The notes below the pieces were generated by a model. It saw only the letters and a list, made by a program, of their open reading frames with translations. It searched no databases and had not been told where the DNA came from. From assembly GCA_964494915.1 (NCBI GenBank), contig CAZBTP010000001.1, positions 6,792 through 70,791 on the forward strand: DNA of 64,000 nucleotides, written 5' to 3'. The translations under genes and the position numbers were made by a program. How positions within the stretch are numbered: the first letter of the stretch is position 1; the number at the start of each line of letters is the position of its first letter. Positions 1 through 64,000 of this stretch are shown here, one piece after another. This stretch comes from Candidatus Woesearchaeota archaeon. Lineage in GTDB: Archaea; Nanobdellota; Nanobdellia; Pacearchaeales; GW2011-AR1.

Positions 1-902
1 ACGTTATTGACAAGTGCGAAAACCTGCCAGAATGGTTCTGGTTTAAATTTTTCGATTTCACGTTCTCTGTCAACGATTATTTTAAGTGCAGGACCTTGGA
101 CGCGGCCTATAGAGAGGATCTTGAATGAGCCAACCGTCTTGAGCGCCGTCATTAAGGCGCGTGAGAGATTAATACCATAAAGCCAGTCAAGAATATGACG
201 AGTCTCTCCTGCGTAAGCCTGACCCCAATCAGGCGTCGGAAGAGGGTTTTCGTATGCCTTTTCTAGTTCTGACTTTGTAAGTGTAGAGAACTTCATTCTT
301 TTTGCACTGCTTCGATGACAGATAAAACGAAGAACATTCCAACCAATAACCTCGCCTTCATTATCATAATCCGTTGCGATAATAATATCATTTGTTCTCC
401 GCGCAAGTTTTTTCAGGAGATCAAAGTACTTTTTTGTGAAGGCAGCGGTATCTTTTTCATACGAAGGACGCCATTCTAATTCAAAGATAGGCCAGCCTCG
501 TTGCCCTTGTTTGTAGGTTAATCCAAAAAGATGTCCGACTGCAGACGCAATAAGGATTATTTTATCGCCTCTTTCAACGTCGAAATAGAAAACACCACCC
601 TCCCTATGCTTTCTCGCGCTCCCAAGAGCAAAAGCTATTTTTTGTGCTGCTTGGGGTTTTTCTGTTATGATAAGGACTGTGTTTGTATTCGGGCGCTCTA
701 TCTTCTCAGGATCAGACGTTGCTTTTCTGGTTCTTCTCCTTTTTTGCGGTTTTTCAGAGGATGTTTCTTCGAGGGTGTCTGCAGGAATTGGCTTTCCTGG
801 AGATTCTATTGTCGTCCGTTCTGCGAGTGTTGGTTTCTGTTTTACTTCTTTTTCTACTGTTTGTTTAACGTCTTTGATCGGTATAAAGTCTCTTACAGTC
901 AT
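1..902 (-). CDS. topA: DNA topoisomerase IA, N-terminal Toprim portion (5' partial; gene continues beyond window start)
   Basis: Hand translation of the minus strand from the ATG at 900-902 gives MTVRDFIPIKDV...LIITEKPQAAQKIAFALG...ATDYDNEGEVIGW...GRVQGPAL. The TEKP/DxDxEGE/GRVQ motifs are those of the Toprim domain of type IA topoisomerases. Not in the ORF track because it runs off the edge. Confidence 0.75.
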   Translation of the reverse strand, partial: MTVRDFIPIKDVKQTVEKEVKQKPTLAERTTIESPGKPIPADTLEETSSEKPQKRRRTRKATSDPEKIERPNTNTVLIITEKPQAAQKIAFALGSARKHREGGVFYFDVERGDKIILIASAVGHLFGLTYKQGQRGWPIFELEWRPSYEKDTAAFTKKYFDLLKKLARRTNDIIIATDYDNEGEVIGWNVLRFICHRSSAKRMKFSTLTKSELEKAYENPLPTPDWGQAYAGETRHILDWLYGINLSRALMTALKTVGSFKILSIGRVQGPALKIIVDREREIEKFKPEPFWQVFALVNN

Positions 903-954
903 TTTCTAAGTAAAAATAGAGAGTTCTTAAAGTATATAGTACTTTGGATTCTTT

Positions 955-1572
955 TCAAATCTCAATGACACGGCCATCCCTACCGACATTGATCACCCGC
1001 GTTCCCTCGATGTTTTCTTCAACACCTGCCGCCTCGTGGATATGGCCATGGAGAAGAATGTCTGGCTTAAACTGTCTGATCGCCTTTCTAATCGCCTCGC
1101 TACCAGGAATCCCAGAGAATTCTGAGACGCTGCCTGCAGGATGCATATGGGTTACCATAATCTTTTTTTCTATACCTCTGAGATCTGCGTGTGCCTTCTC
1201 AAGTGTCTTAAAGAGCTCTTTTTCTGTTATTCTTCCTGGACCAAGGTCTGCACCACCTGCACCAAAAAAGCCAATGTTCTCATAAGTAACTGCATACCCA
1301 TGAATATTCTTCACGCCATAGAGCGCAGCAAGAAAGTCCGTTGTTGCAAAGGAATCGTGATTACCAGGGATTATAAGAAGGGGTTTGTTCTTATCTTTAA
1401 AGGGTTTTATAATATCTTTTGTTTCTGTCCAAGAAGTAATGTCGCCGCATAAAACAACAAGATCAACCTTTTCCTTCTCAGCTTTCGTCGCAAGTTTTTT
1501 TGCAAGGGCTGAATCACCATGAATATCTGAAGCTGCAAGGATCTTGAACCTTCTCATTTTTGTTTTCGACAT
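955..1572 (-). CDS. calcineurin-like metallophosphoesterase (YfcE/MJ0936 family)
   Basis: Motifs ASDIHGD, LCGDI, GNHD and a GHIH pattern over a 205-aa length. Confidence 0.8.
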   Translation of the reverse strand: MSKTKMRRFKILAASDIHGDSALAKKLATKAEKEKVDLVVLCGDITSWTETKDIIKPFKDKNKPLLIIPGNHDSFATTDFLAALYGVKNIHGYAVTYENIGFFGAGGADLGPGRITEKELFKTLEKAHADLRGIEKKIMVTHMHPAGSVSEFSGIPGSEAIRKAIRQFKPDILLHGHIHEAAGVEENIEGTRVINVGRDGRVIEI

Positions 1573-1655
1573 TGTTTCCCAAGAACATAAGAGGTTATAA
1601 GAGTTTGGTTTTAGCCCTGCAATAGTCTTTTATACCTCCTCTTTCTCTAATCGTC

Positions 1656-3107
1656 ATGGCAACAAAAAAATTCTACCTCACAACACCAATCTACTACCCA
1701 AATGACATACCTCATCTTGGGCATGCATATACAACAATCGCAGCCGATGCTCTTGCGCGCTGGCACAGACTACTAGGAAACAAGGTATTCTTCCTTACAG
1801 GAACAGACGAACACGGAAAGAAAATAGCGCGAACCGCAGAAAAAGTAGGAAAAACACCGGAGCAATTTACTGATGCCCTTGTCCCTGAATTCAAAAAAGC
1901 ATGGCACACACTCAATATAACCTACGACCGGTTTATCCGTACAACAGAAGAAGATCATAAAAAAGTCGTTCAATACATCCTCGAGAAAGTCAACGCGAAC
2001 AACGATATCTACAAAGGAATGTACGAAGGACTCTATTGTACAGAGTGCGAGGCATACTACACAGAAAAAGACGTTCCAACCGCCCACTGCCCAATCCACA
2101 AAAAGCCGCTGGAAACACTCAAAGAAGAGTCTTACTTCTTCAGACTTTCAAAATACCAACCTTTTCTCCTCGATTTCTACAAAAAAAATCCAGAATTCAT
2201 CTCGCCAAAAAAGAGAAAACAAGAAATAATCAACCGGGTGAAAGAAGGCCTCAGGGATTTCAGCATCTCACGAACCTCATTCAGCTGGGGCATCCCTCTT
2301 CCATTTGACAAAAAACACATCACCTACGTTTGGTTCGATGCGCTTATCAACTATCTCTCGGGCGTTGATATCCTAAAAAACAAAAAACAATTCTCAACCT
2401 TCTGGCCAGCAGATGTTCACCTCATTGGCAAAGACATCCTCTGGTTTCATGTTGTTTACTGGCCTGCCATGCTCAAATCAGCAGGTATTGAACTTCCAAA
2501 GAAAGTATTTGCACACGGCTTTCTTACCCTTCATAATGAGAAGATAGGAAAATCAGCAGGCAACGCAATCACCATCCAGACACTTATCAATTATGCAGGC
2601 GTTGACACAGCACGCTATTTCCTTCTTCGATCAACACCCTTCGGCGAAGACGGTGACTTCTCAGAACACGCACTCAAAGAAAGACACAATAACGAACTTG
2701 CAAACAAACTCGGAAATCTCGTTACAAGGACAACTGCTCTTGCGGAAAGGTATGGTATCGAGAAGACCCTAATAAAAAGATTATCATCAAAACAACTCTA
2801 TACAAAGATAACAAACTATCTTAAGAATCTTGAATTTGATAAAGCTTTGAATGAGATATTTTCTTTTATTGATCGATGCAACAAATTCATCCAAACGAAA
2901 AAACCCTGGGAAACAAAAGACAAAGAAGTCTTATATGAACTCTGTAATGCCCTCAAAGACATTGCAATCCTCCTCTCCCCATTTCTACCAGAAACATCAG
3001 AAAAAATAGCAACAATACTCAATACCCCAATAACGCTCAAAAACCTCAAAAAACCCCTCCTCATAAACAAAATAAAAAAATCAGAAATCCTATTTAAAAA
3101 GATTTAG
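1656..3107 (+). CDS. metG: methionyl-tRNA synthetase (short form without C-terminal tRNA-binding domain)
   Basis: HLGH motif (PHLGHAYT), KMSKS-like KIGKSAGN, and a Cys-x2-Cys...Cys-Pro knuckle (CTECEAYY...HCP). Confidence 0.93.
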   Translation: MATKKFYLTTPIYYPNDIPHLGHAYTTIAADALARWHRLLGNKVFFLTGTDEHGKKIARTAEKVGKTPEQFTDALVPEFKKAWHTLNITYDRFIRTTEEDHKKVVQYILEKVNANNDIYKGMYEGLYCTECEAYYTEKDVPTAHCPIHKKPLETLKEESYFFRLSKYQPFLLDFYKKNPEFISPKKRKQEIINRVKEGLRDFSISRTSFSWGIPLPFDKKHITYVWFDALINYLSGVDILKNKKQFSTFWPADVHLIGKDILWFHVVYWPAMLKSAGIELPKKVFAHGFLTLHNEKIGKSAGNAITIQTLINYAGVDTARYFLLRSTPFGEDGDFSEHALKERHNNELANKLGNLVTRTTALAERYGIEKTLIKRLSSKQLYTKITNYLKNLEFDKALNEIFSFIDRCNKFIQTKKPWETKDKEVLYELCNALKDIAILLSPFLPETSEKIATILNTPITLKNLKKPLLINKIKKSEILFKKI

Positions 3108-6100
3108 CCGAGACTCTTTCGACATCCAAACGGATAATCAAACCACAAGAACTTAAAACACCGTCGACAAACGCCGAAACCGTTCTCGCTAACACAAACA
3201 TTGCCATCGGGACACTTAAGAAGTTCATAATCCAAAACATTCCCAGCACAATAATACACTCTTAGATTACGCCCCGGATAATAATCAGGATTACAAATAT
3301 CCTTTTGTTCAACGTACCCATCTTCCTGATTCCCTGTCACTGTATTCTTCACCTTTTTTATTGAGTCGTACGAGAGCGGGTCAGATTCCTTTTGTTGAGC
3401 AGCGCTGATCTGACCTCCGGTTCTGGTAGGGAATACTCTCCCCACAGGGTCATTGCATGTGTATCCAAGTTCCGTGGCATCAGTTTGTTCTTGGTTGTTT
3501 GTTTGCGAAGTTTGCGAGGAGGAAAATTTAATTTCTACATTAATTCCGCCATCAGACGTTATCTCTTTAACTTTTATCCTTAAATCATTATCGGGATCAT
3601 AAAACTCTTTTCCAATATTTAAGAAAGAATCTACAAAGTCGGTTCTTGTTATATCTTTAGATTCCTTTGGATAATCTGGCAAAGATTCAGGAGTCATATC
3701 AAGTAAATAGGTTGACCACGATTCATAATCTTCGGGTAAAAGGCCTCTAATTAAAATTCCATTAATATTGATTCCCATTCCCTCAAGACGTTTAAGTTTT
3801 TCGTCAAACCCAATAGATTGTCTAAATTCCAATAAATAAGAAGAAATTTCCAGTCCTTCTTTGTCGGATATAGATATATGATTCTTTAATGGAACTTTTA
3901 TTACTTTTAATTTAGAATTTACTTCTTCCAGAGGATAGAGAGTATAAACTCCGCTTTGCGAAACAACTTGAAAATTACTCTCTTCAAACCAGCCCAGACG
4001 TTTTTTGTGGTTCCCATTAAAATGATAAGCATACAACCTACCTCCCATAACATCAAACACATCGCTATAAGGGTCTATCGAGCACTTGGAGTAATCTTTA
4101 GTTATGATCTCTTTTCCACATTCATAAGTTATTGCATGTCCATTAATACCGAAACTATGTCCCAGCTCATGTGCAAAAACAGTATTTGCGGCAGGAAAAT
4201 GATCTTTTCCTCCCAAACTATCTCCATACGGAGAGAATATTTGGTCGAAGTAAATATGGGAAATGCCTATTTTTATTCTTCCGTCAGGAGTATCAATGAC
4301 TTTTTTTCCAAAAGATGAACTACCAAAAGCACCAGGGCAATTCTCGCGGAATACAATAATAATTCTATCATAATCCGGATAATAAACTTCATTATCGGCT
4401 ATCTCAAAAATTTCTTGATCGGTTCGAGAGCAAGAATCCTCTCCCTCTTTTAAATGATACCATCCATAAACATCCCCTGTCAACCATGTCTTTCCATAGG
4501 ACGCCTCTGTAATAAAACTAGTTATTGATTTTTGTGCCCCAGTATCAAAAATTGCCTTCTGGTAATCTGCTAGAGGGGTTTCACCATTATCGTTTAACAA
4601 ATCTACTAAAATCACAGCAATTTTTTGCTCACCTGATACATCGCCAATTTCAGCACAGCTCGATGCAGTAAAGGTTCGCAGGGGAGAATTCACTCCGTTC
4701 GATATCCATACACTATAGGTACTTCCCTCTTGCAAATTAAACCCGCTTCGTTCAATATATGTTCCAGAACTCGCGTGCCAGAATGTTCTCTCGCCACCGG
4801 ACGGCGCAACAACACTCATTGTTGGAGAAAGTACATAGCTATCCCAATAATCAGTTGGATATTCAGTCGTGTACGAACCAGGAGCAACAGCAATCCAATA
4901 TTTCCCACTTGAGGGGGCACTACCACCGCTCCACGAAATTGTTGCTTTTGACACACCATTCTCACACGAAAGAGACACACTAGGCTTGTTCACTGGCGTG
5001 ACAGAAGAAGTATTCTGAGTAGGTATTGGTTGCGTTGGTTGTTGTGTACTACAAATAGGAGTCGTTATACTAGTCATTCCTGAATTCTTGCCGTTAGAAA
5101 CCCAGAAACTATAAGCTTTATTTTCTTCCAAAACAAATCCTCCTTGTTGAATATATGTTCCATCTTTTGCGTGCCAGAATGCTCTCTCGCCACCATTCCA
5201 AGCAACAACACTTGTTGTAGAAGAACTAACATAGGTATCCCAATAATCAGTTGGATAGGTTGTGTGTAAGCCAGGAGCAACAGCAATCCAATATTTCCCA
5301 CTTGAGGGGGCACTACCACCGCTCCACGAAATTGTTGCTTTTGACACACCATTCTCACACGAAAGAGACACACTAGGCTTGTTCACTGGCGTGACAGAAG
5401 AAGTATTCTGAGTAGGTATTGGTTGCGTTGGTTGTTGTGTACTACAAATAGGAGTCGTTATACTAGTCATTCCTGAATTCTTGCCGTTAGAAACCCAGAA
5501 ACTATAAGCTTTATTTTCTTCCAAAACAAATCCTCCTTGTTGAATATACGTTCCAGAACTCGCGTGCCAGAATGTTCTCTCGCCACCGGACGGCGCAACA
5601 ACACTTGTCGTAGAAGAAGTAATATAAGTATATGTAGAAGAATTAACATTAGTACCTATAAAAGAACTGACATACGTATCCCAGTAATCAGTCGGATAGG
5701 TTGTGTGTGAACCAGGAGCAACAGCGATCCAATATCTCCCACTTGAAGGAGCACTACCACCACTCCATGAAATTGTTGCTTTTACAACGTTTCCATCACA
5801 AAACGCATTCACACTTGGCGCATTCGTCGGTATTATCTGAGGGCTCGTCCCGCTACATCTTTGGGCAGAAAATCTTGTTATTAGCGAATTTGAATTTGCA
5901 CCCTTCGATACCCATACACTATACTCAGCTCCATCTTCTAACGAGAATCCTCCTTGTTGAATATACGTTCCAGAACTCGCGTGCCAGAATGTTCTCTCGC
6001 CACCGGACGGCGCAACAACACTCATTGTTGGAGAAAGTACATAGCTATCCCAATAATCAGTTGGATAGGTTGTGTACGAACCAGGAGCAATAGCGATCCA

Positions 6101-6319
6101 ATATCTGTCACTCGCAGGATTAGGATCGCCACTCCAAACGATACTCGCTTTTGAGACACTATTTTCACAATACGTTTGCACAAAGGGTTGCGTAACCGGA
6201 CTTAATTGCGGACGCTTAAAACCGAACCATTCAAGAATATCATCGCCAAGCCCAGCAGAAACAAAGGGAATACCTAATAGTAAAACAATAACAAATCCAA
6301 GATAAATAATAGTTCTCAT
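3104..6319 (-). CDS. giant secreted modular protein with four approximately 100-aa W/Y-rich Cys-bounded repeat modules, a zinc metalloprotease domain (M6/InhA-like, HELGH) and a Cys-rich C-terminal domain
   Basis: Signal peptide MRTIIYLGFVIVLLLGIPFVSA. Repeated modules VSKATISWSGGSAP..YWIAVAPG..YPTDYWD..GGERTFWH..YSFWVSNG. PT-rich linkers QQPTQPIPTQNTSS. Protease region EQKIAVILV...EASYGKTWLTGDVYGWY...HELGHSFG. C-terminal GYTCNDP...CRRCFKFLWFDYPFGC. Confidence 0.7.
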   Translation of the reverse strand: MRTIIYLGFVIVLLLGIPFVSAGLGDDILEWFGFKRPQLSPVTQPFVQTYCENSVSKASIVWSGDPNPASDRYWIAIAPGSYTTYPTDYWDSYVLSPTMSVVAPSGGERTFWHASSGTYIQQGGFSLEDGAEYSVWVSKGANSNSLITRFSAQRCSGTSPQIIPTNAPSVNAFCDGNVVKATISWSGGSAPSSGRYWIAVAPGSHTTYPTDYWDTYVSSFIGTNVNSSTYTYITSSTTSVVAPSGGERTFWHASSGTYIQQGGFVLEENKAYSFWVSNGKNSGMTSITTPICSTQQPTQPIPTQNTSSVTPVNKPSVSLSCENGVSKATISWSGGSAPSSGKYWIAVAPGLHTTYPTDYWDTYVSSSTTSVVAWNGGERAFWHAKDGTYIQQGGFVLEENKAYSFWVSNGKNSGMTSITTPICSTQQPTQPIPTQNTSSVTPVNKPSVSLSCENGVSKATISWSGGSAPSSGKYWIAVAPGSYTTEYPTDYWDSYVLSPTMSVVAPSGGERTFWHASSGTYIERSGFNLQEGSTYSVWISNGVNSPLRTFTASSCAEIGDVSGEQKIAVILVDLLNDNGETPLADYQKAIFDTGAQKSITSFITEASYGKTWLTGDVYGWYHLKEGEDSCSRTDQEIFEIADNEVYYPDYDRIIIVFRENCPGAFGSSSFGKKVIDTPDGRIKIGISHIYFDQIFSPYGDSLGGKDHFPAANTVFAHELGHSFGINGHAITYECGKEIITKDYSKCSIDPYSDVFDVMGGRLYAYHFNGNHKKRLGWFEESNFQVVSQSGVYTLYPLEEVNSKLKVIKVPLKNHISISDKEGLEISSYLLEFRQSIGFDEKLKRLEGMGININGILIRGLLPEDYESWSTYLLDMTPESLPDYPKESKDITRTDFVDSFLNIGKEFYDPDNDLRIKVKEITSDGGINVEIKFSSSQTSQTNNQEQTDATELGYTCNDPVGRVFPTRTGGQISAAQQKESDPLSYDSIKKVKNTVTGNQEDGYVEQKDICNPDYYPGRNLRVYYCAGNVLDYELLKCPDGNVCVSENGFGVCRRCFKFLWFDYPFGCRKSLG
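4877..5547. repeat. intragenic tandem duplication in gene 3104-6319: about 280 nt of perfect identity at 390-nt offset
   Basis: The string from ccaggagcaacagcaatccaatatttcccacttgagggggcactaccaccgctcc to ccttgttgaatata occurs identically at about 4877-5157 and about 5267-5547. Confidence 0.8.
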
Positions 6320-6420
6320 CGTCCTCCTTCTTATATAAAATAATATGTCTCAATTTATATATCTTACTGCAAGTATCAAGAATAAAATATATTTACGCTA
6401 AAGCGAAAGATCTTCGTCAC

Positions 6421-6620
6421 CAATCAATCCAGAACCCTCTCGTTAATACCCTTCCACTCACGAAAGGCTTTTTCATACCGCTCCTCATAAACAAAATAAA
6501 AAAATCAGAAATCCTATTTAAAAAGATTTAGCCGAGACTCTTTCGACATCCAAACGGATAATCAAACCACAAGAACTTAAAACACCGTCGACAAACACCG
6601 AAACCATCTTCATTGATACT
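6421..6620. repeat. mosaic intergenic spacer made of copied gene 3' ends (NTase 11663 region, MetRS 3057-3107, secreted gene 3108-3185)
   Basis: 6425-6485 matches 11667-11727 with 3 mismatches. 6481-6531 equals 3057-3107 exactly. 6532-6612 equals 3108-3188 with about 1 mismatch. Confidence 0.85.
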
Positions 6621-6662
6621 TGTCGATTTAGAAATTATTACCTATGTACCTATGGGGATAGG

Positions 6663-9600
6663 CTATAAGTTCCTTTTGACATCCTCGAGATACTTGCTGT
6701 AGCCGCTTAGTACCTTTTGACATCCAAATGGGTAATCGAACAACCAGAAGTTAAAGCATCTTCGACAAGCACCAACCCAAAAACCAAGATTCTTATCATT
6801 GATACATATATGGTTCTCTGGACACTTAAGTATTTCATATTTTAGTGCATTCCCAACACAATAAGGCACCTGCAGATCATAACCAGAAGGACTACAAAGA
6901 TCTGATACTTCAAAATCTCCTACTCCTTGATTTCCCGTAACAGTATTCTTCTCCTTTTTTATTAAGTCGTATGAGAGGGGATTGAGTATCATATCTTTAT
7001 TACTTCTACCTGGTCTTGTAGGGAATACTCTCCCCGCAGGGTCATTGCATGTGTATCCAAGCTGTCCTGCGTCAACAACAGCAGGCGCAGGCGGTGTTGT
7101 TGATCCTTCAGCTCCACTACATGTAACACTAACGCTATTGCTATTCGCGTCTAATCCTTCATCACCGCCATCGATGTAATAGGTATGACTTCTGACAGAG
7201 GCTTCAAAACTAGTTGACAGCAAGGTCTGCCCGATAACTACATCACTTGGTTGCTCAACAAACTTTACAACTTGATTATTCTCTACAACATTATATCCGC
7301 TAACTGAATTAATACTGGCCCATGATAAATCAACGCGTGTACCGCTGCAGAAGCCAGCTAGTGAGATCTCGAACTGTGTTGGTGTTGGCGTTGTTGTACC
7401 CGGTGTCGGACTTTGAACATCTCGGGGCGGACTAATACAATAATAGATCACTCTTCCATTTCTATCTTCAAACGATCCTATAACACTATCGCTCCCGCAA
7501 CCGTTATACTGAACATACACATTTGTCAAGAACACGGTATTTTCTGAAAATGAAGACTTCCTCACACACTGATACACGACCGCCCCCTTTCCGTCAAGGA
7601 ACCAACTGCCAACACGATCGCCCACGATCCCACAACCTTCTGCACTATCGCGGAAGTAAACATGAGTAACATACTCTTTTCCAGGACTACCAACAGACTT
7701 CCGTACACAATGATTAATCCGCCGTCCATTAGCATCATCAAACCAACTTGTAACATCATCACCCCCACAAGTATCATACTGAAAATAAGCCCCTTCCACA
7801 ATCCCTATTGAAACAGTCAAGGGAGGCGTCGTAATACCATTCGCCTTTAACTCTCGGAAGATATTCCTCGCCAAACCAGGATCGCGTTGGCTACCAAAAA
7901 ATCCCCCAGGTTTCTCAAACAAGAAATCAACCAGTGTCTCCTGAAATGCAGCATCAATCCTTCCAGAACTCAACCTGCTTTGCAACGTATCAGCCATCGA
8001 ATTACTCAATTCGCGAACACGCTGAACAGCAGAACTACCTAGATCAGAACTGAGTGTGGCATCATCAACAATAAGTTCTTTCAATACCTTCTCGCCAAGT
8101 TCAGCATTCCGCGGCGTATTCAAAAGACCACGAACACCATAGAGGTAATCTAACAAACTAATCTGAAACTCAACATCAATATTACGCGCATTAAACTTCG
8201 TCTCTAAATTACTTGCCATCCCTGGATCTTTATCCTGTAAATAACTGATAACTTCGTCTTTCAACGCACCGCTAATCATATATCCATTTAACACAATAGG
8301 TAATGTTCCTTCTCCACCTTGTTCTCCTCCAGTTCTACCAGATACAATATCAGCACAGCTCATTGCGGTAAAGGTTTGCAGAAGAGAATTCACTCCATTT
8401 GATATCCATACACTATAGGCACCCCCTTCCTGCAAGGTAAACCCACTCTGTCCGATATATGTTCCAGAACTCGCGTGCCAGAATGTTCTCTCGCCACCAG
8501 ACGGAGCAACAACACTGGTCGTAGAAGAACTAACATACGTATCCCAATAATCAGTTGGGTAGGTTGTGTGTGAGCCAGGAGCAATAGCGATCCAATATCT
8601 CCCAGTTGAAGGAGCAGCGCCACCAGACCATGAAATCGTTGCTTTTGAGACGCCATTCTCACACAAAAGGGACACACTAGGCTTGTTCACTGGCGTGACA
8701 GAAGGAGTATTCTGAGTAGGTGTTGGTTGCGTTGGTTGCTGTGTACAAATAGGAGTCGTTATACTAGTCATCCTTGAATTCACGCCGTTAGAAACCCAGA
8801 AACTATAAGCTTTATTTCCTTCCAAAACAAGCCCACTTTGTCCGATATATGTTCCATCTTTTGCGTGCCAGAATGTTCTCTCGCCACCAGACGGAGCAAC
8901 AACACTTGTCGTAGAAGAACTAACATATGTATCCCAATAATCAGTTGGATATTCGGTCGTGTACGAACCAGGAGCAACAGCGATCCAATATCTCCCAGTT
9001 GAAGGAGCAGCGCCACCGCTCCACGAAATCGTTGCTTTTGCAACGTTTCCATCACAAAACGGAGTTAAAGATGGAGGATTCACCGGCGCTATCTGAGGAG
9101 GGGTGGCTGTAGTGGTTGGCGTCGGTGTAGGTTGTGGAGTTAATTGTTGCGTACAAATAAGGGCACGGAAATGGGTCCTTCCTGAATTCACGCCATTAGA
9201 TACCCAGTAAGTATACTCTTTCGTTGGTTCCAAAACAAATCCTCCTTGTTGAATATACGTACCGTCTTTCACATGCCAAAATGTTCTCTCGCCACCAGTT
9301 GGAACAACAACACTTGTTGTAGAAGAACTTACATAGCTGTCCCAGTAATCAGTTGGATAGGTTCCATATAAGCCGGGAGCAACAGCAATCCAATATCTTC
9401 CACCTGAGGGAGCACCACCACCGCTCCACGAAATCGTTGCTTTTGCAACGTTTCCATCACAAAACGGAGTTAAAGATGGAGGATTCACCGGCGCTATCTG
9501 AGGAGGGGTGGCTGTAGTGGTTGGCGTCGGTGTAGGTTGTGGAGTTAATTGTTGCGTACAAATAAGGGCACGGAAATGGGTCCTTCCTGAATTCACGCCA

Positions 9601-10361
9601 TTAGATACCCAGTAAGTATACTCTTTCGTTGGTTCCAAAACAAATCCTCCTTGTTGAATATACGTACCGTCTTTCACATGCCAAAATGTTCTCTCGCCAC
9701 CAGTTGGAACAACAACACTTGTTGTAGAAGAACTTACATAGCTGTCCCAGTAATCAGTTGGATAGGTTCCATATAAGCCGGGAGCAACAGCAATCCAATA
9801 TCTTCCACCTGAGGGAGCACCACCACCGCTCCACGAAATCGTTGCTTTTGAAACATCATTTTCACAAAACGTAAGCACCGTTGGAGTCACGCGGCAACCT
9901 GAGGCAATAAACTGTATTATTTGAGAGTTCGCCCCATTTGAGATCCATACACTATAAGTACTTCCACTTTGCAAGGTAAACCCACTTTGTTCAAAATATG
10001 TTCCGGAACTTGCATGCCAGAATGCTCTATCGCCACCAGTTGGAACAACAACACTTGTCGTAGAAGAACTTACATAGCTGTCCCAGTAATCAGTTGGATG
10101 AGTTGCATGTACACCAGGAGCAACAGCAATCCAATATCTTCCACCTGAGGGAGCACTACCACCGCTCCACGAAATCGTTGCTTTTGAAACATCATTTTCA
10201 CAGTAAACGCGTACTCCGATTTGATTTATAGGTTCCGGACTCAATTGCGGACGCTTAAAACCAAACCATTCAAGAATATCATCGCCAAGCCCAGCAGAAA
10301 CAAAGGGAATACCTAATAGTAAAACAATAACAAATCCAAAATAGATTGTAGTTCTCATCAT
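6663..10361 (-). CDS. giant secreted modular protein paralog with six W/Y-rich repeat modules, no HExxH domain, a triplicated small Cys motif, an FN3-like segment and the shared Cys-rich C-terminal domain
   Basis: Signal peptide and first 40 aa nearly identical to gene 3104-6319, as are the 5'-end nucleotides 10270-10361 versus 6228-6319. Same module consensus and C-terminal GYTCNDPAGRVFPTRPG...CRRCFNFWLFDYPFGCQK. Confidence 0.7.
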   Translation of the reverse strand: MMRTTIYFGFVIVLLLGIPFVSAGLGDDILEWFGFKRPQLSPEPINQIGVRVYCENDVSKATISWSGGSAPSGGRYWIAVAPGVHATHPTDYWDSYVSSSTTSVVVPTGGDRAFWHASSGTYFEQSGFTLQSGSTYSVWISNGANSQIIQFIASGCRVTPTVLTFCENDVSKATISWSGGGAPSGGRYWIAVAPGLYGTYPTDYWDSYVSSSTTSVVVPTGGERTFWHVKDGTYIQQGGFVLEPTKEYTYWVSNGVNSGRTHFRALICTQQLTPQPTPTPTTTATPPQIAPVNPPSLTPFCDGNVAKATISWSGGGAPSGGRYWIAVAPGLYGTYPTDYWDSYVSSSTTSVVVPTGGERTFWHVKDGTYIQQGGFVLEPTKEYTYWVSNGVNSGRTHFRALICTQQLTPQPTPTPTTTATPPQIAPVNPPSLTPFCDGNVAKATISWSGGAAPSTGRYWIAVAPGSYTTEYPTDYWDTYVSSSTTSVVAPSGGERTFWHAKDGTYIGQSGLVLEGNKAYSFWVSNGVNSRMTSITTPICTQQPTQPTPTQNTPSVTPVNKPSVSLLCENGVSKATISWSGGAAPSTGRYWIAIAPGSHTTYPTDYWDTYVSSSTTSVVAPSGGERTFWHASSGTYIGQSGFTLQEGGAYSVWISNGVNSLLQTFTAMSCADIVSGRTGGEQGGEGTLPIVLNGYMISGALKDEVISYLQDKDPGMASNLETKFNARNIDVEFQISLLDYLYGVRGLLNTPRNAELGEKVLKELIVDDATLSSDLGSSAVQRVRELSNSMADTLQSRLSSGRIDAAFQETLVDFLFEKPGGFFGSQRDPGLARNIFRELKANGITTPPLTVSIGIVEGAYFQYDTCGGDDVTSWFDDANGRRINHCVRKSVGSPGKEYVTHVYFRDSAEGCGIVGDRVGSWFLDGKGAVVYQCVRKSSFSENTVFLTNVYVQYNGCGSDSVIGSFEDRNGRVIYYCISPPRDVQSPTPGTTTPTPTQFEISLAGFCSGTRVDLSWASINSVSGYNVVENNQVVKFVEQPSDVVIGQTLLSTSFEASVRSHTYYIDGGDEGLDANSNSVSVTCSGAEGSTTPPAPAVVDAGQLGYTCNDPAGRVFPTRPGRSNKDMILNPLSYDLIKKEKNTVTGNQGVGDFEVSDLCSPSGYDLQVPYCVGNALKYEILKCPENHICINDKNLGFWVGACRRCFNFWLFDYPFGCQKVLSGYSKYLEDVKRNL
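9016..9825. repeat. perfect 405-bp (135-codon) tandem duplication, two copies, inside gene 6663-10361
   Basis: About 433 nt starting caccgctccacgaaatcgttgcttttgcaacg is identical at 9013-9445 and 9418-9850. The encoded module LTPFCDGNVAKATISW...QIAPVNPPS appears twice verbatim. Confidence 0.9.
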
Positions 10362-10575
10362 CCCCTTTTCGTATCTACTAATCTCCTTCTTCCTTTATAT
10401 ACTTTATTGTCTATTCAGTTGTTCCGATGTGCAAATTGGACAGAAGAAGAGAAAAAGAAAATCCGAGATAATTTACTGAAATATTGTGAGTGTGATACTT
10501 TGGCAGAGGTTATGATTGTTGAGAGGTTGGGGAGATTGTTAATGAGTGAGTAACCATCTCTGAGGAACTAAGTCT

Positions 10576-10983
10576 CTAGCTATTTTTCAATTCCTCGACA
10601 ATTTTTTTGCATTTTTCTATTGCTTGTTTTGCGGTTTCATAATCCATCCTGTTTCCGTAATAAGTAAGGGAGTTTCTTTTATACCTTAAGTCATCAATTA
10701 ATATATACAAATCCTCTCTTTTTAGAACATCCCTTAAATAATAACCTAAGCAAATATGGTTTAATATGTTGAATCCTTTTTTGAAAGCCATTGCCTGCAA
10801 TAATTCAAGCAATGAAGTATAATAATCTTCAAATATAAAATTGCAGTTTTTTTCATTCACTTCTTTAATTAAGTTCATTCTTTCGCTTGCAGTCTCTTGT
10901 AAAGATTCTGCTCTTTTTAGGTCAGGAGTTATAGTTTTAGCTGATTTATTGATTAAGCAATCATCCCAGTTTGCTTCTTTCAT
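10576..10983 (-). CDS. HEPN-domain protein (partner of the adjacent minimal nucleotidyltransferase)
   Basis: 135-aa helical protein overlapping by 4 nt (ATGA) with the upstream MNT gene. R-x(4-6)-H-like region LRYKRNSLTYYG. Typical MNT-HEPN pair arrangement. Confidence 0.55.
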   Translation of the reverse strand: MKEANWDDCLINKSAKTITPDLKRAESLQETASERMNLIKEVNEKNCNFIFEDYYTSLLELLQAMAFKKGFNILNHICLGYYLRDVLKREDLYILIDDLRYKRNSLTYYGNRMDYETAKQAIEKCKKIVEELKNS

Positions 10984-11513
10984 CTAAAAACCTCCACAAA
11001 TCCATTTAATAAAAAGCCGTTTATAACATTATTTGCTAAATGAGGATTTGATAATTCATTAAGATTTTTATGCTGGAATACTTGTATTCTTCTTTTAAGT
11101 AATTTTTCAAATTTTTCAAAAATTACTTTTCTCTTTGAAGGGGTTTCTATATATAAGTCAATATCGCTTTCTTCTGTGTCTTCTCCTTTTGCAAAAGAAC
11201 CGAAAAGAACAATTGCGGGGTTGCTTAATTCCTGTTTTAGATACTCTATAAGCCCTGATTCATATATCTTTTTTATATTGCAGAGCTTTTTTTCCAAGAG
11301 GTATTTTTCACTGCTCCTATTTGCTGTGTAGAAATTAACATTGCCTGTTTTAACTGCTGTTAAAATGCTTTCTTTTTCCAGTTCTTTGCAATATCTTATA
11401 ACAGAAGGAAGAGAAAGTTTAAGGGTTCTTTCTATCTCTCTTACCCTAAGTTTAGCATTAGGATTAACAAAGAAGTATTCACTGATTGTTTGCTTGATAT
11501 CTTTTCTTTTCAT
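10980..11513 (-). CDS. minimal nucleotidyltransferase (MNT) with N-terminal winged-helix domain
   Basis: GSFAKGEDTEESDIDLYIE matches GS-x(9-13)-DxD of the pol-beta NTase superfamily. N-terminal wHTH-like LSLPSVIRYCKELEKESIL. Confidence 0.7.
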   Translation of the reverse strand: MKRKDIKQTISEYFFVNPNAKLRVREIERTLKLSLPSVIRYCKELEKESILTAVKTGNVNFYTANRSSEKYLLEKKLCNIKKIYESGLIEYLKQELSNPAIVLFGSFAKGEDTEESDIDLYIETPSKRKVIFEKFEKLLKRRIQVFQHKNLNELSNPHLANNVINGFLLNGFVEVFR

Positions 11514-11662
11514 TTGATAATATAAAGTATCAACTGATATTTAAAGTTATCGACTTTGTGTAATTACTTACCTTTCTGAAGTAAATCTGACATAAAACTC
11601 ATAGGATTATTTGATTGCAGTTTTGGAGTGAACCCCTAAAATTGGACACATAGTTAAGCTAA

Positions 11663-12403
11663 CTAATCCAGAACCTTTTCATTAATACCCTTCCACTCAC
11701 GAAAGGCTTTTTCATACCGCTCCCAGGTATCCGTTGGAAACCATTGTCCTTGAAACAAGAAACCCGCGAGCTGCCCCCGCGAGGCAAGAATCGGCCAAAT
11801 CTCTCGCTCAATCGAAACAGCCCTCTCTTCAGGAATCAGATCAATAACAGAAGGTTCTAGGACATACAATCCAGAGCTAATCAATTTGCTCGGTGCTTCA
11901 TGCGCGAGCGGCTTTTCCACAAATCTTTTTATTTTATTATCCTCAAGATCTGCAACCCCATAGCCTGTAATATCCTCAAGCTCCTTCAACGCAATCGTTG
12001 CCAACACGCCTTGTTGCGCATGAAAATCATGGAAGACATCAAGGTTAACATCCTTTAACTCATCGCCATTACACATATAAAACCTTTCTTTTAATAAGCC
12101 TCGAGCTAGCCGTAGTGCCCCTGCAGTTCCCATCGGCTGATTCTCAATAACATATCGTATCCGCACACCAAACCTTGAACCATCGCCAAAATACCGCATA
12201 AACTGCGACGCCTTATACCCGATCGCAAGAACAATCTCTTGAACATTGTGTCTCTTAAACAACTCAATCCCATGTTCCAGAATCGGCTTTCCATGAATTG
12301 GAATCATTAATTTTGCGACTTCATACGTTAACGGTCGTAACCGCGTTCCCAATCCTCCTGCAAGAATAAACGCCTTTGTTGGTGTTTCCATTACCACAAA
12401 CAA
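11663..12403 (-). CDS. sugar-1-phosphate nucleotidyltransferase (RmlA/GlmU-like NTP_transferase)
   Basis: FILAGGLGTRLRPLT G-rich loop. Probable true start at METPTK (about 12391). Confidence 0.85.
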   Translation of the reverse strand: MFVVMETPTKAFILAGGLGTRLRPLTYEVAKLMIPIHGKPILEHGIELFKRHNVQEIVLAIGYKASQFMRYFGDGSRFGVRIRYVIENQPMGTAGALRLARGLLKERFYMCNGDELKDVNLDVFHDFHAQQGVLATIALKELEDITGYGVADLEDNKIKRFVEKPLAHEAPSKLISSGLYVLEPSVIDLIPEERAVSIEREIWPILASRGQLAGFLFQGQWFPTDTWERYEKAFREWKGINEKVLD

Positions 12404-12445
12404 AAGTTAAGACATATAAACACTTTGCTTCTCAATTATATACGC

Positions 12446-13153
12446 TTAATACCTCCCACCAAGATAAACCTGTTTGATTTTTCGATGGCGAAGAATTCTC
12501 TTCCCAGATCCCTGAAGGACAATCGCTCCATCCTCAAGCACATACGTTCTATCAGCAATCTCAAGAGCCTTCTTCGCATTTTGTTCAACAATCAAAAGTG
12601 ACATATCAAACTGATCACGAAGTTTCGCAATGGTCTTAAATAATTCTGTCTGTATTTTAGGAGAAAGCCCAAGAGAAGGCTCATCAAGGAGAAGCAAAGA
12701 AGGTTGTTGCATCAATGCCCTCCCCAGTGAAAGCATCCGCCGCTCGCCCCCGCTCAACACATACGCAAACTCCTTCCGCCGCTCCTGCAGAAAAGGAAAT
12801 TGCGCATAAACAAGAGAAAAGCGTGCGTCTCGCTCTTTTAGCGTAAAACGAACACCAAGACCTAGATTCTCTTCAACACGAAGATTCTCAAAAATAACCC
12901 TCCCTTGATTAACATAGCAAAGACCTTTCTTTATGAGCTCATACGGCTTCAAACCAACAATGCTTGTTCCTTCAAATAAAATCTCTCCTTTACGAATCTC
13001 TACAAGATTAAAAATAGACCTCAACAATGTACTCTTCCCAGCTCCATTTGGTCCAATAAGCGCAACAATCTCATTCTTCTCAACCTTGAGTGTTATTCCC
13101 TTCAAAATATCTAATCCGTTATATCCTGAATAAAGTCCCTTAATCTCAAGCAT
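12446..13153 (-). CDS. livF: branched-chain amino acid ABC transporter ATP-binding protein LivF
   Basis: Walker A GPNGAGKSTLL, signature LSGGERRML, Walker B LLLDEP. Likely start at MLEIKGL, overlapping livG by 8 nt (track ORF extends to 13252). Confidence 0.85.
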   Translation of the reverse strand: MLEIKGLYSGYNGLDILKGITLKVEKNEIVALIGPNGAGKSTLLRSIFNLVEIRKGEILFEGTSIVGLKPYELIKKGLCYVNQGRVIFENLRVEENLGLGVRFTLKERDARFSLVYAQFPFLQERRKEFAYVLSGGERRMLSLGRALMQQPSLLLLDEPSLGLSPKIQTELFKTIAKLRDQFDMSLLIVEQNAKKALEIADRTYVLEDGAIVLQGSGKRILRHRKIKQVYLGGRY

Positions 13154-13910
13154 CACTCCCTCCCAAATATGCATCGAGAACCTTTTTGTTCCTTCGAATC
13201 TCTCGAGGCTTCCCTTGAGCAATAACCTCCCCATGATCCAATACATAGACATAATCTGCCAAGTCCATTACAAAATTCATATCATGTTCAATAAGCAAAA
13301 TACTTTCTCCTTCTCTCTTTAATTGAACAAGAATATCTCGTATCTTTCCCCGTACTTCAGGGTGAACACCTGCAACAGGTTCATCAAGGAGTAAAAATGA
13401 ATGTTTTCTCGTAAGTGCCATCGCGAGATCAAGTAATTTTCGCTGCCCAAAACTCAGCGTAGAAGGCAAAGCATCAAGATCAACGTATAAACCAACGCGC
13501 CGAAGAATCTTCAGGATCCTTTCGTCATCGAAAGCGCGCGGAACAAATAATCCCCGTAATAATCGTTCATAATCCTCTGACAATGCAAGCTCAAGGTGCT
13601 CTCGGACACTCAAGCTCTGAAACAGCCTTACTTCTTGAAATGTCCGTGATATACCGCGTCGTGCAACCGCATAATCCTCGAACCCTTCAAAATGCGCTCC
13701 ATCATAAACAATCGAGCCACTATCCTCCACTTCAATCCGTGAAATCACATTAAAGAGCGTTGTCTTCCCGCTTCCATTTGGCCCAATCAACGCAATAATC
13801 TTTTTCTTCTGAACCGTTAAGGTACACGAATCAAGCGCATGAACGCCTCCAAAGCTCTTCACGATTCTCTCTACTTTAATCATGTAAATCAACTCCCCCG
13901 TACAAACCAC
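13146..13910 (-). CDS. livG: branched-chain amino acid ABC transporter ATP-binding protein LivG
   Basis: GPNGSGKTTLFN, LSFGQRKLLDLA, LLLDEP. Start possibly at MIKVERI (about 13883). Confidence 0.85.
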   Translation of the reverse strand: MVCTGELIYMIKVERIVKSFGGVHALDSCTLTVQKKKIIALIGPNGSGKTTLFNVISRIEVEDSGSIVYDGAHFEGFEDYAVARRGISRTFQEVRLFQSLSVREHLELALSEDYERLLRGLFVPRAFDDERILKILRRVGLYVDLDALPSTLSFGQRKLLDLAMALTRKHSFLLLDEPVAGVHPEVRGKIRDILVQLKREGESILLIEHDMNFVMDLADYVYVLDHGEVIAQGKPREIRRNKKVLDAYLGGSDA

Positions 13911-14751
13911 GTGGACGTTTCATCAAAATAAAAAGCAACACGAGCCCATAAAGAATCTGTCTTCCTGGCCCAATAATACTGCTCGGTAATGGAACAAATC
14001 GCATGAGCTCTGCCAAGAGAATAATAACAAACGTTGCGAGAATCGACCCCTTGAACGAAGCAAGACCCCCAACAATCACAATACTAAGAATAAGGATAAG
14101 CTCATGAATAGAAAAAATGTTTGGATCAATATAGCCAAGGTAATGAGCCAATAAACTCCCTGCAATACCAACAAAAAAAGCAGAAATGCCCATCGTAATG
14201 TACTTTAATCGTTTTGTATTAACACCGAACATTCTGAGTCCAACTTCATCATCACGCATTGCAGCTAAGAGCGTTCCAAACCCAGAGCGAACAATTCGGA
14301 AGAGCACAAATAAGGAAACAAGAGCAATACCAGACACAAAAAGAAGATACAGGAGGTTCTCTTCGAGAACAAAACCAAAAAACGCAGATCGTGGTATGCC
14401 TGGAATCCCAAGAGGCCCGCGGGTTATCCCAACGAGATTTAAGAGTAAAGAATGAATCACAAACGCAAACCCAAGGGATGCGAGCGCATAGTAATCCCCT
14501 CGCAGCTTCTTTGTAGCGAACACCAAAAAAAAACCAAAAAAACTCGCAAGAAGTCCTGCCGCAAGAAACGCAACAAAAAAAGGAACACCGCGCAACACAA
14601 GCAATGTCGAAGTATACGCACCAACCCCAAAGAGCGCAACATGTCCAAGATTCAGCAATCCAGAATAACCAAGAGCAAGATTAAGACTCGTAATAACAAT
14701 AAGATAAATCCCAATCAGGATGAGAATATGAACAAGATAAGGTACGATCAT
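13876..14751 (-). CDS. livM: branched-chain amino acid ABC transporter permease LivM
   Basis: Polytopic membrane protein in the livFGMH order. 4-nt overlap with the upstream permease. Confidence 0.8.
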   Translation of the reverse strand: MIVPYLVHILILIGIYLIVITSLNLALGYSGLLNLGHVALFGVGAYTSTLLVLRGVPFFVAFLAAGLLASFFGFFLVFATKKLRGDYYALASLGFAFVIHSLLLNLVGITRGPLGIPGIPRSAFFGFVLEENLLYLLFVSGIALVSLFVLFRIVRSGFGTLLAAMRDDEVGLRMFGVNTKRLKYITMGISAFFVGIAGSLLAHYLGYIDPNIFSIHELILILSIVIVGGLASFKGSILATFVIILLAELMRFVPLPSSIIGPGRQILYGLVLLFILMKRPRGLYGGVDLHD

Positions 14752-15626
14752 GATATCCTCCGTTTTATACGAACAATCCCTTCAGGTTTAAACAAGAGAA
14801 ATAAAAACAAAAGAACAAACGAAATCGCATCTTTATATCCAGAGGGTAAAAATAAAATACCAATATTCTCAGCTAACCCAAGAAGGTATGATCCGAAAAC
14901 AGAGGCAGGAACAGAGCCGATACCACCGATAATTGCGCCGCTGAAACCCTTAATAATCAACTGCGTCCCACCATACGGCGTTATGTTCTGTTCAAGTGCA
15001 ATAAAAATACCTGCAACACCTGCGAGAAAAGAACCGATAAAAAACGAAAGACCAGAGACCCTTGTACTATGAATACCGACAAGAGAGGCAAGTTCTTTAT
15101 TATGAGAAACAGCCCGCATCTCTCTCCCAAAAGACGTTTTCTGCATAAACAGAAAGAGAAGAACGAAAAGAATGAGTGAAGAAAAGAAGAGAGTAAGTTG
15201 AAAAGGAGTTGCCTGAACACCGAGGAAACTAACTCCTTCCTTGATTTCAATATACCCAACGTCCTTGACACTTGCCCCGTATATAAGTAACATTATATTC
15301 TGAAACAAAACAAGAAGAGAGAGCGACACAATAAGAAGAATAACACGACTCGCCTTCCTCTTTTCGAATGGATAGTAAATAAATACATACATAAAAAAAC
15401 CAAGAAAGCTCGCATAGAACACTGCTAACAACACAGAAAAAACAAAATGAAAACCAACAACATGAAAGAACGTATAGACAAGATAGCCTGCAAAAACAAC
15501 AATACCACCATGAGCAAAATGCATGAAACGATTCGTCATACTAATCAAGGTAAATCCTGAAGCAACGAGAGCGTAAATCGATCCTGCAATAAGTCCATTA
15601 ACAACAAGCTGTAAAATCAAAGACAT
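14748..15626 (-). CDS. livH: branched-chain amino acid ABC transporter permease LivH
   Basis: Polytopic membrane protein of the LivH/BPD_transp_2 type in the operon. Confidence 0.8.
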   Translation of the reverse strand: MSLILQLVVNGLIAGSIYALVASGFTLISMTNRFMHFAHGGIVVFAGYLVYTFFHVVGFHFVFSVLLAVFYASFLGFFMYVFIYYPFEKRKASRVILLIVSLSLLVLFQNIMLLIYGASVKDVGYIEIKEGVSFLGVQATPFQLTLFFSSLILFVLLFLFMQKTSFGREMRAVSHNKELASLVGIHSTRVSGLSFFIGSFLAGVAGIFIALEQNITPYGGTQLIIKGFSGAIIGGIGSVPASVFGSYLLGLAENIGILFLPSGYKDAISFVLLFLFLLFKPEGIVRIKRRIS

Positions 15627-15644
15627 ATCCGTTGTACTCTCAAC

Positions 15645-16835
15645 CTACTCAACTAACACAAACGTGTTGTTTTGGAGCCGGTAAACCTCATAAGTCCCCG
15701 AGACATCTCCCTGTTCATCAAAATCAATTGACCCTGAAGCACCATCAAACTGGAGCGTCGTAAGCTGCTTCTGTATATCAGGTCCTGTTTTTGCATCACT
15801 CTTTATTGCGCGAGCGAGCGCATCGAAAGCATCATATGCCTGTGGCGCAAAAGGTTGTACCTCCAACCCATGTTCACGCATATATGCGTCTGCAAAACTC
15901 TTTGTCCCTGCCGATACTGAGGTAATCGTAAGTCCCTGTGCTGCCTTAAGTGCTGCAATTTCAGGTCCTTTTAACCCCTCAGACCCAAATACCCGCGTTT
16001 TTATCCCCATCTGTTTAAGCTGTTTAAGAAGAGCAACAGACGAATCCGGAGAATTACTAATAATATAAATCGCATCAGGCTTCGCAGCACGGATCTTTGC
16101 CAACTGCGTTCGTAAATCAACAACACCGCGCTCAAATGTTTCTTCTGCAACAACCTGCCCTCCGAGAAGCTCAAAATTCTCCCTGAGAACATTCTTAAAT
16201 CCTATACCATACTCTTCATTACTAAAGAGAATAGATAAATTTCGAAAACCTTCGCTAAAAACAAGCGCTGCACCAAACTTCCCTTGAAAACTATCACTAG
16301 GAATTGTCCGGAAAATATACTCGCCAGCTTTCGTTATCTCAGGACTTGTTGAACTTGCAGAGATCATCACCACCTTATTTTGTTCTGCAATAGGTGCTGC
16401 AGCAAGAGTAGCACCCGAACAAACCTCTCCAACAATGGCAACAACGCCGTCAACATCAATTAATTTACGGACCGCGCTTACAGCCTCTTTACCATCACAC
16501 TTTGTATCTTCATAAATAATCTCGACATTCTCTACACCAGAATCCTTAAGCGCAAGCGCTACTCCTCGCTTAATCGCATGCCCGTAACTTGCAGCATCCC
16601 CTGTTAATGGTCCCATAAACCCCACCTTGATAACATTCTGCGTGTTCTTACCTTCTCCAAAGAGAGAGCCTCCGGTTATTGTCCCATAGGCATACACAAG
16701 AACAACAATAGCAACAATAGCAATACCAACAATAAATGCCGAGGTATTCGTGTTTTGGCGAGAGTCACTCTCTTTTTCCTTTTTTTCAGGGGTGCTCTCC
16801 TCGCTTTCTTTAGGCTTTTCCTTCTTTTCAGCCAT
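15645..16835 (-). CDS. ABC transporter substrate-binding protein (LivJ/K-like, type I PBP), membrane-anchored
   Basis: N-terminal charged segment then TM FIVGIAIVAIVVLVYAY, followed by a Leu/Ile/Val-binding-protein-like periplasmic domain. Confidence 0.8.
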   Translation of the reverse strand: MAEKKEKPKESEESTPEKKEKESDSRQNTNTSAFIVGIAIVAIVVLVYAYGTITGGSLFGEGKNTQNVIKVGFMGPLTGDAASYGHAIKRGVALALKDSGVENVEIIYEDTKCDGKEAVSAVRKLIDVDGVVAIVGEVCSGATLAAAPIAEQNKVVMISASSTSPEITKAGEYIFRTIPSDSFQGKFGAALVFSEGFRNLSILFSNEEYGIGFKNVLRENFELLGGQVVAEETFERGVVDLRTQLAKIRAAKPDAIYIISNSPDSSVALLKQLKQMGIKTRVFGSEGLKGPEIAALKAAQGLTITSVSAGTKSFADAYMREHGLEVQPFAPQAYDAFDALARAIKSDAKTGPDIQKQLTTLQFDGASGSIDFDEQGDVSGTYEVYRLQNNTFVLVE

Positions 16836-16888
16836 GCTAACTCACCGAAACACCTCTATATAAAGTTTTATTTATTAGCATATACACA

Positions 16889-17695
16889 TTACGAAGACAG
16901 GAAATCATACAAGAAAATACCGCCAACGAAGAACGCAAGAATACCAACATACACACCAAACCACCAAAGGTTCTTTTTATCTTTCAAGAAATACCTTAGT
17001 AAAAGATGAATTGTTGCCATACCAACAATAAATGAAACCAGCGTAGCCCAAACATACTGGGGCGGTAAGGATCGTGTTCCAATAACAAGAACATTCGCTC
17101 CGAAAATAACAGGAATCGACATAAGAAAAGAAAAACGAAGCGCCTCCTTCTCCTTCAATCCGGCAAGCAAACCAGCAGCAATAGTCATTCCGCTTCGTGA
17201 TATGCCAGGAAAAAGAGCAAATACCTGCGCAATACCAACAATGAGCGCTTCACGATACCCAAAAACCCTCCTCTGAAATGGTTTCTGATCCTCAAAATCA
17301 CGAGAAGCTATAAACAAAACTAATGCGCTTACACCGAACCCTAACGCAACAACCCCCAGATGTTCAAACGCAAATTCAAAAACTGATCGAAAAAGAAAAC
17401 CAATAATCGCAGCAGGAATTGTTGCCACACCTACCAAAATCCCGAGTCGACCATACTCGCTTCCCAATCTTCCGTGCAATACATCACGAACAATACTAAC
17501 TATGTCGCGTCCATAATACACAAACACAGCCATCAGTGTCCCAAGGTGCACAACAACCTCGAACACAAAATCAGCATTATACCCTAATAACCACTCACCC
17601 ACAACCAAATGTCCAGAACTCGAAATCGGCAACCACTCACTAACGCCCTGCACAACAGCCAGGATCAATCCTGCAAGAAAATTATACTCAAGCAT
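16889..17695 (-). CDS. uppP: undecaprenyl-diphosphatase
   Basis: Signature VSEWLPISSSGH near the N-terminus. 268 aa polytopic. Confidence 0.9.
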   Translation of the reverse strand: MLEYNFLAGLILAVVQGVSEWLPISSSGHLVVGEWLLGYNADFVFEVVVHLGTLMAVFVYYGRDIVSIVRDVLHGRLGSEYGRLGILVGVATIPAAIIGFLFRSVFEFAFEHLGVVALGFGVSALVLFIASRDFEDQKPFQRRVFGYREALIVGIAQVFALFPGISRSGMTIAAGLLAGLKEKEALRFSFLMSIPVIFGANVLVIGTRSLPPQYVWATLVSFIVGMATIHLLLRYFLKDKKNLWWFGVYVGILAFFVGGIFLYDFLSS

Positions 17696-17735
17696 CTCAA
17701 AAAAGAAAACACAGACTTAATAAAAATTCCTATAC

Positions 17736-18605
17736 TCAACCAAAAAGGCTCTTGAGCCATGCAATAAGACGTCGAAAGAATCCCTCTCTCTTCTGAGGTG
17801 GAATAATGCCCTCACTTCCATTTATCGAGTTATTTGCAGAAACATTGAGTGAATCATTCGTCACAGAAGACACACTAACATTCTCTCCTGTCCCATTCGT
17901 ACTTTGATTAGAAAGAGTAACGTTTGCAGATGCATTAACCGATAAAGTCTGGTTTGTTGTTTGATTAAGGCTCGTTGTTTGTTCAGTTGTACTAATCACA
18001 ACCTCTGAAATATCCCCAGTTGCACACCGTTGTACTTCAACAATCACATTCGTGCTTGAAGCAGAACTAAGCTCAACCACATAGGACAGATTACCAAAAG
18101 TTACTTTTTCTGAAGGATTCTGTTCCTCAGACAAAGATAGCTTCTGTGCACCGACAACAAGTCTCACATTCGCCCCCTCAGGGCCAGTAGCTTCTGCATC
18201 ACTTAGATACACAAATAAACCCTTTATCGTAGCAACCGCACCCTCATCAACACTAGCAGATTCCCCTCCAATAGAAATCTTCGCAAAAGAAGAGGATGCA
18301 TTGAGCATGGAAATCGTATAACCACCGCTCAACAAATTAATTGTCTCAGACGAAGTTTGATTCGTTAAGCTTAAACGACGACTATCAAGAAGCAAATCCG
18401 CAGAAAACTGCCTGAATCGACTCCCTTCCTGTGCCTGAGTCGCACCAATGCCAAGTCCATTAATAACACGCGAAGAACCAAGATCCACCTCTCCCACGTC
18501 ACGAATCACTGCGCTCCCATCACTACAGTTCGCTTCCGCTGAAACACGAACCAGCCCAAGAGCAAAAAAGAACAGAAAAAACACAAACACCACCCCTTTT
18601 TTCAT
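17736..18605 (-). CDS. secreted Ser/Thr/Asn-rich protein with many N-glycosylation sequons
   Basis: Signal peptide MKKGVVFVFFLFFFALGLVRVSA. C-terminal run NQTTNQTLSVNASANVTLSNQSTNGTGENVSVSSVTNDSLNVSANNS. Confidence 0.5.
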   Translation of the reverse strand: MKKGVVFVFFLFFFALGLVRVSAEANCSDGSAVIRDVGEVDLGSSRVINGLGIGATQAQEGSRFRQFSADLLLDSRRLSLTNQTSSETINLLSGGYTISMLNASSSFAKISIGGESASVDEGAVATIKGLFVYLSDAEATGPEGANVRLVVGAQKLSLSEEQNPSEKVTFGNLSYVVELSSASSTNVIVEVQRCATGDISEVVISTTEQTTSLNQTTNQTLSVNASANVTLSNQSTNGTGENVSVSSVTNDSLNVSANNSINGSEGIIPPQKREGFFRRLIAWLKSLFG

Positions 18606-18756
18606 GCAGTAAAAGAGTTATCACAATTTATAAATTTACTTATTATATTTTTTATCACACAATTTATCATAAGAATTGTAATATAAATAGCGATATTTAT
18701 AACTATAGAATAACAACAATACAAAGATTTAAAAAGGAGAATCTTATTAAATAATT

Positions 18757-19005
18757 ATGACAAATGAGCAAATTAGAACATATGCAACTAAACAACCAGA
18801 TAGTGATACCTATGTATTAATGCATTCTGGAAGAGATTCTTATGTTCCAGTATTCGAATCTAAAGAAGGAGAAAGAAAACTAAGGGCAAGTCATCCGGCT
18901 TTTTCTGAAGCATTGGATAAAGGTCTTGAATTTGTAGTTGTGGACGTTAGCCCTCTTGTTTCTGCTTGTTTGTTAGATGAAAGTAAATTGTATAACTTTC
19001 ACTAA
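18757..19005 (+). CDS. hypothetical small protein
   Basis: 82-aa ORF after an AT-rich promoter-like region. No recognisable domain. Confidence 0.35.
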   Translation: MTNEQIRTYATKQPDSDTYVLMHSGRDSYVPVFESKEGERKLRASHPAFSEALDKGLEFVVVDVSPLVSACLLDESKLYNFH

Positions 19006-19119
19006 TCTATAACATTCTGAGACATTTTTTAGAACCTATAAATATGTGGGATGTTTCTGTCCCACAATGTATTCTCTAAATATACAAATTATTATAAGCA
19101 ATATATGTTATAATAAAAA

Positions 19120-19506
19120 ATGGGCAGCTTAATAGAAATAAATGACACGTTAAAAATATCAAAAGAAAGAGGTTTTCCTGAAGGTTTAACTTTAGACTCT
19201 CATGTTTCAAATTCATCGATCTCTTCAAGGTTTATTGGCCAAGAATTTGAGTTTTGGAACAATAATGAAAGATTATACCACAGACCTCCAACAAGAGTAT
19301 TTTTAGTTGAAGAAGTAGATGGAAAATGGCTTTATTGGGGCAATGCTTTAATCACATCGCAAACAATAGAAGAAGGCAGAACTAAAGGAAGGTATAAGAT
19401 CGTTAAAATCTATCAGCCAGATTTTCAGAGACAGATAACTATTGAAGAATCTCCTAAGGATAAAAGCTATTTTCCTGATAGCCCAAAAAGTCTTCTTCCA
19501 TCATAA
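19120..19506 (+). CDS. hypothetical protein
   Basis: 128-aa ORF bracketed by short hairpins containing cccacaat at 19040-19069 and 19509-19537. Confidence 0.4.
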   Translation: MGSLIEINDTLKISKERGFPEGLTLDSHVSNSSISSRFIGQEFEFWNNNERLYHRPPTRVFLVEEVDGKWLYWGNALITSQTIEEGRTKGRYKIVKIYQPDFQRQITIEESPKDKSYFPDSPKSLLPS

Positions 19507-19569
19507 CTACATTGTGAGACCCTTTTGACCCACAATTTATAAATATAGCGCCCATTTCTGTCCTCTATC

Positions 19570-20130
19570 TTAAAATTCAAAATATTCTCTTTTGATTAAT
19601 ATTTTATCATCACAAACATTCCATAAATGATTTGATAAAGAAAAACCAGACTTTCTTTTTCTATCGGTGAAATATGCTAAAATAATTTTAACACCAAAGT
19701 CCTTTCTTATCTCCTGAATGATTGGAACGAAATCAGTATCCGAAGTTAATAATATCAAATTCTTAATTTCTTTCTTTTGTGAAACTTTAAGTAAATCCAT
19801 TGTAAGCAAAGTATCAACTCCTTTCTGTTGGAATCCGCCTTCACTTTTTTGAACTCTTCCTTCTCTAATATTTATTTTTGGTTTTACTTCTCTTAGTTTT
19901 AGAATAAATTTGTCGTAATTAGCACGTCTCTTATTTTCTTCGATAGTTGATGTTGAACTTTGATATGGTGGAGCAGTATAAAAATAAATTTCTTCAACTT
20001 CTAAATTCTTAATTTTAGCTATATTTTGAGCAAACTTTTCGATTTTATTTCCTAATGGTTTACCTTTACCAAAATATTTTGAAATAAAAGATAAATAACC
20101 TCCGTCTATAAAGAATACTGTTTTTTCCAT
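19570..20130 (-). CDS. NYN-domain (LabA-like, PIN-related) putative ribonuclease
   Basis: N-terminal VFFIDGGYL, GVDTLLTMD, and LILLTSDTDFVPII pattern typical of NYN/DUF88. Confidence 0.6.
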   Translation of the reverse strand: MEKTVFFIDGGYLSFISKYFGKGKPLGNKIEKFAQNIAKIKNLEVEEIYFYTAPPYQSSTSTIEENKRRANYDKFILKLREVKPKINIREGRVQKSEGGFQQKGVDTLLTMDLLKVSQKKEIKNLILLTSDTDFVPIIQEIRKDFGVKIILAYFTDRKRKSGFSLSNHLWNVCDDKILIKREYFEF

Positions 20131-20349
20131 TATATTTCATCGGGCAACCCAAAGGATCACCCGGGATTATGTTAATAAAGCTATGATTCTCGATCTTTTA
20201 AAACTTTCTATTTTCGTGCTGTGTTGTATGATTAATGCAACATAGACAAAGTTGAATTCTGGGTTTACAATTTGCTTCAAGAGATTACATAAATCCATAG
20301 GATCAGCGAAAGCCACGTTGTTTAAGACGAGTCATACAACACAGCAGCG

Positions 20350-20625
20350 TTACTCATACTGGAGAACAACAGTATAACCAACTTCTTCGTTCACATCCTC
20401 GTCAGCTTCTTCGTTCACATCTGCGTCAGCTTCTTCGTACACCCCATGAGATTCTTCTTGAGCAACCTCACGACAGCGCCAGCACAAGGATTGCTCACTA
20501 CCACCTTGATAATCCTGCTCATGTTCTAACTCTTGCAGATCGTACCAAAGGTCAAACACAGCATTGCACCGCCGACATCGAACAGGCAGTACACACATTG
20601 CTTGTCTCATATGCAACAGAAACAT
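20350..20625 (-). CDS. small zinc-ribbon protein with acidic repeat tail
   Basis: CRRC...CWRC four-Cys arrangement. Tail EEADADVNEEADEDVNEE. Start uncertain (internal Met at about 20610). Confidence 0.35.
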   Translation of the reverse strand: MFLLHMRQAMCVLPVRCRRCNAVFDLWYDLQELEHEQDYQGGSEQSLCWRCREVAQEESHGVYEEADADVNEEADEDVNEEVGYTVVLQYE

Positions 20626-20764
20626 ACAGACTATAAATAAACATAGAGAACTTCAATTATTACATTCGTTCTCAACAAATCTTATATAGCAAATACCTTT
20701 AGAGTTACAAATACCAAGTGAGGATAAAACAACAATATTTTTATACTGCGTTACTCCGAAGTAC

Positions 20765-21235
20765 TTACTTTACAGGTTCGAGTAAGGTATACATAATGTT
20801 ATTTGCTAGATCACTAGGATTAAATCCTTCTGGCGCATCAAGGATATATCCTACCATGAAGCTTCCAGGTTCAAGCGCCACTACATGAGCTACTTCCCTT
20901 GGAAGATAAATAATCCTTTGTTCAGGGTTATAACTATTGAATTCTAATTCAACATGTTCTTCTCCTGACCGAACTCTCTGAGCTACTACTATTCCCCTCC
21001 CTCGTCCAAGAACAAAAAGCTCGTCAAAAATTTCATGATAATGATTCCCGAGAACGAGTCTGCCATGACTGTCAACCCCTTTTTCAGGATTAAGGCTTAA
21101 GTCAAATATATTTGAGCCAGCCACTTTTCTTCCCTGTAGATACCCTACAGGAAGGTCGCCAATAAATCGTCGCGAGTCGCGGTGCGAACCGACAAATTTC
21201 CGTCGTATGATTTGTTCTAATTCTGATGCTGTCAT
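20765..21235 (-). CDS. cupin-fold protein (possible sugar isomerase/epimerase-like)
   Basis: GRLVLGNHYHEIFDELFVLGRGRG resembles cupin motif 1 (G..H.H...E......G). 156 aa. Confidence 0.45.
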   Translation of the reverse strand: MTASELEQIIRRKFVGSHRDSRRFIGDLPVGYLQGRKVAGSNIFDLSLNPEKGVDSHGRLVLGNHYHEIFDELFVLGRGRGIVVAQRVRSGEEHVELEFNSYNPEQRIIYLPREVAHVVALEPGSFMVGYILDAPEGFNPSDLANNIMYTLLEPVK

Positions 21236-21329
21236 CTTTGTCGTTATACGAAAATCTTTATAAGCTTTCTAGTGATAGAGTGATATGTTCGATAGCAACT
21301 TTTAATAATCTGTTCACTTTCTTCTTCTC

Positions 21330-22784
21330 ATGGAACTAAAAGAGTATCAACAACTTGGCCTGAAAGCAGGTCTTGAAATCCACCAACAACTCGACACAGG
21401 CACAAAGCTCTTTTGCAACTGTCCTTCTTTCCTAAGAAATGACCCTCCTGAAATAACAATAAAACGGAAACTTCATGCAGTCGCAGGCGAAACAGGCGAA
21501 GTTGATAGCGCGGTCGAGTACGAAGCAGCACGTAATCGCGAATTTTATTACCAAGGCTACCATGATACTACCTGCCTTATTGAACTCGATGAAGAACCCC
21601 CAAAACTAATAAATGAAACAGCGTTAAACGAGGCACTTAAGATAGCGCTTCTTCTCAACTGTGAAATCTATCAAGTGACACAAATCATGCGAAAAACAGT
21701 AATAGACGGCTCAAATACCTCTGGCTTCCAACGTACAGTCCTCATCGCTCGTAATGGTCTCCTTAAAACATCGAAGGGCGATGTGGGAATAGAAACCCTC
21801 GCCCTAGAAGAAGACGCAGCCCGCATTATAGAAAAAGATGATAAAAAATCGATCTATCGTCTCGATCGTCTTGGCATTCCTCTTGTAGAGATTACAACAA
21901 CGCCAACCCTCCAAGATCCTGAACACATTAAGGAAACAGCACTCAAACTCGGAGAAATCCTTCGCGCCTGTAAGGTAAAACGCGGCATCGGTACAATTAG
22001 ACAGGATATCAATGTTAGCATTAAAAGCCACGAGAAGGTTGAGATCAAGGGCTTCCAAGATCCGGCTCTAATGGTGAAAACAATAGGATTAGAAGTCCAA
22101 CGTCAGGTAGAAGATCTCAAAAACAACAAAAAAACAGGAGAAGTACGAAACGCGCTTCCTGATGGCACAACTGAATTCCTGAGACCTCTTCCTGGAAGAG
22201 CGCGCATGTATCCTGAGACCGATCTTCCGCTCTTAAGGATAAGTAGAGAAAAAATAAATGCCATTAAAAAACAACTACCAAAACTAAAACACGAGATAAG
22301 ATCAGAACTCAAGAAGAAAGGCCTCTCGGATGAACTCATTCCTCGTATTCTTGAAGGGAATCTTGATGAGTTTGAAACTCTTCTCCAAGTGTATGAAAAA
22401 AACCCAAATCTCATTGCAAAAATGATGACGCTCTGGCGATCAGAACTTGCAACCAAACTTAGAAAACCGCTCGCTGAAATAAAAGAAATCCTCTCAGAAA
22501 GAATCCTCGAACAAATCCTTGAAGCATTAAAAGAAAACAGAATCACCGAATCAGACATCCGCCCAATCATGGAGAAGATCACAACAGGCACACCGCTTGA
22601 AGACGCCCTGAGAACAGAAAGAATATCTTCTGACGAACTCGAAGAGCATATTCGAAAAATAATCAAAGAAAAACCGGGATTGCGCCCAAATGCTTACATG
22701 GGACTTATCATGCAACAACTCAAAGACAAACTCAACCCCCAACAAGCTATGCAGATCATACAAAAAATCCTTGCCGCAGAATGA
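21330..22784 (+). CDS. gatB: Asp/Glu-tRNA amidotransferase subunit B (GatB/GatE family)
   Basis: N-terminal GLEIHQQLDTGTKLFCNCPS, RMYPETDLP, and C-terminal YqeY-like helical domain. Partnered in the window by gatA and gatC. Confidence 0.85.
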   Translation: MELKEYQQLGLKAGLEIHQQLDTGTKLFCNCPSFLRNDPPEITIKRKLHAVAGETGEVDSAVEYEAARNREFYYQGYHDTTCLIELDEEPPKLINETALNEALKIALLLNCEIYQVTQIMRKTVIDGSNTSGFQRTVLIARNGLLKTSKGDVGIETLALEEDAARIIEKDDKKSIYRLDRLGIPLVEITTTPTLQDPEHIKETALKLGEILRACKVKRGIGTIRQDINVSIKSHEKVEIKGFQDPALMVKTIGLEVQRQVEDLKNNKKTGEVRNALPDGTTEFLRPLPGRARMYPETDLPLLRISREKINAIKKQLPKLKHEIRSELKKKGLSDELIPRILEGNLDEFETLLQVYEKNPNLIAKMMTLWRSELATKLRKPLAEIKEILSERILEQILEALKENRITESDIRPIMEKITTGTPLEDALRTERISSDELEEHIRKIIKEKPGLRPNAYMGLIMQQLKDKLNPQQAMQIIQKILAAE

Positions 22785-23275
22785 GAGTAAAGAAACTCAG
22801 TTTCCGAAGTATCACCCCCTTCGTTCTAATCTTCTTTATTATTCTTAGTACAATGTTATTAATCACATCCATTAAAAAAACAACACAAACACAACCATTA
22901 CAAACACTCACAATTCAAACACAAACAAAAACACTCTTGATTGATATAGAGATAGCAAACACCCCACGAAAACGCGCACAAGGACTTATGTATCGCCCCT
23001 CCCTAGAACAAAACACCGGCATGCTCTTCGTCTTTCCTCGAGAACAACAGCAAACTTTCTGGATGAAAAACACCCTCATTCCTCTTGACATTCTCTTCAT
23101 AAACACAAACCTCGAGATCATCGAAATCATAACAGCACAGCCCTGCAGCCATAACCCCTGTTTCTATTACACCTCCTCACTCCCAGCAAGGTACGTTCTC
23201 GAACTCAATGCCGGTTTTTCTCAGCGCAATAATCTCTCCCAGAGCGATAGAATCATCGTCAACACCGGGCTGTGA
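22781..23275 (+). CDS. DUF192 (COG1430) family protein with N-terminal TM
   Basis: IANTPRKRAQGLMYR...GMLFVF...FWMKNTLIPLDILF pattern. Confidence 0.6.
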   Translation: MRVKKLSFRSITPFVLIFFIILSTMLLITSIKKTTQTQPLQTLTIQTQTKTLLIDIEIANTPRKRAQGLMYRPSLEQNTGMLFVFPREQQQTFWMKNTLIPLDILFINTNLEIIEIITAQPCSHNPCFYYTSSLPARYVLELNAGFSQRNNLSQSDRIIVNTGL

Positions 23276-23336
23276 AGTAAACGTCTAGAATTCCGAACAA
23301 AACATTTATATAATAGTTATACATATAAGTTATACA

Positions 23337-23564
23337 ATGGCGATCGAAGTTAAAACAAAAAAATGGGGAAACTCGATAGGAATAGTTATACCTATAGAGG
23401 CTGTGGAAAGATTTAATATAAAACCAGAAGAAGATATTATAATCGAGATTGAAAAAAAGAATAATGTGCTCAAAGAGATGTTCGGGAAGGCTAAATTAAA
23501 GAAATCTGCAAAGAGGATGATAAAGGATTTTAGAAAAGAAAACGAAAGCAAATGGATGAAATAA
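23337..23564 (+). CDS. AbrB/SpoVT-type antitoxin (VapB-like)
   Basis: KWGNSIGIVIPIEAV swapped-hairpin motif. 13-nt overlap with the downstream PIN gene. Confidence 0.65.
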   Translation: MAIEVKTKKWGNSIGIVIPIEAVERFNIKPEEDIIIEIEKKNNVLKEMFGKAKLKKSAKRMIKDFRKENESKWMK

Positions 23565-23926
23565 AGAAATGTTTGGACACGTATGCGCTAATGGAGATTT
23601 ATTTAGGCAATGAGAGATTTGCCCAATATCTAAATGTTGATTTTGTAATAAATGATTTCACACTAGCAGAATTTTACGGAGTTCTCTTAAAAGAATATGG
23701 CGAAAGCGAGGCTGAACTTTGGCTGAAAAAATTAGAGAGATATTCTTTGCCAGTCACCAGAAAAATTTTAATTGAAGCTATCAAGTTTCGACAAGAAAAT
23801 AAAAAACAAGACATCTCATTTTTTGATGCAGTAGGATACATGTTCTCAGTTAAGAATGGATATTATTTTGTTACAGGAGATAAAGAATTTGAAAACCTTC
23901 CGAATGTTGAATTCAAGAAAAAATAA
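23552..23926 (+). CDS. PIN-domain toxin (VapC-like)
   Basis: LDTYALMEI acidic N-terminal motif, TGDKEF near the C-terminus, 124 aa. Confidence 0.65.
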   Translation: MDEIKKCLDTYALMEIYLGNERFAQYLNVDFVINDFTLAEFYGVLLKEYGESEAELWLKKLERYSLPVTRKILIEAIKFRQENKKQDISFFDAVGYMFSVKNGYYFVTGDKEFENLPNVEFKKK

Positions 23927-24008
23927 GAGGCCGTTTTCAGTTATGCACTAATCATACAACACAGCATATCAACACAAATCTTAAAAACCTCTCTCGACTC
24001 TCACTCCT

Positions 24009-25385
24009 ATGTTACGAACGCATACTTGTAATGAGCTAAAGAAAAAAGATGCAGGCAAGAAGGCAACACTCTGTGGCTGGATTGATACGATCCGCGAACA
24101 CGGAAAGCTTTCATTCATAGATATCAGAGATCGCTACGGTAAAACCCAGGTTGTTGTACGAGAGAAACACGAACTCAAACCAGAATACGTTGTTCGAATA
24201 AAGGGCGAAGTAAAAACACGCAAACCAGGCACAGAAAACAAAGACCTTGAGACAGGAGACATTGAACTACTTGCAGAGAAAATAGAGATCCTAGGGAAAT
24301 CAAAAACTCCTCCCTTTGAAATTCTCGATGAAAAGCCAGCAGGCGATGAAATCAGGATGAAATACCGCTTCCTTGATCTGCGTCGTCCTATCATGCAAAA
24401 AAATCTCGCATTTCGAGCACGAGGAACACACGCTATACGAGAATTCTTTTTGGAAAACAATTTTATTGAAATAGAAACGCCCCTCCTTGTTAAACCAACA
24501 CCGGAAGGAGCACGTGATTACATTGTTCCGAGCAGAGTAAATCCAGGGAAGTTCTATGCGCTCCCTCAATCTCCTCAATTATACAAACAGATCCTCATGA
24601 TTGCAGGCTTTGATAGATACTTCCAGATCGCACGCTGCCTTCGTGATGAAGATCTCCGCGCAGATAGGCAACCAGAACACACACAAATAGATCTCGAAAT
24701 GTCGTTTGTTGAGGCAGCAGATATAATGGAAATTGTAGAATCGCTCTACAAACATCTCTTCAAGAAACTCTTACGCATCGAACTGAAAAAATTTGCACGA
24801 GTATCATACGAAGAAGCAATGAAGACGTATAAAACAGACAAACCAGATCTACGAAAAAACAAAACAGATAAAAAAGAATTCGCTTTCTGCTGGGTCTATG
24901 ATTTTCCGCTCTTTTCCTACAACGACGAAGAAAAACGATGGGAACCAGAACATCATATGTTCAGTGCTCCTAAAAAAGAGCACCTCTCTTTCCTTGAAAA
25001 AGATCCTGCAAAGGTAAAGGGCGATCTTTTCGACATTGTCCTGAACGGTGTCGAAATCGGTTCAGGGTCAATTCGTATTAACAACCCAGAAGTACAAGAG
25101 CGTGTTATGAAGGTTATTGGCATGTCAAAAGAAGAAGCACACAAGAAATTCGGCTTTCTCCTCGATGCCTATGAATATGGTGGTCCTATTCATGGCGGCA
25201 TGGGTCTCGGCCTTGATCGCCTTATTGCTCTCATGCTGGGTTATTCTGACATTCGTGAAGTTATCGCCTTCCCTAGAAACAAAGCAGCGCAAAACCCCAT
25301 GGACAACTCTCCTACAGACGTCTCACAAAAACAACTGAAAGAAGCCCACATCTCTCTCGACCTTCCGAAAAGATCAAAGAGATGA
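24009..25385 (+). CDS. aspS: aspartyl-tRNA synthetase, archaeal/eukaryal type (likely non-discriminating)
   Basis: Class II motifs FRARGTHAIREFF, QSPQLYKQ...FQIARCLRDEDLRADRQPEHTQIDLEMSF, GGMGLGLDRL. GatC encoded 5 nt downstream. Confidence 0.93.
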   Translation: MLRTHTCNELKKKDAGKKATLCGWIDTIREHGKLSFIDIRDRYGKTQVVVREKHELKPEYVVRIKGEVKTRKPGTENKDLETGDIELLAEKIEILGKSKTPPFEILDEKPAGDEIRMKYRFLDLRRPIMQKNLAFRARGTHAIREFFLENNFIEIETPLLVKPTPEGARDYIVPSRVNPGKFYALPQSPQLYKQILMIAGFDRYFQIARCLRDEDLRADRQPEHTQIDLEMSFVEAADIMEIVESLYKHLFKKLLRIELKKFARVSYEEAMKTYKTDKPDLRKNKTDKKEFAFCWVYDFPLFSYNDEEKRWEPEHHMFSAPKKEHLSFLEKDPAKVKGDLFDIVLNGVEIGSGSIRINNPEVQERVMKVIGMSKEEAHKKFGFLLDAYEYGGPIHGGMGLGLDRLIALMLGYSDIREVIAFPRNKAAQNPMDNSPTDVSQKQLKEAHISLDLPKRSKR

Positions 25386-25389
25386 AACA

Positions 25390-25617
25390 ATGACCGCACA
25401 AAAAGAAATCGAAGCAGAAGCAAAACACCTACTTAAAAAATTCAGTAGGGCATTACATAAAATAAAAGAAAAGGAGAAAGAAATAAAACCAACAACAGAC
25501 GGTATGCGAGAAGAAGGCCCTGGCGAAACTGCAGATCCAGAGTTCAAAAAGTCCATGTTTGCGAATGCTCCTAAAACAGACAATGGCTTCATTATCGCAG
25601 AGAAGAAAAAATGGTGA
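25390..25617 (+). CDS. gatC: Asp/Glu-tRNA amidotransferase subunit C (short)
   Basis: C-terminal FANAPKTDNGFIIAEK matches GatC NAP...G.I.VP. Placed immediately after aspS. Confidence 0.6.
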   Translation: MTAQKEIEAEAKHLLKKFSRALHKIKEKEKEIKPTTDGMREEGPGETADPEFKKSMFANAPKTDNGFIIAEKKKW

Positions 25618-25919
25618 CACAGATAATGAATGAAGAAAGAGAGATAAAGAAGGCAAAAATAAAAGCCTCAAAACCGATCGAAGAGATAAAAAAAGGCGAT
25701 AGAATAAGAATAGATTCTCTCCTTCTCGAAGTCGATTCTCACCACATCCTCATAAATCATGGTTCGACAAAAGAAATAGCAATCGAACTCTTCGACCCAA
25801 AAACCGATAAAGACTACCAACTCCGCTACTTTTCAGATCAACCTGAAACCAGCCTCGAGCTCTATGAGCTTCAAGAGATCATTTACAACAAGGTTGATAT
25901 TGATAACATCGAATGGTAA
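25611..25919 (+). CDS. hypothetical protein
   Basis: 102-aa ORF overlapping gatC stop by 7 nt. Confidence 0.4.
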   Translation: MVTQIMNEEREIKKAKIKASKPIEEIKKGDRIRIDSLLLEVDSHHILINHGSTKEIAIELFDPKTDKDYQLRYFSDQPETSLELYELQEIIYNKVDIDNIEW

Positions 25920-25982
25920 TTGCTCTTCTTTATCCTACAACAAACAAATAATTAAAAACCCCGGCAGCCTCTCCAGACAATA

Positions 25983-26474
25983 ATGCCATACTATACGATA
26001 GGGTATGAAATACTCGGAGAAACCCTGAGCACCGTAGTTCGCTTTGGGGAAAGACTTATCCATAAAACACCAAAAGAACTCGAGAGCACCTTATTTCACT
26101 CTGAGAGAGAACTTAATCATAAAGAACTAAGCGATCTTGTTAATCAAGCGACAAAAAATGCTCTCGTGCACGCAATCAATCATAGAGATGAGTATTTTTG
26201 GAGTCTGGAAGAGGGAGGAATATCTTTTGCGGAGCTATATTTCAAAGTAGTTGAAGAACTAGAAAATTTGGGACTCAAAGAATTAGACGTCAAACTAGAA
26301 TTGAATTATCAGGGATCTGCTTCTATCTGCACTGATAAGGACGGGGAATCTGAGTTCACGACTCCAGAGAATAAACTTCTCATAGAGAGTATTCCGAAGG
26401 AACTGAGAGAGGAAGCGATAAAAATAGCTCGTGATTTTCATAAAGAGTATTTCGAAGGGATGAAAGAGAAATAG
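25983..26474 (+). CDS. hypothetical protein
   Basis: 163-aa acidic ORF with coding-like composition. Confidence 0.45.
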   Translation: MPYYTIGYEILGETLSTVVRFGERLIHKTPKELESTLFHSERELNHKELSDLVNQATKNALVHAINHRDEYFWSLEEGGISFAELYFKVVEELENLGLKELDVKLELNYQGSASICTDKDGESEFTTPENKLLIESIPKELREEAIKIARDFHKEYFEGMKEK

Positions 26475-26531
26475 CTAGAAATAGAGCGCGATTTTGGCGG
26501 CAAATTCCTCCGGATTAGAAATTCTTAACAT

Positions 26532-27641
26532 TTATTCATAGCACAATTTCCAAGTCAGATGATCTTTATGGATAAGACGTAAGATGGAAGCTTTCGCCCC
26601 CTCACTAAAATATGGCTCAGGACATATTCTTTCGCCGTTTTCGCCCAGCCGTAGGACACCCAAGTCGACATGAGAGCCGTCGCCTCCATTGATCAGCTTT
26701 CCGATCAAGTCTCCCTGCTTAACTTCGTCCCCGTTTTTCACAAACACATTATCCTTTTGTCTTTGGTTAACTGCATCACTGGATGAAAAAGTCTCGAAAC
26801 TGTAACAGACAAGAAAGGGATTGTGATCGATGCAAAGTTGAGTATTTCCACCTTCGTTTCGGAAATTAGTGATCTTACCATCGGTAACCGCCAGAAACGG
26901 AATCATGTCAGACACAGGGAAGAAATCAATCCCCAGATGTTTTATCCCTAATAAACCGCCAGATGTTTCACTGTATGGACCGATTCGGCTGATATCTGCT
27001 TCATCGAAATACGGTGTGATCATCACAAGATCCTGATATGTTTTTTGGCTTGGCAAATTTTGATCGTATGAAGACTCATTACGAATCAAACCCCCATGGG
27101 AAGTGTATCCGTAGTAGGAATTATCAAGCCCATAAATTTGGTACGCAAAAAAACCTAAGAACAAAATATTTATTACAGCTAATATCAAAATTGTATTCCA
27201 CCTGCCTTTTGCGCCCCACGTGCGATCCACGTTTCTATAAATGAAATAAGGGGTTAATACAAAAAAGCCGACGCCGATAAGAGTCCAAATAGGACTTTGC
27301 GTTTTACCCGGGTCGGGCAGAAACCATTTGAAAATAAACCAAATAGTCGACGCACTAACCCACACGATGGGCCAGCTTAATGAACGGAACAGAATCCAGC
27401 TTATAAAACCAAACAGCAAATAGAATAGTGGACGGTGGAGAGCATCGCTCAAACTCATATCTAATATCGAGACTTTGTCGGGACCACCTCCGCCGATGCC
27501 AGGACCGATCAAATAGAGTGGCAGAGCTATAATCTGTTCACCAAGAAGAAAGAATGTTAAGACGAAAAATAAGATAAAACTCGCAGAAAGCTTACGATCC
27601 TCCCTCCAGTTCCCATATTTCTTGAAAAAATCCATATTCAT
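26532..27641 (-). CDS. membrane protein with C-terminal M23/LytM-like peptidase domain
   Basis: Several N-terminal TM helices. HLGIDF (HxxxD) and later GDGSHVDLG motifs. Confidence 0.5.
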   Translation of the reverse strand: MNMDFFKKYGNWREDRKLSASFILFFVLTFFLLGEQIIALPLYLIGPGIGGGGPDKVSILDMSLSDALHRPLFYLLFGFISWILFRSLSWPIVWVSASTIWFIFKWFLPDPGKTQSPIWTLIGVGFFVLTPYFIYRNVDRTWGAKGRWNTILILAVINILFLGFFAYQIYGLDNSYYGYTSHGGLIRNESSYDQNLPSQKTYQDLVMITPYFDEADISRIGPYSETSGGLLGIKHLGIDFFPVSDMIPFLAVTDGKITNFRNEGGNTQLCIDHNPFLVCYSFETFSSSDAVNQRQKDNVFVKNGDEVKQGDLIGKLINGGDGSHVDLGVLRLGENGERICPEPYFSEGAKASILRLIHKDHLTWKLCYE

Positions 27642-27751
27642 TTCAATAAATCTTCAATAGTCTTGGCATAATTTTTATTACAGAGTTACAAGTTTATAAA
27701 TATACCCTCAATAATAAGAACATTTATTAACTCAAAACCTTTCTGTCGACA

Positions 27752-28132
27752 ATGAATAAAGTTGTTCACTTTGAAATACCCTATGATAATATAGACCGTG
27801 TAAAAACCTTCTATGAAAACGTGTTTGGATGGAAGATCAATGAAATTCCTGCGATGAATTATCACATGGTTACCACCGTCCAAACAGACGAAAAACAGAT
27901 GCCAAAAGAATCCGGTGCGATTAACGGCGGCATGTATAAGCGCGGTATGGGCGGCTCACAAACACCAGTCATTGTTATCGATGTGCCATCGATCGATGCA
28001 TACATCGAAAAAGTAAAAGCTGCAGGCGGTACGATTGTCTTTGACAAGCGCAAGGTCGGCGACATGGGCTTCTACGCACAAATCAAGGATACAGAAGGCA
28101 ACATCGTTGGCATCTGGCAGACAACACAATAA
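27752..28132 (+). CDS. VOC/glyoxalase-family protein
   Basis: HFEIPYDNIDRVKTFYENVFGW start and GIWQ end, typical of small VOC proteins. Confidence 0.8.
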   Translation: MNKVVHFEIPYDNIDRVKTFYENVFGWKINEIPAMNYHMVTTVQTDEKQMPKESGAINGGMYKRGMGGSQTPVIVIDVPSIDAYIEKVKAAGGTIVFDKRKVGDMGFYAQIKDTEGNIVGIWQTTQ

Positions 28133-28427
28133 ACGTATCTACTTAGAATTATAAAGTTACGAGGACAACTTTATGTTACAACTTTGATAATGTCAAGATG
28201 TTACGACATCTTGAGCATGCTCAAGAACCGGGTGTTCTTGACATTGCTAAATTATCTCAATTACGAAAGATTTAATTTAATGAATGCTGATAATAATATC
28301 GAAGAAAAATATGATACCTTAGCTATTTTTTCAAGGTAAATTTTAAAGATTAGTAGATTTTAGCTTTACAAAGCTAAGCAATTACCAATAGACAAAACCT
28401 TATTAATACCCTCTCTCTTTTCTTACC

Positions 28428-29729
28428 ATGGATTTAGAACAAAAGGTAAAATCCTATCTGGAAAGAATAAAAAAAGAGGACAAGAAAATAAACGCCTTTC
28501 TCCATCTCAATGAGAACGTGCTTCGCGAAGCAAAGGCGATAGACAAGAAACAAAAAAAAGGAAAACTCTACCAGCATATTATAGCAGTAAAGAGCAACAT
28601 ACAAGTAAAAGGACTTATCTGCAATTGTGCATCAAGAACACTTGAAAACTATAGGGCTCCTTATAATGCAACTGTTATTGAAAAAATAAAAGCAGAAGAC
28701 GGCCTCATTGTCGGTATGACAAACATGGATGAATTTGCTGCAGGCTCATCGGGCGAAAATTCTGCGTTTGGTCCAACGCAAAACCCTACAGCCCCCGGCA
28801 GAATTCCAGGAGGCTCCAGCTCAGGCTCAGCAGCAGCTGTCGCAGCCTCATTTTGCAATAGTGCCCTTGGCTCAGACACTGGCGGCTCAGTAAGAAATCC
28901 TGCGAGTCAGTGCGGCATTATGGGCTACAAGCCTTCATACGGACTCGTTTCACGATACGGTCTCATTGACCTCTCAATGTCTCTTGACCAGATCGGTATC
29001 TTAGCAAAAAACCTCGCAGACATAACGCTCCTTCTTTCAGTCATTCAAGGTAAAGACAAGAGAGATACAACGACCTTTGAAGCGCCCCCACTCGAAGAAA
29101 CAAACACGAACGCAATAACGCTAGGCATCCTCTCAATCAAAGGAACAAACAAAAAAATACAAGAGCACATAACAAAAAAGATTGAATCGCTAACAAAAAA
29201 ACATAACTGGAAAACAAAAAATGTAACAATAAAGCACATTGATCTCGCAGTGCAAACCTACTACCTATTAGTCTATGCAGAGTTCTTCTCAGCAACCAGG
29301 AGATTCGATGGGAGGCGCTACGGTAAAAAAATCGAAGATGTTGCAGGTCAGGAAGTGCTAAGGAGAATCCTTGGTGGTAGCGAAACAACAAGAGCAGAAT
29401 TCGAAGGCGCCTACTATGAAAAAGCACGTGCAGTAAAACAGATCATCAAAAAAGAATTCGAAAACCTCTTTAAAGACGTTGACTGCATTGCACTTCCAAC
29501 ACTCCCCTTGCTCCCCTGGAAAATCGGGGAAGGTAACGTAATGAAAGCAGAAGAAATCTACGCTGCAGACGCCCTAACCATACCGGTAAACCTTGCAGAA
29601 GCCTGTGCAATCTCGCTGCCTGCTGGAAAAATCGACAATCTCCCGGTTGGCCTCCAACTCATCTGCGCAAAAGCACATGACGCACGATTACTCTCAATCG
29701 CAAAAAGAATAGAGAAAACACAATGGTAG
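28428..29729 (+). CDS. gatA: Asp/Glu-tRNA amidotransferase subunit A (amidase signature family)
   Basis: GGSSSGSAAAVAA and GSDTGGSVRNPAS amidase-signature motifs. Confidence 0.88.
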   Translation: MDLEQKVKSYLERIKKEDKKINAFLHLNENVLREAKAIDKKQKKGKLYQHIIAVKSNIQVKGLICNCASRTLENYRAPYNATVIEKIKAEDGLIVGMTNMDEFAAGSSGENSAFGPTQNPTAPGRIPGGSSSGSAAAVAASFCNSALGSDTGGSVRNPASQCGIMGYKPSYGLVSRYGLIDLSMSLDQIGILAKNLADITLLLSVIQGKDKRDTTTFEAPPLEETNTNAITLGILSIKGTNKKIQEHITKKIESLTKKHNWKTKNVTIKHIDLAVQTYYLLVYAEFFSATRRFDGRRYGKKIEDVAGQEVLRRILGGSETTRAEFEGAYYEKARAVKQIIKKEFENLFKDVDCIALPTLPLLPWKIGEGNVMKAEEIYAADALTIPVNLAEACAISLPAGKIDNLPVGLQLICAKAHDARLLSIAKRIEKTQW

Positions 29730-30397
29730 AAATAAAAAATATATCGCTCGATTTCCTAGGACATGCAGGTTTTCTTATCAGATTAGAAGATAAGAAAAAG
29801 ATAGCAATCGATCCTTATAATATCTCGCAAAACATTCCACCGGTCGATATTATTCTCATTACACATAGCCACTATGATCATTGTAGTATTAAAGACATAG
29901 AGAAAATTACACAAAAAGGAACGATCATTATTATACCCCCAGACGCTCAGAGCAAGATAACAAAAATAAAGGATGTCGAGATGCAGATCATTGAAGTAGG
30001 CGATGAACTCTCATTTGATACAATCAAGATAGAAGCAGTCCCCGCGTACAACATAAAAAAAGAGTTCCATCCTAAGTCTGAAGGCTGGCTTGGTTACCTC
30101 ATAAAAATAGGTGACGTAATCATATACCACACAGGCGATACTGACAGAATTCCGGAGATGGAAAAACTCACCGGCTATGGAAAACACAATAACGAATTTA
30201 TTATCCTCCTCCCTGTTTCAGGAACCTATACCATGAACGCTGAAGAAGCCGCTGATGTCGCAAAACTTCTTGGTCCGACACTAACAATCCCAATGCACTA
30301 CGGTGCCGGTGTTGCTGGTTCTCGTGAGGACGCAGAGAGATTCCTACAAGAGTGTTCAAAACTAAATATCCGGGCTCAAATCCTCGAGAAAATATGA
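29723..30397 (+). CDS. MBL-fold metal-dependent hydrolase
   Basis: ILITHSHYDH (HxHxDH) plus downstream His/Asp ligands. 7-nt overlap with gatA. Confidence 0.8.
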   Translation: MVEIKNISLDFLGHAGFLIRLEDKKKIAIDPYNISQNIPPVDIILITHSHYDHCSIKDIEKITQKGTIIIIPPDAQSKITKIKDVEMQIIEVGDELSFDTIKIEAVPAYNIKKEFHPKSEGWLGYLIKIGDVIIYHTGDTDRIPEMEKLTGYGKHNNEFIILLPVSGTYTMNAEEAADVAKLLGPTLTIPMHYGAGVAGSREDAERFLQECSKLNIRAQILEKI

Positions 30398-30434
30398 TAG
30401 CATAGTTTTTTAACAATCAATTCTTTCTTCTTAT

Positions 30435-30959
30435 ATGGGGAAATATAAATTGAGGTTATATAACAAAGACTCTCCTAAGTTGTATAAAAGAGAGGAGACC
30501 AAGTTGAAAAAGATTCTTCCTAAAAATACAAATATAGAACATATTGGTAGTAGTGCTGTTGTTGGGTTAAGAGGAAAGGGTTTGATAGATATTATTATAG
30601 CTGTTCCTAAAAGGAAGATTAGTAAAATAAAGATCATCTTAGAAAAAGGAGAGTATGAGTTTCGACCTAATTCTGGGGATAAAGAAAGATTATTCTTTAG
30701 AAGAGACTATACTTCAAATGGAAAAACGCGAAGAGTTCACTTACATCTTACTCACTATCCTAGCAAAACATGGTTAGGAACACGGGCTGTTAGAGACTAT
30801 CTAAGAACTCATAAAGAAGAAGCTCGAGAATATGAGGAAGTTAAAAGAAAAGCTGTTAAGAAAGCTAAAGGTAATGGTGAGACTTATAGGAAAGTTAAGA
30901 ATAAATATCTTAAGCTACTAACTAAGAAGGCTCTAAAATCACTAAAATTAAAACTCTAA
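30435..30959 (+). CDS. GrpB/UPF0157-family protein (nucleotidyltransferase-like)
   Basis: IEHIGSSAVVGLRGKGLIDIIIAV pattern and Lys-rich tail. Confidence 0.65.
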   Translation: MGKYKLRLYNKDSPKLYKREETKLKKILPKNTNIEHIGSSAVVGLRGKGLIDIIIAVPKRKISKIKIILEKGEYEFRPNSGDKERLFFRRDYTSNGKTRRVHLHLTHYPSKTWLGTRAVRDYLRTHKEEAREYEEVKRKAVKKAKGNGETYRKVKNKYLKLLTKKALKSLKLKL

Positions 30960-31254
30960 TCTATACATTTAGAACCACGCCATTTGGAGATAAGATACTT
31001 AGATACTTTCTCTAAAAAGATATTAAAGGAAAAACCTAACTTCATTATAAGTATAGCTAAGAGCAACAACACAGAGGGTTAGCACCTAAAAAGGCTAACC
31101 CTTTATAGATTATCGCCCTCTATATACTATCAATTACCCTCAGTGCCGCCATCGAAGAGAGTATAAAAACCCAGCAACACACAACAATCAAATATATAAA
31201 GGTAATAGACCTCACAAAAAAGAAAACTGAAAGGAGGCATATAAAAAAAGGTAA

Positions 31255-32334
31255 ATGGTCCTAGACATTGCGAAAGAGGCAATCGCAAGCGCGCAAACAC
31301 ACAGTATAAACTTTGATGAACTCCGTGCAGGAAAAGCAAACATCAAGGTTTTTGGTGTCGGTGGCGCTGGGTGCAATGCAATAACCTGGCTTTTTAACAA
31401 GGGAATCAATGGTGCAACAATCTACGGAGTAAACACAGATGCCCTCCATTTAAGTATTACAAAATCAGATGAGAAAGTTCTCATCGGAAAAGAACTTACA
31501 CGAGGTCTTGGTGCGGGCGGTAAACCAAATGTTGGAAGAGAGGCGGCAAAAGAGTCAATATCAGAACTAAAGAGAGCAACAAGCGGCGCAGACATGGTCT
31601 TTGTCCTTGTAGGTCTCGGAGGTGGTACTGGCACCGGAGCAGCGCCGGTTGTAGCGCAACTCGCCAAAGAATCAGGCGCGGTTGTTATTGCAGTAGCAAC
31701 AATGCCTTTTGATTGTGAAAAAGTACGGCAGGATAAGGCAGAATTTGGTTTACAAGAACTCGTTGAAGTAGTTGACACAGCAATACTCATTGACAACAAT
31801 CGTCTCGTTGATATCGCAGGTAATCTCCCCATGGAACAAGCATTTGCAGTCGCGAATGAATTAGTGAGTACAATGATTAAGGGTATCGTAGAAACGATTA
31901 CGCTTCCATCATTGATCAATCTCGACTATGCAGACGTTGCTGCAATCATGAAAAACGGAGAGGTTGCAGTTATTGGCGTCGGTGAATCAGATACAACATC
32001 ACGAGCCGATGAAGCAGTACGCCAAGCACTGACACAACCACTACTCGATGTTGACTACAGGGGCGCAACAGGCGCATTAATCCACATTACCTGTGGTCCA
32101 GATTTCAAACTCGAAGAATTCTCAAGCGTTGGTGAACTCGTTACAGAAAACATCAGTCCAGAAGCTCAAGTAATTATTGGCGCGCGCATTAATAAAGACT
32201 TTGCAAACCGCGTTCGCGTTATTACCATTATGACAGGAGTAAAATCTCCGTACGTTCTCGGACGAGCAGCATACAAGGAACAAGAACGCGCAACGTCAGA
32301 AATGTCAGAGCTCGGTATAGAAGTCTTTAGATAA
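31255..32334 (+). CDS. ftsZ: cell division GTPase FtsZ
   Basis: Tubulin signature GGGTGTGAAP, VFGVGGAGCNA nucleotide-binding loop, T7-loop region. Confidence 0.9.
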   Translation: MVLDIAKEAIASAQTHSINFDELRAGKANIKVFGVGGAGCNAITWLFNKGINGATIYGVNTDALHLSITKSDEKVLIGKELTRGLGAGGKPNVGREAAKESISELKRATSGADMVFVLVGLGGGTGTGAAPVVAQLAKESGAVVIAVATMPFDCEKVRQDKAEFGLQELVEVVDTAILIDNNRLVDIAGNLPMEQAFAVANELVSTMIKGIVETITLPSLINLDYADVAAIMKNGEVAVIGVGESDTTSRADEAVRQALTQPLLDVDYRGATGALIHITCGPDFKLEEFSSVGELVTENISPEAQVIIGARINKDFANRVRVITIMTGVKSPYVLGRAAYKEQERATSEMSELGIEVFR

Positions 32335-32367
32335 GTTTTATTTTTTTCTTCTTTTTCTTTTTACCAA

Positions 32368-32949
32368 TTAACTTGGTGGGCGATAATCCTCTCTATCCTC
32401 TTCAAATATAGTAGGTCTCCTTTTATTCCCCCAACGTTCCCAATGAACAGTCGCTTCAAGCGATCGCTTTTTCCGCACAGCACTTCCTTTCTGCACTAAC
32501 TCATACCCAACAGGAATAATCGCTTCAACCTGCATGTGCTGAGGGATCTTTAACTTCTCCTTAACAAGTTCATCAGGATATGCTCCTACCCAACATCCGC
32601 TTAATCCAGAATGGACGAGTGAGAGTAAGATCGTCTGAATCACAGCCCCTGCCTGCTGTCGTGAGTACACGCGGCCTCGTTCTCCATACATATTCTCCAA
32701 ATGAATATCATCAGAAACAACGATAATAAACAACGACGCTTCAGCAGTCCATAGCTGCTCAGCCAATGAAGCCAAGGTACGTATCATTTCTTTATCTTCA
32801 ACAATAATAAATCGTATATTTGTATGATTCCCTGCAAACGGTCCCTGCAATGCAGCATCAATCGCATACAGCACGTCCTTCCAACTAGCACGTTTTTTCA
32901 AAAAACTCCGAACAGATGTCCGTTGTTTCACGACCTCATTAAAATCCAT
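32368..32949 (-). CDS. nitroreductase-family protein
   Basis: KQRTSVRSF N-terminal motif and overall 190-aa nitroreductase-like pattern. Confidence 0.7.
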   Translation of the reverse strand: MDFNEVVKQRTSVRSFLKKRASWKDVLYAIDAALQGPFAGNHTNIRFIIVEDKEMIRTLASLAEQLWTAEASLFIIVVSDDIHLENMYGERGRVYSRQQAGAVIQTILLSLVHSGLSGCWVGAYPDELVKEKLKIPQHMQVEAIIPVGYELVQKGSAVRKKRSLEATVHWERWGNKRRPTIFEEDREDYRPPS

Positions 32950-32982
32950 AGAGTAAAAAAGAAACCATTCTATAAAAACCTT

Positions 32983-34083
32983 TCACCGCAGCCTCATCTC
33001 CCCTCCTCCAACAACGCGCTCGCCATCATAGATCACAAGCGCCTGTCCTTCAGCAATTCCCCAAACAGGTTTCTTAAAGTGAAATACGAATCTTCCCTTT
33101 CTCCTCGTCAAGCTCCCGTAATGCAACACACCACGATGTCGTATTCTCCCCCGTAATCTTCGCGAGTATATTTGAGCATTATGAGCAACAAACAGAAATT
33201 TCCTTACAAAGACCTTCTTTCCCTTCAGCAACGAATCTCCCTCAGGTACAACCACGAGGACATTTCCTCTTTTTTTTGCTGCAACATATAGCCTTCTCTT
33301 CCTCCATAGCTCGGCTTTTTCATTAAAAACAAATTCCTTCCCTTCACCAACGCGCTCCCCAATAGTAAAAAATACACTCCCGGGATGTGTTCCAATAATC
33401 TCCCCTCGAGGCGACATAACATCCCCCTTCTTTTTTTTAATTCTTTTCTTCAAAAAAGCCTTCATATCCATCTTCCCAATAAAACAAATCCCCCGCGTTC
33501 CTTGCTTATTCCAATTTGGAAATCCGTTCTTCCGTGCGAGAGCTCGAATCCCATCCTTCCGATAACCACCGAGAGGGAAAAGCGTATGCCTTAAATCTTT
33601 TTGTGTAAGTTCATACAAAAAATACGACTGATCCTTGTCATTATCAGCCCCGCGCAATAACTCGTATTCCTTCGTTCCATGCTGAACTCTCGCGTAATGT
33701 CCTGTCGCGATAAAATCTGCCCCAAGCGATCGCGCCTTCTTCCATAAAAATGGAAACTTAATAACGCGATTGCACAAAATATCAGGATTCGGCGTTAAAC
33801 CACTCGCATAGTCTTTGTACATACAATCGATTACAGAACGTTTATATTCCCTTTCAGAATCAATCATCACAATTGGAATGTTCAGCATACCAGCAACGCG
33901 CTGAGCCATTCTCCATTCCTCCCTCCAATGACACTCCCCACTCGTAGGATCCTTACGATCAGAATAATTCTTCATAAACGCACCAATAACCTTATATCCC
34001 TTCTTCTTCAACAACAACGCAGCCACGCTTGAATCAACGCCTCCTGACATCCCAACAAGGACCGTTTCTCTATGAACACGCAT
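32983..34083 (-). CDS. mnmA: tRNA-specific 2-thiouridylase MnmA
   Basis: PP-loop VGMSGGVDSSVAA, catalytic Cys context, 366 aa. Confidence 0.9.
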   Translation of the reverse strand: MRVHRETVLVGMSGGVDSSVAALLLKKKGYKVIGAFMKNYSDRKDPTSGECHWREEWRMAQRVAGMLNIPIVMIDSEREYKRSVIDCMYKDYASGLTPNPDILCNRVIKFPFLWKKARSLGADFIATGHYARVQHGTKEYELLRGADNDKDQSYFLYELTQKDLRHTLFPLGGYRKDGIRALARKNGFPNWNKQGTRGICFIGKMDMKAFLKKRIKKKKGDVMSPRGEIIGTHPGSVFFTIGERVGEGKEFVFNEKAELWRKRRLYVAAKKRGNVLVVVPEGDSLLKGKKVFVRKFLFVAHNAQIYSRRLRGRIRHRGVLHYGSLTRRKGRFVFHFKKPVWGIAEGQALVIYDGERVVGGGEMRLR

Positions 34084-34133
34084 ACAACAACCAACGAAAA
34101 AAGATTTATAACTATTACTGTCTTTCCTTTCCT

Positions 34134-34358
34134 ATGGCGGAAAAAGTGTCGACAGGCGGCGTAAAGTCATTCACGTACACGAAAGAGCACAATCCTCGAC
34201 TTACTTCAGAACAAAAACAAGAAATTAGAGAGGCCTACCAACACTATGATGAGCGAAAAGCACGTCAAAAAAAAGAGAAGAGAACGAGAATAATCATCAT
34301 AAGTATCATTATCCTTATCCTCATCATACTCGCAGTACTATTCCTCAGAAAATCCTAA
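34134..34358 (+). CDS. hypothetical small protein with C-terminal TM helix
   Basis: MAEKVSTGG... ending IIIISIIILILIILAVLFL. Track ORF 34029-34358 overlaps the mnmA start, so the internal ATG at 34134 is used. Confidence 0.25.
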   Translation: MAEKVSTGGVKSFTYTKEHNPRLTSEQKQEIREAYQHYDERKARQKKEKRTRIIIISIIILILIILAVLFLRKS

Positions 34359-34360
34359 CA

Positions 34361-34999
34361 TCAAACACGCCGAAATCGCTGCGATGCAAGGATATAACCA
34401 ATAAACGCGATATTTAACAAAACACCGACCATAGCCTCAAGAGCAGCAATAAACTTATTAATCCCTAAGGGGGTAAAGTCGCCATAACCAACTGTCGTAA
34501 AAGTAATTGCACTATAATAAAGCGAATCAGGAAAAGATATCACTGTCGGTTTACTAAGATACAAAAATTGCGTATCGCTCGCATAATACGCCCCCGCGAA
34601 TAAAAGAATAATCATCGTCACAAAAAACCCATAACTCAGAATAAACACTGCAACCCTCTTTGATTTCAAAAGATGATCAATCCATGGAATCAATCCAACT
34701 GAATATATCATGACAAAAACGATAACAATAATAATAATCGAATTGATCTGCTCTCGTAAGATCAGATTGATAATCCCAAAAATAACAATAAGCGCGAGTG
34801 CCGTATAATCCTCAAAAATACTTCCACCAATACGACGCATATCATAGATACGTAATCCAACAAAAACTAAGATCAAGAGAGTGGTAAACACAGGTGGCAC
34901 ATGCAAGTACTGTTCAGAAAACAATGACCCCAACAAAAGAGCAGCAATAACAACCGCTAATATGAACTCAGCCCGCTGCAGAGATACCCTCTTTTTCAT
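34361..34999 (-). CDS. potassium channel family protein
   Basis: K+ selectivity filter TTVGYGDFTP after multiple TM helices. Start moved to MKKRVSL because the track ORF (to 35101) runs into tRNA-Asn. Confidence 0.7.
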   Translation of the reverse strand: MKKRVSLQRAEFILAVVIAALLLGSLFSEQYLHVPPVFTTLLILVFVGLRIYDMRRIGGSIFEDYTALALIVIFGIINLILREQINSIIIIVIVFVMIYSVGLIPWIDHLLKSKRVAVFILSYGFFVTMIILLFAGAYYASDTQFLYLSKPTVISFPDSLYYSAITFTTVGYGDFTPLGINKFIAALEAMVGVLLNIAFIGYILASQRFRRV

Positions 35000-35042
35000 A
35001 TCCAATAAACGTACAGGAGCTTTATAAGGCTTGTCGAGAAAA

Positions 35043-35128
35043 CGTCCCGGAGAGGACTCGAACCTCTGACCCCATGGTGTCTGTACGACGATAACAGCCA
35101 TGTGCTCTGCCAGCTGAGCTACCGGGAC
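35043..35128 (-). tRNA. tRNA-Asn (anticodon GUU) with 13-nt intron after position 37
   Basis: Cloverleaf GUCCCGG-UA-GCUCAGCUGGCAGAGC-A-CAUGG[CUGUUA+UCGUCGUACAGAC+A]CCAUG-GGGUC-AGAGGUUCGAGUCCUCU-CCGGGAC-G. No CCA encoded. Confidence 0.75.
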
Positions 35129-35387
35129 TCATCCCTTCCAACAAAAAACGTTATTTAACCTTTGTGGCCAAAAAGTCCATATCCTGAATCGCAATTAGAT
35201 TGTGGATGAATTGGCCTGGAAGGATATATAAATATGGATATTGTAGTTGTAATAATAAAAATAAATATTTTAGGCAAGGGACTTGCCTTGTGGAGACGAT
35301 GTCAGACTTTCCTTTGGGAAATCAGTTGTCTATAAAGCAAGAAGCCATAACCTCAACAGAAAATGTTAGGTTATGATAGTTCACACA

Positions 35388-35882
35388 TTACTTCAGATAC
35401 GCTTCTTTTCGAATCCGATTCATTCGCTCAAGATATTTATACATATTCGCCTGTTTCGATCCTCTGATAATATGGGTAATAGCAGTAACTGCATGTTCAA
35501 TCGACTCGCTATCTCCAATAATCCCAACATCATAATCCCGAATAATCAAGAAACATCCGGAAATTTTCTCAATCGTCCGTTTTGTTTTTCCCTTTGTTCC
35601 CACGATGCGAGAAAGAACATCTCGCAAATTCTTCCGCCGGGTATAATCACGAATACGTATCTTTCGGAAATGATAGTCTTCCTCTATCAGCAAGAGCGCT
35701 TTCTGAACAGAGAACCCAAACGCAATCGCTTCAAAGACCAATGCTGCCCCATACTCATCTAACGGCAATCCTTCAAAGCGAACCTGCCCTCCGTTTACAG
35801 CAATACGAACATTCAATCTCTTCTCAAGCTCTTGCTTTTTCTTCTTTACACGCCCGCTATTGCGCATATACACGAGTTCCAT
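35388..35882 (-). CDS. KH-domain RNA-binding protein (Dim2/Pno1/Krr1-like)
   Basis: GxxG KH loop IVGTKGKTKRTIEKISG and a second KH-like segment. Confidence 0.5.
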   Translation of the reverse strand: MELVYMRNSGRVKKKKQELEKRLNVRIAVNGGQVRFEGLPLDEYGAALVFEAIAFGFSVQKALLLIEEDYHFRKIRIRDYTRRKNLRDVLSRIVGTKGKTKRTIEKISGCFLIIRDYDVGIIGDSESIEHAVTAITHIIRGSKQANMYKYLERMNRIRKEAYLK

Positions 35883-35925
35883 TAATTGAGAATGTAAATC
35901 TCCTTTTTAAGCTATCGGCTGAGTA

Positions 35926-36231
35926 TTATAACAATACCAACGCAAAGGGAATTCCCTGTACGTATCCTATATTTCCTCGAACAATAATTCCTACCTCAAG
36001 CGCGATCTGTACTGAATTTTTTCCAACAATATTAAACGTCGCGTCTTCCTGAGACTCGTGTTTCAGAATAGTTACAAGCTGTTCAGCGAATACTTCCTCG
36101 CCCTTATAAAAACCCTCACGTACATCAAGCTGTCGTTTTCCTTCTTCAAATTTTTTTCCGAGTAAATCAGCATCGCATACCGCCACAAGATGCCGATATT
36201 GCGTATATATCTTTAAAAAGAACCAGTGCTC
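35926..36231 (-). CDS. DUF424-family archaeal protein
   Basis: LKIYTQYRHLVAVCDADLLGKKFEEGKRQLDVREGFYKGEEV matches the DUF424 consensus (ICDEELLGK...EGFY.GE). Start taken at MEHWFF, shorter than track ORF 35926-36303. Confidence 0.5.
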   Translation of the reverse strand, partial: EHWFFLKIYTQYRHLVAVCDADLLGKKFEEGKRQLDVREGFYKGEEVFAEQLVTILKHESQEDATFNIVGKNSVQIALEVGIIVRGNIGYVQGIPFALVLL

Positions 36232-36288
36232 CATAGTGACATTTAAAAGCACTGCTTTAAATAAGTTACGCTCACCAGAAGAAAAGAG

Positions 36289-36816
36289 ATGGCACAACGA
36301 CATCGGTTACGTCATACAATCGTATTTACTATTTTGTTATTAGTTCTAATGCTTCTTATCTTGTCATATAGACATCTTTCGTACGCTGAACAAAGATCGC
36401 ACCCCCGAGAGAGTCGTGTTTTAAAAAATCCTGTCGAAGACCTAAGTGACGAAGAAGCAATTGCGCAGTTTAATGAAGACTTTGTTTTGTACCTATTATA
36501 CACAATAAAAGCACAGAGATTGCACAATCCTCCACTAAGCAAGAGTACGCCGAAAATAGAGGTTTTTGTTGACGAGGACGTGTATCGTGCAGAAGTTATC
36601 GATAACGTAATTTACGTTGGGCGCGGGCGTTTTTCTGCGAAAGATATTGTTATTACAACAAGTGCTCGAGAAGCAGTTCAGATGTTGCGTGATCAATCAC
36701 ATATTGTCGAATCGTTTGCACAAGGAAATTCGCATCTTGAAATCATCGAGGACAAAGTAACATTATTTGCAAAAGGATACCGAGAGATTCATAATGAAGT
36801 AACGAAAAAGACGTGA
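36289..36816 (+). CDS. hypothetical membrane-anchored protein
   Basis: N-terminal TM TIVFTILLLVLMLLILSY followed by a soluble domain. Confidence 0.4.
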   Translation: MAQRHRLRHTIVFTILLLVLMLLILSYRHLSYAEQRSHPRESRVLKNPVEDLSDEEAIAQFNEDFVLYLLYTIKAQRLHNPPLSKSTPKIEVFVDEDVYRAEVIDNVIYVGRGRFSAKDIVITTSAREAVQMLRDQSHIVESFAQGNSHLEIIEDKVTLFAKGYREIHNEVTKKT

Positions 36817-36929
36817 GTGCTTTTTTGCACATTTTATTCGCTACTCTTGCGGGTAACACAGATAGGGAAAGATTTAAAAATCTGATATTGTGGGTCTAAT
36901 ATATAGATTACAATATATAGATTATAACC

Positions 36930-37205
36930 ATGGATGAAACACGAGACAACTTCGACATCTTTTTCAGGCGAAAACCTGCGATGATGTTGGTTGCATTAAA
37001 GCGGATCACACGAGTACGTTACGGAAGCATACTTGCAAAGGAGGTTGACTGTACGTATAGTCATGCTGTCAAGATTCTGCAAAGCCTCGAGCGTTTAGGA
37101 TTGGTAATGTTTGAGAAGAAAGGAAGGATAAAGTTAATTAAACTTACAAAAAGAGGACAAGAAGTTGCTGAGAATATAGAGAATATTAAAAAATCAATTA
37201 GTTAG
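36930..37205 (+). CDS. winged-helix transcriptional regulator
   Basis: 91-aa wHTH-like YGSILAKEVDCTYSHAVKILQSLERLGLV. Its last 6 codons lie within the 72-bp direct repeat. Confidence 0.5.
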   Translation: MDETRDNFDIFFRRKPAMMLVALKRITRVRYGSILAKEVDCTYSHAVKILQSLERLGLVMFEKKGRIKLIKLTKRGQEVAENIENIKKSIS

Positions 37206-37256
37206 GACCTCGTTGCATAAAAGAGCGCCTGTGCTTAAATTGCCGCTGTCTCTTCA
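37185..37256. repeat. 72-bp perfect direct repeat, left copy, bracketing the HEPN-MNT cassette
   Basis: attaaaaaatcaattagttaggacctcgttgcataaaagagcgcctgtgcttaaattgccgctgtctcttca is identical at 37185-37256 and 38277-38348. Confidence 0.9.
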
Positions 37257-37268
37257 CTGTCATGATGT

Positions 37269-37754
37269 TTGAATGGCCCAGACGGACTTCGTGATAAAAA
37301 GTTTCAAAGTAGGGTAATCTCAACATCTTTGTTTTCTGGAAAGTTTTTTATACCGCCTCTTCTTAGATCAAAAATGAGAAAGGAAGTCGGCAATTGGTTA
37401 AAACAGGCAAATAAAGACTTAGAAGTAGCAGAAAAGAATATCAAAATTGAAGAATATTACTCTGCTGTTTTTTGGTGCCAGCAAGCTGTTGAAAAAGGAT
37501 TAAAAGCAGTATATATACTAAAACATAATACCTTGCCGCCAAAAATACACGACTTAGTAGAAATTTGTAGATTGGTAAAGGCACCAGACAACATAGTCTT
37601 GCTGTCCGGGAAGATCGTCACAGCATACATATTCTCACGTTATCCGGGGGCTGCTCCAGAGATGCCCGAAGACTATTATGACAAGGGCAAGGCAGAAGAA
37701 CATGTTAAAATAGCTAAGGAGGTTCTAGAATGGGTTATAAAACTGATAAAATAA
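37269..37754 (+). CDS. HEPN-domain protein
   Basis: FWCQQAVEKGLKAVYILKHNTLPPKIHDL, typical of the HEPN helical core. Start may be MRKEVGN at about 37374. Confidence 0.6.
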   Translation: MNGPDGLRDKKFQSRVISTSLFSGKFFIPPLLRSKMRKEVGNWLKQANKDLEVAEKNIKIEEYYSAVFWCQQAVEKGLKAVYILKHNTLPPKIHDLVEICRLVKAPDNIVLLSGKIVTAYIFSRYPGAAPEMPEDYYDKGKAEEHVKIAKEVLEWVIKLIK

Positions 37755-38047
37755 TTAATTCTTTTGTAAAAAAAGTTAGAAATAAGGTTCCTTCGTCAAG
37801 AATTTATTTATTTGGCTCTAGGGCGAGGGGAACTGCAAAAAAAGGTAGTGATTACGACTTCCTTATTATAAGTAAGGATTTCAGAAATTTTAATTTTGAA
37901 GAAAGATCTGCCAAGATTTATTTTCTAAAAAGAAAGATTCCTGCGGCGATGGATATTTTATGCTACACTCCAGAAGAATTTGAAAAAAAGAAAAAGCAGA
38001 TTGGTATTGTTAAAATCGCTGTTGAAGAGGGAATCGAGATAAAATGA
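37730..38047 (+). CDS. minimal nucleotidyltransferase (MNT)
   Basis: IYLFGSRARGTAKKGSDYDFLII (GS-x9-DxD). Overlaps HEPN gene end. Confidence 0.7.
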   Translation: MGYKTDKIINSFVKKVRNKVPSSRIYLFGSRARGTAKKGSDYDFLIISKDFRNFNFEERSAKIYFLKRKIPAAMDILCYTPEEFEKKKKQIGIVKIAVEEGIEIK

Positions 38048-38160
38048 TATTATTTTACTTTATTATCGGCTTGATTGAAATTCTATTATTTTTGTTCTTG
38101 TCGCTTAATGGAACTTATTTATCCAGATTATGTGTCCCTCTTGAAAAATTAGATTGTATT

Positions 38161-38277
38161 ATCAAAAAAACTTTGAGTTTTACCACACCTTAAAAGATGT
38201 GGTTTGTTAGTTTTTTGGATGCTCAAGGAACTTCCGCATCTTGAAAGGTGCGGTTTTCGTCAAGTTCCTTGACATAA
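38161..38277. repeat. structured repeat element, copy 1 (two nested hairpins plus ACAUAA tail); second copy at 60690-60807
   Basis: atcaaaaaaactttgagttttaccacacc..gtgg..gctcaaggaact.ccgca.cttgaaaggtgcggttttcgtcaagttccttgacataa is shared with 60690-60807 with about 5 differences, which are positioned to preserve pairing (G-U wobble). Confidence 0.75.
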
Positions 38278-38348
38278 TTAAAAAATCAATTAGTTAGGAC
38301 CTCGTTGCATAAAAGAGCGCCTGTGCTTAAATTGCCGCTGTCTCTTCA
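38277..38348. repeat. 72-bp perfect direct repeat, right copy
   Basis: Identical to 37185-37256. Its reverse complement encodes the C-terminal 19 aa of the Toprim ORF. Confidence 0.9.
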
Positions 38349-38724
38349 TCGTATTATCGAGGTTTTCTACCTTCGTCATAAAGTTATGAATGCCTTCGAT
38401 ATGCGGAATATTTGCTTTGATAAGAATGCCACGGAGTGCTGAATCAATGCGACACCCTAATTCCTGGAGAATTGGTTTGATTGTTTCGTAAAGTTTTCTC
38501 CCTCGTTTGTCAAGATCCGTAAGGATACAGATTTTCTCTTTTTTACCGAGTCCAGCGACAATTTCTTCGATTCTCTCTCTAAGAGGGACAGCTGTTTTGT
38601 GGATTGTATAGACTTTATCGAAACCAAAGAGACGGAGTGCATCCCTATCCTTTTTTCCTTCAACAAGAATAACGTACGCTTTGAAGGATTCAATTTCATT
38701 TCTGAGCCTTTGATTGAATTTCAT
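38290..38724 (-). CDS. small Toprim-domain protein
   Basis: VILVEGKKDRDAL...ICILTDLDKRGRKL matches the Toprim E...DxD pattern. C-terminus encoded inside the 72-bp repeat. Confidence 0.55.
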   Translation of the reverse strand: MKFNQRLRNEIESFKAYVILVEGKKDRDALRLFGFDKVYTIHKTAVPLRERIEEIVAGLGKKEKICILTDLDKRGRKLYETIKPILQELGCRIDSALRGILIKANIPHIEGIHNFMTKVENLDNTMKRQRQFKHRRSFMQRGPN

Positions 38725-38734
38725 GATATTTAAA

Positions 38735-38809
38735 TGGCCCCGAGGGGATTTGAACCCCCGACACCTGGATTAAGAGTCCAGTGCTCTAACCGGGCTGAGC
38801 TACGGAGCC
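38735..38809 (-). tRNA. tRNA-Lys (anticodon CUU)
   Basis: GGCUCCG-UA-GCUCAGCCCGGUUAGAGC-A-CUGGA-CUCUUAA-UCCAG-GUGUC-GGGGGUUCAAAUCCCCU-CGGGGCC-A. Confidence 0.85.
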
Positions 38810-38846
38810 TCACAAGAAGAAATTGAAAGCGATTTAAAAATCTATG

Positions 38847-39152
38847 TCAGCGATACACTCGCCAGGTATGATCGCACTTAGTACACTTATAGAATTTTGT
38901 TTCTGATTCGTCTGAGGAGCGGGTTTGTCGTGTCCAGAAATAACAAGTTTTGTTTTTACATTTAGGACATCTCATTTCGATTATTGGATAGATATTCTCC
39001 CCTTCCTTGATAACGACAACGGTTTCTGTTTTCCCAATTTTTTCCGATGCCTTTATTTTCAGTTTTTTTTGCGATCGGTGTCCACACCGTGCACACACCG
39101 CTTTTTCATCTTTTATAAGGAGCATACCACCGCATTTCTCACAAAATTCCAT
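38847..39152 (-). CDS. tfs: transcription factor S / RNA polymerase subunit M (TFIIS-type zinc ribbon)
   Basis: N-terminal CEKCGG...CARCGH ribbon and C-terminal CPKCKNKTCYFWTRQTRSSDESETKFYKCTKCDHTW. Confidence 0.85.
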   Translation of the reverse strand: MEFCEKCGGMLLIKDEKAVCARCGHRSQKKLKIKASEKIGKTETVVVIKEGENIYPIIEMRCPKCKNKTCYFWTRQTRSSDESETKFYKCTKCDHTWRVYR

Positions 39153-39219
39153 GTTCTTCTAACGAGATAGTACACTAAACTCTTATTTATACTTTTGGAA
39201 TACTGAGAAGTAGTACTCG

Positions 39220-39825
39220 CTACCTACAGAATCCACGTTGTGCAGCCTCACGAAATGGTTCAAAGAATATCAGCTTTATCCAGCCAAGAAGGGGTATTTT
39301 TATGATCGCTTTTCCCATAATTCTTTCAGGCAGGATGTTTGTCTCATCAATGTTCTGGTTATTAGTATTCCCCACAAGCTGTCCTGGGTTGTGATCTCCT
39401 TTTGTTGCTATCGGATCGGTAGTAACAATACGGTGAATAATTGGGTGTCTCGCGTTTGCTTCAGGATTCGCCTCAAAAACAATAACGTCTCCCACAATGT
39501 ACGATGATCTCCCCCATACCACAATAATATCTCCCTTTGTAAATCCGTTTCTTAAACGAAATGTCATAAACTCCTCTTCCGAAATGCCGTTTGTTTTGTA
39601 CCATTCAGCGTTCTTTGTCCACCACATTTCAAACCCTGATTCGTGGTACATGGAACAGGATTCTACAACGACGAGTGGTAAAGGGCTTGCCGTAATAAAG
39701 GAAAGTGTCGGGAAAAAGATAAAGCGTATAAGGACAACAATAAGAATAAGCGAAACGACCCAAGAATGCCAGCTGTCTTTTTTGAGGTAGTTCCAGAATT
39801 GTTGTATTCGTATTTTTAGGGCCAT
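39220..39825 (-). CDS. signal peptidase I, archaeal/Sec11 type (S26)
   Basis: Box B-like VVVESCSMYH, GDIIVV, IIHRIV, KGDHN boxes after an N-terminal TM. Confidence 0.6.
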   Translation of the reverse strand: MALKIRIQQFWNYLKKDSWHSWVVSLILIVVLIRFIFFPTLSFITASPLPLVVVESCSMYHESGFEMWWTKNAEWYKTNGISEEEFMTFRLRNGFTKGDIIVVWGRSSYIVGDVIVFEANPEANARHPIIHRIVTTDPIATKGDHNPGQLVGNTNNQNIDETNILPERIMGKAIIKIPLLGWIKLIFFEPFREAAQRGFCR

Positions 39826-39896
39826 AAGAGAGTATCGACTTAGATATTTATAAACTGTCGCCTCGCTGCACGCCTTTTCATCACCACGAATAAAAA

Positions 39897-39977
39897 TGGG
39901 GCTGCCGGGATTCCCGTAACGAGCTGTGCGAGTGAGGGCACCGCGGAGCTTTGCTCTGCGAGTGCGTGCGAATCCTA
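39897..39977 (-). other. 81-nt 3' trailer of tRNA-Pro ending in an exact 18-nt copy of the tRNA 3' end, followed by oligo-U
   Basis: atggggctgccgggattc occurs at 39895-39912 and 39981-39998. AAAAA at 39892-39896 gives U5 on the minus strand. Internal 10-bp inverted repeat gtgcgaatcc/ggattcgcac. Confidence 0.6.
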
Positions 39978-40051
39978 TGGGGCTGCCGGGATTCGCACCC
40001 GGGTCGCAAACCCCCGAAGCTTGAAGGTTAACTAAACTACCCCACAGCCCC
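39978..40051 (-). tRNA. tRNA-Pro (anticodon CGG)
   Basis: GGGGCUG-UG-GGGU-AGUUUAGUUA-ACCU-U-CAAGC-UUCGGGG-GUUUG-CGAC-CCGGG-UGCGAAU-CCCGG-CAGCCCC-A. The D-loop is atypical, hence moderate confidence. Confidence 0.55.
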
Positions 40052-40082
40052 GTAAGAAAAAGAGATTATTAGAGATTATAAA

Positions 40083-40153
40083 TGCGCTGACCGGGAGTTG
40101 AACCCGGGCGATCACCTTGGGAAGGTGACATCATACCGTTAGATCATCAGCGC
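40083..40153 (-). tRNA. tRNA-Gly (anticodon CCC)
   Basis: GCGCUGA-UG-AUC-UAACGGUAU-GAU-G-UCACC-UUCCCAA-GGUGA-UCGC-CCGGGUUCAACUCCCGG-UCAGCGC-A. Confidence 0.75.
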
Positions 40154-40215
40154 TTGAACACGTATGACCGTCAGTTTTAAATAACTTAGTATATGATAGA
40201 ATTGCTATTTATACA

Positions 40216-41049
40216 ATGGCACGTTTTCATGTACCAGATCTCGAAGAGCTTACTCGCGGCTATAATCCACGTTTTTTTAATGAACTCTGTCGAAAAGGAG
40301 AATGGGTATTACGAAGGCTCGTACAGGATTCTATTGTTACCGATAAGTACGGAACGTTTCGTTCATTAGCCGAAAATCCACGCCAGGCACTCCATCTAAG
40401 CAATCATCGAAGTCAGTATGATCCCTTACAGCAACTATTCACGTTTTGGAAGTACAGGGTAACAATACCAAGAATCGCAGCAGATAAGCACGCGTTTCTG
40501 CCAGGCATTGGAAGAATTTGGCGGCTTTGTGGTGCATTTGAACTTCCGACTGTTCGTAACGATATTAATGCGTTGAGGTCTCTATATTATATTTTTGATC
40601 GATTAGTCAAGGCAGGAGAGAGTATTTTCATGTATCCTGAAGGTAGTAGAAGTACTGATGGTTCTTTAAAAGAATTTCAAAGAGTAGCAATTCGTATTAT
40701 ACACCATCGCGTACAAGCCCATAAGAAAGAGGTGATTGTTGTCCCTCACTATATTACATACGATCATCCCATTGAAGAGAAGTATTTCCCTTATTTATTT
40801 CCTGAACGTTTTCCCGCAACAAAGAGAAAGCTACTTTCTCCAGCACAACGTCAGCGCGTTGAGCTGTATGCGTTTACAAACCGGTTTGTTCAAGGTCTTG
40901 TTGCTCCTCAAGGCGTTGTACTCCACGCCATCGGAAAATCGTTCTCTCTCAGCGAATGTGAAAATGAGGAAGCTGTGTGTAAACATGCCTACAATGCAAT
41001 CGATACTATGAGGCAAGACTATAAAGGAAAATTAGAGTATTGGCCCTAG
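40216..41049 (+). CDS. lysophospholipid/glycerol-phosphate acyltransferase family protein (PlsC-like)
   Basis: HX4D motif HRSQYD and FMYPEGSRS (PEGTR-like) block. Confidence 0.55.
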   Translation: MARFHVPDLEELTRGYNPRFFNELCRKGEWVLRRLVQDSIVTDKYGTFRSLAENPRQALHLSNHRSQYDPLQQLFTFWKYRVTIPRIAADKHAFLPGIGRIWRLCGAFELPTVRNDINALRSLYYIFDRLVKAGESIFMYPEGSRSTDGSLKEFQRVAIRIIHHRVQAHKKEVIVVPHYITYDHPIEEKYFPYLFPERFPATKRKLLSPAQRQRVELYAFTNRFVQGLVAPQGVVLHAIGKSFSLSECENEEAVCKHAYNAIDTMRQDYKGKLEYWP

Positions 41050-41093
41050 GGCTATAGTAGGTTTTATAAACGAATTGTTTTTTAGAGTCGTAA

Positions 41094-41168
41094 GATCGTG
41101 TAGCTCAGCCCGGTTAGAGCACTGCTCTGATAAGGCAGGGGTCCCCGGTTCAAATCCGGGCACGATCA
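41094..41168 (+). tRNA. tRNA-Ile (anticodon GAU)
   Basis: GAUCGUG-UA-GCUCAGCCCGGUUAGAGC-A-CUGCU-CUGAUAA-GGCAG-GGGUC-CCCGGUUCAAAUCCGGG-CACGAUC-A. Confidence 0.85.
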
Positions 41169-41561
41169 TGCATTCTTATCTTTTTTAAAATCAAGCGCGA
41201 GTGAGTTGATGCAATAACGTTCGCCAGTAGGATGTGGTCCATCATGAAAGAGATGACCAAGATGACTGCCACATTTTTTGCAGAGGACTTCTGTTCGAAT
41301 CATGCCATGCGAATAATCAGGTTTTGTTGTTACATTTTTTTTGTTAGAAGAGAAGAAACTTGGCCAGCCGCTACCAGAATCAAATTTTTTCTCTGATGAA
41401 AAGAGTTCTGCGCCACAGGCAGCGCATCGATAGCCACCGTGATCTTTATTGGAAAGAAGTTTCCCTGAAAACGCAGGTTCTGTCGCTTTCTGTCGCAGCG
41501 CTGCGTACTGTTCAGGAGAGAGTTTGTTCTTGAAAAAGGTTTCAGAGATCTTTTTTTTCAT
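41166..41561 (-). CDS. msrB: peptide-methionine (R)-S-oxide reductase
   Basis: Two CxxC pairs ([21 protein letters not shown]) and catalytic RYCINS. Confidence 0.9.
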
Positions 41562-41564
41562 TAG

Positions 41565-42245
41565 CTAGTGATTGTTAAACTCAACAAAGAGTTTGTTTTC
41601 TGAAATCATATAGCGTTTCATTGGAAGGTTAACAGGGATTGAGTTCACATAAACCTTCTTGTCACCAATTGCTTTTATTTCATAACCTGATTCAAGTCTC
41701 GAGACAAAGATATCATCGACCGATATGAGACCAGGAGTTGTTAGTTCGTAGACTATTTTATTACCAAGGCGTTTTACTGTTGTCTTTGCTTTTTCCTTTG
41801 GCAATTGAGCCATACGTTCGAGTTGTTCTTCAGAGATCTTTCTTTGTTGAGGCTGGTGTCTGTGTAATGAATTGGTATGGGGCGGTAGTTGACTCGTAAT
41901 CTTTATTCGCACTCCATTAGGGAGTGTTGTTATCTCTGCGTTGGCATCATTGAGCTCACGTTCCATCTCCTTCATTTGTTGTTTAAATTGCTTATCAAAG
42001 GATTTCATAATGCTATTGACAAGTGAATTAAATATTCTATCTGAGATTCCGAATCCTTCCGGAGAAGCAGCCTCATTCTCGGAGAGAGAAGAATCGTCTC
42101 TACCAAGGAGACCATAATCGCGCTGTTCTTTTTGATGATCGATAATAGTGTTCCCACAATATGGGCAGAACTTATAGTCCTGACCTGACAATTCTCCACA
42201 CTGATCACATCGCTTCTTGTTTTTTTTATTGAAAAGCATCGCCAT
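41565..42245 (-). CDS. zinc-ribbon protein with possible Hsp20/alpha-crystallin-like C-terminal domain
   Basis: N-terminal CDQCG...CPYCG ribbon. C-terminal beta-rich region IVYELTTPGLISVDDIFVSRLESGYEIKA...KLFVEF. Confidence 0.35.
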   Translation of the reverse strand: MAMLFNKKNKKRCDQCGELSGQDYKFCPYCGNTIIDHQKEQRDYGLLGRDDSSLSENEAASPEGFGISDRIFNSLVNSIMKSFDKQFKQQMKEMERELNDANAEITTLPNGVRIKITSQLPPHTNSLHRHQPQQRKISEEQLERMAQLPKEKAKTTVKRLGNKIVYELTTPGLISVDDIFVSRLESGYEIKAIGDKKVYVNSIPVNLPMKRYMISENKLFVEFNNH

Positions 42246-42297
42246 ATTAGGAGAGCAGTACTTTTAAACTTTCCGTCGATCCCACGCCATGGTTTTT

Positions 42298-43713
42298 TTA
42301 CGATTTATTCCTAAAGAGTACCCGAAACCAACCCATTTCTGCACGGATTGTTCTGAAAGGATGAGCAATGTGGACATGCATTGGTGGAAGACGTTCGACC
42401 TTGCGAACCTCTTCTACACGTGGAAGGAAGACGAGTGCGACACCAAGCCGAAGGAGCGAGGCTAAGATAAAGATGAGAAAGAATTTATTGAGCGAGAGCG
42501 TATTTGAAGGGAGGACAGAAAGAAGATAACCCCCAAGAATAGCGCCGAAGAAACTGCCAAGCCCAATAAGAACGTTCGTATAAGCGATACAGCGACCGCG
42601 TTTTTCTTGAGAGACAGCATCATAGGTAAAGTTCGTTGATGCGATAATGAATGCTGCGTTCGCAATACCTGCCACGAGTTGCGGTATAACAATCAGGTAG
42701 ATCGGATTCTTAGATATGAGCCAGAGAAGTGGTGTAAAAATAAAACATACGTTCGCGATAACCAGAAGGCGTGCGTTGCCATATCTATCCGAGAACTTGC
42801 CTGCAAGTGGTGTGAAGAGGAGGTAAAAGAGTGAAGAACTCATTGCGACAAGTGTATAGAGGAGATAGTTCTGATTATAGCCAAGTTCTTGGAGCATGTA
42901 GACCGCAAAGAATGGTGATGCGACCATAATTGCGAATTCGAAGAATGCCAAATACACAGAAAACCTTCCGTAATTATCAAAACGTTTTATAAATTGCCAG
43001 AATGAAAAATAGTTTGAACGATGGATCTTGAGCGGTGGTGCATAATGTTTCCGAAAACTTGCGAACGATAACATGCGGAAGAGAAATGCGAGGATAAATA
43101 AGATAAAAAAACCAATCATAATCCCTTCTTGTTCGAAGAAATCAAGGATAAATGCGCCCATAAGAAAGGTCACAAGGCTTACGATACCAGTAACAACATT
43201 TCGTTTGCTGAAATACCGACCACGATCTTTCTCAGGAACAAGATCACCCATCCAAGAATACCAAGCAGGAAATGCAAGTCCATTAAAGATACCAAGAAGC
43301 GTATAAGCGACAATAAGAAACAAGATAAAAAAAGGATTCTTCGTTTTTATATATGCAAAGATTGCAATCGCTGCGAGAACGAGCCACATACACGCATTAA
43401 GGAAAACAGAGGCGAGAACAATCTTTTTCCGTGGACTTCTCGCCATAAGAGAACTCCCCCGAAGTTGTGCGAGAGGTGACGCAAGCGCTGTGATCGCGCT
43501 GAGTAGACCAATATGGATTGGTTGTGCACCAAGTACGTCAGCAAAGGGCGTTATATATGAATCACCAGTTCCTGTTGCAACACTCGCCGCAGCACCTTCG
43601 TCCATACTGCGCCTAAGTGTTTTTTGCTTTTCGTGAACGACTTTGGTTGACGAACCTTTCACGTCTTTTTCAACCTCTTTTATATCAAGAATCTTTTTCG
43701 CTGGATTCTCCAT
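42298..43713 (-). CDS. MFS transporter
   Basis: About 12 predicted TM helices in a 6+6 layout with a cytoplasmic N-terminal extension. Confidence 0.7.
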   Translation of the reverse strand: MENPAKKILDIKEVEKDVKGSSTKVVHEKQKTLRRSMDEGAAASVATGTGDSYITPFADVLGAQPIHIGLLSAITALASPLAQLRGSSLMARSPRKKIVLASVFLNACMWLVLAAIAIFAYIKTKNPFFILFLIVAYTLLGIFNGLAFPAWYSWMGDLVPEKDRGRYFSKRNVVTGIVSLVTFLMGAFILDFFEQEGIMIGFFILFILAFLFRMLSFASFRKHYAPPLKIHRSNYFSFWQFIKRFDNYGRFSVYLAFFEFAIMVASPFFAVYMLQELGYNQNYLLYTLVAMSSSLFYLLFTPLAGKFSDRYGNARLLVIANVCFIFTPLLWLISKNPIYLIVIPQLVAGIANAAFIIASTNFTYDAVSQEKRGRCIAYTNVLIGLGSFFGAILGGYLLSVLPSNTLSLNKFFLIFILASLLRLGVALVFLPRVEEVRKVERLPPMHVHIAHPFRTIRAEMGWFRVLFRNKS

Positions 43714-43744
43714 GACGAGAAATAGAATCGTCGGTTAATAAAGA

Positions 43745-44434
43745 TTACCCAGCATCTAACTCTTTTTTTCTCCCTTTAAGTCGTTCTCTGACTGTTCTTA
43801 CTATCCCAGGTAATAGACTCTGTCCCTTTTCAAGTACATCTGGTTTCTTTCCCAAATATTCAAGATGGAGAATACTAAATGGAACTCCTCTGTAACGTGT
43901 ATCTCTACGTTTTCTTTGAGCATAGAGATGCTCTCCGATAGTGACTCGCGGATTCTCATCACGTTCTATTGGTGTTTGATATTCTATTTTTTCTCCTAAG
44001 AGGTGTAAAGAAAGGTTTCCTGTTTCTCTTTTTATTCTTCTGTTTATATGAATAACCATACCCATATAAAGCAATATGCATGGCTGAGAAACTCTGTCTA
44101 AACGATCAGCAACGCGTCGATAGGCAAGAATAACCTGATCTAATGCGAGCGCTCCTATTTGGGACTGAAACTCAAGAGCTCGGTCAGCATGAAAAGTCGC
44201 TCGTTGTTCTGCTGAGGCAAGTCTCCTTTTTGTTTCTCTGAGCGTTCCTTGATAGCTCGCCTCTACATCACGAAATCCCGCTTCCTGTCCTCTAATAACA
44301 TCCCGATAACGTTGATCGTGTTCATCAAGCCTTCGTTGATATGAGGGTGTCGATTGAATAAACACATCAAGACAACTTGCAGTTGTTCTAGTAAAGTATG
44401 TTACAACACCTCGAAGAAGACCGCGATAATCCAT
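43745..44434 (-). CDS. hypothetical Arg-rich protein
   Basis: 229-aa ORF, no domain recognised. Confidence 0.4.
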   Translation of the reverse strand: MDYRGLLRGVVTYFTRTTASCLDVFIQSTPSYQRRLDEHDQRYRDVIRGQEAGFRDVEASYQGTLRETKRRLASAEQRATFHADRALEFQSQIGALALDQVILAYRRVADRLDRVSQPCILLYMGMVIHINRRIKRETGNLSLHLLGEKIEYQTPIERDENPRVTIGEHLYAQRKRRDTRYRGVPFSILHLEYLGKKPDVLEKGQSLLPGIVRTVRERLKGRKKELDAG

Positions 44435-44465
44435 TATTCATATGACAACCGAAATATTTAAATAG

Positions 44466-44494
44466 TATTGTATACACAGAAAGTGTATACAATA
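44466..44494. promoter_or_regulatory. palindromic operator-like site (12-bp arms, 5-bp spacer) 8 nt upstream of the start codon at 44502
   Basis: tattgtatacac-agaaa-gtgtatacaata is a perfect inverted repeat. Confidence 0.45.
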
Positions 44495-44501
44495 AGGATA
44501 C

Positions 44502-44885
44502 ATGACTATGAAAGACTTGTTTGATGCAAAGATCGTGTGTAAGCAATGTGACGTACAGATGAAACCAATCTACGTCGAAAAGTCTGGTTTTCGTCTGCGA
44601 GCAATTCACTGTCCACACTGCAATGATAAGATTATTCATCCCGGAGATTTACACGATTTAGAGCAGTATAATGGCTTGCGGCAGAAAACGTTCGATGTGA
44701 AATTACGTATGGTAGGAAACAGCCATGCAATCAGTATCCCGAAAGAGATTGTTGATTTTATTAATGAAACACACCAGCGCATGCATAAACAGATGAGCGA
44801 TATGGTACGTTTAGGATTTGAGGATTTTGGAAAGTTGAGCATTACATTTTTTAATGATGCTCAAAAGAGGGGGCGCGAATGGTAA
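44502..44885 (+). CDS. zinc-ribbon plus AbrB/SpoVT-like (swapped-hairpin) small protein, translationally coupled to cdc48
   Basis: CKQCD...CPHCN ribbon. [22 protein letters not shown] resembles AbrB/MazE. Stop overlaps the CDC48 start (ATGG at 44879). Confidence 0.5.
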
Positions 44886-47800
44886 AGAGCACAGGTATTA
44901 AACTAAAAGTCGTTGAGTCATTGCAAGACGATGTATACAAAGGAGTTGCACGAATCGATCCGCAGATCATGCGATCGATGGGTTTGATGAGGGGCGATAT
45001 TATCACAATTCAAGGCGGGCGAGAAACGCAAGCGATTGTCGATCGTGCATACCCTGCTGATGTCGGCGAGAGTATTATTCGTATCGACGGTCTGATCAGA
45101 AAGAATGCGCGTATTGGCGTCGGTGAGCACGTTATCGTCAAGAAAGCAACGAGCAGACCAGCAACAAAGGTCATTATTGCACCTGCACAGCAAGGGATTA
45201 TGGTACAAGGCGATCCTGAAATGTTAAAGCAGGGTTTGTTAGGACGCCCAGTTGCAAAGGGAGATATCATCTCATTAGGAGGAGTGCATCGCCGGAGAGA
45301 TAGTATAGGTGATGGTTTTCCTGACTTCTTCGGCGATCTACATGATCTGTTCGGAGGGCATCTTGCATTTCCTGGCTTTCAACACCTACGATTTATCGTC
45401 GTTTCAACAATACCAAATCAGCAGTGTTTTATCAATGAAGATAGCGAGATCGTACTAAATCCAAAGGCCGTTGATATCTCTGAAGATGCAATGCCGGGTA
45501 TTACATACGAAGAGATTGGCGGTTTAAGGGACGAGATTAAAAAAATACGTGAAATGGTCGAACTTCCGTTGAAACATCCTGAGATCTTTGAACGTCTTGG
45601 CATTGACGCGCCAAAGGGAGTTTTATTACATGGTCCACCAGGAACTGGAAAGACACTCCTCGCAAAGGCTGTGGCGAATGAGTCCGATGCTAATTTCATT
45701 TTGTTAAATGGTCCTGAGGTCATGAGTAAATTTTACGGGGAATCTGAGAAAAAGATTAGAGATATCTTCGAAGAAGCAGAGAAGCATGCACCGAGCATTA
45801 TCTTTTTCGACGAGATTGATGCGATCGCGCCGAAGCGAGAGGATGTACAAGGAGAGGTTGAACGAAGGGTGGTAAGTCAGTTATTATCAATGATGGATGG
45901 TTTAAAGTCAAGAGGAAAGGTTGTTGTTATTGGAGCGACAAATAGGGTTAATTCTGTTGATCCTGCGTTACGAAGACCTGGAAGATTTGACCGAGAGATT
46001 GAGATCTCTGTCCCCGGAAAGGAGGCGCGTTTAGATATACTAAAGATTCATACGCGAAATATGCCATTAACAAAAAATGTCAATCTTGATATGCTTGCAG
46101 GAAAGACGCACGGTTTTGTTGGCGCTGATTTGTCCGCGTTGACAAAAGAGGCTGCGATGAATGTTCTACGAAAGATGCTACCTGAGCTTAAGATGGACAG
46201 TGAAGAACCAATACCAAAGGAGGTTTTGGAAAAAGCTATTGTTCGCGTCGAGGACTTTGAAGATGCATTAAAGGTTGTACGCCCGAGTGCAATGAGAGAA
46301 GTTTTTGTTGAAACACCAAATGTTTCCTGGGAAGACGTTGGTGGCCTAGAAAAAACAAAGCAAGAATTGAAGGAAGCCGTTGAATGGCCGATTACGAATC
46401 CTGACGGCTTTAAACGACTCGGTATCAGAGCACCACGGGGAATCTTGTTGTATGGACCTCCAGGAACAGGGAAGACGCTATTAGCGAAGGCAGTTGCGAA
46501 GGAATCTGAGGCAAACTTTATTCATATTAAAGGACCTTCGCTATTAAGTATGTGGGTCGGAAAGTCGCTTCCCTATGAGGAAGAGGTTATTGTAATGAAA
46601 AATGGGCTTGTTGATAGAAAACCCATTGGAAGGCTTGTTGAAAACAAAGAGAAGGCTGATGTTATAAGTTTTGATAAACATAAAAAAGTAAAGTTCTCTC
46701 CGATAAAGGATTTTATACTCCATAATTCGGATGGGTCTCTTGTTGAGATCACTACTGCAAGTGGTAGGAAGATTCGTGTAACGAAAGATCATTCATTGTT
46801 TAGTTTGTATGGTACTGAGATTATTGATCTGCCAACGACTCATCTTAAAGAGAATGAGAGCTATATTGCGATTCCGCGGAAACTTCCTCTTCCTGAGATC
46901 GAACCGGAGCCGATTAATCTCTTGCATGTTCTTGAGGAAGAAATTTCTGTTTCTTTTAATAGCTATATTGGGGAAGCGGTTAAGGTGTTAGGAAAAGAAC
47001 GATCTGCCGAAGTACTTGAGATACCTCTAAAGTATATGTATGATGTGCTTAGCAAAGAGTTGGCGATCTCCGCAAAAGGATTTCTAGCCCTCATGAAGGA
47101 AGCAGGAATAGCGTTCGACTATAAGCAGACTAGTATCCATGTACGAAATAGCACCCACTCAATGCAAGCTTCTTTGATTATTACTCCAGAATTGTGCGAA
47201 CTTCTTGGACTATGGGTTGCTGAAGGCGATTACAATAAAAAAAGCGTTCGTATTCATGCGATGAATAAGGAGATACGAATGAGAGTGAGAGAACTTTTAG
47301 ATGTCTGTCGTTTACCCTTCTCGACTAATAAAGAAACCTTTAGTATCAACTCGTTATTATTCCAGCGTATCATGAAGGAAGTTTTCAAGTTATATGATAA
47401 AGCCCATAATAAGCGAATACCTGCTTTGGTGTTTACTTTACCACGGCGATATATTCATTCTTTTTTGAGAGGTTATTACAGTGGAGATGGTTCTATTTAT
47501 TCTACGAATGGAAGAAGTTCTGCTATTGAAGCTGCGACAAAAAGTGAGAAACTAGCGAATGATTTACTTTATCTATTGTTAGGGCTTGGTATCGTTGGAA
47601 GGGTTTATGAAAAGAGCATTGATACAGAACGCTATTATCGAGTTATGTTTATGGGAGTCGACTATCTCACCGTATTTAGCGAGATAGGCTTTATTGATAC
47701 CAAGAGAAATAATAGGATTCTGTTGTACATTAAAAGTAAGAAATGGAAAAGAAGTGATAATATTCCTATTACAGGAGATTTGTACACGCTTCTTCCAAAA

Positions 47801-48619
47801 TCACGAAGATCGAATGAAAGTATTGAACGAGAAGAACTGAGAAAGATTGGGAACCAGTTGAATAATGAAAACATATTAAAATTGGTTGATGCCGATGTTT
47901 ATTTTGATAAGGTCGTTGAAATTACCAATCTCGACTATTCTCTCCCTGTATACGATCTAACAATAAATCCAACTGAGAATTTTGTTGCAGGATTTGGTGG
48001 TGTGTTCGTGCATAATAGCGAAGAAGGCGTTCGAAAGGTTTTTGAGCGCGCGCGGCAGGTCGCACCCTGTGTTGTGTTCTTTGACGAGATTGATGCACTT
48101 GCAGGAAAACGAGGGTTAGAAGTCGGGACAAAGGTAACCGAACGTGTTTTGAATCAGCTCTTAGCAGAGATTGACGGTCTTGAAGACCTAAAAGACGTAA
48201 CTATTATTGGTGCTACGAATCGGCCAGATATGTTAGATCCGGCTATCTTACGACCAGGAAGGTTCGATCGAGTGATCTTGGTTGATATACCCGATGAAAC
48301 AAGTCGTCAGAGAATTTTAGAGATCCATACCAAAAAGACACCGTTGGGAGACGACGTTGATATACGCGAGCTTGTAAAGTTAACCGATGGTTTTGTTGGT
48401 GCTGATTTAGAAGCGTTAGTACGTGAAGCTGCGCTGAATGCATTACGGAAAGATAACAGCGCGAGTATGGTGATGCTTGATGATTTCGACGAAGCGTTCA
48501 AGAGGGTTAAACCCTCAGTATCGCGCGACACTGCGCAGCGATACAAAAAGATCGAAGAGTATTATTTAAAGCGAGCAAAAGCAGGATTAGAAAGTTCCAG
48601 CCCTATGTATGCAGGATAA
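44879..48619 (+). CDS. cdc48: CDC48/VCP-like AAA+ ATPase containing a 484-aa LAGLIDADG intein in the D2 domain
   Basis: N-domain, two Walker A GPPGTGKT, two DEID Walker B, SRH. Extein about 762 aa once 46565-48016 is removed. Confidence 0.9.
46565..48016 (+). mobile_element. intein with LAGLIDADG homing-endonuclease domain inserted between WVGK and SEEGVRK of CDC48 D2
   Basis: Begins with Ser, ends VHN followed by Ser. Motifs [11 protein letters not shown] and [13 protein letters not shown]. Flanks reconstitute the CDC48 consensus LLSxWVGESE. Confidence 0.85.
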
Positions 48620-48711
48620 TCGTATTTTGAAACCGAAAAAAAATCGCTCAAAGAACTCCTTTCCAATTGGCATGGGGCGTCGGTTTCGATCGTGATTTGA
48701 AGCTTGGACCC

Positions 48712-48742
48712 TCTCACGCTAGGTCCCTCTCATCTCTTTTTC
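48712..48742. repeat. 31-bp direct repeat (copy 1) flanking the protease gene 48897-51782
   Basis: tctcacgctaggtccctctcatctctttttc is identical at 48712-48742 and 51777-51807. Confidence 0.85.
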
Positions 48743-48896
48743 TTTTTTAGCATGTTTTAATTAACGGGCTGGACCGCGGGGAATTATTCGACTGCACGTA
48801 CCGTCAATGCAAATCTCTTCTTCTATGCATTCCTGAAGTTGTTCTTCTCGAACACCGCAGGTGTCAACCGAGTAAACATCCGCATTGAAACATATT

Positions 48897-51782
48897 TTAG
48901 AACCGACAACTGTCTCCACGACATGAACGTCCACCACAGCCCGTATATAACGACGAGGGATTCCCACAGGAGTCAAACCAGTAAACATTCCCATTATAGC
49001 AGCTTTTGTATGCAAAATCCGAGCAACATCCTGAAAAATCGAATAAGCAATTGGAATTGCAACCTAATAGTCCACGGTCCCAACAAAAGTTTCCACAGGT
49101 TTTTCCGTTCAATTTGTTTCCTTCGCATTGTTCACCGGGTTCTATTAGGCCGTTTCCACAAATGGCCTGCACCCGGTCTATTGAAGAGGGATTTTCCAAG
49201 ACTACAAGAGCAACTGGCAGGCTTCCACTCCTCCGGAATTGGTTTATCGACTTCAGATAAAGGTTTTCCTTAATTGCGGGTTTGATTTGGGCATTTTGGA
49301 AATTGATTACAGTTTGGGGGTTAACGGTCTGGGAACCAATAACGATATTAGAGGTATCCAACAATTCAAATACCGCACTCGGCCGGTTGTCTGAATTGGA
49401 GTTTATTGAAACCAGTTTCATTTTCATGGTTTGGCCTTCAAAAATCCCTTTGCCTGTCAAGAAGATCATTGATCCCACGTCAATGGTTTTTGTTTCAAAT
49501 GTTCTGTCGCTGGGTTGTTCGATGCAGTAAATTCTTTGTCGGGTTGAACAATCGGATAATGATCTTTTGGTTCTTTCCCATTCAATCGTATTAGTCCCGT
49601 CAATTATCCCAGAAGCGCCTTTTACGGTGGCGCTATGTTGGTCAAAAGTCCAGTCCTGGCAAGTGAGAAGAGCACCCAAAGTCGGAGTCAATCGGTTGCT
49701 TGGTCTCAAAGGTTTTTTTCCAGTCCAAACAAAAGAGTTGACCAACGTTTTTGTTTCATCCAAATTAATGGGGTGTCGAATAGTTCCATCGGTAAGGTCA
49801 TTCCAATCATTTGCGATCCGTGTCCCGTCGAGTAACTGGTAGGGAAAGGGTGTTTCAGCGATTCCATTTCCTGGTTCCATAGCGGAAGTGCCCAGATAGG
49901 CTTTCCATCTTCCTCCCAAGTTGGCGTTGTCCGCGAGTATTTGGCATTGAAAGTCTGCCCCGCGTGTTCCACCGAGGTTTCCTGAAAATTGAGTGCTCGA
50001 AACAAACACTCGAAAGCGATTGCAATCCAATTCGCAGTTCGCAAGGTTTTCGTAGGGTTCGCAGACATTATTGCCACAAGATAAAGGAGAATAGGGTGGA
50101 AAATCAATTTTAACTTGGGTTTCTTCTAAGTTCGTCTTTAAATTGGTGATTCCAACATCGTTAAATGGTGCAATAACTGTTTGACCAGTTGGGATAATCG
50201 GCTTCAGCCAATCCCACTTATCATTTGTTCGCGGATTAGAATGGGGAGTCATATCGAGTAAAATAGGAGACGAGAAATCGTAATCGCTTAACTTTTTATG
50301 AGCCATCGGGCCGTTTATATCGTACTTTTCGCCACCATATATAGCGTCTTTGCCCAGGGGCTGTCGGAATTCAAGATAAAAAGTATAATCCTGCCTTGCT
50401 CCGCACGGAATTTTTAAGACTTTGGTGTTCAGACCCGCTCGTTCAAGCGGAGTTAACGCAATAATTGCATCCTGAGTCACATCCACTATGTTCCCTGAAT
50501 TAAACCAACCCAGTGTTTCTTTTTGGATGCTATTAAAATGTCCGTCGAGGCCGCCCATAATATCAAAATAATCACCATACTCGAAAACAGAACATGCATT
50601 CGGACTGTGAGAAAAAGAGACATCTCCGCATTCCAAACTGCTGGAGTGAGGCAGCCCCAAATTGTGCCCAAATTCATGAATAAATACGTTATAAAAAACA
50701 TCATCGAATCGATATTCTGCTATCAACAGAACCGAAGTTAAAGTTGAACTGCCATCTTGCGTATTAATAAAAGACGATCCGAGAGCAAATCCCAGACCAC
50801 ATGACACTCCGGTGGAAACAATGACTGCGATTCGTTGATAATCCGGATAGAAAATATCAGCATCGGCTACCTCCAGTGCCCTCTGAAGTAGTCCGTGAGA
50901 AGAACACACTTCTACGTCTCCTGAAGTTTCAATGTGGATGATATCCGAGGGTGTATCTCCTCCTTGGTACCATCCAAACACATTGCCAGTAAGCCATGTT
51001 TTACCGTAAGAAACTTCTTTGTAATAAGAATCAACCGAATCCGCATTGGTTAAACCGAATATGCGATCGTGAATTTCTTCTGGAGATACAGTGGGGGTAG
51101 GGCCATCCGAAAAAGCAACTAAAATTACGGCGATTTTTTGTTCTCCCGTCGTCGGAATTTGCGTCCTATCAACCTCAGCACCTGCAATGCCGAGTACTTG
51201 GTCCGCGTTCGCGAGGATAACCTGATTGTCAAGCGCGTACCCACTTAAAACCACTTCTGACCCTGAGTTGGTTTTAGGTTCCCCCATTGCAAAAAATAGT
51301 TCGGATCTCCCAGTTTTTTCTTTCAGAAAGTACCGCTGTTTATACTTTTTGTTTTCGAAGTCGTCCTCGTGCCAGACTTCAAATGTTCCTTGTTTTCGAA
51401 TGGACTGTTCAATATATAGTTTTATCCCTGGAGGCAACCGGTTTCGGGTTTCTCCCGGAAGTGCGAGTTCTAAAAAAGCCTTTGGGTCTTTTTTGATTAA
51501 TTGTAGCATTTTTTGTTTGCGTTGTTTGGCGAAGGTCACTCGTTTGGAGAGTGGAAGAGCATTATTCAGGAGTTGTGTATCGAACTTTTTGATTTGTTCC
51601 TTGTCGCTTACAGCGCTGGCAAAATCCGTTGCAGTGTTTTTTGGTCGAGAAGATGCAATCCCGGAATTTTCTAATATTAAATTTGGACCAAAAACCGAGC
51701 TTTGGATAACTGCTAGTATGCCCACAGCGGAGATAATAAAAACGACGAGTATCCAATTTAGCTGGTGCTTGAACGATCTCAC
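48897..51782 (-). CDS. secreted zinc metalloprotease, M6/InhA-like, with Cys-rich C-terminal region. GTG start.
   Basis: N-terminal TM/signal. EQKIAVILVAF...DSYYKEVSYGKTWLTGNVFGWY...HEFGHNLGLPH (HExxHxxGxxH). C-terminal Cys-rich modules. The start codon GTG lies inside the 31-bp repeat. Confidence 0.7.
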   Translation of the reverse strand: MRSFKHQLNWILVVFIISAVGILAVIQSSVFGPNLILENSGIASSRPKNTATDFASAVSDKEQIKKFDTQLLNNALPLSKRVTFAKQRKQKMLQLIKKDPKAFLELALPGETRNRLPPGIKLYIEQSIRKQGTFEVWHEDDFENKKYKQRYFLKEKTGRSELFFAMGEPKTNSGSEVVLSGYALDNQVILANADQVLGIAGAEVDRTQIPTTGEQKIAVILVAFSDGPTPTVSPEEIHDRIFGLTNADSVDSYYKEVSYGKTWLTGNVFGWYQGGDTPSDIIHIETSGDVEVCSSHGLLQRALEVADADIFYPDYQRIAVIVSTGVSCGLGFALGSSFINTQDGSSTLTSVLLIAEYRFDDVFYNVFIHEFGHNLGLPHSSSLECGDVSFSHSPNACSVFEYGDYFDIMGGLDGHFNSIQKETLGWFNSGNIVDVTQDAIIALTPLERAGLNTKVLKIPCGARQDYTFYLEFRQPLGKDAIYGGEKYDINGPMAHKKLSDYDFSSPILLDMTPHSNPRTNDKWDWLKPIIPTGQTVIAPFNDVGITNLKTNLEETQVKIDFPPYSPLSCGNNVCEPYENLANCELDCNRFRVFVSSTQFSGNLGGTRGADFQCQILADNANLGGRWKAYLGTSAMEPGNGIAETPFPYQLLDGTRIANDWNDLTDGTIRHPINLDETKTLVNSFVWTGKKPLRPSNRLTPTLGALLTCQDWTFDQHSATVKGASGIIDGTNTIEWERTKRSLSDCSTRQRIYCIEQPSDRTFETKTIDVGSMIFLTGKGIFEGQTMKMKLVSINSNSDNRPSAVFELLDTSNIVIGSQTVNPQTVINFQNAQIKPAIKENLYLKSINQFRRSGSLPVALVVLENPSSIDRVQAICGNGLIEPGEQCEGNKLNGKTCGNFCWDRGLLGCNSNCLFDFSGCCSDFAYKSCYNGNVYWFDSCGNPSSLYTGCGGRSCRGDSCRF

Positions 51783-51807
51783 GCTAGGTCCCTCTCATCT
51801 CTTTTTC
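51777..51807. repeat. 31-bp direct repeat (copy 2), overlapping the protease GTG start
   Basis: Identical to 48712-48742. Confidence 0.85.
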
Positions 51808-51986
51808 CTTTTTTTGCAATTGTAATATCCACTATTAATCTTCAATCGATTATTTAAGTTAATCATTGTTTTTATTCCTTTCGTTGCTTGATACTATTTA
51901 AAGGATCCTTACCAAGATATACATATACATCAGATAAGAAAAGAAACAAAGCACGCTCCTCCTAACAAGACCAAAAAGTTTCAAGT

Positions 51987-53378
51987 TTATGGAATAGTTT
52001 CCGCCATAAAAAAAACTTTATTTGACACAACACGAGCGTGTTTGTTATTATAAACAAATGAAGCACTCGCAGAAGGCAGTTCAAATCTACCAATAACATT
52101 AAGTGTTGTGTAGATTATATACGAATAAACACGTACCTCCCCTGCATTAAGTTTTTCTATGTTCCACGTAAGTCTCTTTGTGTTCGGATCAACATGCTCG
52201 TCCGATGTTCTGCCAAACTGTTCATAGAGTTTTGTCGCCGTTGGTAGCTGGTCTATTATTCTTACATGCTCAAGATATTTTTGTGCTTTTGCAGTGAGTG
52301 TAACCTTAAGTGCGAAATGGCTACTTTTTGTTTTTATGAATGATACCTTCTTATGAAGCGTCACTGGTGTGCGGATATAGATCCTTACAGCGAGCGTTCC
52401 AAGAATAATTATTGCAAGAATAATTGTCGGAAGAGTATAATTTGAGGTAGTTGATACAATTATTGAGTCGCTTGGGTTCAGGAATGATCGCCAGCGATAG
52501 GTAACATATAGTCCTTTCCGTTCTATTTCATGAGGCGTTGGTTCTTCACGAGTAAGAAAACGAGAGAGAATATCCTTTTTTATTTCTACAGTTTCTGCAA
52601 TCGGTGTATTTCCTTCGTTTGTTTTTTTAACAGTCGTTCTTCGTATGATAATCCCTTCAGACGAACGCTCAACAATAACGCCTTCCCGCTCTCTATAATC
52701 AAGTGTTATATCGAATTCTACTTTTTTGTTCTCGAGAATAATTCCAACACTCGCCGAATAAAACCCTGCTGCAATCTGTCGCGTTCGCTCTCGATCAATT
52801 GGAAGCGAAATATCTTTTATTTCATAAGGACCCAGTGTTAGTTTTTCTTCCTGGTCAAAGAATCGTGAGGTAAGTTGTACGCTGAGATTCTCTATAGGTA
52901 TACCTTCTTTGTTCTTTACGCGAACAGTTATTGTTGTATCCATCGGATTTATTGGCGCCGCGGTTATCTCAAAGATTTCCTGGATAGGAACTATCTTCAT
53001 AAGGAGTGTGTCTTTTGTAATTCCAGTGTTCTGCCCTCGTAGTTGATATTCGAATTGGTAGAAGCCGCTAGATTTTCGCACCTCTTTATTTGGATTTGCA
53101 GTTACTTCCAGTGTTGTCTTCCCTGATGGAAGATCAAACGTTCCCCTCGGGGTCATTGAGACTCCTACGAAAGAATAGATCTCAAAGGTGTCTTGCTTCC
53201 CGAGGTTATTAATCGTAAATTCAAAGATCGCTGGATTGTTGAGCTCCGCAATTACAATGCTATGCTTCTCCTTTTTTTCTATCTCTATTCCCTGGGCACT
53301 TGTAAGTGTTAGGAGAAGCATAAGTGAGAAGAGTGTACAAGAGAGAAAAAGTAACACGAACAACGACGCTCTTTTCAT
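51987..53378 (-). CDS. type-I membrane-anchored surface protein
   Basis: Signal peptide MKRASLFVLLFLSCTLFSL..., TM LPTIILAIIILGTLAV at about aa 305, and a cytoplasmic tail of about 140 aa. Confidence 0.5.
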   Translation of the reverse strand: MKRASLFVLLFLSCTLFSLMLLLTLTSAQGIEIEKKEKHSIVIAELNNPAIFEFTINNLGKQDTFEIYSFVGVSMTPRGTFDLPSGKTTLEVTANPNKEVRKSSGFYQFEYQLRGQNTGITKDTLLMKIVPIQEIFEITAAPINPMDTTITVRVKNKEGIPIENLSVQLTSRFFDQEEKLTLGPYEIKDISLPIDRERTRQIAAGFYSASVGIILENKKVEFDITLDYREREGVIVERSSEGIIIRRTTVKKTNEGNTPIAETVEIKKDILSRFLTREEPTPHEIERKGLYVTYRWRSFLNPSDSIIVSTTSNYTLPTIILAIIILGTLAVRIYIRTPVTLHKKVSFIKTKSSHFALKVTLTAKAQKYLEHVRIIDQLPTATKLYEQFGRTSDEHVDPNTKRLTWNIEKLNAGEVRVYSYIIYTTLNVIGRFELPSASASFVYNNKHARVVSNKVFFMAETIP

Positions 53379-53449
53379 CGTCCTAAAGAAGGGATGTGTT
53401 ATATAAATATTTGTGTTCTTTTTCGCGTAGTTTTTTCCGAAAGAGAAGA

Positions 53450-53950
53450 TTATCTCCGACCTGTAAGTTCGAGAAAGGCCTTCATTTCTTCTTTGATCGT
53501 TTTTACCTCTGACGATGTTTTTAGCTTTGATTCCATAACTCGTGAAGGAATAATATATTTGTTGTACGTATCCCTAAGAAAGCGTGCATAGGGCGAGGTT
53601 TCCCATTTCCCTTCAGGATCTTTCACAAGCGTTCCTCTAATATCGACAGAGATATCTCCCTTATTCATCTTTTTCTTTGTTCCGTCTATTTCAACCTCAA
53701 CATCAGTCAGGTTCTTTATCTCGAATTTTAGTTTCATCTCAATTGAGAAATAGTCTGAAATACGCTTGACCGCCTTCCATTCAATGAGAATATCACGTTT
53801 GTTCGCGCTTATCTTTTCGCTATATTTTTCTTCATCAACACCATATTCCTCATCACGAAACCAAGAGTGTGCGTAGTTATAGAATGCCCCGAAGTCAAAG
53901 ATTCCTGAGTGGTCTACTTTCTCACGGATGATCATCTCTTTATCAGCCAT
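53450..53950 (-). CDS. hypothetical protein
   Basis: 166-aa Lys/Glu-rich ORF. Confidence 0.4.
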   Translation of the reverse strand: MADKEMIIREKVDHSGIFDFGAFYNYAHSWFRDEEYGVDEEKYSEKISANKRDILIEWKAVKRISDYFSIEMKLKFEIKNLTDVEVEIDGTKKKMNKGDISVDIRGTLVKDPEGKWETSPYARFLRDTYNKYIIPSRVMESKLKTSSEVKTIKEEMKAFLELTGRR

Positions 53951-53989
53951 TTTTCTCTTTGGTAGTATGGAGAGGATTGTATTTAAAGG

Positions 53990-54922
53990 TTATTGGGAAG
54001 ACGATTGGCGAGGTCGGATATTAACAACTGCACCATTATTCTCTTTTGAGAGCTCACGTTCTTGATGATAAACCACAAACGAAACACGGTTGGTTTCTCG
54101 AGGGATATAGATATTGGTAACTGTTATAATGCGCTTTGTACCAATTGAATAATTTCCGATATCAAAGGTTTTTACCCTCTCTTCATTCGCTGAAAGATCA
54201 AGGAAGGCGTTTTTTGCTTCTTTGAGTCCGTCGTTTGCAATAATAACCTCAATATTCAGGTAGCGACCTGTTTTGTTTGCTTTTACTCTCTCTATAACAA
54301 GATCACTAAGTGCAGAATCACGGTAGAGATTGTTAATTTCCTCAATAATGTACGCATCTATTGTCTGCCGGCAGTTTGTAACCGGATAGATAATACTTGT
54401 TTTATGTGCATTATGGTCAAAGCCAAGAGCATGGAGAATTTCGTGCGTTGCTACTTGAGGAGTTTTGCAGCTCTCTGGACGGTAGAGTGCTATTTTTCCA
54501 GACGTGATCACCGCATATCGTGTCGCGTTGATAATCTCTGTTGGTCCGCCCTCCCCTGCAACAAAATGATTTTCTTGTGTTGGTTGTGGAGCAATGTTTT
54601 CACACGAAATCTCAATCTGAGCCTCTAAAGACTCATTAAACATAAGGATCGTTTTTTGTTGAAGAAGTGCAAAAGCCGCTCGCCCATCTGTTCTCTTTTT
54701 TTGGTCACAGGATTCACTAAAAGAATAAGATATAATCCTATCTGGATAGCGCATATTTGGGTAGAATTGCGAGCTTTTCGTTGAGATATTCTCGGTCGTT
54801 ATCGAAGTGAATGTCTCAAACTCTTGCGGCGGGGTAGGAAGATTTACCCAAAGAAAATAAATAGAAAATATAAGCAGGCTAAAAAGCACAAGGAAAACAA
54901 GTGCATTGAATACAACCCCCAT
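53990..54922 (-). CDS. membrane-anchored metzincin-type zinc metalloprotease
   Basis: N-terminal TM. HEILHALGFDH (HExxHxxGxxH). Confidence 0.65.
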   Translation of the reverse strand: MGVVFNALVFLVLFSLLIFSIYFLWVNLPTPPQEFETFTSITTENISTKSSQFYPNMRYPDRIISYSFSESCDQKKRTDGRAAFALLQQKTILMFNESLEAQIEISCENIAPQPTQENHFVAGEGGPTEIINATRYAVITSGKIALYRPESCKTPQVATHEILHALGFDHNAHKTSIIYPVTNCRQTIDAYIIEEINNLYRDSALSDLVIERVKANKTGRYLNIEVIIANDGLKEAKNAFLDLSANEERVKTFDIGNYSIGTKRIITVTNIYIPRETNRVSFVVYHQERELSKENNGAVVNIRPRQSSSQ

Positions 54923-54982
54923 TTCTCATCATGGATTTGCGATATTATAAATCTTTTTAAATCTCGAGCACATTGGATAAGA

Positions 54983-55387
54983 ATGAGATACGAGTTTTTA
55001 GAGCATACTGCAGATATAAAGTTTAGAGCATACGGAAAAACCCTCAACGAGCTATTCGAGAATGCTGTATTAGCTGTTGCCGCGTATGTGGGCAAGGGTG
55101 AGAAAATACACCCAAGAAAAGCGCGAAGGATCGAGGTACATGGCACTGATATTGAAAATTTGCTCTATTCATTTTTAGATGAACTCATTTATTTAATGGA
55201 TGCTGAGAAGTTTGTGACAGCAAAGGCAGAGGTGTTTGTTCGCGGGAATAATCTAACCGCCGAACTGTACGGTGATGCTGCTACTCAATACGAAGGTTTA
55301 GATGCAATAAAGGCAGCAACCTATGCTGACATGTATGTTAAAAAAACGAGTAAAGGCTGGGAGTTGCAAGTAGTCCTGGACGTATAG
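54983..55387 (+). CDS. archease
   Basis: MRYEFLEHTADIKFRAYGKTLNELFENA canonical archease N-terminus. Start chosen at the internal ATG because the track ORF (from 54824) overlaps the upstream gene. Confidence 0.85.
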   Translation: MRYEFLEHTADIKFRAYGKTLNELFENAVLAVAAYVGKGEKIHPRKARRIEVHGTDIENLLYSFLDELIYLMDAEKFVTAKAEVFVRGNNLTAELYGDAATQYEGLDAIKAATYADMYVKKTSKGWELQVVLDV

Positions 55388-55431
55388 TTATATGTATAAT
55401 CACCCAAAAAAAAGAAAAAGAAAAGCCAGGA

Positions 55432-55460
55432 TAAAAAAATCTCACCGCCTACTTAGGCGG
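55432..55460 (-). terminator. hairpin plus U7 terminator for the minus-strand surface-protein gene
   Basis: ccgcc-tactta-ggcgg stem-loop followed on the minus strand by UUUUUUU (aaaaaaa at 55432-55438). Confidence 0.45.
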
Positions 55461-55703
55461 CGGAGGTACGAGACAAATCTCTGTCGCGGTATTACCTGCA
55501 GCATCTGTAGCTACAATTATCGCATCACTCTTTAGAGTAATGTGTACTATAATCGCTCCAGCTTGGCCGTTCGTACTTCCTATCTTTTTTAATGACGCAG
55601 TCGCACCCGGCGCTTCAGTGATCTTTACCTTATCACCAGAGGCAAATGGCCCGAATGGACCAGAACCAGCACTATCTGTGACAAAGATCTCGACATCTAT
55701 GTC

Positions 55704-56705
55704 TTAATCGTCTTTTCCTATAAGTTCGTAGAACCCGTCTTCATTCTGGCCGCCCTTCGAACCTGGAAGCGTCGTGCTTCCCGCTGGCGGAATATTTTTT
55801 CCGTGAGGGTTGACTGTCTCTATACAACCTATCTTCGGTGGGGTTTCATCATGAGGTTCTTGTAATGGACACGTCCCTGCTTCTACTTCAAAGGCCTCAT
55901 ACAGACTGTTAAATGCATCCTTAGCAAGAATCGCTTCTTTTGGAGCGTACGTTACCGGGTCACAGGTAAGATCCTCTACTCTTCCTGCTGTCGTAGCAAA
56001 CTGGGATATAAAATCGCCATTTGTTTTATTAATTCTCCGAATCTCAGCAGCACCATTACGACCTATATACAATGTATTCCCTGCTCCAACCACCACGCCG
56101 CTAACACTACAATCTGATATATTGTTAGCGTCCTTTGGCGTTACTGTGTTAAGAAGTGTTCCATTCGGTGTGAGATGGTAAACATTGCAGTTAACATCAG
56201 GGCTATAGTATATTGTGTCATCACTTCCATCGTATGCTAATCCATCAACGAGGGGTAGTCCACTAACATTAGGACTAAACTGAAAGGTTGCCAGTGCTGT
56301 ACCATTAAGAGTCTTATTACCGACATCAATGAGATAGACACTGTCATTGAAAGCTCCCCAGAGCAGATCCCTGCCCTGATCCCAGGCTAATGCACTAATA
56401 ATAATCGAATCATTGCTCGCGTTTATGATAGACTTTGTAGCTATAAGTGTTGCACTTCCATTCCCGCCGATAGGTGGTTGGTATATACCTATCACTGTTC
56501 CAGAACAGCTATTTGAGTTGATTGTAAGGTAGTATACACCATCAAACGTACCAGCGACTGAACAACCACCATTTCCAGGTAAACTAACCGTTCCTAATAG
56601 ATCTCCTGCAACTGCTAAAACTATACTAGCGGTCGTAATCATGAGAGATAGCATTATGAACATCTTTACGCTTCTCGCATTCAGAAATCTTTTCTGATTA
56701 TCCAT
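55704..56705 (-). CDS. secreted beta-propeller-like surface protein with many NxS/T sequons (ends at an in-frame TAA; 87 further sense codons follow)
   Basis: Signal/TM IMLSLMITTASIVLAVA. Repeated YY/NGT-containing blades. Confidence 0.55.
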   Translation of the reverse strand: MDNQKRFLNARSVKMFIMLSLMITTASIVLAVAGDLLGTVSLPGNGGCSVAGTFDGVYYLTINSNSCSGTVIGIYQPPIGGNGSATLIATKSIINASNDSIIISALAWDQGRDLLWGAFNDSVYLIDVGNKTLNGTALATFQFSPNVSGLPLVDGLAYDGSDDTIYYSPDVNCNVYHLTPNGTLLNTVTPKDANNISDCSVSGVVVGAGNTLYIGRNGAAEIRRINKTNGDFISQFATTAGRVEDLTCDPVTYAPKEAILAKDAFNSLYEAFEVEAGTCPLQEPHDETPPKIGCIETVNPHGKNIPPAGSTTLPGSKGGQNEDGFYELIGKDD

Positions 56706-56861
56706 CTTTTTATCCCTCCTTTCAGCTATTGATTGTAACTATAATTACATATCAATGGATTGTAACTATATATACATTATGCCAGTCTGCTAAGATTAAG
56801 CCCAGAATTTTTAATAACCGAGAATCGCAATAGTTAAAAGGTTCGTTGAGTATCGTTCTAC

Positions 56862-59693
56862 ATGGGAATAAAGAAAGTAAGTGAGAACGTCTGGGAAATC
56901 GAAAAAGAAGGAAGGATGCTAGTTCCAGGGATTGTGTTTGCCTCAGATAGCTTAATGGCTTCAATTCAAAAAGATAAGACACTCGAACAAGTGAAAAACG
57001 TTGCACAGCTTCCAGGAATTGTTGGATATTCTCTCGCGATGCCAGATGCACATCAAGGATATGGAATGGCTGTCGGAGGTGTAGCCGCGTTTGATTCCGA
57101 GCACGGAATTATTTCTCCCGGAGCAGTAGGTTATGACGTGAACTGCTTAACGGGCGATACAGAAATCCTTACAGAATTCGGAAATTCGATAAAAATTGAA
57201 GAATTTGAAAAATACAAATCAGAAATAGAAATTGAACAAAATAACCAAAAAATTAAAAAAATAATATTCTCGCGCAATCTGCCAACCTTAAACCTTGATA
57301 CAAAAAAAATAGAAGATAAATCTATTAATTTATTTATGTCAAGGCACGCGGAAGATGTATGTGAGATAACTTTAGCATCCGGCTTAAAAATTAAAGCTAC
57401 AAGCGATCATCCTTTTTTAACAAAACAAGGAATGAAAAAATTATCTGAATTAAAAGATAACACAGAACTAGCAATAAATACTTTTGAAGGAGTTGAATCC
57501 AGCGAAGTGATAAATGAAAAGGAAGCAATCCTTGCAAAGTTAATTGGTTATATGTTTGGGGATGGTTCCTTCTACGAAACAAAAGGAGAATTACGTGCGG
57601 TAGCTTATGGGCAAAAAGAAGACCTTGAAAAAATAAAGGAAGACTTATCAAGATTAGAAATAAATTCAAGTCTCTTTTGCAGAATAAGGGAGCATAAAAT
57701 ACAGACTCGTTATGGCGAAAAAAGTTTTAATTCTACAAACTGGGAGTTACATATTTATAATCAAGCTTTTCTTAAGATTTTAAAAGAAAGAGGTCTCACG
57801 TTAGGAAATAAAACAAGGCAGAAAATCAGGGTTCCCGAATGGATAAAAAAGTCAAGTAAATTAACAAAAAGATTATTTTTAGCTGGTTTTTTCGGCGCAG
57901 AAATGTCATCTCCTAAAACACTCTCTAGAACATGCTTTTGTAGCTCAACTATTAATCAGAATAAAATAACCTTACTAAAAAAAAACTGTAGAGATTTTCT
58001 TATAGACATCTCTCTGCTTTTAGAAGAATTTGGGATTAAAAATTACAAAATATCAGAGATGGAGGATTATATCAATAAATACAAAGAAAAAACATCAAGA
58101 TTAAGGCTAGCTTTATACGGAGAGGATACAATGTTAAAACTATGGAGAACAATAGGTTTTGAGTATAATAAAAAAAGACAGGACTTGGCAAACATAGCCT
58201 CTTTGTATATCTTACTAAAAAAGCAGGAAAATCAACGGAGGATTGAACTGGCTAGAAAAATAAAACAATACAGGAAAAATGGACTTACAATAGCAGAAGT
58301 AAAGGGACTCTTCCATAAAGAGATTAACGAAAGATTTATAGAAAGGCACTATTACGAAAATGCAAAACAAAGAATCAATCTTGATTTTATTACTTTTAAT
58401 GAGTTCAGAGATATAAAACTCAAAGAAATAAGAGAAATTGGGACTCTTCTTGACAAAATAATTTCTATTAAAAAGATAGAAGGCATACATAAAGTTTATG
58501 ATTTTAACATTCAGGATAATCATAATTTTATTGCAAATGGCTTTATAGTTTCGAATTGTGGAGTACGATTGCTTGCGACGAATATAACGAAAAAAGAATT
58601 TTTACCGAAACGAGGAATAGTATTAAATGAACTCTATAAGAATGTGCCGTCCGGCATCGGAAGAGGAACAGGAATAAAACTTTCAGATGCTGAATGTAAC
58701 GCGGTCTTAGAAAAGGGATTAAAATGGGCACGAGAAAAAGGATATGCGTCTGAGGAAGATATTGAGCACACAGAAGATAAGGGCTGTATTCAAGGAGCGA
58801 ATGCAGCAAAAGTTTCGCAAAGAGCAAAAGCAAGAGGCAGGGATCAGCTCGGGAGCATTGGGGCAGGAAATCATTTCCTTGAAGTACAAGAGATCGTGGA
58901 GATTTTTGATGATCGTGTTGCAAAAACGTTTGGATTAAACGAAGTCAAACAGATCGTAGTAATGATCCATACCGGCTCACGAGGGTTAGGACACCAAACT
59001 GCATCAGATTATATTATGAAAATGGAAAAAGAGTATGGATATAAACACCTTCCAGATCGCGAGTTGGCATATGCGCCAATTACTTCTGCTTTGGGAAAAG
59101 ACTATAGAGAAGCAATGGCGAGTGCTGCTAATTTCGCATTTACAAATCGGCAGATGATCACGCATCTTATAAGAAAAAGTTTTGAGAAGTATTTTCCAAA
59201 CGCGAAACTAAGCGTTGTGTATGATATCGCACATAATATTGCGAAGCTTGAGGAGTTCGAAGTCGAGAACGAGAAAAAAATATTGTGCGTACACCGAAAA
59301 GGTGCAACTCGATCATTTGGACCAGGAAGAAAAGAAATTCCGAGCGATTATAGAGAGGTAGGCTGTCCGATTTTTATTCCAGGAAGTATGGGAACATTTT
59401 CGTATGTCCTCGTCGGAACAAAGAAAGCACGTGAGATTTCGTTTGCGTCAACAGCCCATGGTGCTGGACGAATGCTATCAAGGACGTACGCAAAACAACA
59501 TATTTCTGCTGAGCATTTAAAACAAGGGCTAGCAGAAAGAGATATTATAATTAAAGCTGGATCGCTAAAAGGCATGATTGAAGAAGCGCCAGAGGCGTAT
59601 AAGGATGTGAGCGAGGTTGTTCGTGTTTCACATGCGCTCGGTATTGGAAGCGTAGTTGCAAAGCTGAAACCATTAGCCGTAATGAAAGGGTGA
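56862..59693 (+). CDS. rtcB: RNA-splicing ligase RtcB containing a 471-aa LAGLIDADG intein
   Basis: PDAHQGYG, GYDVN-CGVRL split by the intein, GAGNHF, HTGSRGLGHQ. Extein 472 aa. Confidence 0.9.
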   Translation: MGIKKVSENVWEIEKEGRMLVPGIVFASDSLMASIQKDKTLEQVKNVAQLPGIVGYSLAMPDAHQGYGMAVGGVAAFDSEHGIISPGAVGYDVNCLTGDTEILTEFGNSIKIEEFEKYKSEIEIEQNNQKIKKIIFSRNLPTLNLDTKKIEDKSINLFMSRHAEDVCEITLASGLKIKATSDHPFLTKQGMKKLSELKDNTELAINTFEGVESSEVINEKEAILAKLIGYMFGDGSFYETKGELRAVAYGQKEDLEKIKEDLSRLEINSSLFCRIREHKIQTRYGEKSFNSTNWELHIYNQAFLKILKERGLTLGNKTRQKIRVPEWIKKSSKLTKRLFLAGFFGAEMSSPKTLSRTCFCSSTINQNKITLLKKNCRDFLIDISLLLEEFGIKNYKISEMEDYINKYKEKTSRLRLALYGEDTMLKLWRTIGFEYNKKRQDLANIASLYILLKKQENQRRIELARKIKQYRKNGLTIAEVKGLFHKEINERFIERHYYENAKQRINLDFITFNEFRDIKLKEIREIGTLLDKIISIKKIEGIHKVYDFNIQDNHNFIANGFIVSNCGVRLLATNITKKEFLPKRGIVLNELYKNVPSGIGRGTGIKLSDAECNAVLEKGLKWAREKGYASEEDIEHTEDKGCIQGANAAKVSQRAKARGRDQLGSIGAGNHFLEVQEIVEIFDDRVAKTFGLNEVKQIVVMIHTGSRGLGHQTASDYIMKMEKEYGYKHLPDRELAYAPITSALGKDYREAMASAANFAFTNRQMITHLIRKSFEKYFPNAKLSVVYDIAHNIAKLEEFEVENEKKILCVHRKGATRSFGPGRKEIPSDYREVGCPIFIPGSMGTFSYVLVGTKKAREISFASTAHGAGRMLSRTYAKQHISAEHLKQGLAERDIIIKAGSLKGMIEEAPEAYKDVSEVVRVSHALGIGSVVAKLKPLAVMKG
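57144..58556 (+). mobile_element. intein with LAGLIDADG homing endonuclease in RtcB at the GYDVN/CGVRL site
   Basis: Starts CLTGDTEIL (block A), LIGYMFGDGSF and FLAGFFGAEMS LAGLIDADG motifs, ends IVSN followed by Cys. Terminal Asn is preceded by Ser rather than His. Confidence 0.85.
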
Positions 59694-59696
59694 TGT

Positions 59697-60425
59697 ATGA
59701 AGGTTATTATTGTTCGTAACAAAAACGAAGGAGGAGCACGTGCAGCAAAGCTCGTTTCCGATATTATTCAAAACAAAAAGAACTGTACACTCGGATTAGC
59801 GACAGGAAAAACAATGATTCCTTTTTATCGAGCGCTCATCAGCGCGGCGCATACAAAGAAGATAGATTTTTCTCGAGTAAAGACCTTTAATATTGATGAG
59901 TTTTATGGTCTAAACACTCCCGAGAAGGGAAGTTTTCGACATTTTATGGATTCACATTTTTTTCACAGAGTAAATATAAGCAAGAAAAATATTCATTTTT
60001 TAGATGGGAAAAAAAAGGATTATAAAAAAGAGTGTAACGAATACGAACGTGCAATAAAACACAAGGAGGGAATCGATATAGCAATCGTGGGTATCGGAAA
60101 AAACAGGCATATTGGTTTTAATGAGCCCGGATCGTCTTTTGCAAGCAGAACGCGAAAAGTGAGATTGCGCGATGAAACACGGCACGCAAATGCCTGGCTG
60201 TTTGAATCCTTTTCGCGCGTGCCTCAGTATGCGCTAACAATGGGTATTGAAACAATACTCGCTTCACGAAAGATTATCTTGTTAGCCTTCGGAAAAGAAA
60301 AAGCAACTGCTGTTGCAGCCACCTTCAAGCATGTCACACAACAAGTGCCAGCGAGCGTCCTACAACGTCATACTAATGTAACGTTTATTATCGACCGCGC
60401 GGCAGCCAAGCGCGTGTTTAAATAA
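59697..60425 (+). CDS. nagB: glucosamine-6-phosphate deaminase/isomerase family (NagB-like)
   Basis: TLGLATGKTMIPFY, FNIDEFYGL, GIGKNRHIGFNEPGSSFASRTR. Confidence 0.85.
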   Translation: MKVIIVRNKNEGGARAAKLVSDIIQNKKNCTLGLATGKTMIPFYRALISAAHTKKIDFSRVKTFNIDEFYGLNTPEKGSFRHFMDSHFFHRVNISKKNIHFLDGKKKDYKKECNEYERAIKHKEGIDIAIVGIGKNRHIGFNEPGSSFASRTRKVRLRDETRHANAWLFESFSRVPQYALTMGIETILASRKIILLAFGKEKATAVAATFKHVTQQVPASVLQRHTNVTFIIDRAAAKRVFK

Positions 60426-60429
60426 TCCC

Positions 60430-60672
60430 TTGACAATACAATACAATACAATGAAAAAAGTTGTATTTACATTCACAAACGCCCTCTACCCAACACAAAA
60501 GATAATAAAAGAGATAGTATTTAGTGACGATATTATTTCCTCACGCTATTGGTCACTTCAATTATCGAGCGTGTCAGGATTAACACCGGGTCAATATGCA
60601 CTCTCAATAAAAGCCTACAACAGAGAATATATTTCCTCTCCTCCAATAACACTAACATTAACGCTAACCTAA
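60430..60672 (+). CDS. hypothetical small protein
   Basis: 80-aa ORF 5 nt after the nagB stop. Confidence 0.3.
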   Translation: MTIQYNTMKKVVFTFTNALYPTQKIIKEIVFSDDIISSRYWSLQLSSVSGLTPGQYALSIKAYNREYISSPPITLTLTLT

Positions 60673-60689
60673 GTCTCTTTTTTTGAACA

Positions 60690-60807
60690 ATCAAAAAAAC
60701 TTTGAGTTTTACCACACCTTAAAAAGTGTGGTTTGTTAGTTTTTTGGACGCTCAAGGAACTACCGCACCTTGAAAGGTGCGGTTTTCGTCAAGTTCCTTG
60801 ACATAAC
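60690..60807. repeat. structured repeat element, copy 2
   Basis: See copy 1 (38161-38277). Both hairpins are perfect here (ccacacc/ggtgtgg and ccgcacc/ggtgcgg inside caaggaact/agttccttg), followed by ACAUAA. Confidence 0.75.
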
Positions 60808-60855
60808 AAACTTTAAATAGAATTTTCTCTTTGTGAGAAGAGAAAACAAAGAACG

Positions 60856-61452
60856 ATGACGCGAGCATTATGCATTGTTGCTCATCCTGATGACGAAACG
60901 ATATGGATGGGCGGAACGATTCTCCAAAAGAAGGACTGGAAGTGGACTATATTTTCACTCTGTAGAAAGAATGACCTAAATAGAATGCCGAGATTTATGA
61001 AGGTATGTAAATTCTATGGTGCGCAAGGTTTTATCGGGGACTTAGATGATGAAAGATTAGAACCACTTTCTGTTTTTGAGGTTATTGATTGTATACAGAA
61101 CTATCTCGATACATCTCATTACGATTATATGTTCACCCATGGAGAGAACGGCGAGTATGGGCATAAACGACACGAAGAAATCCATAAAGCCGTTCAGAAG
61201 TTGTTTTCCCTCGGAGCCTTGAATTGCACGAAGATGTACTATTTTTCGTATGTAGCTGGAACAGAAAGCGCAGCGCATGATTCCGCAATAAAAATACCGA
61301 TCGCAAAACAAGATTCAGACTGGTTTGTTTCTTTAACAAATGAACAGCATGCGACAAAGTTGAAAATTATTCGTGATTTCTACGGATTTTCCGATGGTAT
61401 CTTCGAAACGTTAAGCTGCGGAAAAGAGGAGGCATTTGTGCGTGCCTTATGA
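60856..61452 (+). CDS. PIG-L/LmbE-family N-acetylglucosaminyl deacetylase
   Basis: VAHPDDETIWMGG zinc-binding motif and downstream HxxH. Confidence 0.85.
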   Translation: MTRALCIVAHPDDETIWMGGTILQKKDWKWTIFSLCRKNDLNRMPRFMKVCKFYGAQGFIGDLDDERLEPLSVFEVIDCIQNYLDTSHYDYMFTHGENGEYGHKRHEEIHKAVQKLFSLGALNCTKMYYFSYVAGTESAAHDSAIKIPIAKQDSDWFVSLTNEQHATKLKIIRDFYGFSDGIFETLSCGKEEAFVRAL

Positions 61453-62639
61453 GAATCATGTTACTCTACCCACATCCGCCTGAACCTGATGGACAGAGTT
61501 TACAAGGTGTTAGTCTAATGCAGGGTTTGAAAGAGAATGGGTACGATGTCATCGTATGTGATCGTGCTGATAGCATACAAAAAGAGTGGGCATATCGTTC
61601 ATTCAAACCTGATGTTGCCATTGGCATCGGATACTGGGCTGACACCCCTGATGTGATCTTAGATCCCTTAGAGCACGGCGTACAGGCAGTACCTTGGTTT
61701 AATGCCGATGGTTGGATTGCGAATTACCACCACGTTCTAAATAATCTACCGTTAGTAATGGTTACCAGTACATGGGTGAAATCGACGTATGTACGCGATG
61801 GTGTTTCCGGAGAAAATATTCATATAGCGCCGATCGGTTTTGATCCATCAGTCTTTTATCCACGCTCCGACAGTGCAGTACACGATCTACGGAAAACACT
61901 GGGTGTTGAAGATGACGAAAAAATGATCCTCACGATTGGTGGCGATGCAACAAGTAAAGGCGCACAAGAGATGTTTCGCGCACTTACATTTATTAATCAT
62001 CACTTTCCAAAATGGAAATATGTATGCAAGGTATGGAATAGCTTTTCAGCGCGGAATCATGGAAGGGAAGAGCGTCGTTTAATCCGTGAGCTCGGATTAG
62101 ACATGGATAAGATTGTTTATCTCGAGGGAAAATATTCTTCAGAGTTCGTGGCCCTTTTGTTGAATGCATGCGACATATATGCAGCGCCTTCACGTCTCGA
62201 GGGTTTTGGCATGATCCAGGTTGAGGCGCAGGCATGTGGTAAACCGGTTATTTCAATCAACTGTGGTGGACCACGAGATACAATTATCCATGAAAAAACA
62301 GGATTTCTAGCGAACGTTGCTTCAGAGGTTAAGCTTGAGCGTGAGTGGGTATATCCATGGATGGGATTTGAAGAGAAACACCAGATTGAGTTTCCAGAAC
62401 CAAAAACGTTTGCCTATCGAGCAGATAGTAATCAGCTCGCTGCATATACACTAAAGCTATTAGAAGATGATCGCCTCCGTGAACAAATGGGAAAGAATGC
62501 CACAGCACATGTTCACGAAAGATTTCACTACCGTGCAACAGCACAAAAAATCGTTGACTTAATCGAGGAGCACGTTATGAAAAAGAAAGTTATTGAGACT
62601 GTTCAACACACAGCTGTTGTCGAGCATAGTAAGGATTGA
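61449..62639 (+). CDS. glycosyltransferase family 4 (GT-B, RfaG-like)
   Basis: C-terminal EGFGMIQVEAQACGKPVISINCGGPRDTIIHEKTGFL (Ex7E motif). 4-nt overlap with the upstream deacetylase. Confidence 0.85.
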   Translation: MRIMLLYPHPPEPDGQSLQGVSLMQGLKENGYDVIVCDRADSIQKEWAYRSFKPDVAIGIGYWADTPDVILDPLEHGVQAVPWFNADGWIANYHHVLNNLPLVMVTSTWVKSTYVRDGVSGENIHIAPIGFDPSVFYPRSDSAVHDLRKTLGVEDDEKMILTIGGDATSKGAQEMFRALTFINHHFPKWKYVCKVWNSFSARNHGREERRLIRELGLDMDKIVYLEGKYSSEFVALLLNACDIYAAPSRLEGFGMIQVEAQACGKPVISINCGGPRDTIIHEKTGFLANVASEVKLEREWVYPWMGFEEKHQIEFPEPKTFAYRADSNQLAAYTLKLLEDDRLREQMGKNATAHVHERFHYRATAQKIVDLIEEHVMKKKVIETVQHTAVVEHSKD

Positions 62640-62760
62640 ATAATAGTTTCTCTGTAAAACTAATTATCAAGAAAAGTTAATTTTTTAGTTAAGATAACTC
62701 CCTTTAACTTGACAGCTCAAGCCAAGAGCATGTTTAAATAATCTCTCGACAATATAATAA

Positions 62761-64000
62761 AATGAAAAAAAGAGGTAAAAAGTTGTATAAGTTGTATATC
62801 CTCTATGCCCTAGGTACAGTTCTTCTTCTCACGCTCATAATCTTTGGAATAACCAAAGGAACTATTCACGGAGCATACACGATCGATACAGATGAATATT
62901 TTAATCCTGGTCCTGGTTTATTAGGACTACGCCAAATATCGCGAGAGTACTTCGGTGCTGAGGATTATGTAGTTCTAGCAAAAGAAGGAGATATAAGGAT
63001 CGAGAAAATAACTGAGTATATAATACTCTCAACTAGGACGCCAACAACAACTGTATTTCAAAACTCGTATATTGAGAAACGCGTATCGATAAAAGAATGG
63101 CTTGGGTCAACAGCGAGTCTAATAAAACAATATAATTCAGTAGAAATTCGTGCTAGCTCAGGTAGACTGCTGATAGAGTATAGCGAAAATGATAGGGCAG
63201 CACAACATAGAGGTAAAGTTGAAAATAAAATGCTAATAGAATACCAAGGAGGGATAGTAAAAAGATTTGAAAAAGAGGTTAAGGACTATATTATAGCGGG
63301 TGAGATACCACCAGTGCAATACACACCTCCAGCCTCACTAGACGATCCTAATCTTGAATTAGAGAGTAAATATGTCGAGATAGTTGAATATGACCCTACA
63401 ACAAGCGCTACTGCTTGGAATGATGATCCCCTCAACTTATTTACACGCGGTGATCTGGTTGGGAAACTAAAAAAATACATTCAAGAACATACAGTCTACG
63501 GTTTTAGGACACCCTATCCAGATTTCATTTTAATAACAGATGGTTTAATACAGCATGACGAACGTAGAAAAAAAGAGTATAACCCTCCAGGAATAATCGC
63601 GACATATGACCATACAAAAAGGGAATATACGAAACCACCGACTTTCCCAAATCCTCCGCTTTCACGGAGCCAGCAAAAATTAAAGAAGTATATAAACGAA
63701 CAGACTATTTACCATCCAAATGGTCCAATATATAAACACAGTTCTACTTTAGAAGACTATGATGATAACGGAGTGCCAAAAAGCTCAATAATAAAATCAA
63801 TTCATAATAACGATAAGGGCCAGAACTTTTATAACTATCAGACAAAGAAAACATATGATGAGAACGGAAACCTCATTGAAGAGAAAAAGACAGAAAAGCA
63901 AAATGACGAAGCGACATTAAAGAAACAAAGTTATCTCCATAGCGAAGAAACACCTCAAAAAACATATACATTCAATAAAAGGTGGTATCTTGATACAGCA
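62761..64000 (+). CDS. hypothetical membrane-anchored protein (3' partial, continues past window end)
   Basis: ATG at 62761, N-terminal TM LYILYALGTVLLLTLIIFGI, and over 410 sense codons without a stop in an AT-rich region. Confidence 0.45.

Follow-up and report, generated by a model that had tools for sequence, protein, structure and literature searches.

Two adjoining open reading frames on the minus strand dominate the part of the window described here, the window being the whole stretch of 64,000 nucleotides that was analysed. Gene 1 (3104..6319) encodes 1071 aa, with a signal peptide, four repeat modules, a metzincin protease and a Cys-rich C-terminal domain. Gene 2 (6663..10361) encodes 1232 aa and lacks the protease; an N-terminus like that of gene 1 is followed by five modules, a predicted-helical region, three two-Cys repeats, an FN3-like segment, and a C-terminal domain like that of gene 1. 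Both reading frames lie exactly where an initial annotation had placed them, and its description of a tandem pair of paralogous secreted proteins is supported by the shared N-terminus, modules and C-terminal domain, with secretion probable (see below). An archaeal host of the small-genome type, also proposed then, agrees with DPANN-type markers (inteins in Cdc48 and RtcB, an intron in a tRNA, and eRF1 and L15e, which are encoded just outside the window on a near-identical ENA contig, L001) and with the module relatives, all of which are from Pacearchaeota and Nanoarchaeota MAGs. A candidate suppressor tRNA (ARAGORN 'tta') was rejected, as it is a tRNA-Asn(GUU) with a 14-nt intron.

Each protein has one N-terminal hydrophobic segment, from which both are predicted to be exported. 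In gene 1, aa 1-41 (6197..6319, minus strand) comprise a hydrophobic stretch, MRTIIYLGFVIVLLLGIPFVSAG, which would serve as signal or anchor, and after it the conserved GLGDDILEWFGFKRPQLSP. The two proteins are 95% identical over these 41 aa, as expected from the near-identical signal peptide and first 40 or so residues described earlier, and dS at this 5' end is only 0.15. The near-identity of the DNA was likewise seen correctly (about 95%, with a 76-nt exact match), but the 90 nt given for it is too short, the true length being about 124 nt from the ATG. A later transmembrane segment, a lipobox, an LPXTG motif and a known archaeal C-terminal sorting signal were looked for in both proteins and none was found. 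There are no further copies of the N-terminal motif or of the C-terminal domain in the window or in any fetched locus.

The module array of gene 1 (aa 51-555; 4655..6169, minus strand) has four Cys-to-Cys modules (C51-C155, C174-C292, C321-C423 and C452-C555) separated by Pro/Thr/Gln linkers, with an A-strand-like element, [IV]xPxNxPS[VL]xx[FL]C, ahead of every module. The array of gene 2 (aa 54-669; 8355..10202, minus strand) has five (C54-C156, C166-C268, C301-C403, C436-C539 and C567-C669). The initial count of four to six copies is right for the four and the five, but no sixth is present. Pairwise identity among the nine copies is 63-96%, with 48 invariant columns, and dN/dS between modules is 0.14-0.5, indicating that they are real, constrained coding repeats. 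The Cys pair is invariant in all 14 aligned modules from four lineages, and a disulfide between the two probably closes each module.

The module matches no named sequence family, as had been supposed: scans of all segments against Pfam and NCBIfam at E<=10 gave matches to the zinc motif of the protease only. An exhaustive HMMER search found only five true module matches among 1.84 billion representatives, P0001 and P0121 among them. The module occurs in 2 of 185,579 GTDB species genomes and at two further JGI loci, and is absent from the viral contigs scanned. A word-indexed homologue search with one module returned no match, not even the near-identical ENA protein; since the exhaustive search did find P0001 and P0121, word-indexed negatives for the module and for gene 2 aa 670-1232 are unreliable.

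Three module-bearing relatives are P0122 (Pacearchaeota RIFCSPHIGHO2_01_FULL_39_44), P0123 (Nanoarchaeota E14_metabat.bin.43) and P0124 (JGI 3300029288). They share with the gene pair the module itself (31-42% identity), the invariant Cys pair, the pre-module element and the Pro/Thr linkers, and every one has Cys-rich domains elsewhere. At the N-terminus, P0122 and P0124 likewise have a signal peptide with a D..L..FG-like motif after it, and P0123 is truncated there. The C-terminal domains of all three differ from that of the gene pair and are not related to it. P0123 has two modules fused to a metzincin (HEIGHTLGLVH) of a different family from that of gene 1, so the coupling of module and protease recurs. 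The gene neighbourhoods of the three relatives are unrelated to that of the window. On the same strand, 2 kb upstream of the gene pair, is an operon for a Liv-type amino-acid ABC transporter; the link between this operon and the pair is weak because the neighbourhood differs around these relatives.

Sequence comparison does not connect the module to FN3 domains: fn3 (PF00041) gives no match at E<=10 with single modules or with the 14 extended modules, hhalign against a five-sequence fibronectin/tenascin FN3 alignment gives a probability of 0.6-0.7%, and hhalign against the FN3-like segment of gene 2 is not significant. Foldseek with the module model has no match at E<=0.001, with TM values of about 0.5. 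Because no FN3 sequence similarity is detectable and the Foldseek E-values are not significant, the fold call rests on one model, of medium confidence and built from 14 sequences. On this model the module appears to be a divergent FN3-type beta-sandwich, a fold that is common and not unknown, contrary to the first impression of an unrecognised module. It would fall in a well-characterised domain family, which the initial annotation had held open, only at this generic fold level. It differs from FN3 domains by about 30 extra residues, many extra aromatics and the invariant terminal Cys pair.

The modules are rich in aromatics (4.9% W and 6.5% Y), and the stretches YPTDYWDxYV and GGERTFWH are invariant among the nine copies in the window. 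This would fit the view of the initial annotation that the pair is a multivalent array for binding glycans or the host envelope, for which it proposed a role in cell-cell interaction or nutrient foraging; the modules would be mainly carbohydrate-binding (lectin- or CBM-like), and the aromatic stretches would form a sugar platform. Lectins and CBMs typically occur as multivalent arrays on flexible linkers. With a profile of the nine modules, module residues 6-61 weakly match 1dlp, a bulb-type mannose-binding lectin (E 1.4e-4), and this stretch matches the second lectin domain as well, but a more diverse 14-module profile leaves the match at E 9e-3 (domain i-E 0.08). The aligned stretch of the module also lacks the QxDxNxVxY sugar-binding motif, the Pfam scans gave no CBM or lectin family, and the model looks FN3-like, not like a beta-prism II. 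In P0122-P0124 the YPTDYWD and GGERTFWH stretches are missing and only a Y[WY]...V core is kept, which fits a strand and not a binding site. Searches of PDB sequences with the protease, the modules and the C-terminal domain yielded nothing beyond matches to the zinc site, noise and the weak 1dlp lead. Carbohydrate binding as the main role of the modules is possible but rather doubtful, and it would be compatible with the protease proposal below.

Large, acidic, Ser/Thr-rich exported proteins with beta-sandwich repeats are typical of the archaeal envelope, and the two proteins, with a pI of about 5 and probable export, fit that description. They could then be structural components, S-layer- or sheath-like, with the protease involved in processing or maturation and not in foraging or attack. 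However, the module family is extremely rare and is not conserved even within DPANN (the five matches above), so that it does not represent the common conserved S-layer components that the initial annotation had considered. N-glycosylation sequons are depleted (none in gene 2 and three in gene 1, with about 10 expected in each), whereas a neighbouring exported ORF is enriched in them and the beta-helix protein next to a relative is visibly N-x-S/T-rich. With a membrane anchor and a known archaeal sorting signal also absent, a structural role seems very improbable.

The protease domain of gene 1 (aa 556-935; 3515..4654, minus strand) resembles a gametolysin/M11-like metzincin. Its zinc-binding motif HELGHSFGINGH (aa 717-728; 4136..4171, minus strand) has the form HExxHxxGxxxH and exceeds the canonical metzincin HExxHxxGxxH by one residue; despite the extra residue before it, the third His aligns as invariant with the relatives. 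This motif and the SYGKTWLTGDVYGWY motif, both picked out initially, are there and are conserved in the family. All family-invariant residues are kept, namely H717, E718, H721, H728, the C734/C746 pair and the Met-turn DVFDVMGG, the Met of which is nearly invariant, and by these residues the protease is apparently intact. It had been called M6/InhA-like, but a gametolysin/M11-like assignment fits better. TIGR03296 (M6) scores 27.2 bits on gene 1 (E 3.4e-6), below its cut-off of 110.8, and all tested relatives score 25-64 bits, while InhA 4yu5 gives E 0.05 against the protease family profile. PF05548, in turn, is matched by 15 of 25 aligned protease relatives. Gene 1 itself has no PF05548 match even at E<=10 and reaches no curated family threshold in Pfam or NCBIfam.

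The window also encodes a third, distant protease paralogue (48897..51782, minus strand; g3) of 961 aa, which matches PF05548 Peptidase_M11 at 28.6 bits against a cut-off of 21. It has the canonical HEFGHNLGLPH, is 33% identical to the gene 1 protease, and carries Cys-rich C-terminal domains. Since this paralogue passes PF05548 and 15 of the 25 relatives match it while gene 1 does not, gene 1 would belong to M11 by transitive homology only. In total 412 protease relatives were collected, with E-values down to 1e-71 for the archaeal ones and 1e-32 to 1e-21 for the bacterial ones; the closest are 417-aa protease-only Nanoarchaeota proteins with 38% identity. The bacterial relatives have Ig-like accessory domains (Big_1, MG2, NEW3 and cadherin-like), so a beta-sandwich array joined to such a protease is the norm.

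Gametolysin is secreted and lyses a cell wall made of glycoprotein (PMC8643629). The catalytic domains of gametolysin-type proteases (M11, PF05548) and of bacterial M6/M11-like metzincins are homologous to that of gene 1, and the M11-type proteases share with it the HExxH...H zinc site, the Met-turn, the YxxTWLTGDVYGWY motif, the conserved Cys pair, export (predicted for gene 1) and beta-sandwich accessory domains. Apart from its scores below the PF05548 and TIGR03296 thresholds and the residue added ahead of the third His, gene 1 differs in having an N-terminal accessory array of a private module, where the bacterial relatives have C-terminal Big_1, MG2 or NEW3 domains. A private Cys-rich domain is added at its C-terminus, and the N-terminal pro-region-like segment found in g3 and in P0004 is missing. 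The locus represents a familiar type of surface or secreted protease in an unusual form, and not a new kind of system. No directly relevant report was found in the literature on DPANN archaea with gametolysin or metalloprotease surface proteins.

In place of the protease, gene 2 has an orphan region without Cys (aa 670-860; 7782..8354, minus strand) that is probably helical; it has no family, homologue or PDB match, and the homologue search used was the unreliable word-indexed one. The next region (aa 861-985; 7407..7781, minus strand) has three repeats of about 45 aa with two Cys each, of the YFQYDTCGG...HCVRKS type. These confirm the triplicated small Cys motif noted before (C865/885, C910/932 and C955/975), and the first and third repeats are similar at E 1.7e-4. 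The Cys-bounded segment at aa 996-1085 (7107..7376, minus strand) had been described as FN3-like, which is true of its sequence pattern (DLSWAS...GYNV) but goes no further than the pattern, there being no family match even at E<=10. Both proteins end in the same Cys-rich domain, as first observed, with 56% identity over 128 aa (E 7e-39). In gene 1 it spans aa 947-1071 (3107..3481, minus strand), has eight Cys and ends in CRRCFKFLWFDYPFGC; in gene 2 it spans aa 1097-1232 (6666..7073, minus strand). This domain is private to the pair.

The locus bears traces of duplication, gene conversion and purifying selection. Beyond the first 124 nt or so, the module-array DNA of the two genes is 71-75% identical. 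The dS values differ along the genes, at 0.27-0.30 for modules 2 and 3 of gene 1 against module 4 of gene 2, and at 0.95-1.0 for the C-terminal domain (0.95) and for the first module of one gene against that of the other. A recombination scar lies between the genes (6426..6605, minus strand). Its part 6477-6605 is a 98.4% copy of 3053-3181, comprising the last 78 nt of gene 1 and 51 nt downstream, and its part 6426-6484 reproduces, with 95% identity, the 3' end of the NTP-transferase gene (11665-11723).

Exact DNA repeats occur within the arrays, with lengths of 433, 278 and 101 nt; the 433-nt repeat has a spacing of 405 nt and the 278-nt repeat one of 393 nt. The 433-nt repeat forms a perfect tandem duplication across modules 2 and 3 of gene 2 (9013..9850, minus strand), where the 405-nt spacing equals one module plus linker, and one unit is absent from L001. 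That contig, a megahit assembly, is otherwise 98-99.9% identical to the window but is shorter by 405 and 1206 nt, in one gap per gene, and has one module against four in gene 1 and four against five in gene 2. Two related assemblies do have different copy numbers, a comparison that the initial annotation had proposed for related genomes, although assembly collapse is possible. Since the repeats are exact and another assembly of this species has fewer modules, the precise copy numbers given above are not secure.

It is a real possibility, if short of likely, that the length of the arrays is in part an artefact of assembly and that the true counts are lower (one and four, as in L001) or undefined, in which case 'giant' would be overstated. 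The 405-nt and 1206-nt differences are bordered precisely by the exact repeats, and what L001 lacks is, in either gene, exactly a single repeat spacing. Contigs of a second ENA assembly end on either side of the locus, and a contig end cuts P0124 within a repeated module. On the other hand, assemblers as a rule collapse repeats and do not expand them, and the copies in the window are mutually distinct, with intact frames and dN/dS below 1. The window and L001 differ by up to 1.8% elsewhere, and so come from different strains, which makes real polymorphism plausible. The architecture is kept even in the minimal versions.

Repeat number differs between close strains in the bacterial Periscope proteins and fibrillar adhesins SasG, Rib and Sgo_0707 (PMC8201768), as it may between the window and L001 unless assembly collapse accounts for the difference. 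These share with the gene pair tandem near-identical folded domains of very high DNA identity (the 433-nt and 278-nt exact repeats here) and a functional domain projected at one end, which for the gene pair is presumed. The pair differs in its archaeal host, in lacking LPXTG or a cell-wall anchor, in its Pro/Thr-rich linkers, and in projecting a protease or an orphan region in place of an adhesin head.

The reading that we prefer, with a probability of roughly 0.55, is that the locus encodes an exported M11-like protease and a non-catalytic paralogue, both on FN3-type module arrays, for extracellular proteolysis. The gene 1 product would be a zinc endopeptidase of the gametolysin-like metzincin kind, and gene 2 would have arisen by tandem duplication with later gene conversion with gene 1. 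In both proteins the N-terminal signal or anchor would be followed by the lineage-specific beta-sandwich array on Pro/Thr-rich linkers, most likely an extended stalk or targeting region. Such a stalk would hold the distal end off the cell, namely the protease of gene 1 or the helical, Cys-repeat and FN3-like region of gene 2, each with the private Cys-rich C-terminal domain. As the N-terminus, modules and C-terminal domain are shared, delivery appears to be common, and both proteins probably go to one place or partner. With DNA so similar from repeat to repeat, array length is probably recombinationally unstable, as in Periscope proteins. The likely job is extracellular proteolysis, which may feed amino-acid uptake or open the proteinaceous envelope of a partner cell, in keeping with what a DPANN archaeon would be expected to do.

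A bolder reading, which we consider unlikely, takes the module as a DPANN-specific recognition domain, a disulfide-closed and aromatic-studded FN3 derivative that targets metzincins and their partners to the host-cell envelope, with recombination in module number and type tuning reach or specificity. If true, this would be a variable-length attack and attachment device of an archaeal episymbiont, and no 'Periscope-like' system would have been described in Archaea before it.

DPANN archaea depend on other cells, and the proteins with which they touch, open and feed on their surroundings are hardly known. Under the preferred reading of an exported protease and its paralogue, the locus is a concrete candidate, combining an apparently intact, probably secreted protease with a non-catalytic twin that has common delivery parts. 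The module family is rare enough to serve as a lineage marker. If the differences in repeat number are not real, the locus warns that short-read MAGs misreport such genes; if they are true, the rapid length variation of surface proteins in Gram-positive pathogens would extend to ultra-small archaea.

Gene 1 (3104-6319, minus strand; 1071 aa) and gene 2 (6663-10361, minus strand; 1232 aa) form the adjacent ORF pair described in the initial annotation, at exactly the positions given there. Each product has a single strongly hydrophobic segment at its N-terminus and none later, and both sequences lack a lipobox, a C-terminal transmembrane segment and any known archaeal sorting signal. The N-termini are nearly identical (95% over residues 1-41), and the underlying DNA similarity, previously put at about 90 nt, is longer, with ~95% identity over ~124 nt from the ATG, including an exact stretch of 76 nt; the remaining array DNA is 71-75% identical. 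The array comprises four Cys-to-Cys modules in gene 1 (C51-C155, C174-C292, C321-C423 and C452-C555) and five in gene 2 (C54-C156, C166-C268, C301-C403, C436-C539 and C567-C669); of the four to six copies first proposed, six was not seen. The modules are ~103 aa long throughout, save one copy with a 16-aa insert, and share 63-96% pairwise identity and 48 invariant columns. Intermodule dN/dS values of 0.14-0.5 show that the repeats are constrained coding sequence rather than noise. Both proteins end in a common Cys-rich domain (last ~125 residues, 56% identity). Gene 1 carries its zinc protease between the array and this domain, as annotated, and gene 2 has in its place a Cys-free region, the triplicated Cys motif (three ~45-aa repeats with two Cys each) and a Cys-bounded segment with the FN3-like pattern noted earlier. 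The C-terminal domain and these gene 2 regions, the FN3-like segment included, gave no family, homologue or PDB match.

The module belongs to no named family, since Pfam and NCBIfam models do not match it even at E<=10. A nine-copy profile, run with HMMER over 1.84 billion cluster representatives, recovered nine proteins (E<=0.001), and four of these are unrelated repetitive sequences. Of the five real matches, two (P0121 and P0001) are the present gene pair as predicted on an ENA contig; the others are P0122 (three modules and a Cys-rich tail), P0123 (two modules, a metzincin and Cys-rich domains) and P0124 (two modules interleaved with Cys-rich domains, cut off by a contig end). Scanning GTDB species genomes and JGI metagenomes yielded only further copies of the P0122 and P0123 loci, one belonging to a Rifle groundwater archaeon (Candidatus Pacearchaeota) and the other to a Nanoarchaeota MAG; the Pacearchaeota are placed in the DPANN kingdom Nanobdellati. 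No viral copy was found in a scan of viral contigs, and a word-indexed homologue search missed even the near-identical ENA proteins, so its two negatives, for a single module and for gene 2 aa 670-1232, weigh little. The module family is thus real but extremely rare, with DPANN archaea as its only hosts to date; it is new at the sequence level, and its fold is probably a known one. Three lineages carry a short motif after the hydrophobic N-terminal segment (GLGDDILEWFG, SFLGDLFG and SINDFLSNLFG; gene 1 aa 24-41, gene 2 aa 25-42, P0122 aa 26-40, P0124 aa 21-35) that no other ORF of the window has; it could be a common processing or membrane-interface element.

For the gene 1 protease domain (aa 556-935), 412 relatives were found, the closest being protease-only proteins of 417-418 aa from Nanoarchaeota-type MAGs (38% identity, E 1e-70). 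The others are mostly bacterial, and their annotations read peptidase M11/gametolysin, "M6-like", NEW3 or Ig-like domain protein. In an alignment of 25 sequences, gene 1 retains all invariant residues, namely H-E-H with the third His, the Cys pair and the Met-turn Asp/Met/Gly; its zinc motif, HELGHSFGINGH, is the metzincin consensus plus one residue. PF05548 (Peptidase_M11) matches 15 of the 25 members and Reprolysin_5 matches 18. The M6 model TIGR03296 matches gene 1 and all tested relatives at 27-64 bits, far under its cut-off of 110.8, and PDB matches are limited to the zinc site of adamalysins and MMPs, with InhA (M6) at E 0.05. A third exported metalloprotease, g3 (48897-51782, minus strand; 961 aa), matches PF05548 above threshold and has a canonical HEFGHNLGLPH. 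For these reasons the initial M6/InhA-like assignment holds at superfamily level, but a gametolysin/M11-like metzincin is the better name. The g3 protease is 33% identical to that of gene 1, so that the window encodes two gametolysin-like proteases; it has its own C-terminal Cys-rich domains and a pro-region-like N-terminal segment that P0004 also has. Gametolysin itself is secreted and lyses a cell wall made of Pro/Hyp-rich glycoprotein (PMC8643629). In two metagenome contigs (L015 1-3384, L016 479-3646), the gene for P0002, the closest protease-only relative, lies directly downstream of one for a NosD/beta-helix protein of >1000 aa that is dense in N-x-S/T sequons, and the pairing of a large exported protein with a following M11-like protease may recur in this group with varying partners.

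These features suggest, with a probability of roughly 0.55, that the gene 1 product is an active, exported endopeptidase of the gametolysin-like kind and the gene 2 product its non-catalytic paralogue, in which the arrays would be extended stalks or targeting regions and the common ends would serve joint delivery or docking. On this reading recombination also makes the arrays unstable, as it does those of the Periscope proteins of bacteria (PMC8201768). A link between the module and extracellular proteolysis is supported by P0123, an independent fusion to a different metzincin, and by the bacterial relatives of the protease, in which Ig-like accessory domains are the norm. Nearby on the same strand, an operon for a Liv-type amino-acid ABC transporter hints weakly at the same function; no conserved gene context was seen around the module relatives at the loci compared. 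Glycan binding by the module is a less likely possibility, and one compatible with this explanation. The protease may act either on environmental protein, in foraging, or on a host envelope, in attack or attachment.

An S-layer role for the two proteins is unlikely, since the module family is so rare and both show a striking shortage of N-glycosylation sequons. N-x-S/T sequons number 0 in gene 2 (9.9 expected), 3 in gene 1 (9.7 expected), all in linkers or an insert, and 0 in g3 (8.6 expected); repeats inflate this statistic in genes 1 and 2, not in g3. Cytoplasmic control ORFs of the window match expectation, and the exported ORF 55704-56705 is enriched (10 vs 3.9). The counts suggest selective avoidance of N-glycosylation in all three proteins.

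Divergence between gene 1 and gene 2 is very uneven, with dS of 0.15 at the 5' end, 0.27-0.30 for the second and third modules of gene 1 against the fourth of gene 2, and ~0.95-1.0 for the C-terminal domains and first modules. This pattern indicates an old duplication followed by gene conversion. Tandem duplications inside each gene are very recent, as seen from a perfect 433-nt repeat at a spacing of 405 nt in gene 2 and an exact 278-nt repeat at 393 nt in gene 1. The intergenic region contains a mosaic (6426-6605) of copies of 3053-3181 and 11665-11723. Its 129-nt part (6477-6605) is a 98.4% copy of the last 78 nt of gene 1 and 51 nt downstream, still reading ...EDGFGVCRRCFKFLWFDYPFGCRKSLG*, and the abutting 59 nt duplicate, at 95% identity, the 3' end of the NTP-transferase gene (11663-12403) upstream of gene 2. 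The mosaic, also in the ENA contig, records a segmental duplication or an unequal crossing-over of recent date. The interval from the NTP-transferase gene to gene 2 holds an NTP_transf_2 gene (MNT-type nucleotidyltransferase) and, overlapping it by 4 nt, a 135-aa ORF without a family match (10576-11513, minus strand), a layout resembling an MNT/HEPN-type toxin-antitoxin pair. The pair may have been inserted later, as it is missing from the scarred copy upstream of gene 1. In the alignment, a TATATAAA box ~40 nt before the ATG and an SD-like purine-rich element are retained in both genes, which are probably transcribed separately.

Elsewhere in the window, ARAGORN calls a "tRNA-Stop (tta)" at 35043-35128 (minus strand). 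In the Rfam alignment it is an ordinary tRNA into which 14 nt are inserted after the anticodon loop, and direct reading identifies tRNA-Asn(GUU) carrying a canonical archaeal intron instead of a suppressor. Cdc48 (44879-48619, plus strand) and RtcB (56862-59693, plus strand) are each split by an intein with a LAGLIDADG domain, and eRF1 just outside the window (19274-21685 of the ENA contig) is split likewise, making three such housekeeping genes within ~80 kb. A 201-aa ORF (39220-39825, minus strand) with an N-terminal transmembrane segment and an ...ESCSMYP... motif is a candidate archaeal type I signal peptidase, judged by the SxSMxP motif.

Module copy number apparently varies between assemblies. 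The ENA megahit contig ERZ27284378 k139_474069 (77.8 kb; 98.2-99.9% identity to the window) has a 669-aa gene 1 in which a single m1/m4 chimera stands in place of the four modules, and a 1097-aa gene 2 with four modules instead of five. The absent 1206 nt and 405 nt are the exact spacings of 101-nt and 433-nt exact repeats, which fits homologous recombination between repeats in another strain, the two contigs differing by up to 1.8% elsewhere, and fits short-read assembly collapse equally well. A further assembly has contig ends on either side of the locus, and the break in P0124 falls within a repeated module. Short-read contigs end at the border of, or within, these repeat genes in three independent assemblies (ERZ27284376 k119_88046, k119_391690 and the end of Ga0265297_10000017), and in DPANN MAGs genes of this kind are likely to be systematically cut short or absent. 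Overall, the initial observation is confirmed and its interpretation supported in part. The locus is a new arrangement of a known kind, the modular secreted metzincin, and its repeat-length variation, if real, would be new for Archaea.

Follow-up and report, generated by a model that had tools for sequence, protein, structure and literature searches.

A patchwork of copied gene 3' ends between two secreted-protein genes of a DPANN archaeon

Junction microhomologies have been documented for spontaneous duplications in Salmonella (PMC3411829), and microhomology-mediated tandem duplication has been surveyed across life (bioRxiv 10.64898/2026.02.28.708716). PMC5361080 (citing de Vries & Wackernagel 2002 and Jackson et al. 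2009) deals with homology-facilitated illegitimate recombination and with effector/Rhs 3' ends that are displaced one after another, and complex FoSTeS/MMBIR rearrangements with templated insertions have been reviewed (PMC2583991). The locus analysed here, an intergenic spacer between two large secreted-protein genes, shares features with each of these systems. It is a tidy new instance of a known mechanism, the microhomology-mediated unequal join, and not a new kind of element, and its history is more complex than a single duplication.

The window, that is, the whole 64-kb stretch of DNA that was analysed, belongs to a DPANN (Woese/Pacearchaeota-type) archaeon, the relatives of its MetRS all being metagenome-assembled genomes (MAGs) of such archaea; MCM, eRF1 and L15e are present on the ENA contig matching the window. 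The genes around the spacer are as follows.

1656-3107, plus strand: MetRS (Pfam tRNA-synt_1g, E = 1e-107)
3104-6319, minus strand: gene 1, secreted repeat protein of 1071 aa, with a 4-nt overlap between its stop and that of MetRS
6663-10361, minus strand: gene 2, secreted repeat protein of 1232 aa, with an L003-like central domain and 5' flank (L003 is the nearest other species, see below)
10576-10983, minus strand: weak HEPN-like ORF (HEPN E = 0.048, below the cut-off), overlapping the MNT gene
10980-11513, minus strand: MNT nucleotidyltransferase (Pfam NTP_transf_2, E = 2.5e-10)
11663-12403, minus strand: sugar nucleotidyltransferase, NTase (Pfam NTP_transferase, E = 3e-40)

The gene 1 protein has a signal-peptide-like N-terminus, repeats of ~131 aa, a Cys-rich C-terminus and a central domain with HExxH, for which the reprolysin-like assignment is weak. 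The N-terminus, repeats and C-terminus are common to both secreted proteins, whereas the central domains differ and are non-homologous. Near-identical repeats (97%) lie at 4866-5165 and 5259-5558, and again at 8968-9267 and 9373-9672. No tRNA was found near the spacer, and neither the called genes within +/-10 kb of it nor the ORFs scanned with Pfam include an integrase or transposase. The locus thus differs from site-specific att-type integration, in that its direct repeats have no associated integrase or transposase within +/-10 kb.

The patchwork of copied gene ends in the spacer is real and has the following parts.

6320-6423, minus strand: gap of unit 1, 104 nt, putatively the stretch that first separated the secreted gene from the NTase stop
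6424-6484, minus strand: NT', the last 19 codons and stop of the NTase gene (tblastn 18/19 aa)
6481-6484, no strand: CTCC microhomology at the NT'/M' join, common to both donors
6481-6531, plus strand: M', the last 16 codons and TAG of MetRS, an exact relic (51/51)
6532-6619, minus strand: G', a displaced 88-nt secreted-gene 3' end encoding (S)INEDGFGVCRRCFKFLWFDYPFGCRKSLG, whose TAA stop (6529-6531) overlaps the end of M'
6620-6662, no strand: 43 nt without a match between G' and the gene 2 stop, containing a local CCTATGTA tandem
6659-6684, minus strand: partial copy, 26 nt long, of the 3' end of gene 2 itself (81% identity to 6700-6725), in which the last gene 2 residues are read from another frame

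The first-pass annotation had read the spacer as three copied 3' ends, and a comparison of the locus with itself, by self-BLAST and directly, confirmed all three. The NTase copy, which had been placed at 6425-6485 versus 11667-11727, has the three mismatches described, though in a register that was off by 3 nt: the counterpart of NT' is the NTase 3' end at 11665-11723, which matches 6426-6484 at 56/59 (E = 2e-21). In the codon before this match the stops differ, TCA (= TGA) at 6424-6426 versus CTA (= TAG) at 11663-11665. The inner 42 nt of NT' are identical to the NTase gene, and the outer 19 nt, next to the stop, carry every difference: AAT to AAC and GAA to GAG (both synonymous), AAG to AGG (K to R), and the stop-to-stop change TAG to TGA. 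With five substitutions only, these changes are suggestive of another, coding-constrained allele of a working NTase rather than of the decay of a dead fragment. The MetRS' relic M' derives from the 3'-terminal 51 nt of MetRS (3057-3107), and the copy is exact and includes the TAG, as had been claimed. The copy of about 80 nt of the gene 1 3' end was likewise borne out (6532-6612 versus 3108-3188, 76/81); its core, 6532-6605, matches the 3'-terminal 74 nt of gene 1 (3108-3181), the source of most of G', at 73/74, with ~14 more diverged nt beyond. The whole block 6481-6605 matches at 124/125 (E = 1e-65), and past 6605 the family homology reaches 6619 but no longer tracks gene 1.

The proposed fusion through a short microhomology was also found: CTCC at 6481-6484 is common to the NTase and MetRS donors and sits inside a 7/8 match between them (ACCGCTCC vs ACCCCTCC), the chance of a microhomology of at least 4 nt at a random join being ~0.016. 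The remaining parts of the spacer yielded less. Alignment of 6620-6662 to L003, to the NTase region and to the 3' end of MetRS yielded no significant match (p = 0.18-0.9), and this segment matches nothing elsewhere in the window. The positions of 6620-6662 or 6620-6705 would suit a 139-nt tandem re-duplication; the idea that they are what is left of an older MetRS 3' end was unsupported when the alignment was compared with shuffles (p = 0.18-0.53). Comparison of the distal gap (6366-6425) with sequence downstream of the NTase, with sequence upstream of gene 2 and with the L003 gap gave nothing significant, and 6366-6423 has no match within the window.

The single-copy state was examined in 80 GTDB and 80 JGI loci anchored on MetRS. 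The neighbourhood is shared only by L003, the nearest other species (MetRS 83% aa) and the sole informative relative and outgroup genome; 160 other MetRS loci have no secreted gene. In L003, MetRS (10001-11452, plus) has a stop overlapping that of a single secreted gene (to 14151/14178, minus), which is followed by the NTase gene (14241-14987, minus), and the locus carries no relics and no HEPN/MNT pair. The synteny comparison therefore found in a relative the ancestral state that had been supposed from the window, with MetRS converging on a single secreted gene beside the NTase. The gap between the secreted gene and the NTase is 89 nt in L003, and that between gene 1 and NT' is 104 nt in the window. 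NT' and M' are both oriented as their source genes, so that the distal end of one unit is joined head to tail to the proximal end of another, with a period of 3424 nt; the equivalent L003 span is ~2900 nt. Taken together, the order and orientation of NT' and M', the L003 layout and the 104-nt gap indicate a head-to-tail join of two L003-like units, and the polarity of the event follows, because such a join requires starting units whose NTase and MetRS ends lay apart. The HEPN-like/MNT pair (10576-11513) occurs in unit 2 only and is absent from unit 1 and L003. Wider searches added little: the closest MetRS in a scan of JGI metagenomes, at 69% identity, lacked the synteny, a word-indexed protein search for relatives of the secreted proteins returned only the two proteins of L001 (a contig from another sample, below), and an exhaustive HMMER search returned only P0001 and P0002 plus four weak matches.

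In these respects the locus is like RecA-independent microhomology-mediated tandem duplication: distal and proximal ends are joined head to tail over a few bases that they share, the outgroup has a single copy, and the leftover direct repeats (129 nt and 59 nt) could drive further gain or loss. Unlike such duplications, the units here are not near-identical, since they differ in their central domains, in a toxin-antitoxin pair present in one of them and in an extra displaced 3' end; a plain duplication into sister copies is therefore insufficient.

The repeat-rich nature of the locus, and the variation in length of genes 1 and 2 from one assembly to another (669/1097 aa in L001 vs 1071/1232 aa in the window), might suggest a chimera in the assembly of the MAG. 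This is extremely improbable, since the spacer is identical across samples and k-mer sizes: it is 100% identical in L001 (ERZ27284378, k=139), an independent assembly from another sample. A 4-nt overlap, moreover, cannot yield a de Bruijn-graph join, which makes an artefact of this kind unlikely. The 129-nt repeat also behaves as a true repeat should. The k=119 contig of a third assembly (L002) ends within it, as expected, and the k=139 contig reads across. BLAST had at first made L001 appear to be a diverged strain (97.6% over 8829-14718); on re-alignment, the differences proved to be repeat-collapse artefacts plus ~9 SNPs at 10500-10999, so that L001 represents the same population and not an outgroup. 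These ~9, out of few true SNPs between the window and L001, lie in and just downstream of the HEPN-like gene, and outside the repeats the remaining 15-kb locus is essentially identical. Across the L001 segment 11449-17095, which corresponds to window 3104-10361, gene 1 has three fewer and gene 2 one fewer of the ~131-aa (393-nt) repeats, which reflects either true copy-number variation or short-read repeat collapse. Searches for exact protein matches yielded contigs of this one population and no others.

The relics are far more recent than the paralogs. Those at the join are 98-100% identical to their sources, unlike genes 1 and 2, which share 67-81% identity in the C-terminal 370 nt and ~68% at the 3' ends; the units are therefore not colinear copies of matching divergence. 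Between the combined G' and M' relic and gene 1/MetRS there are 8 differences in 139 aligned nt, and the relic has the L003 state at 8/8, with 0 private changes; seven of the eight gene-1-specific changes cluster within 16 nt (3182-3197). G' thus has a gene-1-type part (6532-6605) and an L003-like part (6602-6619, 17/18) where gene 1 carries the 7 clustered changes. The identity of NT' switches from 42/42 to 14/19 and that of G' from 73/74 to ~11/18, a pattern that does no more than suggest a homologous crossover.

Relative to L003, genes 1 and 2 are blockwise complementary mosaics (runs test p = 0.014). In the first block (window 7014-7100) gene 2 is identical to L003 at 84/87 nt, in the second gene 1 is closer to L003 (81% vs 69%), and in the third gene 2 is closer again (83% vs 70%). 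The central domain of L003 is of the gene 2 type, and a paralog with 33% identity to the gene 1 type lies at 48897-51782. The nucleotide identity between the window and L003 is 78% for MetRS and 75% for the NTase, and the 84/87 block seen against these values suggests a recent exchange of surface-protein segments between lineages. Since the L003 secreted gene is itself a mosaic with respect to both paralogs, allele shuffling blurs any dating. The first-pass annotation had taken the spacer as a footprint of the event that created the tandem paralogs; a join of two MetRS-to-NTase units is indeed recorded there, but its relics are younger than the paralogs, and the paralogs are most likely not sister copies that diverged afterwards.

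The end of gene 2 adds another layer. Gene 2's own 3' end is L003-like and is separated from G' by 43 nt of unmatched sequence, and G' falls with gene 1 rather than gene 2, which marks it as an extra, displaced 3' end. An exact 13-mer, CCTTTTGACATCC, occurs at 6672-6684 and 6713-6725, within 26-nt copies (6659-6684 and 6700-6725) that are 81% identical. The tandem duplication that had been described at this end is only partly borne out, the period being 41 nt and not 31. The gene 2 C-terminus is, as claimed, longer than that of gene 1 (and of L003), by 12 residues, but the cause is a lost stop: the ancestral TAA is now TAC (6699-6701), and translation continues into the repeat. Three nested secreted-gene ends therefore lie downstream of gene 2, namely its own, the 26-nt copy (6659-6684) and the 88-nt G' (6532-6619). 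As in Rhs/effector displacement, old 3' ends appear to have been pushed downstream and persist as orphans at a locus that codes for a variable secreted protein. Unlike the C-terminal displacement of Rhs, CDI and T6SS proteins, there is no toxin/immunity logic, the orphans being 26-88 nt of a conserved C-terminus, so that the likeness is one of form only. No ORF of at least 40 aa and no Pfam toxin or immunity hits were found in the orphan modules of the spacer, and the C-terminus forms the conserved, Cys-rich portion of the protein.

The account that we favour, and hold to be somewhat more probable than its negation, is that the scar goes back to a single illegitimate crossover, preceded by a 3'-end displacement, which joined two previously diverged haplotypes of a hypervariable surface-protein locus, and that the spacer is otherwise non-functional. 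Haplotype A would have consisted of MetRS, gene 1, the gap and the NTase, and haplotype B of MetRS, the G' relic, gene 2, the HEPN-like/MNT genes and the NTase. In haplotype B, one or more earlier displacements of the gene 2 3' end would have left G' and the 26-nt repeat; an additional event of this kind is assumed for the structure formed by G', the 43 nt and the end of gene 2. An unequal illegitimate crossover at CTCC would then have cut the NTase 59 nt before its end and MetRS 51 nt before its end, setting two MetRS-to-NTase units head to tail with the period of 3424 nt and leaving the spare copies of the cut 3' ends as the relics NT' and M' plus G'. Both housekeeping genes are intact, for the 3' ends that were cut came in duplicate, one with each unit. 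That the relics are so nearly identical to their sources would reflect conserved housekeeping ends common to both haplotypes. A single join of haplotypes could in this way cover the join itself, the near-identity of the relics, the allelic-looking NT', the toxin-antitoxin pair found in one unit and the divergence of the genes. Such a joining would resemble homology-facilitated illegitimate recombination, in which one side is homologous (here MetRS or the NTase) and the other is joined at a 3-8-nt microhomology, with donor and recipient roles that we infer. Neither haplotype A nor haplotype B alone was found in the GTDB representatives, JGI metagenomes or protein libraries.

A simpler history would be an in-place, sister-chromosome tandem duplication of one secreted gene, after which the copies diverged and short-patch gene conversion kept the relics near-identical. 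The join topology and the single-copy outgroup fit this history equally well, blockwise exchange is seen between the paralogs, and the abrupt drops in identity at 6605/6606 and 6442/6443 are like those at the ends of conversion tracts. It would nevertheless require two independent conversions (one from the NTase, one from MetRS/gene 1), each ending exactly at the join; the flank supposed to be unconverted (6602-6619) has not decayed, being identical to L003 at 17/18; and the extra G', the non-homologous central domains and the toxin-antitoxin pair of one unit are left unexplained. Given young relics, diverged mosaic genes and a G' that is not the end of gene 2, duplication in place followed by divergence is insufficient: a single duplication with divergence needs at least two further events, or else units that were already different when joined. 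We regard this history as unlikely.

It could also be that the two secreted genes were already adjacent and that the spacer was patched by FoSTeS/MMBIR-like template switches, which copied 59 nt of the NTase and ~140 nt of the MetRS/gene 1 junction. The spacer is like such rearrangements in that short segments from nearby loci, two or three of them, are stitched at microhomology; the donors are at distances of 3.4 and 5.2 kb, the relic is of very recent origin, and a second two-donor patch exists at 38161-38348. It is unlike them in that the order and orientation of the segments are not scrambled but exactly those of a simple unit-to-unit join (~1 in 8 chance), with the left boundary at the NTase stop codon, where the NTase copy begins exactly, and only one junction is open to inspection for microhomology. 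Moreover, the remaining 104 nt resemble the L003 gap in length and promoter, the outer 18 nt of G' have no present template in the window, and the differences in NT' look like coding-constrained alleles and not like copying errors. Templated patching is accordingly judged a little less probable than in-place duplication, and both stand behind the crossover between haplotypes.

As for present-day roles, an SD-like GGAGGA (6323-6328) occurs in the gap, as does a TATA-like TTTATATATCTTAC (6354-6367), and a TATA-like TTTATATA(C/T)CTTA motif lies at an equal distance from the start codon in gene 1, gene 2 (10394-10406) and L003; to judge from these motifs, the gap likely contains the gene 1 promoter. 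The minus strand of M' presents T5, T7 and T4 runs downstream of gene 2, the T5/T7 runs (6495-6525) being the first after its stop, and a hairpin-plus-T match at 6547-6531 is identical to one at 3123-3107, at the end of gene 1. These T-runs, on the antisense strand of M', probably serve as an archaeal terminator of gene 2. Nothing suggests any function of the spacer beyond promoter and terminator. A functional element could be imagined as a trans-antisense RNA to the MetRS mRNA (51 nt, in the gene 2 3' UTR), a structured RNA, or a reserve of orphan 3' ends with which the C-terminus of the surface protein could be switched. Were gene 2 transcripts to read through, M' would be perfectly complementary to the end of the MetRS mRNA, and the three nested 3' ends downstream of gene 2 would fit such a reserve. 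Searches for known or structured RNA in the spacer gave a best Rfam hit of E = 0.23 (14.7 bits vs a 39-bit cut-off) and a folding energy no better than shuffles (z = -0.39); the spacer has no conserved ORF and none of at least 40 aa. L003 has no such spacer, and the orphan ends are only 26-88 nt long and code for the conserved, not the variable, part of the protein. A functional element is thus a very unlikely explanation.

In addition to the spacer, a second patchwork with the same interleaved topology was found at 37185-38348. There, the 72-nt overlap of two convergent genes, a wHTH gene (36930-37205, plus) and a Toprim gene (38290-38724, minus), is duplicated exactly, 37185-37256 recurring at 38277-38348. 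The copies enclose a HEPN gene (37269-37754), an MNT gene (37730-38047) and a 117-nt element (38161-38277), the last being a 95.7% copy of intergenic 60690-60806 that is joined with a 1-nt overlap. The insertion is present in all contigs found for the population. The 117-nt element has strong predicted hairpins (RNA fold z = -4.95; 0/200 shuffles as stable), and no Rfam match above noise was obtained for it. The two recognisable MNT/HEPN pairs of the 64-kb window are thus both situated just inside insertions flanked by direct repeats of 59-129 nt (6426-11723 and 37185-38348), and these repeats are gene 3' ends or convergent-gene junctions. A broader reading, which appears improbable, is that this DPANN lineage gains toxin-antitoxin segments by recurrent, integrase-free, target-duplicating insertion at gene 3' ends, and that serial 3'-end displacement at the surface-protein locus could then feed surface variation.

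Several other features of the window were observed. The gene 1-type paralog at 48897-51782 (minus) is a secreted metallopeptidase-like gene (961 aa), 33% identical to the central domain of gene 1, and a ~60-nt copy (90%) of its start-codon region and upstream leader (51767-51826) is found at 48702-48760, just downstream of its 3' end and adjoining the CDC48 stop; this copy may be the relic 5' end of another duplication. The CDC48-like AAA ATPase (1246 aa, 44879-48619, plus) has an apparent intein-like insert, and the eRF1 gene of L001 (1774-4185, minus) has an intein with a LAGLIDADG domain according to precomputed Pfam hits. ARAGORN reports an 86-nt 'tRNA-Stop' with anticodon TTA at 35043-35128 (minus), which could be a misread intron-containing tRNA or a suppressor-like tRNA.

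The locus provides a base-pair-resolved case of a genome-reduced DPANN archaeon expanding and reshuffling its large secreted-protein genes. That copied gene ends are what is seen in such spacers may be because, in a compact genome with overlapping convergent genes, both neighbours survive only those events in which the overlapped 3' ends are duplicated. The direct repeats of 129 nt and 59 nt predict continuing copy-number instability at this locus.

Follow-up and report, generated by a model that had tools for sequence, protein, structure and literature searches.

At contingency loci, a change in repeat number alters the reading frame or the promoter spacing, and expression is thereby switched on or off. 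Periscope Proteins carry a rod-like stalk on the cell surface that projects a functional domain away from its anchor. DPANN archaea probably spend their lives attached to other cells; to our knowledge, their host-contact proteins are largely uncharacterised. The Periscope Proteins described by Whelan et al. (2021; PMC8201768) comprise SasG, Rib/alpha C, Sgo_0707 SHIRT and CdrA; their linkers may include proline residues, and the account covers bacteria only, with archaea never mentioned. Here we describe two genes, A and B, from a tiny DPANN (Woesearchaeota-like) archaeon. The module arrays of these genes are the only long tandem repeats in the 64-kb stretch of DNA that we analysed (the window). 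We judge the kind of variation found here to be the familiar, recombination-driven length variation of Periscope-like proteins, and the host organism to be unusual for it.

Genes A and B (Table 1) appear to be tandem paralogues, and their products are predicted to be secreted or surface proteins. Gene A encodes an N-terminal signal peptide, which is its sole hydrophobic segment, followed by the FN3-like modules A1-A5 (the module profile matched five domains, with E values of 1e-58 to 1e-61) and then by a domain without assigned function. Three short Cys repeats, one further FN3-like segment and, at the C-terminus, a Cys-rich domain complete the protein. Gene A had no sequence match in Pfam, NCBIfam or the PDB. 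In gene B, modules B1-B4 follow the signal peptide; behind them lies a zinc metalloprotease core of M6-like type (HELGH), and the protein ends in a Cys-rich domain that aligns with that of A at 56% identity. Residues 583-811 of gene B (229 residues) matched the M6 domain of NCBIfam (TIGR03296) with an E value of 3.4e-6 and a score of 27.2 bits, far under the curated cutoff of 110.8. Membership of the M6 family calls for an HExxH zinc site in a catalytic domain that scores above the family threshold; the cargo of gene B is best termed M6-like. A PDB sequence search with this core found no relative. A module-free paralogue is encoded at 48897-51782. Elsewhere in the window, a candidate suppressor tRNA at 35043-35128 (ARAGORN 'tRNA-Stop(tta)') proved to be an intron-containing tRNA-Asn(GUU).

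Table 1 Features of the A/B locus, in window coordinates
Feature	Position	Strand	Basis
Gene A, 1232 aa	6663..10361	-	ORF list and translation
Gene B, 1071 aa	3104..6319	-	ORF list and translation
Module A2	9558-9866	-	Module coordinates
Module A3	9153-9461	-	Module coordinates
Module A4	8745-9056	-	Module coordinates
Exact period-405 region, 838 nt	9013..9850	-	Self-comparison script
28-nt crossover tract CAAAAGCAACGATTTCGTGGAGCGGTGG in A3	9418..9445	-	Sequence comparison of modules
Span with exact 278-nt repeat, 671 nt	4878..5548	-	Self-comparison script
101-nt tract in B4, identical to 5967-6067 in B1	4761..4861	-	Exact match
Relic in A-B spacer	6477..6605	-	Repeat family and tblastn of B C-terminus

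The module is a predicted FN3-like beta-sandwich of 103 aa, bounded by Cys; five copies occur in A and four in B, and they are joined by Thr/Pro/Gln-rich linkers of 9-32 aa. Members of the FN3 superfamily are seven-stranded beta-sandwiches with a conserved B-strand Trp and a Tyr-corner motif (Y-x-V-x-V-..-N-..-G-x-S). AlphaFold2 models of the modules showed a beta-sandwich (pLDDT 76-79), and a Foldseek search of the module model against the PDB gave no significant match, with a best TM-score to FN3 domains of about 0.5. The family is nearly an orphan: six proteins out of 1.84 billion representatives are true members, and the GTDB species representatives contain a single locus with the module (L005); a module-profile scan of JGI metagenome contigs came back without a relative. 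The modules and the non-repeat parts had no significant sequence match in Pfam, NCBIfam or the PDB except the sub-threshold M6 match, and exact look-ups of the A and B proteins of the window found no record. Two word-indexed searches were insensitive here: a search for full-length homologues of gene A recovered only its own shorter allele, and one with the nine-module alignment recovered nothing, missing even the known member P0001; both negatives are weak. The cause is probably that low-complexity linker words saturated the candidate list.

An earlier note on this DNA had reported a perfect repeat of about 433 nt at a 405-nt offset in gene A, and our self-comparison script recovered this run exactly (9013-9445 = 9418-9850). 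Tandem Repeats Finder assigned a period of 405 nt to 8775-9854 (2.7 copies). The exact region comprises two units, each with an A2 or A3 body and a 32-aa linker, plus 28 nt; one unit equals a 103-aa module and a 32-aa linker, or 135 codons. Module A3 is an exact A4/A2 chimera, in which the upstream part (linker and CDGNVA) is A4-type and the body A2-type. The switch falls within a 28-nt tract (CAAAAGCAACGATTTCGTGGAGCGGTGG, encoding KATISWSGG) that is common to A3, A2 (9823-9850) and A4 (9013-9040). A switch within a shared tract is the mark that unequal crossover or template switching leaves behind, and A3 is the product expected of one such event in a four-module ancestor. Replication slippage is equally possible as the origin of the duplication, because 28 nt is short for RadA-type recombination. 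The duplication-specific junction spans 30 nt (9417-9446), and junction-specific k-mers (start 9446) emerged at k=39, the smallest tested k above that span. Should the window itself derive from short reads, the identical units of gene A could number more than two.

The perfect repeat that the same note had placed in gene B is also real, but its offset is 393 nt, not 390: an exact run of 278 nt links 4878-5155 to 5271-5548, whereas all exact runs at offset 390 are shorter than 15 nt. Tandem Repeats Finder gave a period of 393 nt, equal to 131 codons, over 4750-5631 (2.2 copies). The two copies of the exact tract sit at the B2/B3 and B3/B4 boundaries, and each extends over the last 105 nt of one module, through an 84-nt linker, and into the next module for 89 nt. 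The module cores that flank the tract are diverged. To judge from this anatomy, conversion or a mosaic origin seems a better description of the gene B tract than a clean duplication. Both B2 and B3 contain unique sequence, and B2 carries a 16-aa insertion. Recent duplication or gene conversion, as the note had suggested, is supported by the chimeric A3 and by the mosaic tract of gene B. The spacer between the genes holds a relic that is 98% identical to 3053-3181. That segment combines the final 78 nt of gene B with the antisense of the final 51 nt of metRS, and the relic is probably the footprint of the tandem gene duplication or of later conversion. A contig from a sibling sample (L007) stops at window position 3135, within the other copy of the relic.

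Chance is excluded as the origin of the exact runs: even at 95% background identity, the probability is about 2e-10 for the 433-nt run and about 6e-7 for the 278-nt run. Outside the perfect tracts, the other module pairs share 60-85% DNA identity, with dS of 0.27-1.03 and dN/dS of 0.17-0.54, which indicates that the module fold is under purifying selection and that the perfect tracts are young. At the protein level, a single adjacent pair is near-identical and the remaining modules are 63-89% identical. We briefly considered a diversity-generating retroelement and, on the form of the repeats, set it aside: they are exact copies and not adenine-biased variants. Within this genome the modules are 63-96% identical to one another, compared with 57-70% against the three that a related Woesearchaeota MAG (L005) carries in its syntenic gene, and no positional orthology was found between the two sets; this pattern fits concerted evolution or lineage-specific expansion. 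Highly similar modules recur within the family, in a relative with two 100% identical modules (P0005; 424-nt exact repeat in contig L004) and another with modules 79-89% identical to one another (P0003). In a further relative (P0004), the module is paired with a metzincin-type protease (HEIGHTLGLVH).

The earlier note had regarded such arrays as substrates for copy-number variation, including phase variation, and had proposed a comparison of their length across strains. An independent ENA contig from the same population (ERZ27284378:k139_474069) matches about 20 kb of the window (1-20361) and differs from it by nine SNPs at 10672-10760, by the lack of 405 nt in A and 1206 nt in B, and by nothing else; beyond the length changes, genes A and B and their spacer show zero differences. 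Gene A has five modules in the window and four in the ENA contig (one 405-nt unit fewer), and gene B has four and one, respectively (1206 nt, or three modules, fewer). The ENA allele of gene B, 2010 nt long, joins B1 to B4 inside the 101-nt identity, as its 5'-anchored 353-nt and 3'-anchored 1758-nt identities overlap by 101 nt. Each of the lengths concerned (405, 393 and 1206 nt) is divisible by three, and both alleles keep their ORFs intact, which points to variation in length or valency and not to on/off phase variation; a contingency locus was ruled out on the same grounds. Copy number in the two assemblies thus differs as the note anticipated, its phase variation does not fit changes that stay in frame, and its 'module expansion' suits gene A only, while the difference in gene B would be deletion or collapse. 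Collapse is possible for A as well. A contig from a sibling sample (L010) is 100% identical to the window and ends exactly at the first SNP of the nine-SNP cluster; the cluster, together with the break of this third assembly, indicates that at least two strains coexist. The rest of the window was searched for a sequence that could have donated these SNPs, and none was found.

We consider it likely that units of the A and B arrays, in these predicted secreted paralogues, are gained and lost in frame by recombination and are patchily converted. The N-terminal halves of both proteins are arrays of lineage-restricted FN3-like modules, bounded by predicted disulfides and strung on Thr/Pro/Gln linkers. 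While the DNA is replicated or repaired, adjacent modules would pair out of register at their identical stretches; whole units of 131-135 codons would then be added or removed by unequal homologous recombination or template switching, and patchy gene conversion would homogenise segments among modules. The 405-nt duplication in A may represent one such event, with its crossover in the KATISWSGG tract, and the 278-nt tract in B a conversion-type mosaic; the short B allele of the co-occurring strain (-1206 nt) would be a B1 x B4 crossover in the 101-nt identity. The result would be an altered length or valency of the array that bears the C-terminal cargo (a protease or the unassigned domain, in each case with the Cys-rich domain), and array length could plausibly tune how far the proteins reach towards a host cell or substrate, or how avidly they bind it.

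Full separation of real polymorphism from assembly collapse requires reads, and the material compared here consists of contigs. It is possible, though on the unlikely side, that each gene has one real allele, that of the window, and that a short-read de Bruijn assembly skipped the 405-nt duplicate loop and short-cut gene B through the B1/B4 identity. The earlier note had named the arrays as a likely site of collapse, and the short A allele bears this out: at k from 21 to 141 it contains zero k-mers absent from the window, precisely the outcome expected when an assembly graph collapses a perfect tandem duplicate. The 766-kb contig of a relative (L004) likewise ends inside a perfect repeat of the module, and sibling assemblies fragment around the A/B locus. 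The contig names (k139_ and k119_) point to a multi-k short-read assembler (MEGAHIT-style naming). Tandem repeats are a documented source of assembly errors (PMC6868369). The short B allele has no novel k-mers at k of 101 or less and might in principle be a chimera that a low-k round of the assembly passed on; however, it holds 37 junction 139-mers that the window allele cannot supply, and it is thus not simply a path through the k=139 graph of the window. Furthermore, neither array interrupts the ENA contig, a continuity that from the behaviour of unitig assemblers would be unexpected with a full-coverage alternative branch, and the evidence for at least two strains also argues against a single allele per gene. 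Contig fragments with B2, B3 or the A3 junction were sought with a chimeric query in public protein sets; only P0002 was found, a weak negative given that the tool also missed the known positive P0001.

The converse error, an over-expansion or mis-join by assembler or scaffolder in a gene A that truly has four modules, strikes us as highly improbable. It would agree with the four modules in the sole other assembly of the population and with two copies that are base-perfect, without an internal distinguishing site. However, the 30-nt junction is unique, combining A4-type upstream sequence with an A2-type body, and cannot be built without reads that contain it; it lies precisely in the tract common to the parent modules and keeps the frame, as in a biological crossover, and the extra modules of gene B carry unique sequence that an assembler cannot invent. 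Because the window allele of A has junction k-mers of its own, its duplication requires read support. Continuous gene conversion, driven by selection, could also maintain identity in a stable array of fixed copy number that has seen no recent change. The exact tract of gene B, sharply bounded within modules and flanked by diverged cores, resembles a conversion tract, and module identities are mosaic across the two genes (A4-B2 88%, A5-B4 83%). We nevertheless hold a fixed array to be distinctly improbable: the exact run of gene A exceeds a full period (433 > 405) and is bounded by a chimeric crossover junction, which argues for duplication and not a patch; whole units separate the second assembly from the window; and long exact matches are confined to single genes, with a maximum of 76 nt between A and B.

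Gain and loss of units by recombination, our preferred reading, would make the A/B locus a concrete, testable candidate for fast-evolving host- or substrate-interaction machinery. Tentatively, and with less than even confidence, we propose that it is the first archaeal (DPANN) Periscope-like system, in which coexisting, near-identical Woesearchaeota strains differ in the number of FN3-like modules of two secreted effectors, and modules are gained and lost faster than point mutations arise, which could tune contact between episymbiont and host or the reach of the protease. If true, the bacterial concept of surface proteins that vary in length would apply to archaea as well. Between the public short-read assemblies of this genome, length differs only at the A/B arrays, and this disagreement means that database protein lengths and domain counts of such genes are unreliable without long reads.

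Three groups of known proteins resemble A and B. With M6 (immune inhibitor A/InhA-like) metalloproteases, gene B shares the HExxH motif and the TIGR03296 match, whereas its N-terminal module array and Cys-rich C-terminal domain are foreign to the architecture of that family. Fibrillar adhesins and the FN3-containing stalks of bacterial and archaeal extracellular enzymes resemble A and B in that a signal peptide is present, FN3-like domains are repeated as a stalk or spacer, the linkers are of the Pro/Thr type, and the cargo is either catalytic or serves in binding. Periscope Proteins have an N-terminal ligand domain and a C-terminal wall anchor; in A and B, by contrast, the array directly follows the signal peptide and the cargo is C-terminal, with no recognisable anchor and no transmembrane segment besides the N-terminal, signal-like hydrophobic one. 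Unlike Periscope Proteins, A and B have long Thr/Pro/Gln linkers and terminal cysteines in each module, which suggests that the array may be beads on a string and not a rigid rod, and only two of their units are perfectly identical. The organism differs as well, a DPANN archaeon as opposed to bacteria (PMC8201768). In both systems, tandem folded domains, mostly Ig-like or beta-sandwich, are encoded by neighbours that are very alike in DNA, and long DNA-identical tandem repeats encode folded domains in A and B (405- and 393-nt units, with exact runs of 433 and 278 nt). Repeat number varies among closely related strains of Periscope-bearing bacteria, and it may do so here, where the difference is one between two metagenome assemblies and not between long-read genomes. 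In both systems, too, the proteins are secreted or on the surface, as predicted for A and B, and intragenic recombination is the proposed cause of the variation.

The two repeat-bearing genes, A and B, are tandem paralogues. Their N-termini share 81% identity across 52 aa, and there each protein has its sole hydrophobic segment, followed by VSA-G, which we read as a predicted Sec signal peptide. An array of modules comes directly after the N-terminus (five in A, A1-A5; four in B, B1-B4). The modules are 103-119 aa long, every one has a cysteine at both ends, and they are joined by Thr/Pro/Gln-rich linkers of 9-32 aa. Downstream of the array, A contains an uncharacterized region, then three short Cys repeats and a further FN3-like stretch, and B contains an M6-like zinc protease core (HELGH) that matches TIGR03296 at E 3.4e-6, under the curated cutoff. 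Both proteins have a C-terminal Cys-rich domain, with 56% identity between the two. A secreted 961-aa paralogue of the protease core of B (33% identity, HEFGHNLGLPH) is encoded at 48897-51782 on the minus strand; it lacks the FN3-like modules and its Cys-rich C-terminus is unlike that of B.

Genes A and B and their tandem arrays (window coordinates)
Feature	Position	Strand	Description
A	6663-10361	minus	ORF, 1232 aa
B	3104-6319	minus	ORF, 1071 aa
Tandem array in A	8775-9854		period 405, 2.7 copies (Tandem Repeats Finder)
Tandem array in B	4750-5631		period 393, 2.2 copies (Tandem Repeats Finder)

Self-comparison of the window revealed in A an exact 433-nt run that recurs 405 nt away (9013-9445 = 9418-9850), at the very coordinates that the earlier note had claimed. 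The perfect repeat that it described in B is also present, as an exact 278-nt run (4878-5155 = 5271-5548), at an offset of 393 nt and not 390 nt, where every run is shorter than 15 nt. The 64-kb window holds no further long tandem repeats beyond these two arrays. The DNA identity of the remaining module pairs is 60-85%, with dS of 0.27-1.03 (Nei-Gojobori), and the perfect runs are thus not due to chance.

The two tracts differ in register. In A, the exact region begins 16 nt inside A2, spans A2 and a 32-aa linker and stops 44 nt inside A3; the second copy starts in A3 and finishes in A4. The 28 nt beyond one period, CAAAAGCAACGATTTCGTGGAGCGGTGG, encode (S/A)KATISWSGG and have identical copies in A2, A3 and A4. 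A3 is a precise chimera, with an A4-type upstream part (linker and CDGNVA) and an A2-type body that switch within this 28-nt tract, a structure that a single unequal crossover or template switch involving A2 and A4 of a four-module ancestor would be expected to leave. The tract in B extends over the final 105 nt of one module, an 84-nt linker and the initial 89 nt of the module that follows, and sits at the B2/B3 and B3/B4 boundaries. It is flanked by diverged module cores (a 16-aa insertion in B2, unique substitutions in B3) and is therefore a conversion-like mosaic rather than a clean recent duplication. Recent duplication or gene conversion, as offered earlier from sequence alone, is supported. 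Long exact matches occur within A and within B only, the maximum between them being 76 nt in the signal-peptide region, which argues that homogenization is mainly intragenic.

When 1.84 billion cluster representatives were searched exhaustively with a profile of the module, nine proteins came up at E <= 1e-3. Two of them represent alternative alleles of A and B, three (P0003, P0004 and P0005) are genuine relatives, and the others are weak or low-complexity. Pfam models matched none of 16 modules. AlphaFold2 modelled the module as an eight-strand beta-sandwich (pLDDT 76 with nine sequences, 79 with 13), for which Foldseek found nothing significant in the PDB, the top TM-score being ~0.5, to FN3 domains. 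Family-wide conserved positions are C1, W12, Y23, I25, Y83, W86, N89, G90, S93 and C103, which we liken to the B-strand Trp and Tyr-corner motif of FN3 domains. We call the module divergent, Cys-bounded and FN3-like; membership of Pfam fn3 is not demonstrated. Module dN/dS of 0.17-0.54 indicates that the fold is under purifying selection.

Modules of this genome share 63-96% identity with each other but only 57-70% with the three that a syntenic gene encodes in a Woesearchaeota MAG (L005, CAYPUL010000001.1), with no positional orthology between the two sets; the pattern fits concerted evolution or lineage-specific expansion. Across A and B, edge modules resemble edge modules (A5-B4 83%, A1-B4 76%) and internal modules resemble internal ones (A4-B2 88%). 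The L005 gene (9356-12085, 909 aa) is a single A-like gene directly adjoining metRS. In this sister species gene B is absent, as are two small genes seen at window 10576-11513, and the linkers consist purely of (Thr-Pro)n encoded by ACACCA hexamer microsatellites of 15-19 copies, a potential second source of length variation. P0003 has three modules of 79-89% mutual identity, and P0005 has two modules that are 100% identical, with a Cys-rich region between. The contig encoding P0005 (JGI 3300029288, Ga0265297_10000017) carries an exact 424-nt repeat at offset 807 (8408-9638) that reaches the very end of the 766-kb contig, so assembly has probably truncated or mis-resolved this gene.

The genomic context of A and B is archaeal; ENA contig ERZ27284378:k139_474069 carries genes for ribosomal protein L15e, intein-containing aRF1 and MCM, and GTDB species representatives yielded a single relative, the 'Candidatus Woesearchaeota archaeon' MAG. 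The aRF1 (eRF1-family) gene, at 1774-4185 of the ENA contig and outside the window, has an intein with a LAGLIDADG endonuclease domain (precomputed Pfam matches). ARAGORN calls a tRNA-'Stop' (anticodon TTA) at 35043-35128 on the minus strand; we rejected a suppressor tRNA, as Rfam alignment gives an intron-containing archaeal tRNA-Asn(GUU), with C32 U33 G34 U35 U36 A37 followed by a ~14-nt insertion at the canonical 37/38 site. In the A-B spacer, 129 nt (6477-6605) are 98% identical to 3053-3181, which comprises the final 78 nt of B and the antisense of the final 51 nt of metRS, yet the actual C-terminal domains of A and B show far lower identity. Such a relic suggests that a tandem gene duplication had its boundary inside metRS, or that conversion took place later. 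A sibling-sample contig stops at window 3135, within the 3053-3181 copy.

Among 5.8 billion protein clusters, the sole close match to A is a protein of 1097 aa, exactly 135 aa shorter, encoded on the 77.8-kb ENA contig. This contig equals window 1-20361 base for base, bar three differences. Nine SNPs, the sole point differences in ~20 kb, fall within 89 nt (10672-10760) of gene 10576-10983 (minus strand), causing three amino-acid changes; the gene is paired with a nucleotidyltransferase gene (possibly HEPN-type). The cluster looks like a recombination tract; a search of the window for its donor gave none. A lacks exactly one 405-nt unit, and B lacks 1206 nt, leaving a protein of 669 aa with just one module, a B1/B4 hybrid with its junction in a 101-nt tract identical in B1 (5967-6067) and B4 (4761-4861).

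Assembly collapse, anticipated in the earlier note, bears differently on the two genes. K-mers specific to the junction, spanning 9417-9446, occur in the five-module A allele, which therefore requires reads across the duplication junction; we are confident that the duplication is real, and identical units could truly number more than two. Every k-mer of the four-module allele, at each k tested, also occurs in the window, exactly what a collapsed perfect loop would give, and a biological length difference in A is possible but somewhat doubtful. The shortened allele of B contains 37 139-mers that the window lacks (none at k <= 101), so a k=139 graph built from the window allele does not hold it as a trivial path; here we lean towards a biological difference. 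The same population is present in fragments in sibling assemblies ERZ27284375 and ERZ27284376. A contig of the latter, 100% identical to the window, stops exactly at the first of the nine SNPs, indicating that at least two strains coexist. It and another contig of that assembly both end at 19457-19458, overlapping by only 2 nt, which suggests a further assembly-breaking feature or a coverage gap.

We consider it likely that the arrays of these two secreted DPANN proteins gain and lose module units in frame by recombination or template switching, with patchy conversion. Identical tracts of 28-433 nt would be the sites at which unequal homologous recombination, or template switching during replication, adds or removes whole module-plus-linker units, and gene conversion would act alongside in the FN3-like arrays. 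The outcome would be an N-terminal array of variable length or valency bearing a protease or unknown cargo and a Cys-rich C-terminal domain, and it may serve in host or substrate contact. The proposal that such arrays are substrates for copy-number variation agrees with the whole units missing from both genes in the second assembly; its on/off phase component is rejected because every length change is in frame.

The arrays are modestly interesting for DPANN biology and serve as a caution about assemblies (PMC6868369). The bacterial Periscope Proteins come nearest as a concept; in that class, high-identity tandem folded domains vary in repeat number between strains, with intragenic recombination as the proposed cause (PMC8201768). 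Unlike those proteins, A and B belong to an archaeon, their putative variation is seen in metagenome assemblies only, and near-identity is confined to one adjacent pair; the array is N-terminal and the cargo C-terminal, the linkers are long and flexible, and there is no recognizable anchor. The mechanism itself is ordinary and of an already known kind.

Follow-up and report, generated by a model that had tools for sequence, protein, structure and literature searches.

The attL and attR sites of archaeal integrated elements typically consist of perfect direct repeats of 40-100 bp, and accessory cargo lying between such repeats with no recombinase of its own is found in integrase-less att-flanked islets (cis-mobilisable elements and the 'gene capture' remnants that tRNA-integrating elements leave in archaeal chromosomes). 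Homology-facilitated illegitimate recombination classically deletes recipient DNA and leaves no duplication, in contrast to the insert described here, and we know of no studies of homology-facilitated or Campbell-type integration in DPANN archaea. Pairs of HEPN and MNT genes, the type VII toxin-antitoxin systems of archaea and bacteria, are small and accessory, with a patchy distribution over many genomic contexts. No directly relevant literature was found on toxin-antitoxin cassettes flanked by direct repeats or on mobile elements of Pacearchaeota. Among transposases, those of IS1549 and IS1634, in a family common in Euryarchaeota, produce long and variable target duplications, of 8-514 bp (PMC2266710).

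Analysis of a 64-kb stretch of DNA (the window) outlined a 1020-bp insert (37257-38276) between two copies of a 72-nt direct repeat, which a repeat finder returned as 100% identical at an offset of 1092 nt, and the perfect duplication proposed in the initial annotation is therefore borne out. The insert presents a GC content of 34.4%, compared with 40.3% for the window, and carries a HEPN gene, an MNT gene and a 117-nt structured element (Table 1).

Table 1. Features of the filled gene junction and of the second structured-element locus (window coordinates).
Feature	Position	Strand	Remarks
wHTH gene, winged-helix, 91 aa, conserved	36930..37205	+	Pfam HTH_27, E = 3.8e-5; last 21 nt, including the stop, in left repeat
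Left 72-nt repeat copy	37185..37256	.	Functional wHTH 3' end and non-functional duplicate of the Toprim tail
Left non-coding insert end	37257..37373	.	TATA-like box upstream of HEPN; relic on minus strand
HEPN gene, 126 aa, putative toxin	37374..37754	+	PF05168, E = 1.2e-26, residues 7-121 of 126
MNT gene, minimal nucleotidyltransferase, 105 aa	37730..38047	+	PF01909, E = 1.6e-15; GSX10DXD motif (GSRARGTAKKGSDYD)
Spacer between MNT and structured element	38048..38160	.	Includes 49-aa hydrophobic ORF (38044-38193) of doubtful reality, no Pfam family
Two-hairpin structured element, copy 1, 117 nt	38161..38277	+	3' end (...TTGACATAA) at the insert's right junction
Right 72-nt repeat copy	38277..38348	.	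Functional Toprim tail and stop, and non-functional duplicate of the wHTH end
Toprim (RNase M5-like) gene, 144 aa, conserved	38290..38724	-	Pfam E = 2.8e-6
tRNA-Lys(CTT)	38735..38809	-	10 nt upstream of the Toprim ATG; conserved neighbour
Structured element, copy 2	60690..60806	+	96% identical to copy 1; between a 73-aa ORF and a PIG-L gene

The repeat combines 21 nt from the highly conserved end of the wHTH gene with 51 nt from the tail of the Toprim gene. In the left copy, the wHTH portion comprises the last six codons (...IKKSIS) and the stop. In the right copy, the Toprim tail and stop are present as initially annotated, and the count given there (the last 19 codons) is amended to the stop, 18 full codons and 2 nt of the 19th codon of this minus-strand gene. 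With a single copy of the repeat, the stop codons of both genes would overlap by 8 nt (TTAGTTAG). This pre-insertion arrangement of convergent genes with overlapping 3' ends, postulated in the initial annotation together with a search for empty sites in related genomes, was recovered in the sister genome GCA_964413975.1, whose orthologues of Toprim and wHTH meet tail to tail with no intervening sequence and with this very overlap of 8 nt, defining a single-copy empty site.

The comparative data also bear on the provenance of the repeat. In the sister locus (L009) and in 34 of the 44 related loci, the wHTH protein has an amino-acid identity of 73-96%, and its gene adjoins Toprim in convergent orientation in all of these loci except L062, L064, L066 and L067. 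The C-terminal tail of the Toprim protein, of about 20 aa, is lineage-specific, with most homologues spanning 122-124 aa, and the sister sequence opposite the 51-nt Toprim-tail part of the repeat is strongly diverged and barely alignable. Because the tail is present in the sister yet strongly diverged, an identical copy could hardly have been carried by an incoming element, and the 72-mer is, on this comparison, a duplicated native target sequence. Only two copies of this repeat family exist within the 64-kb window (BLAST E = 5e-32), and the common dispersed repeat that the initial annotation had considered as a contrary outcome was not seen. The non-functional parts, namely the Toprim tail in the left copy and the wHTH end in the right copy, are under no selection and yet perfectly identical to their functional counterparts, which shows the insertion to be recent. 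Both predicted host genes are shown to have kept intact ends despite the insertion. Two further repeats of the window, D13 (48702/51767) and D14 (60404/62720), were considered as older events of the same kind and set aside, as they rather resemble duplicated gene 5' ends or promoters.

In metagenomic data, a repeat of this kind might also arise from mis-joined strain variants, and the ends of several contigs do fall at or within the repeats. The filled arrangement, with both its junctions, was nonetheless found in full and at 100% identity in independent ENA assemblies built at k = 119 to 139, and a single 7830-bp contig covers both insert junctions. Since these k-mers exceed the 72-nt repeat in length and one contig bridges both junctions, the arrangement is not an assembly artefact, an explanation that we consider extremely improbable.

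The cassette resembles described type VII toxin-antitoxin systems in the adjacency of its PF05168 and PF01909 genes, which overlap by 25 nt, and in the presence of the GSX10DXD motif, and it shares the small size, accessory nature and patchy occurrence of HEPN-MNT pairs. It differs from them in that HEPN lies upstream of MNT, in that the canonical Rx4-6H motif is not evident (SRYPGAAPE) and in being known here from sequence alone; in the C-terminal half of HEPN, inspected by eye and without a family alignment, no arginine is followed by a histidine 4-6 residues on (…FSRYPGAAPEMPEDYY…). The nearest HEPN relatives, with identities of 79%, 70% and 63%, lie in unrelated contexts. A search for the donor through the closest relatives (79%, 70%, 63% and 54% identity) returned coding similarity only, with unrelated flanks, and no donor locus for the insert was found. 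No match to the HEPN protein was detected in viral contigs.

Several features expected of self-mobile DNA were sought. Pfam searches of the insert, whose coding content is limited to HEPN, MNT and the 49-aa ORF, returned no integrase, transposase or recombinase gene, and the window ORFs of 170 aa or more that were scanned with Pfam contained none either, in agreement with the absence of such genes noted initially. The insert has no terminal inverted repeats, the best local end-to-end alignment scoring 12, a value equalled by 422 of 1000 shuffles, and inverted repeats at the ends of the structured element were likewise absent.

The explanation that we favour, tentatively and at something short of even confidence, is that a recent foreign segment of 1020 bp, not moved by itself, entered the gene junction via host recombination or repair. 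The segment would consist of the HEPN-MNT pair with its own promoter, followed by the structured, terminator-like repeat element, and its entry into the 3'-3' junction of two overlapping conserved genes would have been effected by the host's own recombination or repair machinery. Because the joints on the recipient would lie 72 nt apart, the native stretch would come to stand on both sides of the insert, leaving both gene ends intact. The relatives of the HEPN-MNT pair, which occur in many unrelated contexts and have no flanks in common with the insert, support this reading.

The left end of the insert points to a possible source. A short relic on the minus strand, between about 37293 and 37260, resembles a tRNA-Lys 3' fragment followed by a 10-nt spacer and ATGA. 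Of 20 positions compared with the native tRNA-Lys/spacer/Toprim-ATG junction, 18 agree with this relic, as do 20 of 22 in the sequence that immediately precedes the Toprim ATG in L062 and L064. The local score of the relic was reached by one of 300 shuffles, and the native junction is the best hit in the 64-kb window by a narrow difference (score 36 vs 34 for the next). In L062 and L064, a two-gene cassette abuts the same tRNA-Lys fragment, and its toxin-antitoxin likeness comes only from its gene arrangement and a sub-threshold PBECR2 match (23.9 bits vs a cut-off of 27.1). Relaxed tblastn searches for further relics of Toprim, wHTH, TFS or neighbouring genes in the insert returned only noise.

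Under the favoured host-recombination explanation, the donor would probably be the homologous region in another, related lineage of DPANN, in which small toxin-antitoxin cassettes lie beside a displaced tRNA-Lys 3' fragment just upstream of Toprim, and the left end of the insert would retain the tRNA fragment, spacer and ATGA, now joined to the tail of Toprim. A second copy of Toprim, formerly longer, may thus survive as the left repeat copy, which would imply homology-facilitated or Campbell-type integration followed by internal deletion. The locus resembles such integrations in that homology traces to the Toprim neighbourhood on one side and direct repeats of the recipient flank the insert. 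The 100% identity of the 72-mers, set against a relic only about 80% like the native sequence, speaks against a simple Campbell event with a diverged donor. The element copy carried by the insert belongs to this lineage's own type (96% identical to copy 2), as would fit if the donor was close to the host or the insert of mosaic origin. After insertion, the cassette would be precisely removable by recombination between the 72-mers, and a toxin-antitoxin pair would oppose its loss. We infer the donor, the recombination route and this stabilising toxin-antitoxin role.

A duplication of native sequence of arbitrary length could also be produced with no homology, by replicative template switching or by fill-in of a staggered break, if a replication fork or a broken end had copied about 1 kb off a different DNA molecule and had then returned to its first template 72 nt behind. 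This process would account for the mosaic composition of the insert (relic, cassette and host-type element) and for the missing inverted ends, and the junctions present 1 nt of microhomology (A) on the right and a repeated GACAG on the left. Copies made in this manner should nevertheless equal their sources, whereas 5 of 117 positions distinguish the two element copies and the relic has only about 80% similarity to the native junction; under template switching, these imperfect copies would imply that the sources lie elsewhere or are foreign. Given also that no second HEPN-MNT copy was present in the assemblies holding this genome, we regard template switching as unlikely, although deserving of appreciable weight.

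Examination of the same junction in relatives revealed that the gap between Toprim and wHTH varies from 0 to about 1050 nt across the 44 related loci and that the cargo in other gaps is unrelated, including a peroxiredoxin, a Na/H exchanger and small ORFs. No long repeats or common core were detected around these other cargos in the 13 of the 44 loci with a gap of about 150 nt or more. Because the gaps hold varied cargo without long repeats, the junction looks like a permissive, recurrently used spot rather than a specific att site, as far as can be judged from the sequences compared.

These observations weigh on the possibility that an integrase-less element of the cis-mobilisable type was integrated site-specifically by a tyrosine or serine recombinase acting in trans, with the 72-mer as an att core common to the chromosome and to a circular form of the cassette. 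The accessory cargo, the perfect direct repeats, the lack of a recombinase and the tRNA-3'-end-like relic at the left end of the cassette are all shared with integrase-less att-flanked islets; the relic would fit a history of integration at tRNA genes, the repeat length is within the range typical of archaeal attL and attR, and the junction has been used repeatedly in the clade. Here, however, the repeat is neither a tRNA nor another conserved target but is made up of the 3' ends at which two protein-coding genes overlap, and 51 of the 72 nt belong to a fast-diverging, lineage-specific tail that would make a poor conserved target. There is no core shared with the other cargos of the junction and no integrase in insert or window, and the 72-mer has no further copy in the window and no exact match in viral contigs, which were searched with its 40-nt centre. 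We consequently regard the att-core reading advanced in the initial annotation as improbable.

The structured element at the right end of the insert is, by contrast with the 72-mer, a dispersed repeat. At a detection cut-off of E below 1e-7, 28 copies were identified: two in the window, 22 in 18 stretches from six reference genomes (19 of them by an exact 21-mer) and four in metagenome loci (L037, L039, L073 and L074). The element folds as two separate hairpins, with 95.4% of cells paired across 22 aligned copies and compensatory changes in 41 of 44 pairs. It is multi-copy, intergenic and sharp-ended, and is conserved, with covariation, in at least seven genomes. In searches against Rfam 15, only tRNAs reached the gathering score in the window, and the best sub-threshold hits of the element, in a permissive-threshold search that took in the window copy and a canonical copy, scored 25 bits, the gathering score being 88. 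No match to the element was found in viral contigs. Taken together, these comparisons define an unannotated family of structured repeats, strongly supported by covariation and widespread in DPANN (Pacearchaeota- and Woesearchaeota-type genomes), and its T-runs suggest a terminator-like role.

Known structures with comparable folds were also considered. An integron attC site is a single long hairpin, imperfectly paired, whose two ends carry the core sites RYYYAAC and GTTRRRY, whereas the element has two hairpins and ends in ATCAAAA… and …TTGACATAA, with no GTTRRRY. A reading as H/ACA or C/D guide RNA was rejected by eye on account of internal loops of 2 nt against 10 nt, which form no guide pocket, and of the absence of box motifs. 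The closest likeness is to REP/REPIN sequences or miniatures derived from IS200/IS605 ends, which are also multi-copy and intergenic, with two similar direct-oriented hairpins, sharp ends and compensatory changes. The element differs from these in having no obvious Y1 transposase or RAYT gene among its neighbours and no conserved target motif at its ends, sequence similarity to them was not found, and its mobility is putative.

The position of the element raises the possibility of a programmed cassette mobilised in trans, in which the element would be the cis-acting 3' end and an enzyme encoded elsewhere would cut with a long stagger, yielding a 72-bp target duplication. The insert's right junction lies no more than 1 nt from the 3' end of the element, which would be unexpected for a random fragment and constitutes the one observation favouring a cis-acting end; it may indicate that the end is defined, or at least that breakage is preferred at this point. 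Cargo and element share the same orientation at both window loci, and the conserved, sharp-ended nature of the element family would suit a mobile terminus. As in IS1549 and IS1634, the duplication, which is single-copy in the sister, goes far beyond the usual 2-14 bp; those elements are autonomous, with a DDE transposase and inverted ends, and the insert has neither.

The wider set of element copies argues against such a mechanism. Although the initial annotation had correctly placed the element at the right edge of the insert (its length is 117 nt and not about 108 nt), its suggestion of a cis-acting end finds little agreement at 20 other copies, where no duplication adjoins the element 3' end, and where neighbouring genes are unrelated and of mixed orientation, with no conserved cargo and no HEPN or MNT gene, so that the further loci proposed there, with the element abutting HEPN/MNT or other consistent cargo, did not emerge. 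The element was likewise absent beside HEPN-MNT relatives elsewhere. At the second window locus, the one orthologous comparison available, with the sister, revealed a decayed element remnant and no clean empty site; because the sister keeps this remnant at the same place, the element there is, on present comparison, ancestral and no fresh insertion. With no inverted repeat ends and no transposase found in the window, we deem a programmed cassette quite unlikely. The more specific proposal that the element marks the defined 3' end of a new DPANN class of non-autonomous gene cassettes, inserted by a trans-acting enzyme with a very long stagger and caught here in its first fresh insertion, while the 72-bp target duplication is as yet perfect, is distinctly improbable. 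A new insertion mechanism is a possibility.

DPANN archaea have tiny genomes and cannot be cultivated alone, and to our knowledge next to nothing has been learnt of how they acquire genes. The structured element family merits a study of its own, as terminator, small RNA or mobile element. The locus provides a clean before-and-after pair, with the empty site in the sister genome and the filled site here, and a view at base resolution of a defence-type toxin-antitoxin cassette entering a conserved gene junction with both genes unharmed. Ordinary transposition does not produce repeats of this length, and the sequence is too particular to this lineage to serve as an ordinary att site; the locus would therefore represent either gene capture driven by host recombination in these organisms or an unknown insertion activity.

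The cassette is flanked, as first proposed, by a perfect direct repeat of 72 nt (BLAST between the copies, E = 5e-32), with no third copy within the 64-kb window. The winged-helix (wHTH) gene ends inside the left copy, and Toprim draws its stop codon, 18 complete codons and 2 nt of a 19th codon from the right copy. With just one copy, there would be an 8-nt overlap between the two stop codons (TTAGTTAG). Of the 72-mer, 21 nt come from the very conserved wHTH end and 51 nt from a fast-evolving, lineage-specific Toprim tail; the sequence is native. Even where they no longer serve any gene, both copies are identical, which places the duplication long after the sister species split off. The C-terminal tail is missing from most Toprim homologues, which measure 122-124 aa; since most relatives can do without it, the duplication is more readily viewed as a side effect of the insertion, and selection is not needed to explain its presence.

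Independent ENA assemblies, whose k-mers exceeded the repeat in length, reproduce the arrangement at 100% identity, and a single 7830-bp contig covers the entire structure, making its creation during assembly extremely improbable. One ENA contig of this locus (ERZ27284375, k119_55944) begins at window position 37198, the duplicated Toprim stop in the left repeat; this start could reflect a strain variant upstream of 37198, or merely low coverage.

Coordinates of the features discussed (window positions unless a locus handle is given)
Feature	Location	Strand	Details
wHTH gene	36930-37205	+	91 aa; 3' end inside left 72-mer
Left 72-mer	37185-37256
Insert	37257-38276		1020 nt
Non-coding stretch	left end of insert		117 nt
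tRNA-Lys 3'-end-like fragment, spacer, ATG	37260-37293	-
Near-identical fragment upstream of Toprim	L062 1560-1604; L064		L035 about 2080-2120 also listed
HEPN gene	in insert		Pfam E = 1.2e-26
MNT nucleotidyltransferase gene	in insert, overlaps HEPN		Pfam E = 1.6e-15; motif GSRARGTAKKGSDYD
Spacer	between MNT and element		113 nt
49-aa ORF	38044-38193		hydrophobic
Structured element	38161-38277		117 nt; 3' end at right junction
Right 72-mer	38277-38348
Toprim gene	38290-38724	-	144 aa; 3' end inside right 72-mer
Second window element	60690-60806
Other element copies	L011-L028; L037 138-230; L039 7470-7588; L073/L074
Sister Toprim gene	L009 6001-6432
Sister wHTH orthologue	L009 6425-6700		91 aa
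Sister DUF2334 gene	L009 5006-5785
Tandem HEPN-MNT pair	L029 513-2124
HEPN/DHFR fusion	L033 41-319		754-bp contig
nagB-PIG-L segment	60426-60806; sister L078 3104-3515
RtcB gene	56862-59693; sister L078 944-2362		943 aa; sister 472 aa
CDC48-like ATPase gene	44879-48619		1246 aa
tRNA call	35043-35128		86 nt
47-nt repeat	48702-48748; 51767-51813		91% identity
44-nt repeat	60404-60447; 62720-62763		86% identity
Second nucleotidyltransferase (PF01909)	10980-11513		177 aa
Two very large repeat ORFs	3104-10361		1071 and 1232 aa

The initial annotation had predicted a pre-insertion locus with overlapping convergent 3' ends and proposed looking for an empty site in related genomes, and both were found in the sister assembly GCA_964413975.1. 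This assembly and a separate ENA assembly provide the top Toprim homologue (143 aa, 76% identity). In the sister, the Toprim gene and the orthologous 91-aa gene (96% identical protein) converge with an overlap of exactly 8 nt, and no HEPN gene, MNT gene or structured element lies between them. The flanks of window and sister align at 84-90%, whereas the region of the Toprim C-terminal tail is barely alignable. The empty site proves the insertion into overlapping gene ends. A sister DUF2334 gene between TFS and tRNA-Lys, absent in the window, constitutes another presence/absence difference adjoining the same tRNA-Lys.

The insert has a GC content of 34.4%, versus 40.3% for the window. The reported absence of an integrase or transposase accompanying the cassette was upheld by Pfam scans, which returned no recombinase gene within the insert and no integrase or transposase in 37 other ORFs of the window (only one of them shorter than 170 aa; 27 with family matches and 10 with none). 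No inverted repeats were detected at the insert ends, with 422 of 1000 shuffles scoring equally well. The closest HEPN relatives (79, 70, 63 and 54% identity) occupy contexts quite different from the insert, in tandem HEPN-MNT pairs, next to PCNA or next to a surface protein, and their loci show no similarity to it outside the coding region. Viral contigs did not match the insert-related queries (the HEPN protein and the centre of the 72-mer). Among loci with HEPN-MNT relatives, L029 carries a tandem cassette pair, L081 and L083 share their upstream context and differ downstream of MNT, and in L033 a 43-aa HEPN N-terminus is joined to a DHFR C-terminus, perhaps as a chimera or at a junction. 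The 49-aa ORF starting at the MNT stop (ATGA overlap) and extending into the structured element matches no family and could be spurious.

A metagenome scan with the Toprim alignment yielded 44 loci (L034-L077), outlining a widely conserved order of TFS, tRNA-Lys, Toprim, convergent wHTH and a 175-aa gene, with wHTH inverted at four loci (L062, L064, L066 and L067). The stop-to-stop gap between Toprim and wHTH ranges from ~0 to ~1050 nt and holds unrelated cargo, including a peroxiredoxin (L039), a Na/H-exchanger fragment or like protein (L057) and several small unknown ORFs, and no repeats longer than 14 nt flank these other cargos at the 13 loci examined, those with a gap of about 150 nt or more. 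With such variable cargo and no long repeats, the junction is therefore a recurrent site of gene turnover. Against all these loci, the window alone presents HEPN-MNT and a long repeat at this junction, in keeping with a very recent event.

Taken on the minus strand, the 35 nt at the left end of the insert (CGAAGTCCGTCTGGGCCA TTCAAACATC ATGA) resemble the native abutment of tRNA-Lys and Toprim 1.4 kb off (...TCCCCTCGGGGCCA TTTAAATATC ATGA), with 18 of 20 core positions and 26 of 33 in a wider alignment matching. The native junction is, narrowly, the top local match in the window for the left non-coding part of the insert (36 vs 34 for the next), and 1 of 300 shuffles attains the relic score in its 3-kb neighbourhood. 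Two of the metagenome loci (L062 and L064) lend the relic independent support: directly upstream of the Toprim ATG they carry AGTCCGTCGGGCCATTTAAAC, matching it at 20 of 22 positions; ARAGORN detects no intact tRNA at this fragment, which is preceded by a two-gene toxin-antitoxin-like cassette with one gene weakly matching a Barnase/RelE-like nuclease family. The left end of the insert hence looks like a junction of another lineage, comprising a displaced tRNA-Lys 3' fragment, spacer and Toprim start. In the window, the final 19 codons of the resident Toprim are fused directly to this relic, so that the left repeat copy looks like a second Toprim unit that has lost its body. These features are suggestive of an origin of the incoming DNA in the homologous region of a related archaeon, and Toprim or wHTH homology may have aided its entry, but a simple single-crossover model does not explain the identity of the 72-mers against a relic that is ~20% diverged. 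In this clade, small cassettes may integrate at the tRNA-Lys/Toprim junction itself. Integration of the att type would suit both the tRNA-like relic and the length and perfection of the repeat; given that its target would be mostly a fast-evolving tail and that the same junction shows no sign of a shared core among related loci, we regard it as quite improbable.

The structured element at the right edge of the insert was initially estimated at about 108 nt and measures 117 nt. An exact 21-mer from its 3' part is absent from viral contigs and occurs in 18 stretches from six other DPANN assemblies (labelled Pacearchaeota, Woesearchaeota or Nanoarchaeota), delineating a family of 117-124 nt elements with several copies per genome in at least 7 DPANN genomes and no matching Rfam family. 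The canonical element, sharply bounded (ATCAAAA... and ...TTGACATAA), spans 124 nt and is built of two similar, directly oriented hairpin modules, each consisting of an outer stem, a 2-nt bulge, an inner 7-bp stem, a 6-nt A-rich loop and a 10-nt 3' internal loop. Some copies bear extra hairpins and others have collapsed to a single 64-nt module (L016, L021); L012 holds three copies within 2.3 kb. A 22-copy alignment, fitted to the model and with its 3' part set by the search pattern, shows strong covariation: 95.4% of cells pair, and both sides change in 41 of 44 pairs; no shuffle attains these values, and sliding the 3' partners by 1-3 columns leaves just 34-45% of cells paired. The elements neighbour unrelated genes in either orientation, some beginning 1-2 nt after a tRNA, and T-runs on both strands hint at a possible terminator-like role.

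Identity between the two window copies reaches 96%, and they have lineage-specific features in common; the insert thus carries a copy typical of the host lineage itself, in favour of a close donor or of a mosaic origin. At the second window locus, a decayed remnant rather than an empty site occupies the same position in the sister, and the element is therefore old there. The nagB-PIG-L segment at this locus is non-homologous between both genomes, encompassing a promoter, a 73-aa ORF and the element in the window, and an apparently degraded minus-strand gene and the decayed remnant in the sister; the last nagB codons also differ.

The element had been put forward as a cis-acting end. Programmed mobilisation in trans from such an end would account for the insert stopping exactly at the element 3' end, and transposases generating long, variable duplications are known, as with the 8-514 bp of IS1549 and IS1634 (PMC2266710). 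Nevertheless, the insert lacks inverted ends, no enzyme was found in it or in the scanned window ORFs, 20 other copies all lack a duplication beside the 3' end, and cargo and element are unassociated elsewhere, making this scenario unlikely.

Several other features of the window were recorded. Its RtcB and CDC48-like ATPase genes probably carry inteins, the putative RtcB intein being absent from the sister. ARAGORN reports a tRNA-Stop (tta), with an Rfam tRNA score of 58 bits; because CTGTTAT is followed by ~13 extra nt, the sequence suggests an intron-containing tRNA (perhaps Asn, GTT) misread in bacterial mode, not a suppressor. Two imperfect direct repeats, of 47 nt around a 961-aa metallopeptidase-like gene and of 44 nt around a small-ORF/element/PIG-L/glycosyltransferase block, were considered as target duplications; both contain a TATA-like box and a start codon, and look instead like duplicated gene 5' ends. 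The window also encodes a second nucleotidyltransferase and two very large ORFs made of ~390-410-nt tandem repeats, the first without a Pfam family, whose neighbouring blocks are duplicated (repeat families D1-D7, D10 and D12).

The tests on inverted ends, enzymes, duplications elsewhere and att cores lend no support to the mechanisms originally suggested. The best-ranked explanation, though a tentative one, is host-mediated capture of related-lineage DNA, which could proceed through homology-facilitated or illegitimate recombination, staggered-break fill-in or template switching. Capture of this kind would make an element-encoded function unnecessary, would yield a duplication of arbitrary length from native sequence, and would agree with the Toprim/wHTH junction as a general hot spot. 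A homology-free, replication-based variant of this capture comes second and appears rather unlikely, ahead of programmed trans-mobilisation and then att-type integration. The two 72-mers would allow precise loss of the insert, which the toxin-antitoxin pair would oppose. The unannotated structured repeat family is a by-product of broader interest than the insertion locus. The locus itself represents a recent, well-documented insertion that lacks an integrase, brought in a cassette of a known kind and duplicated an unusually long stretch of native sequence; it is relevant to how DPANN genomes gain genes.
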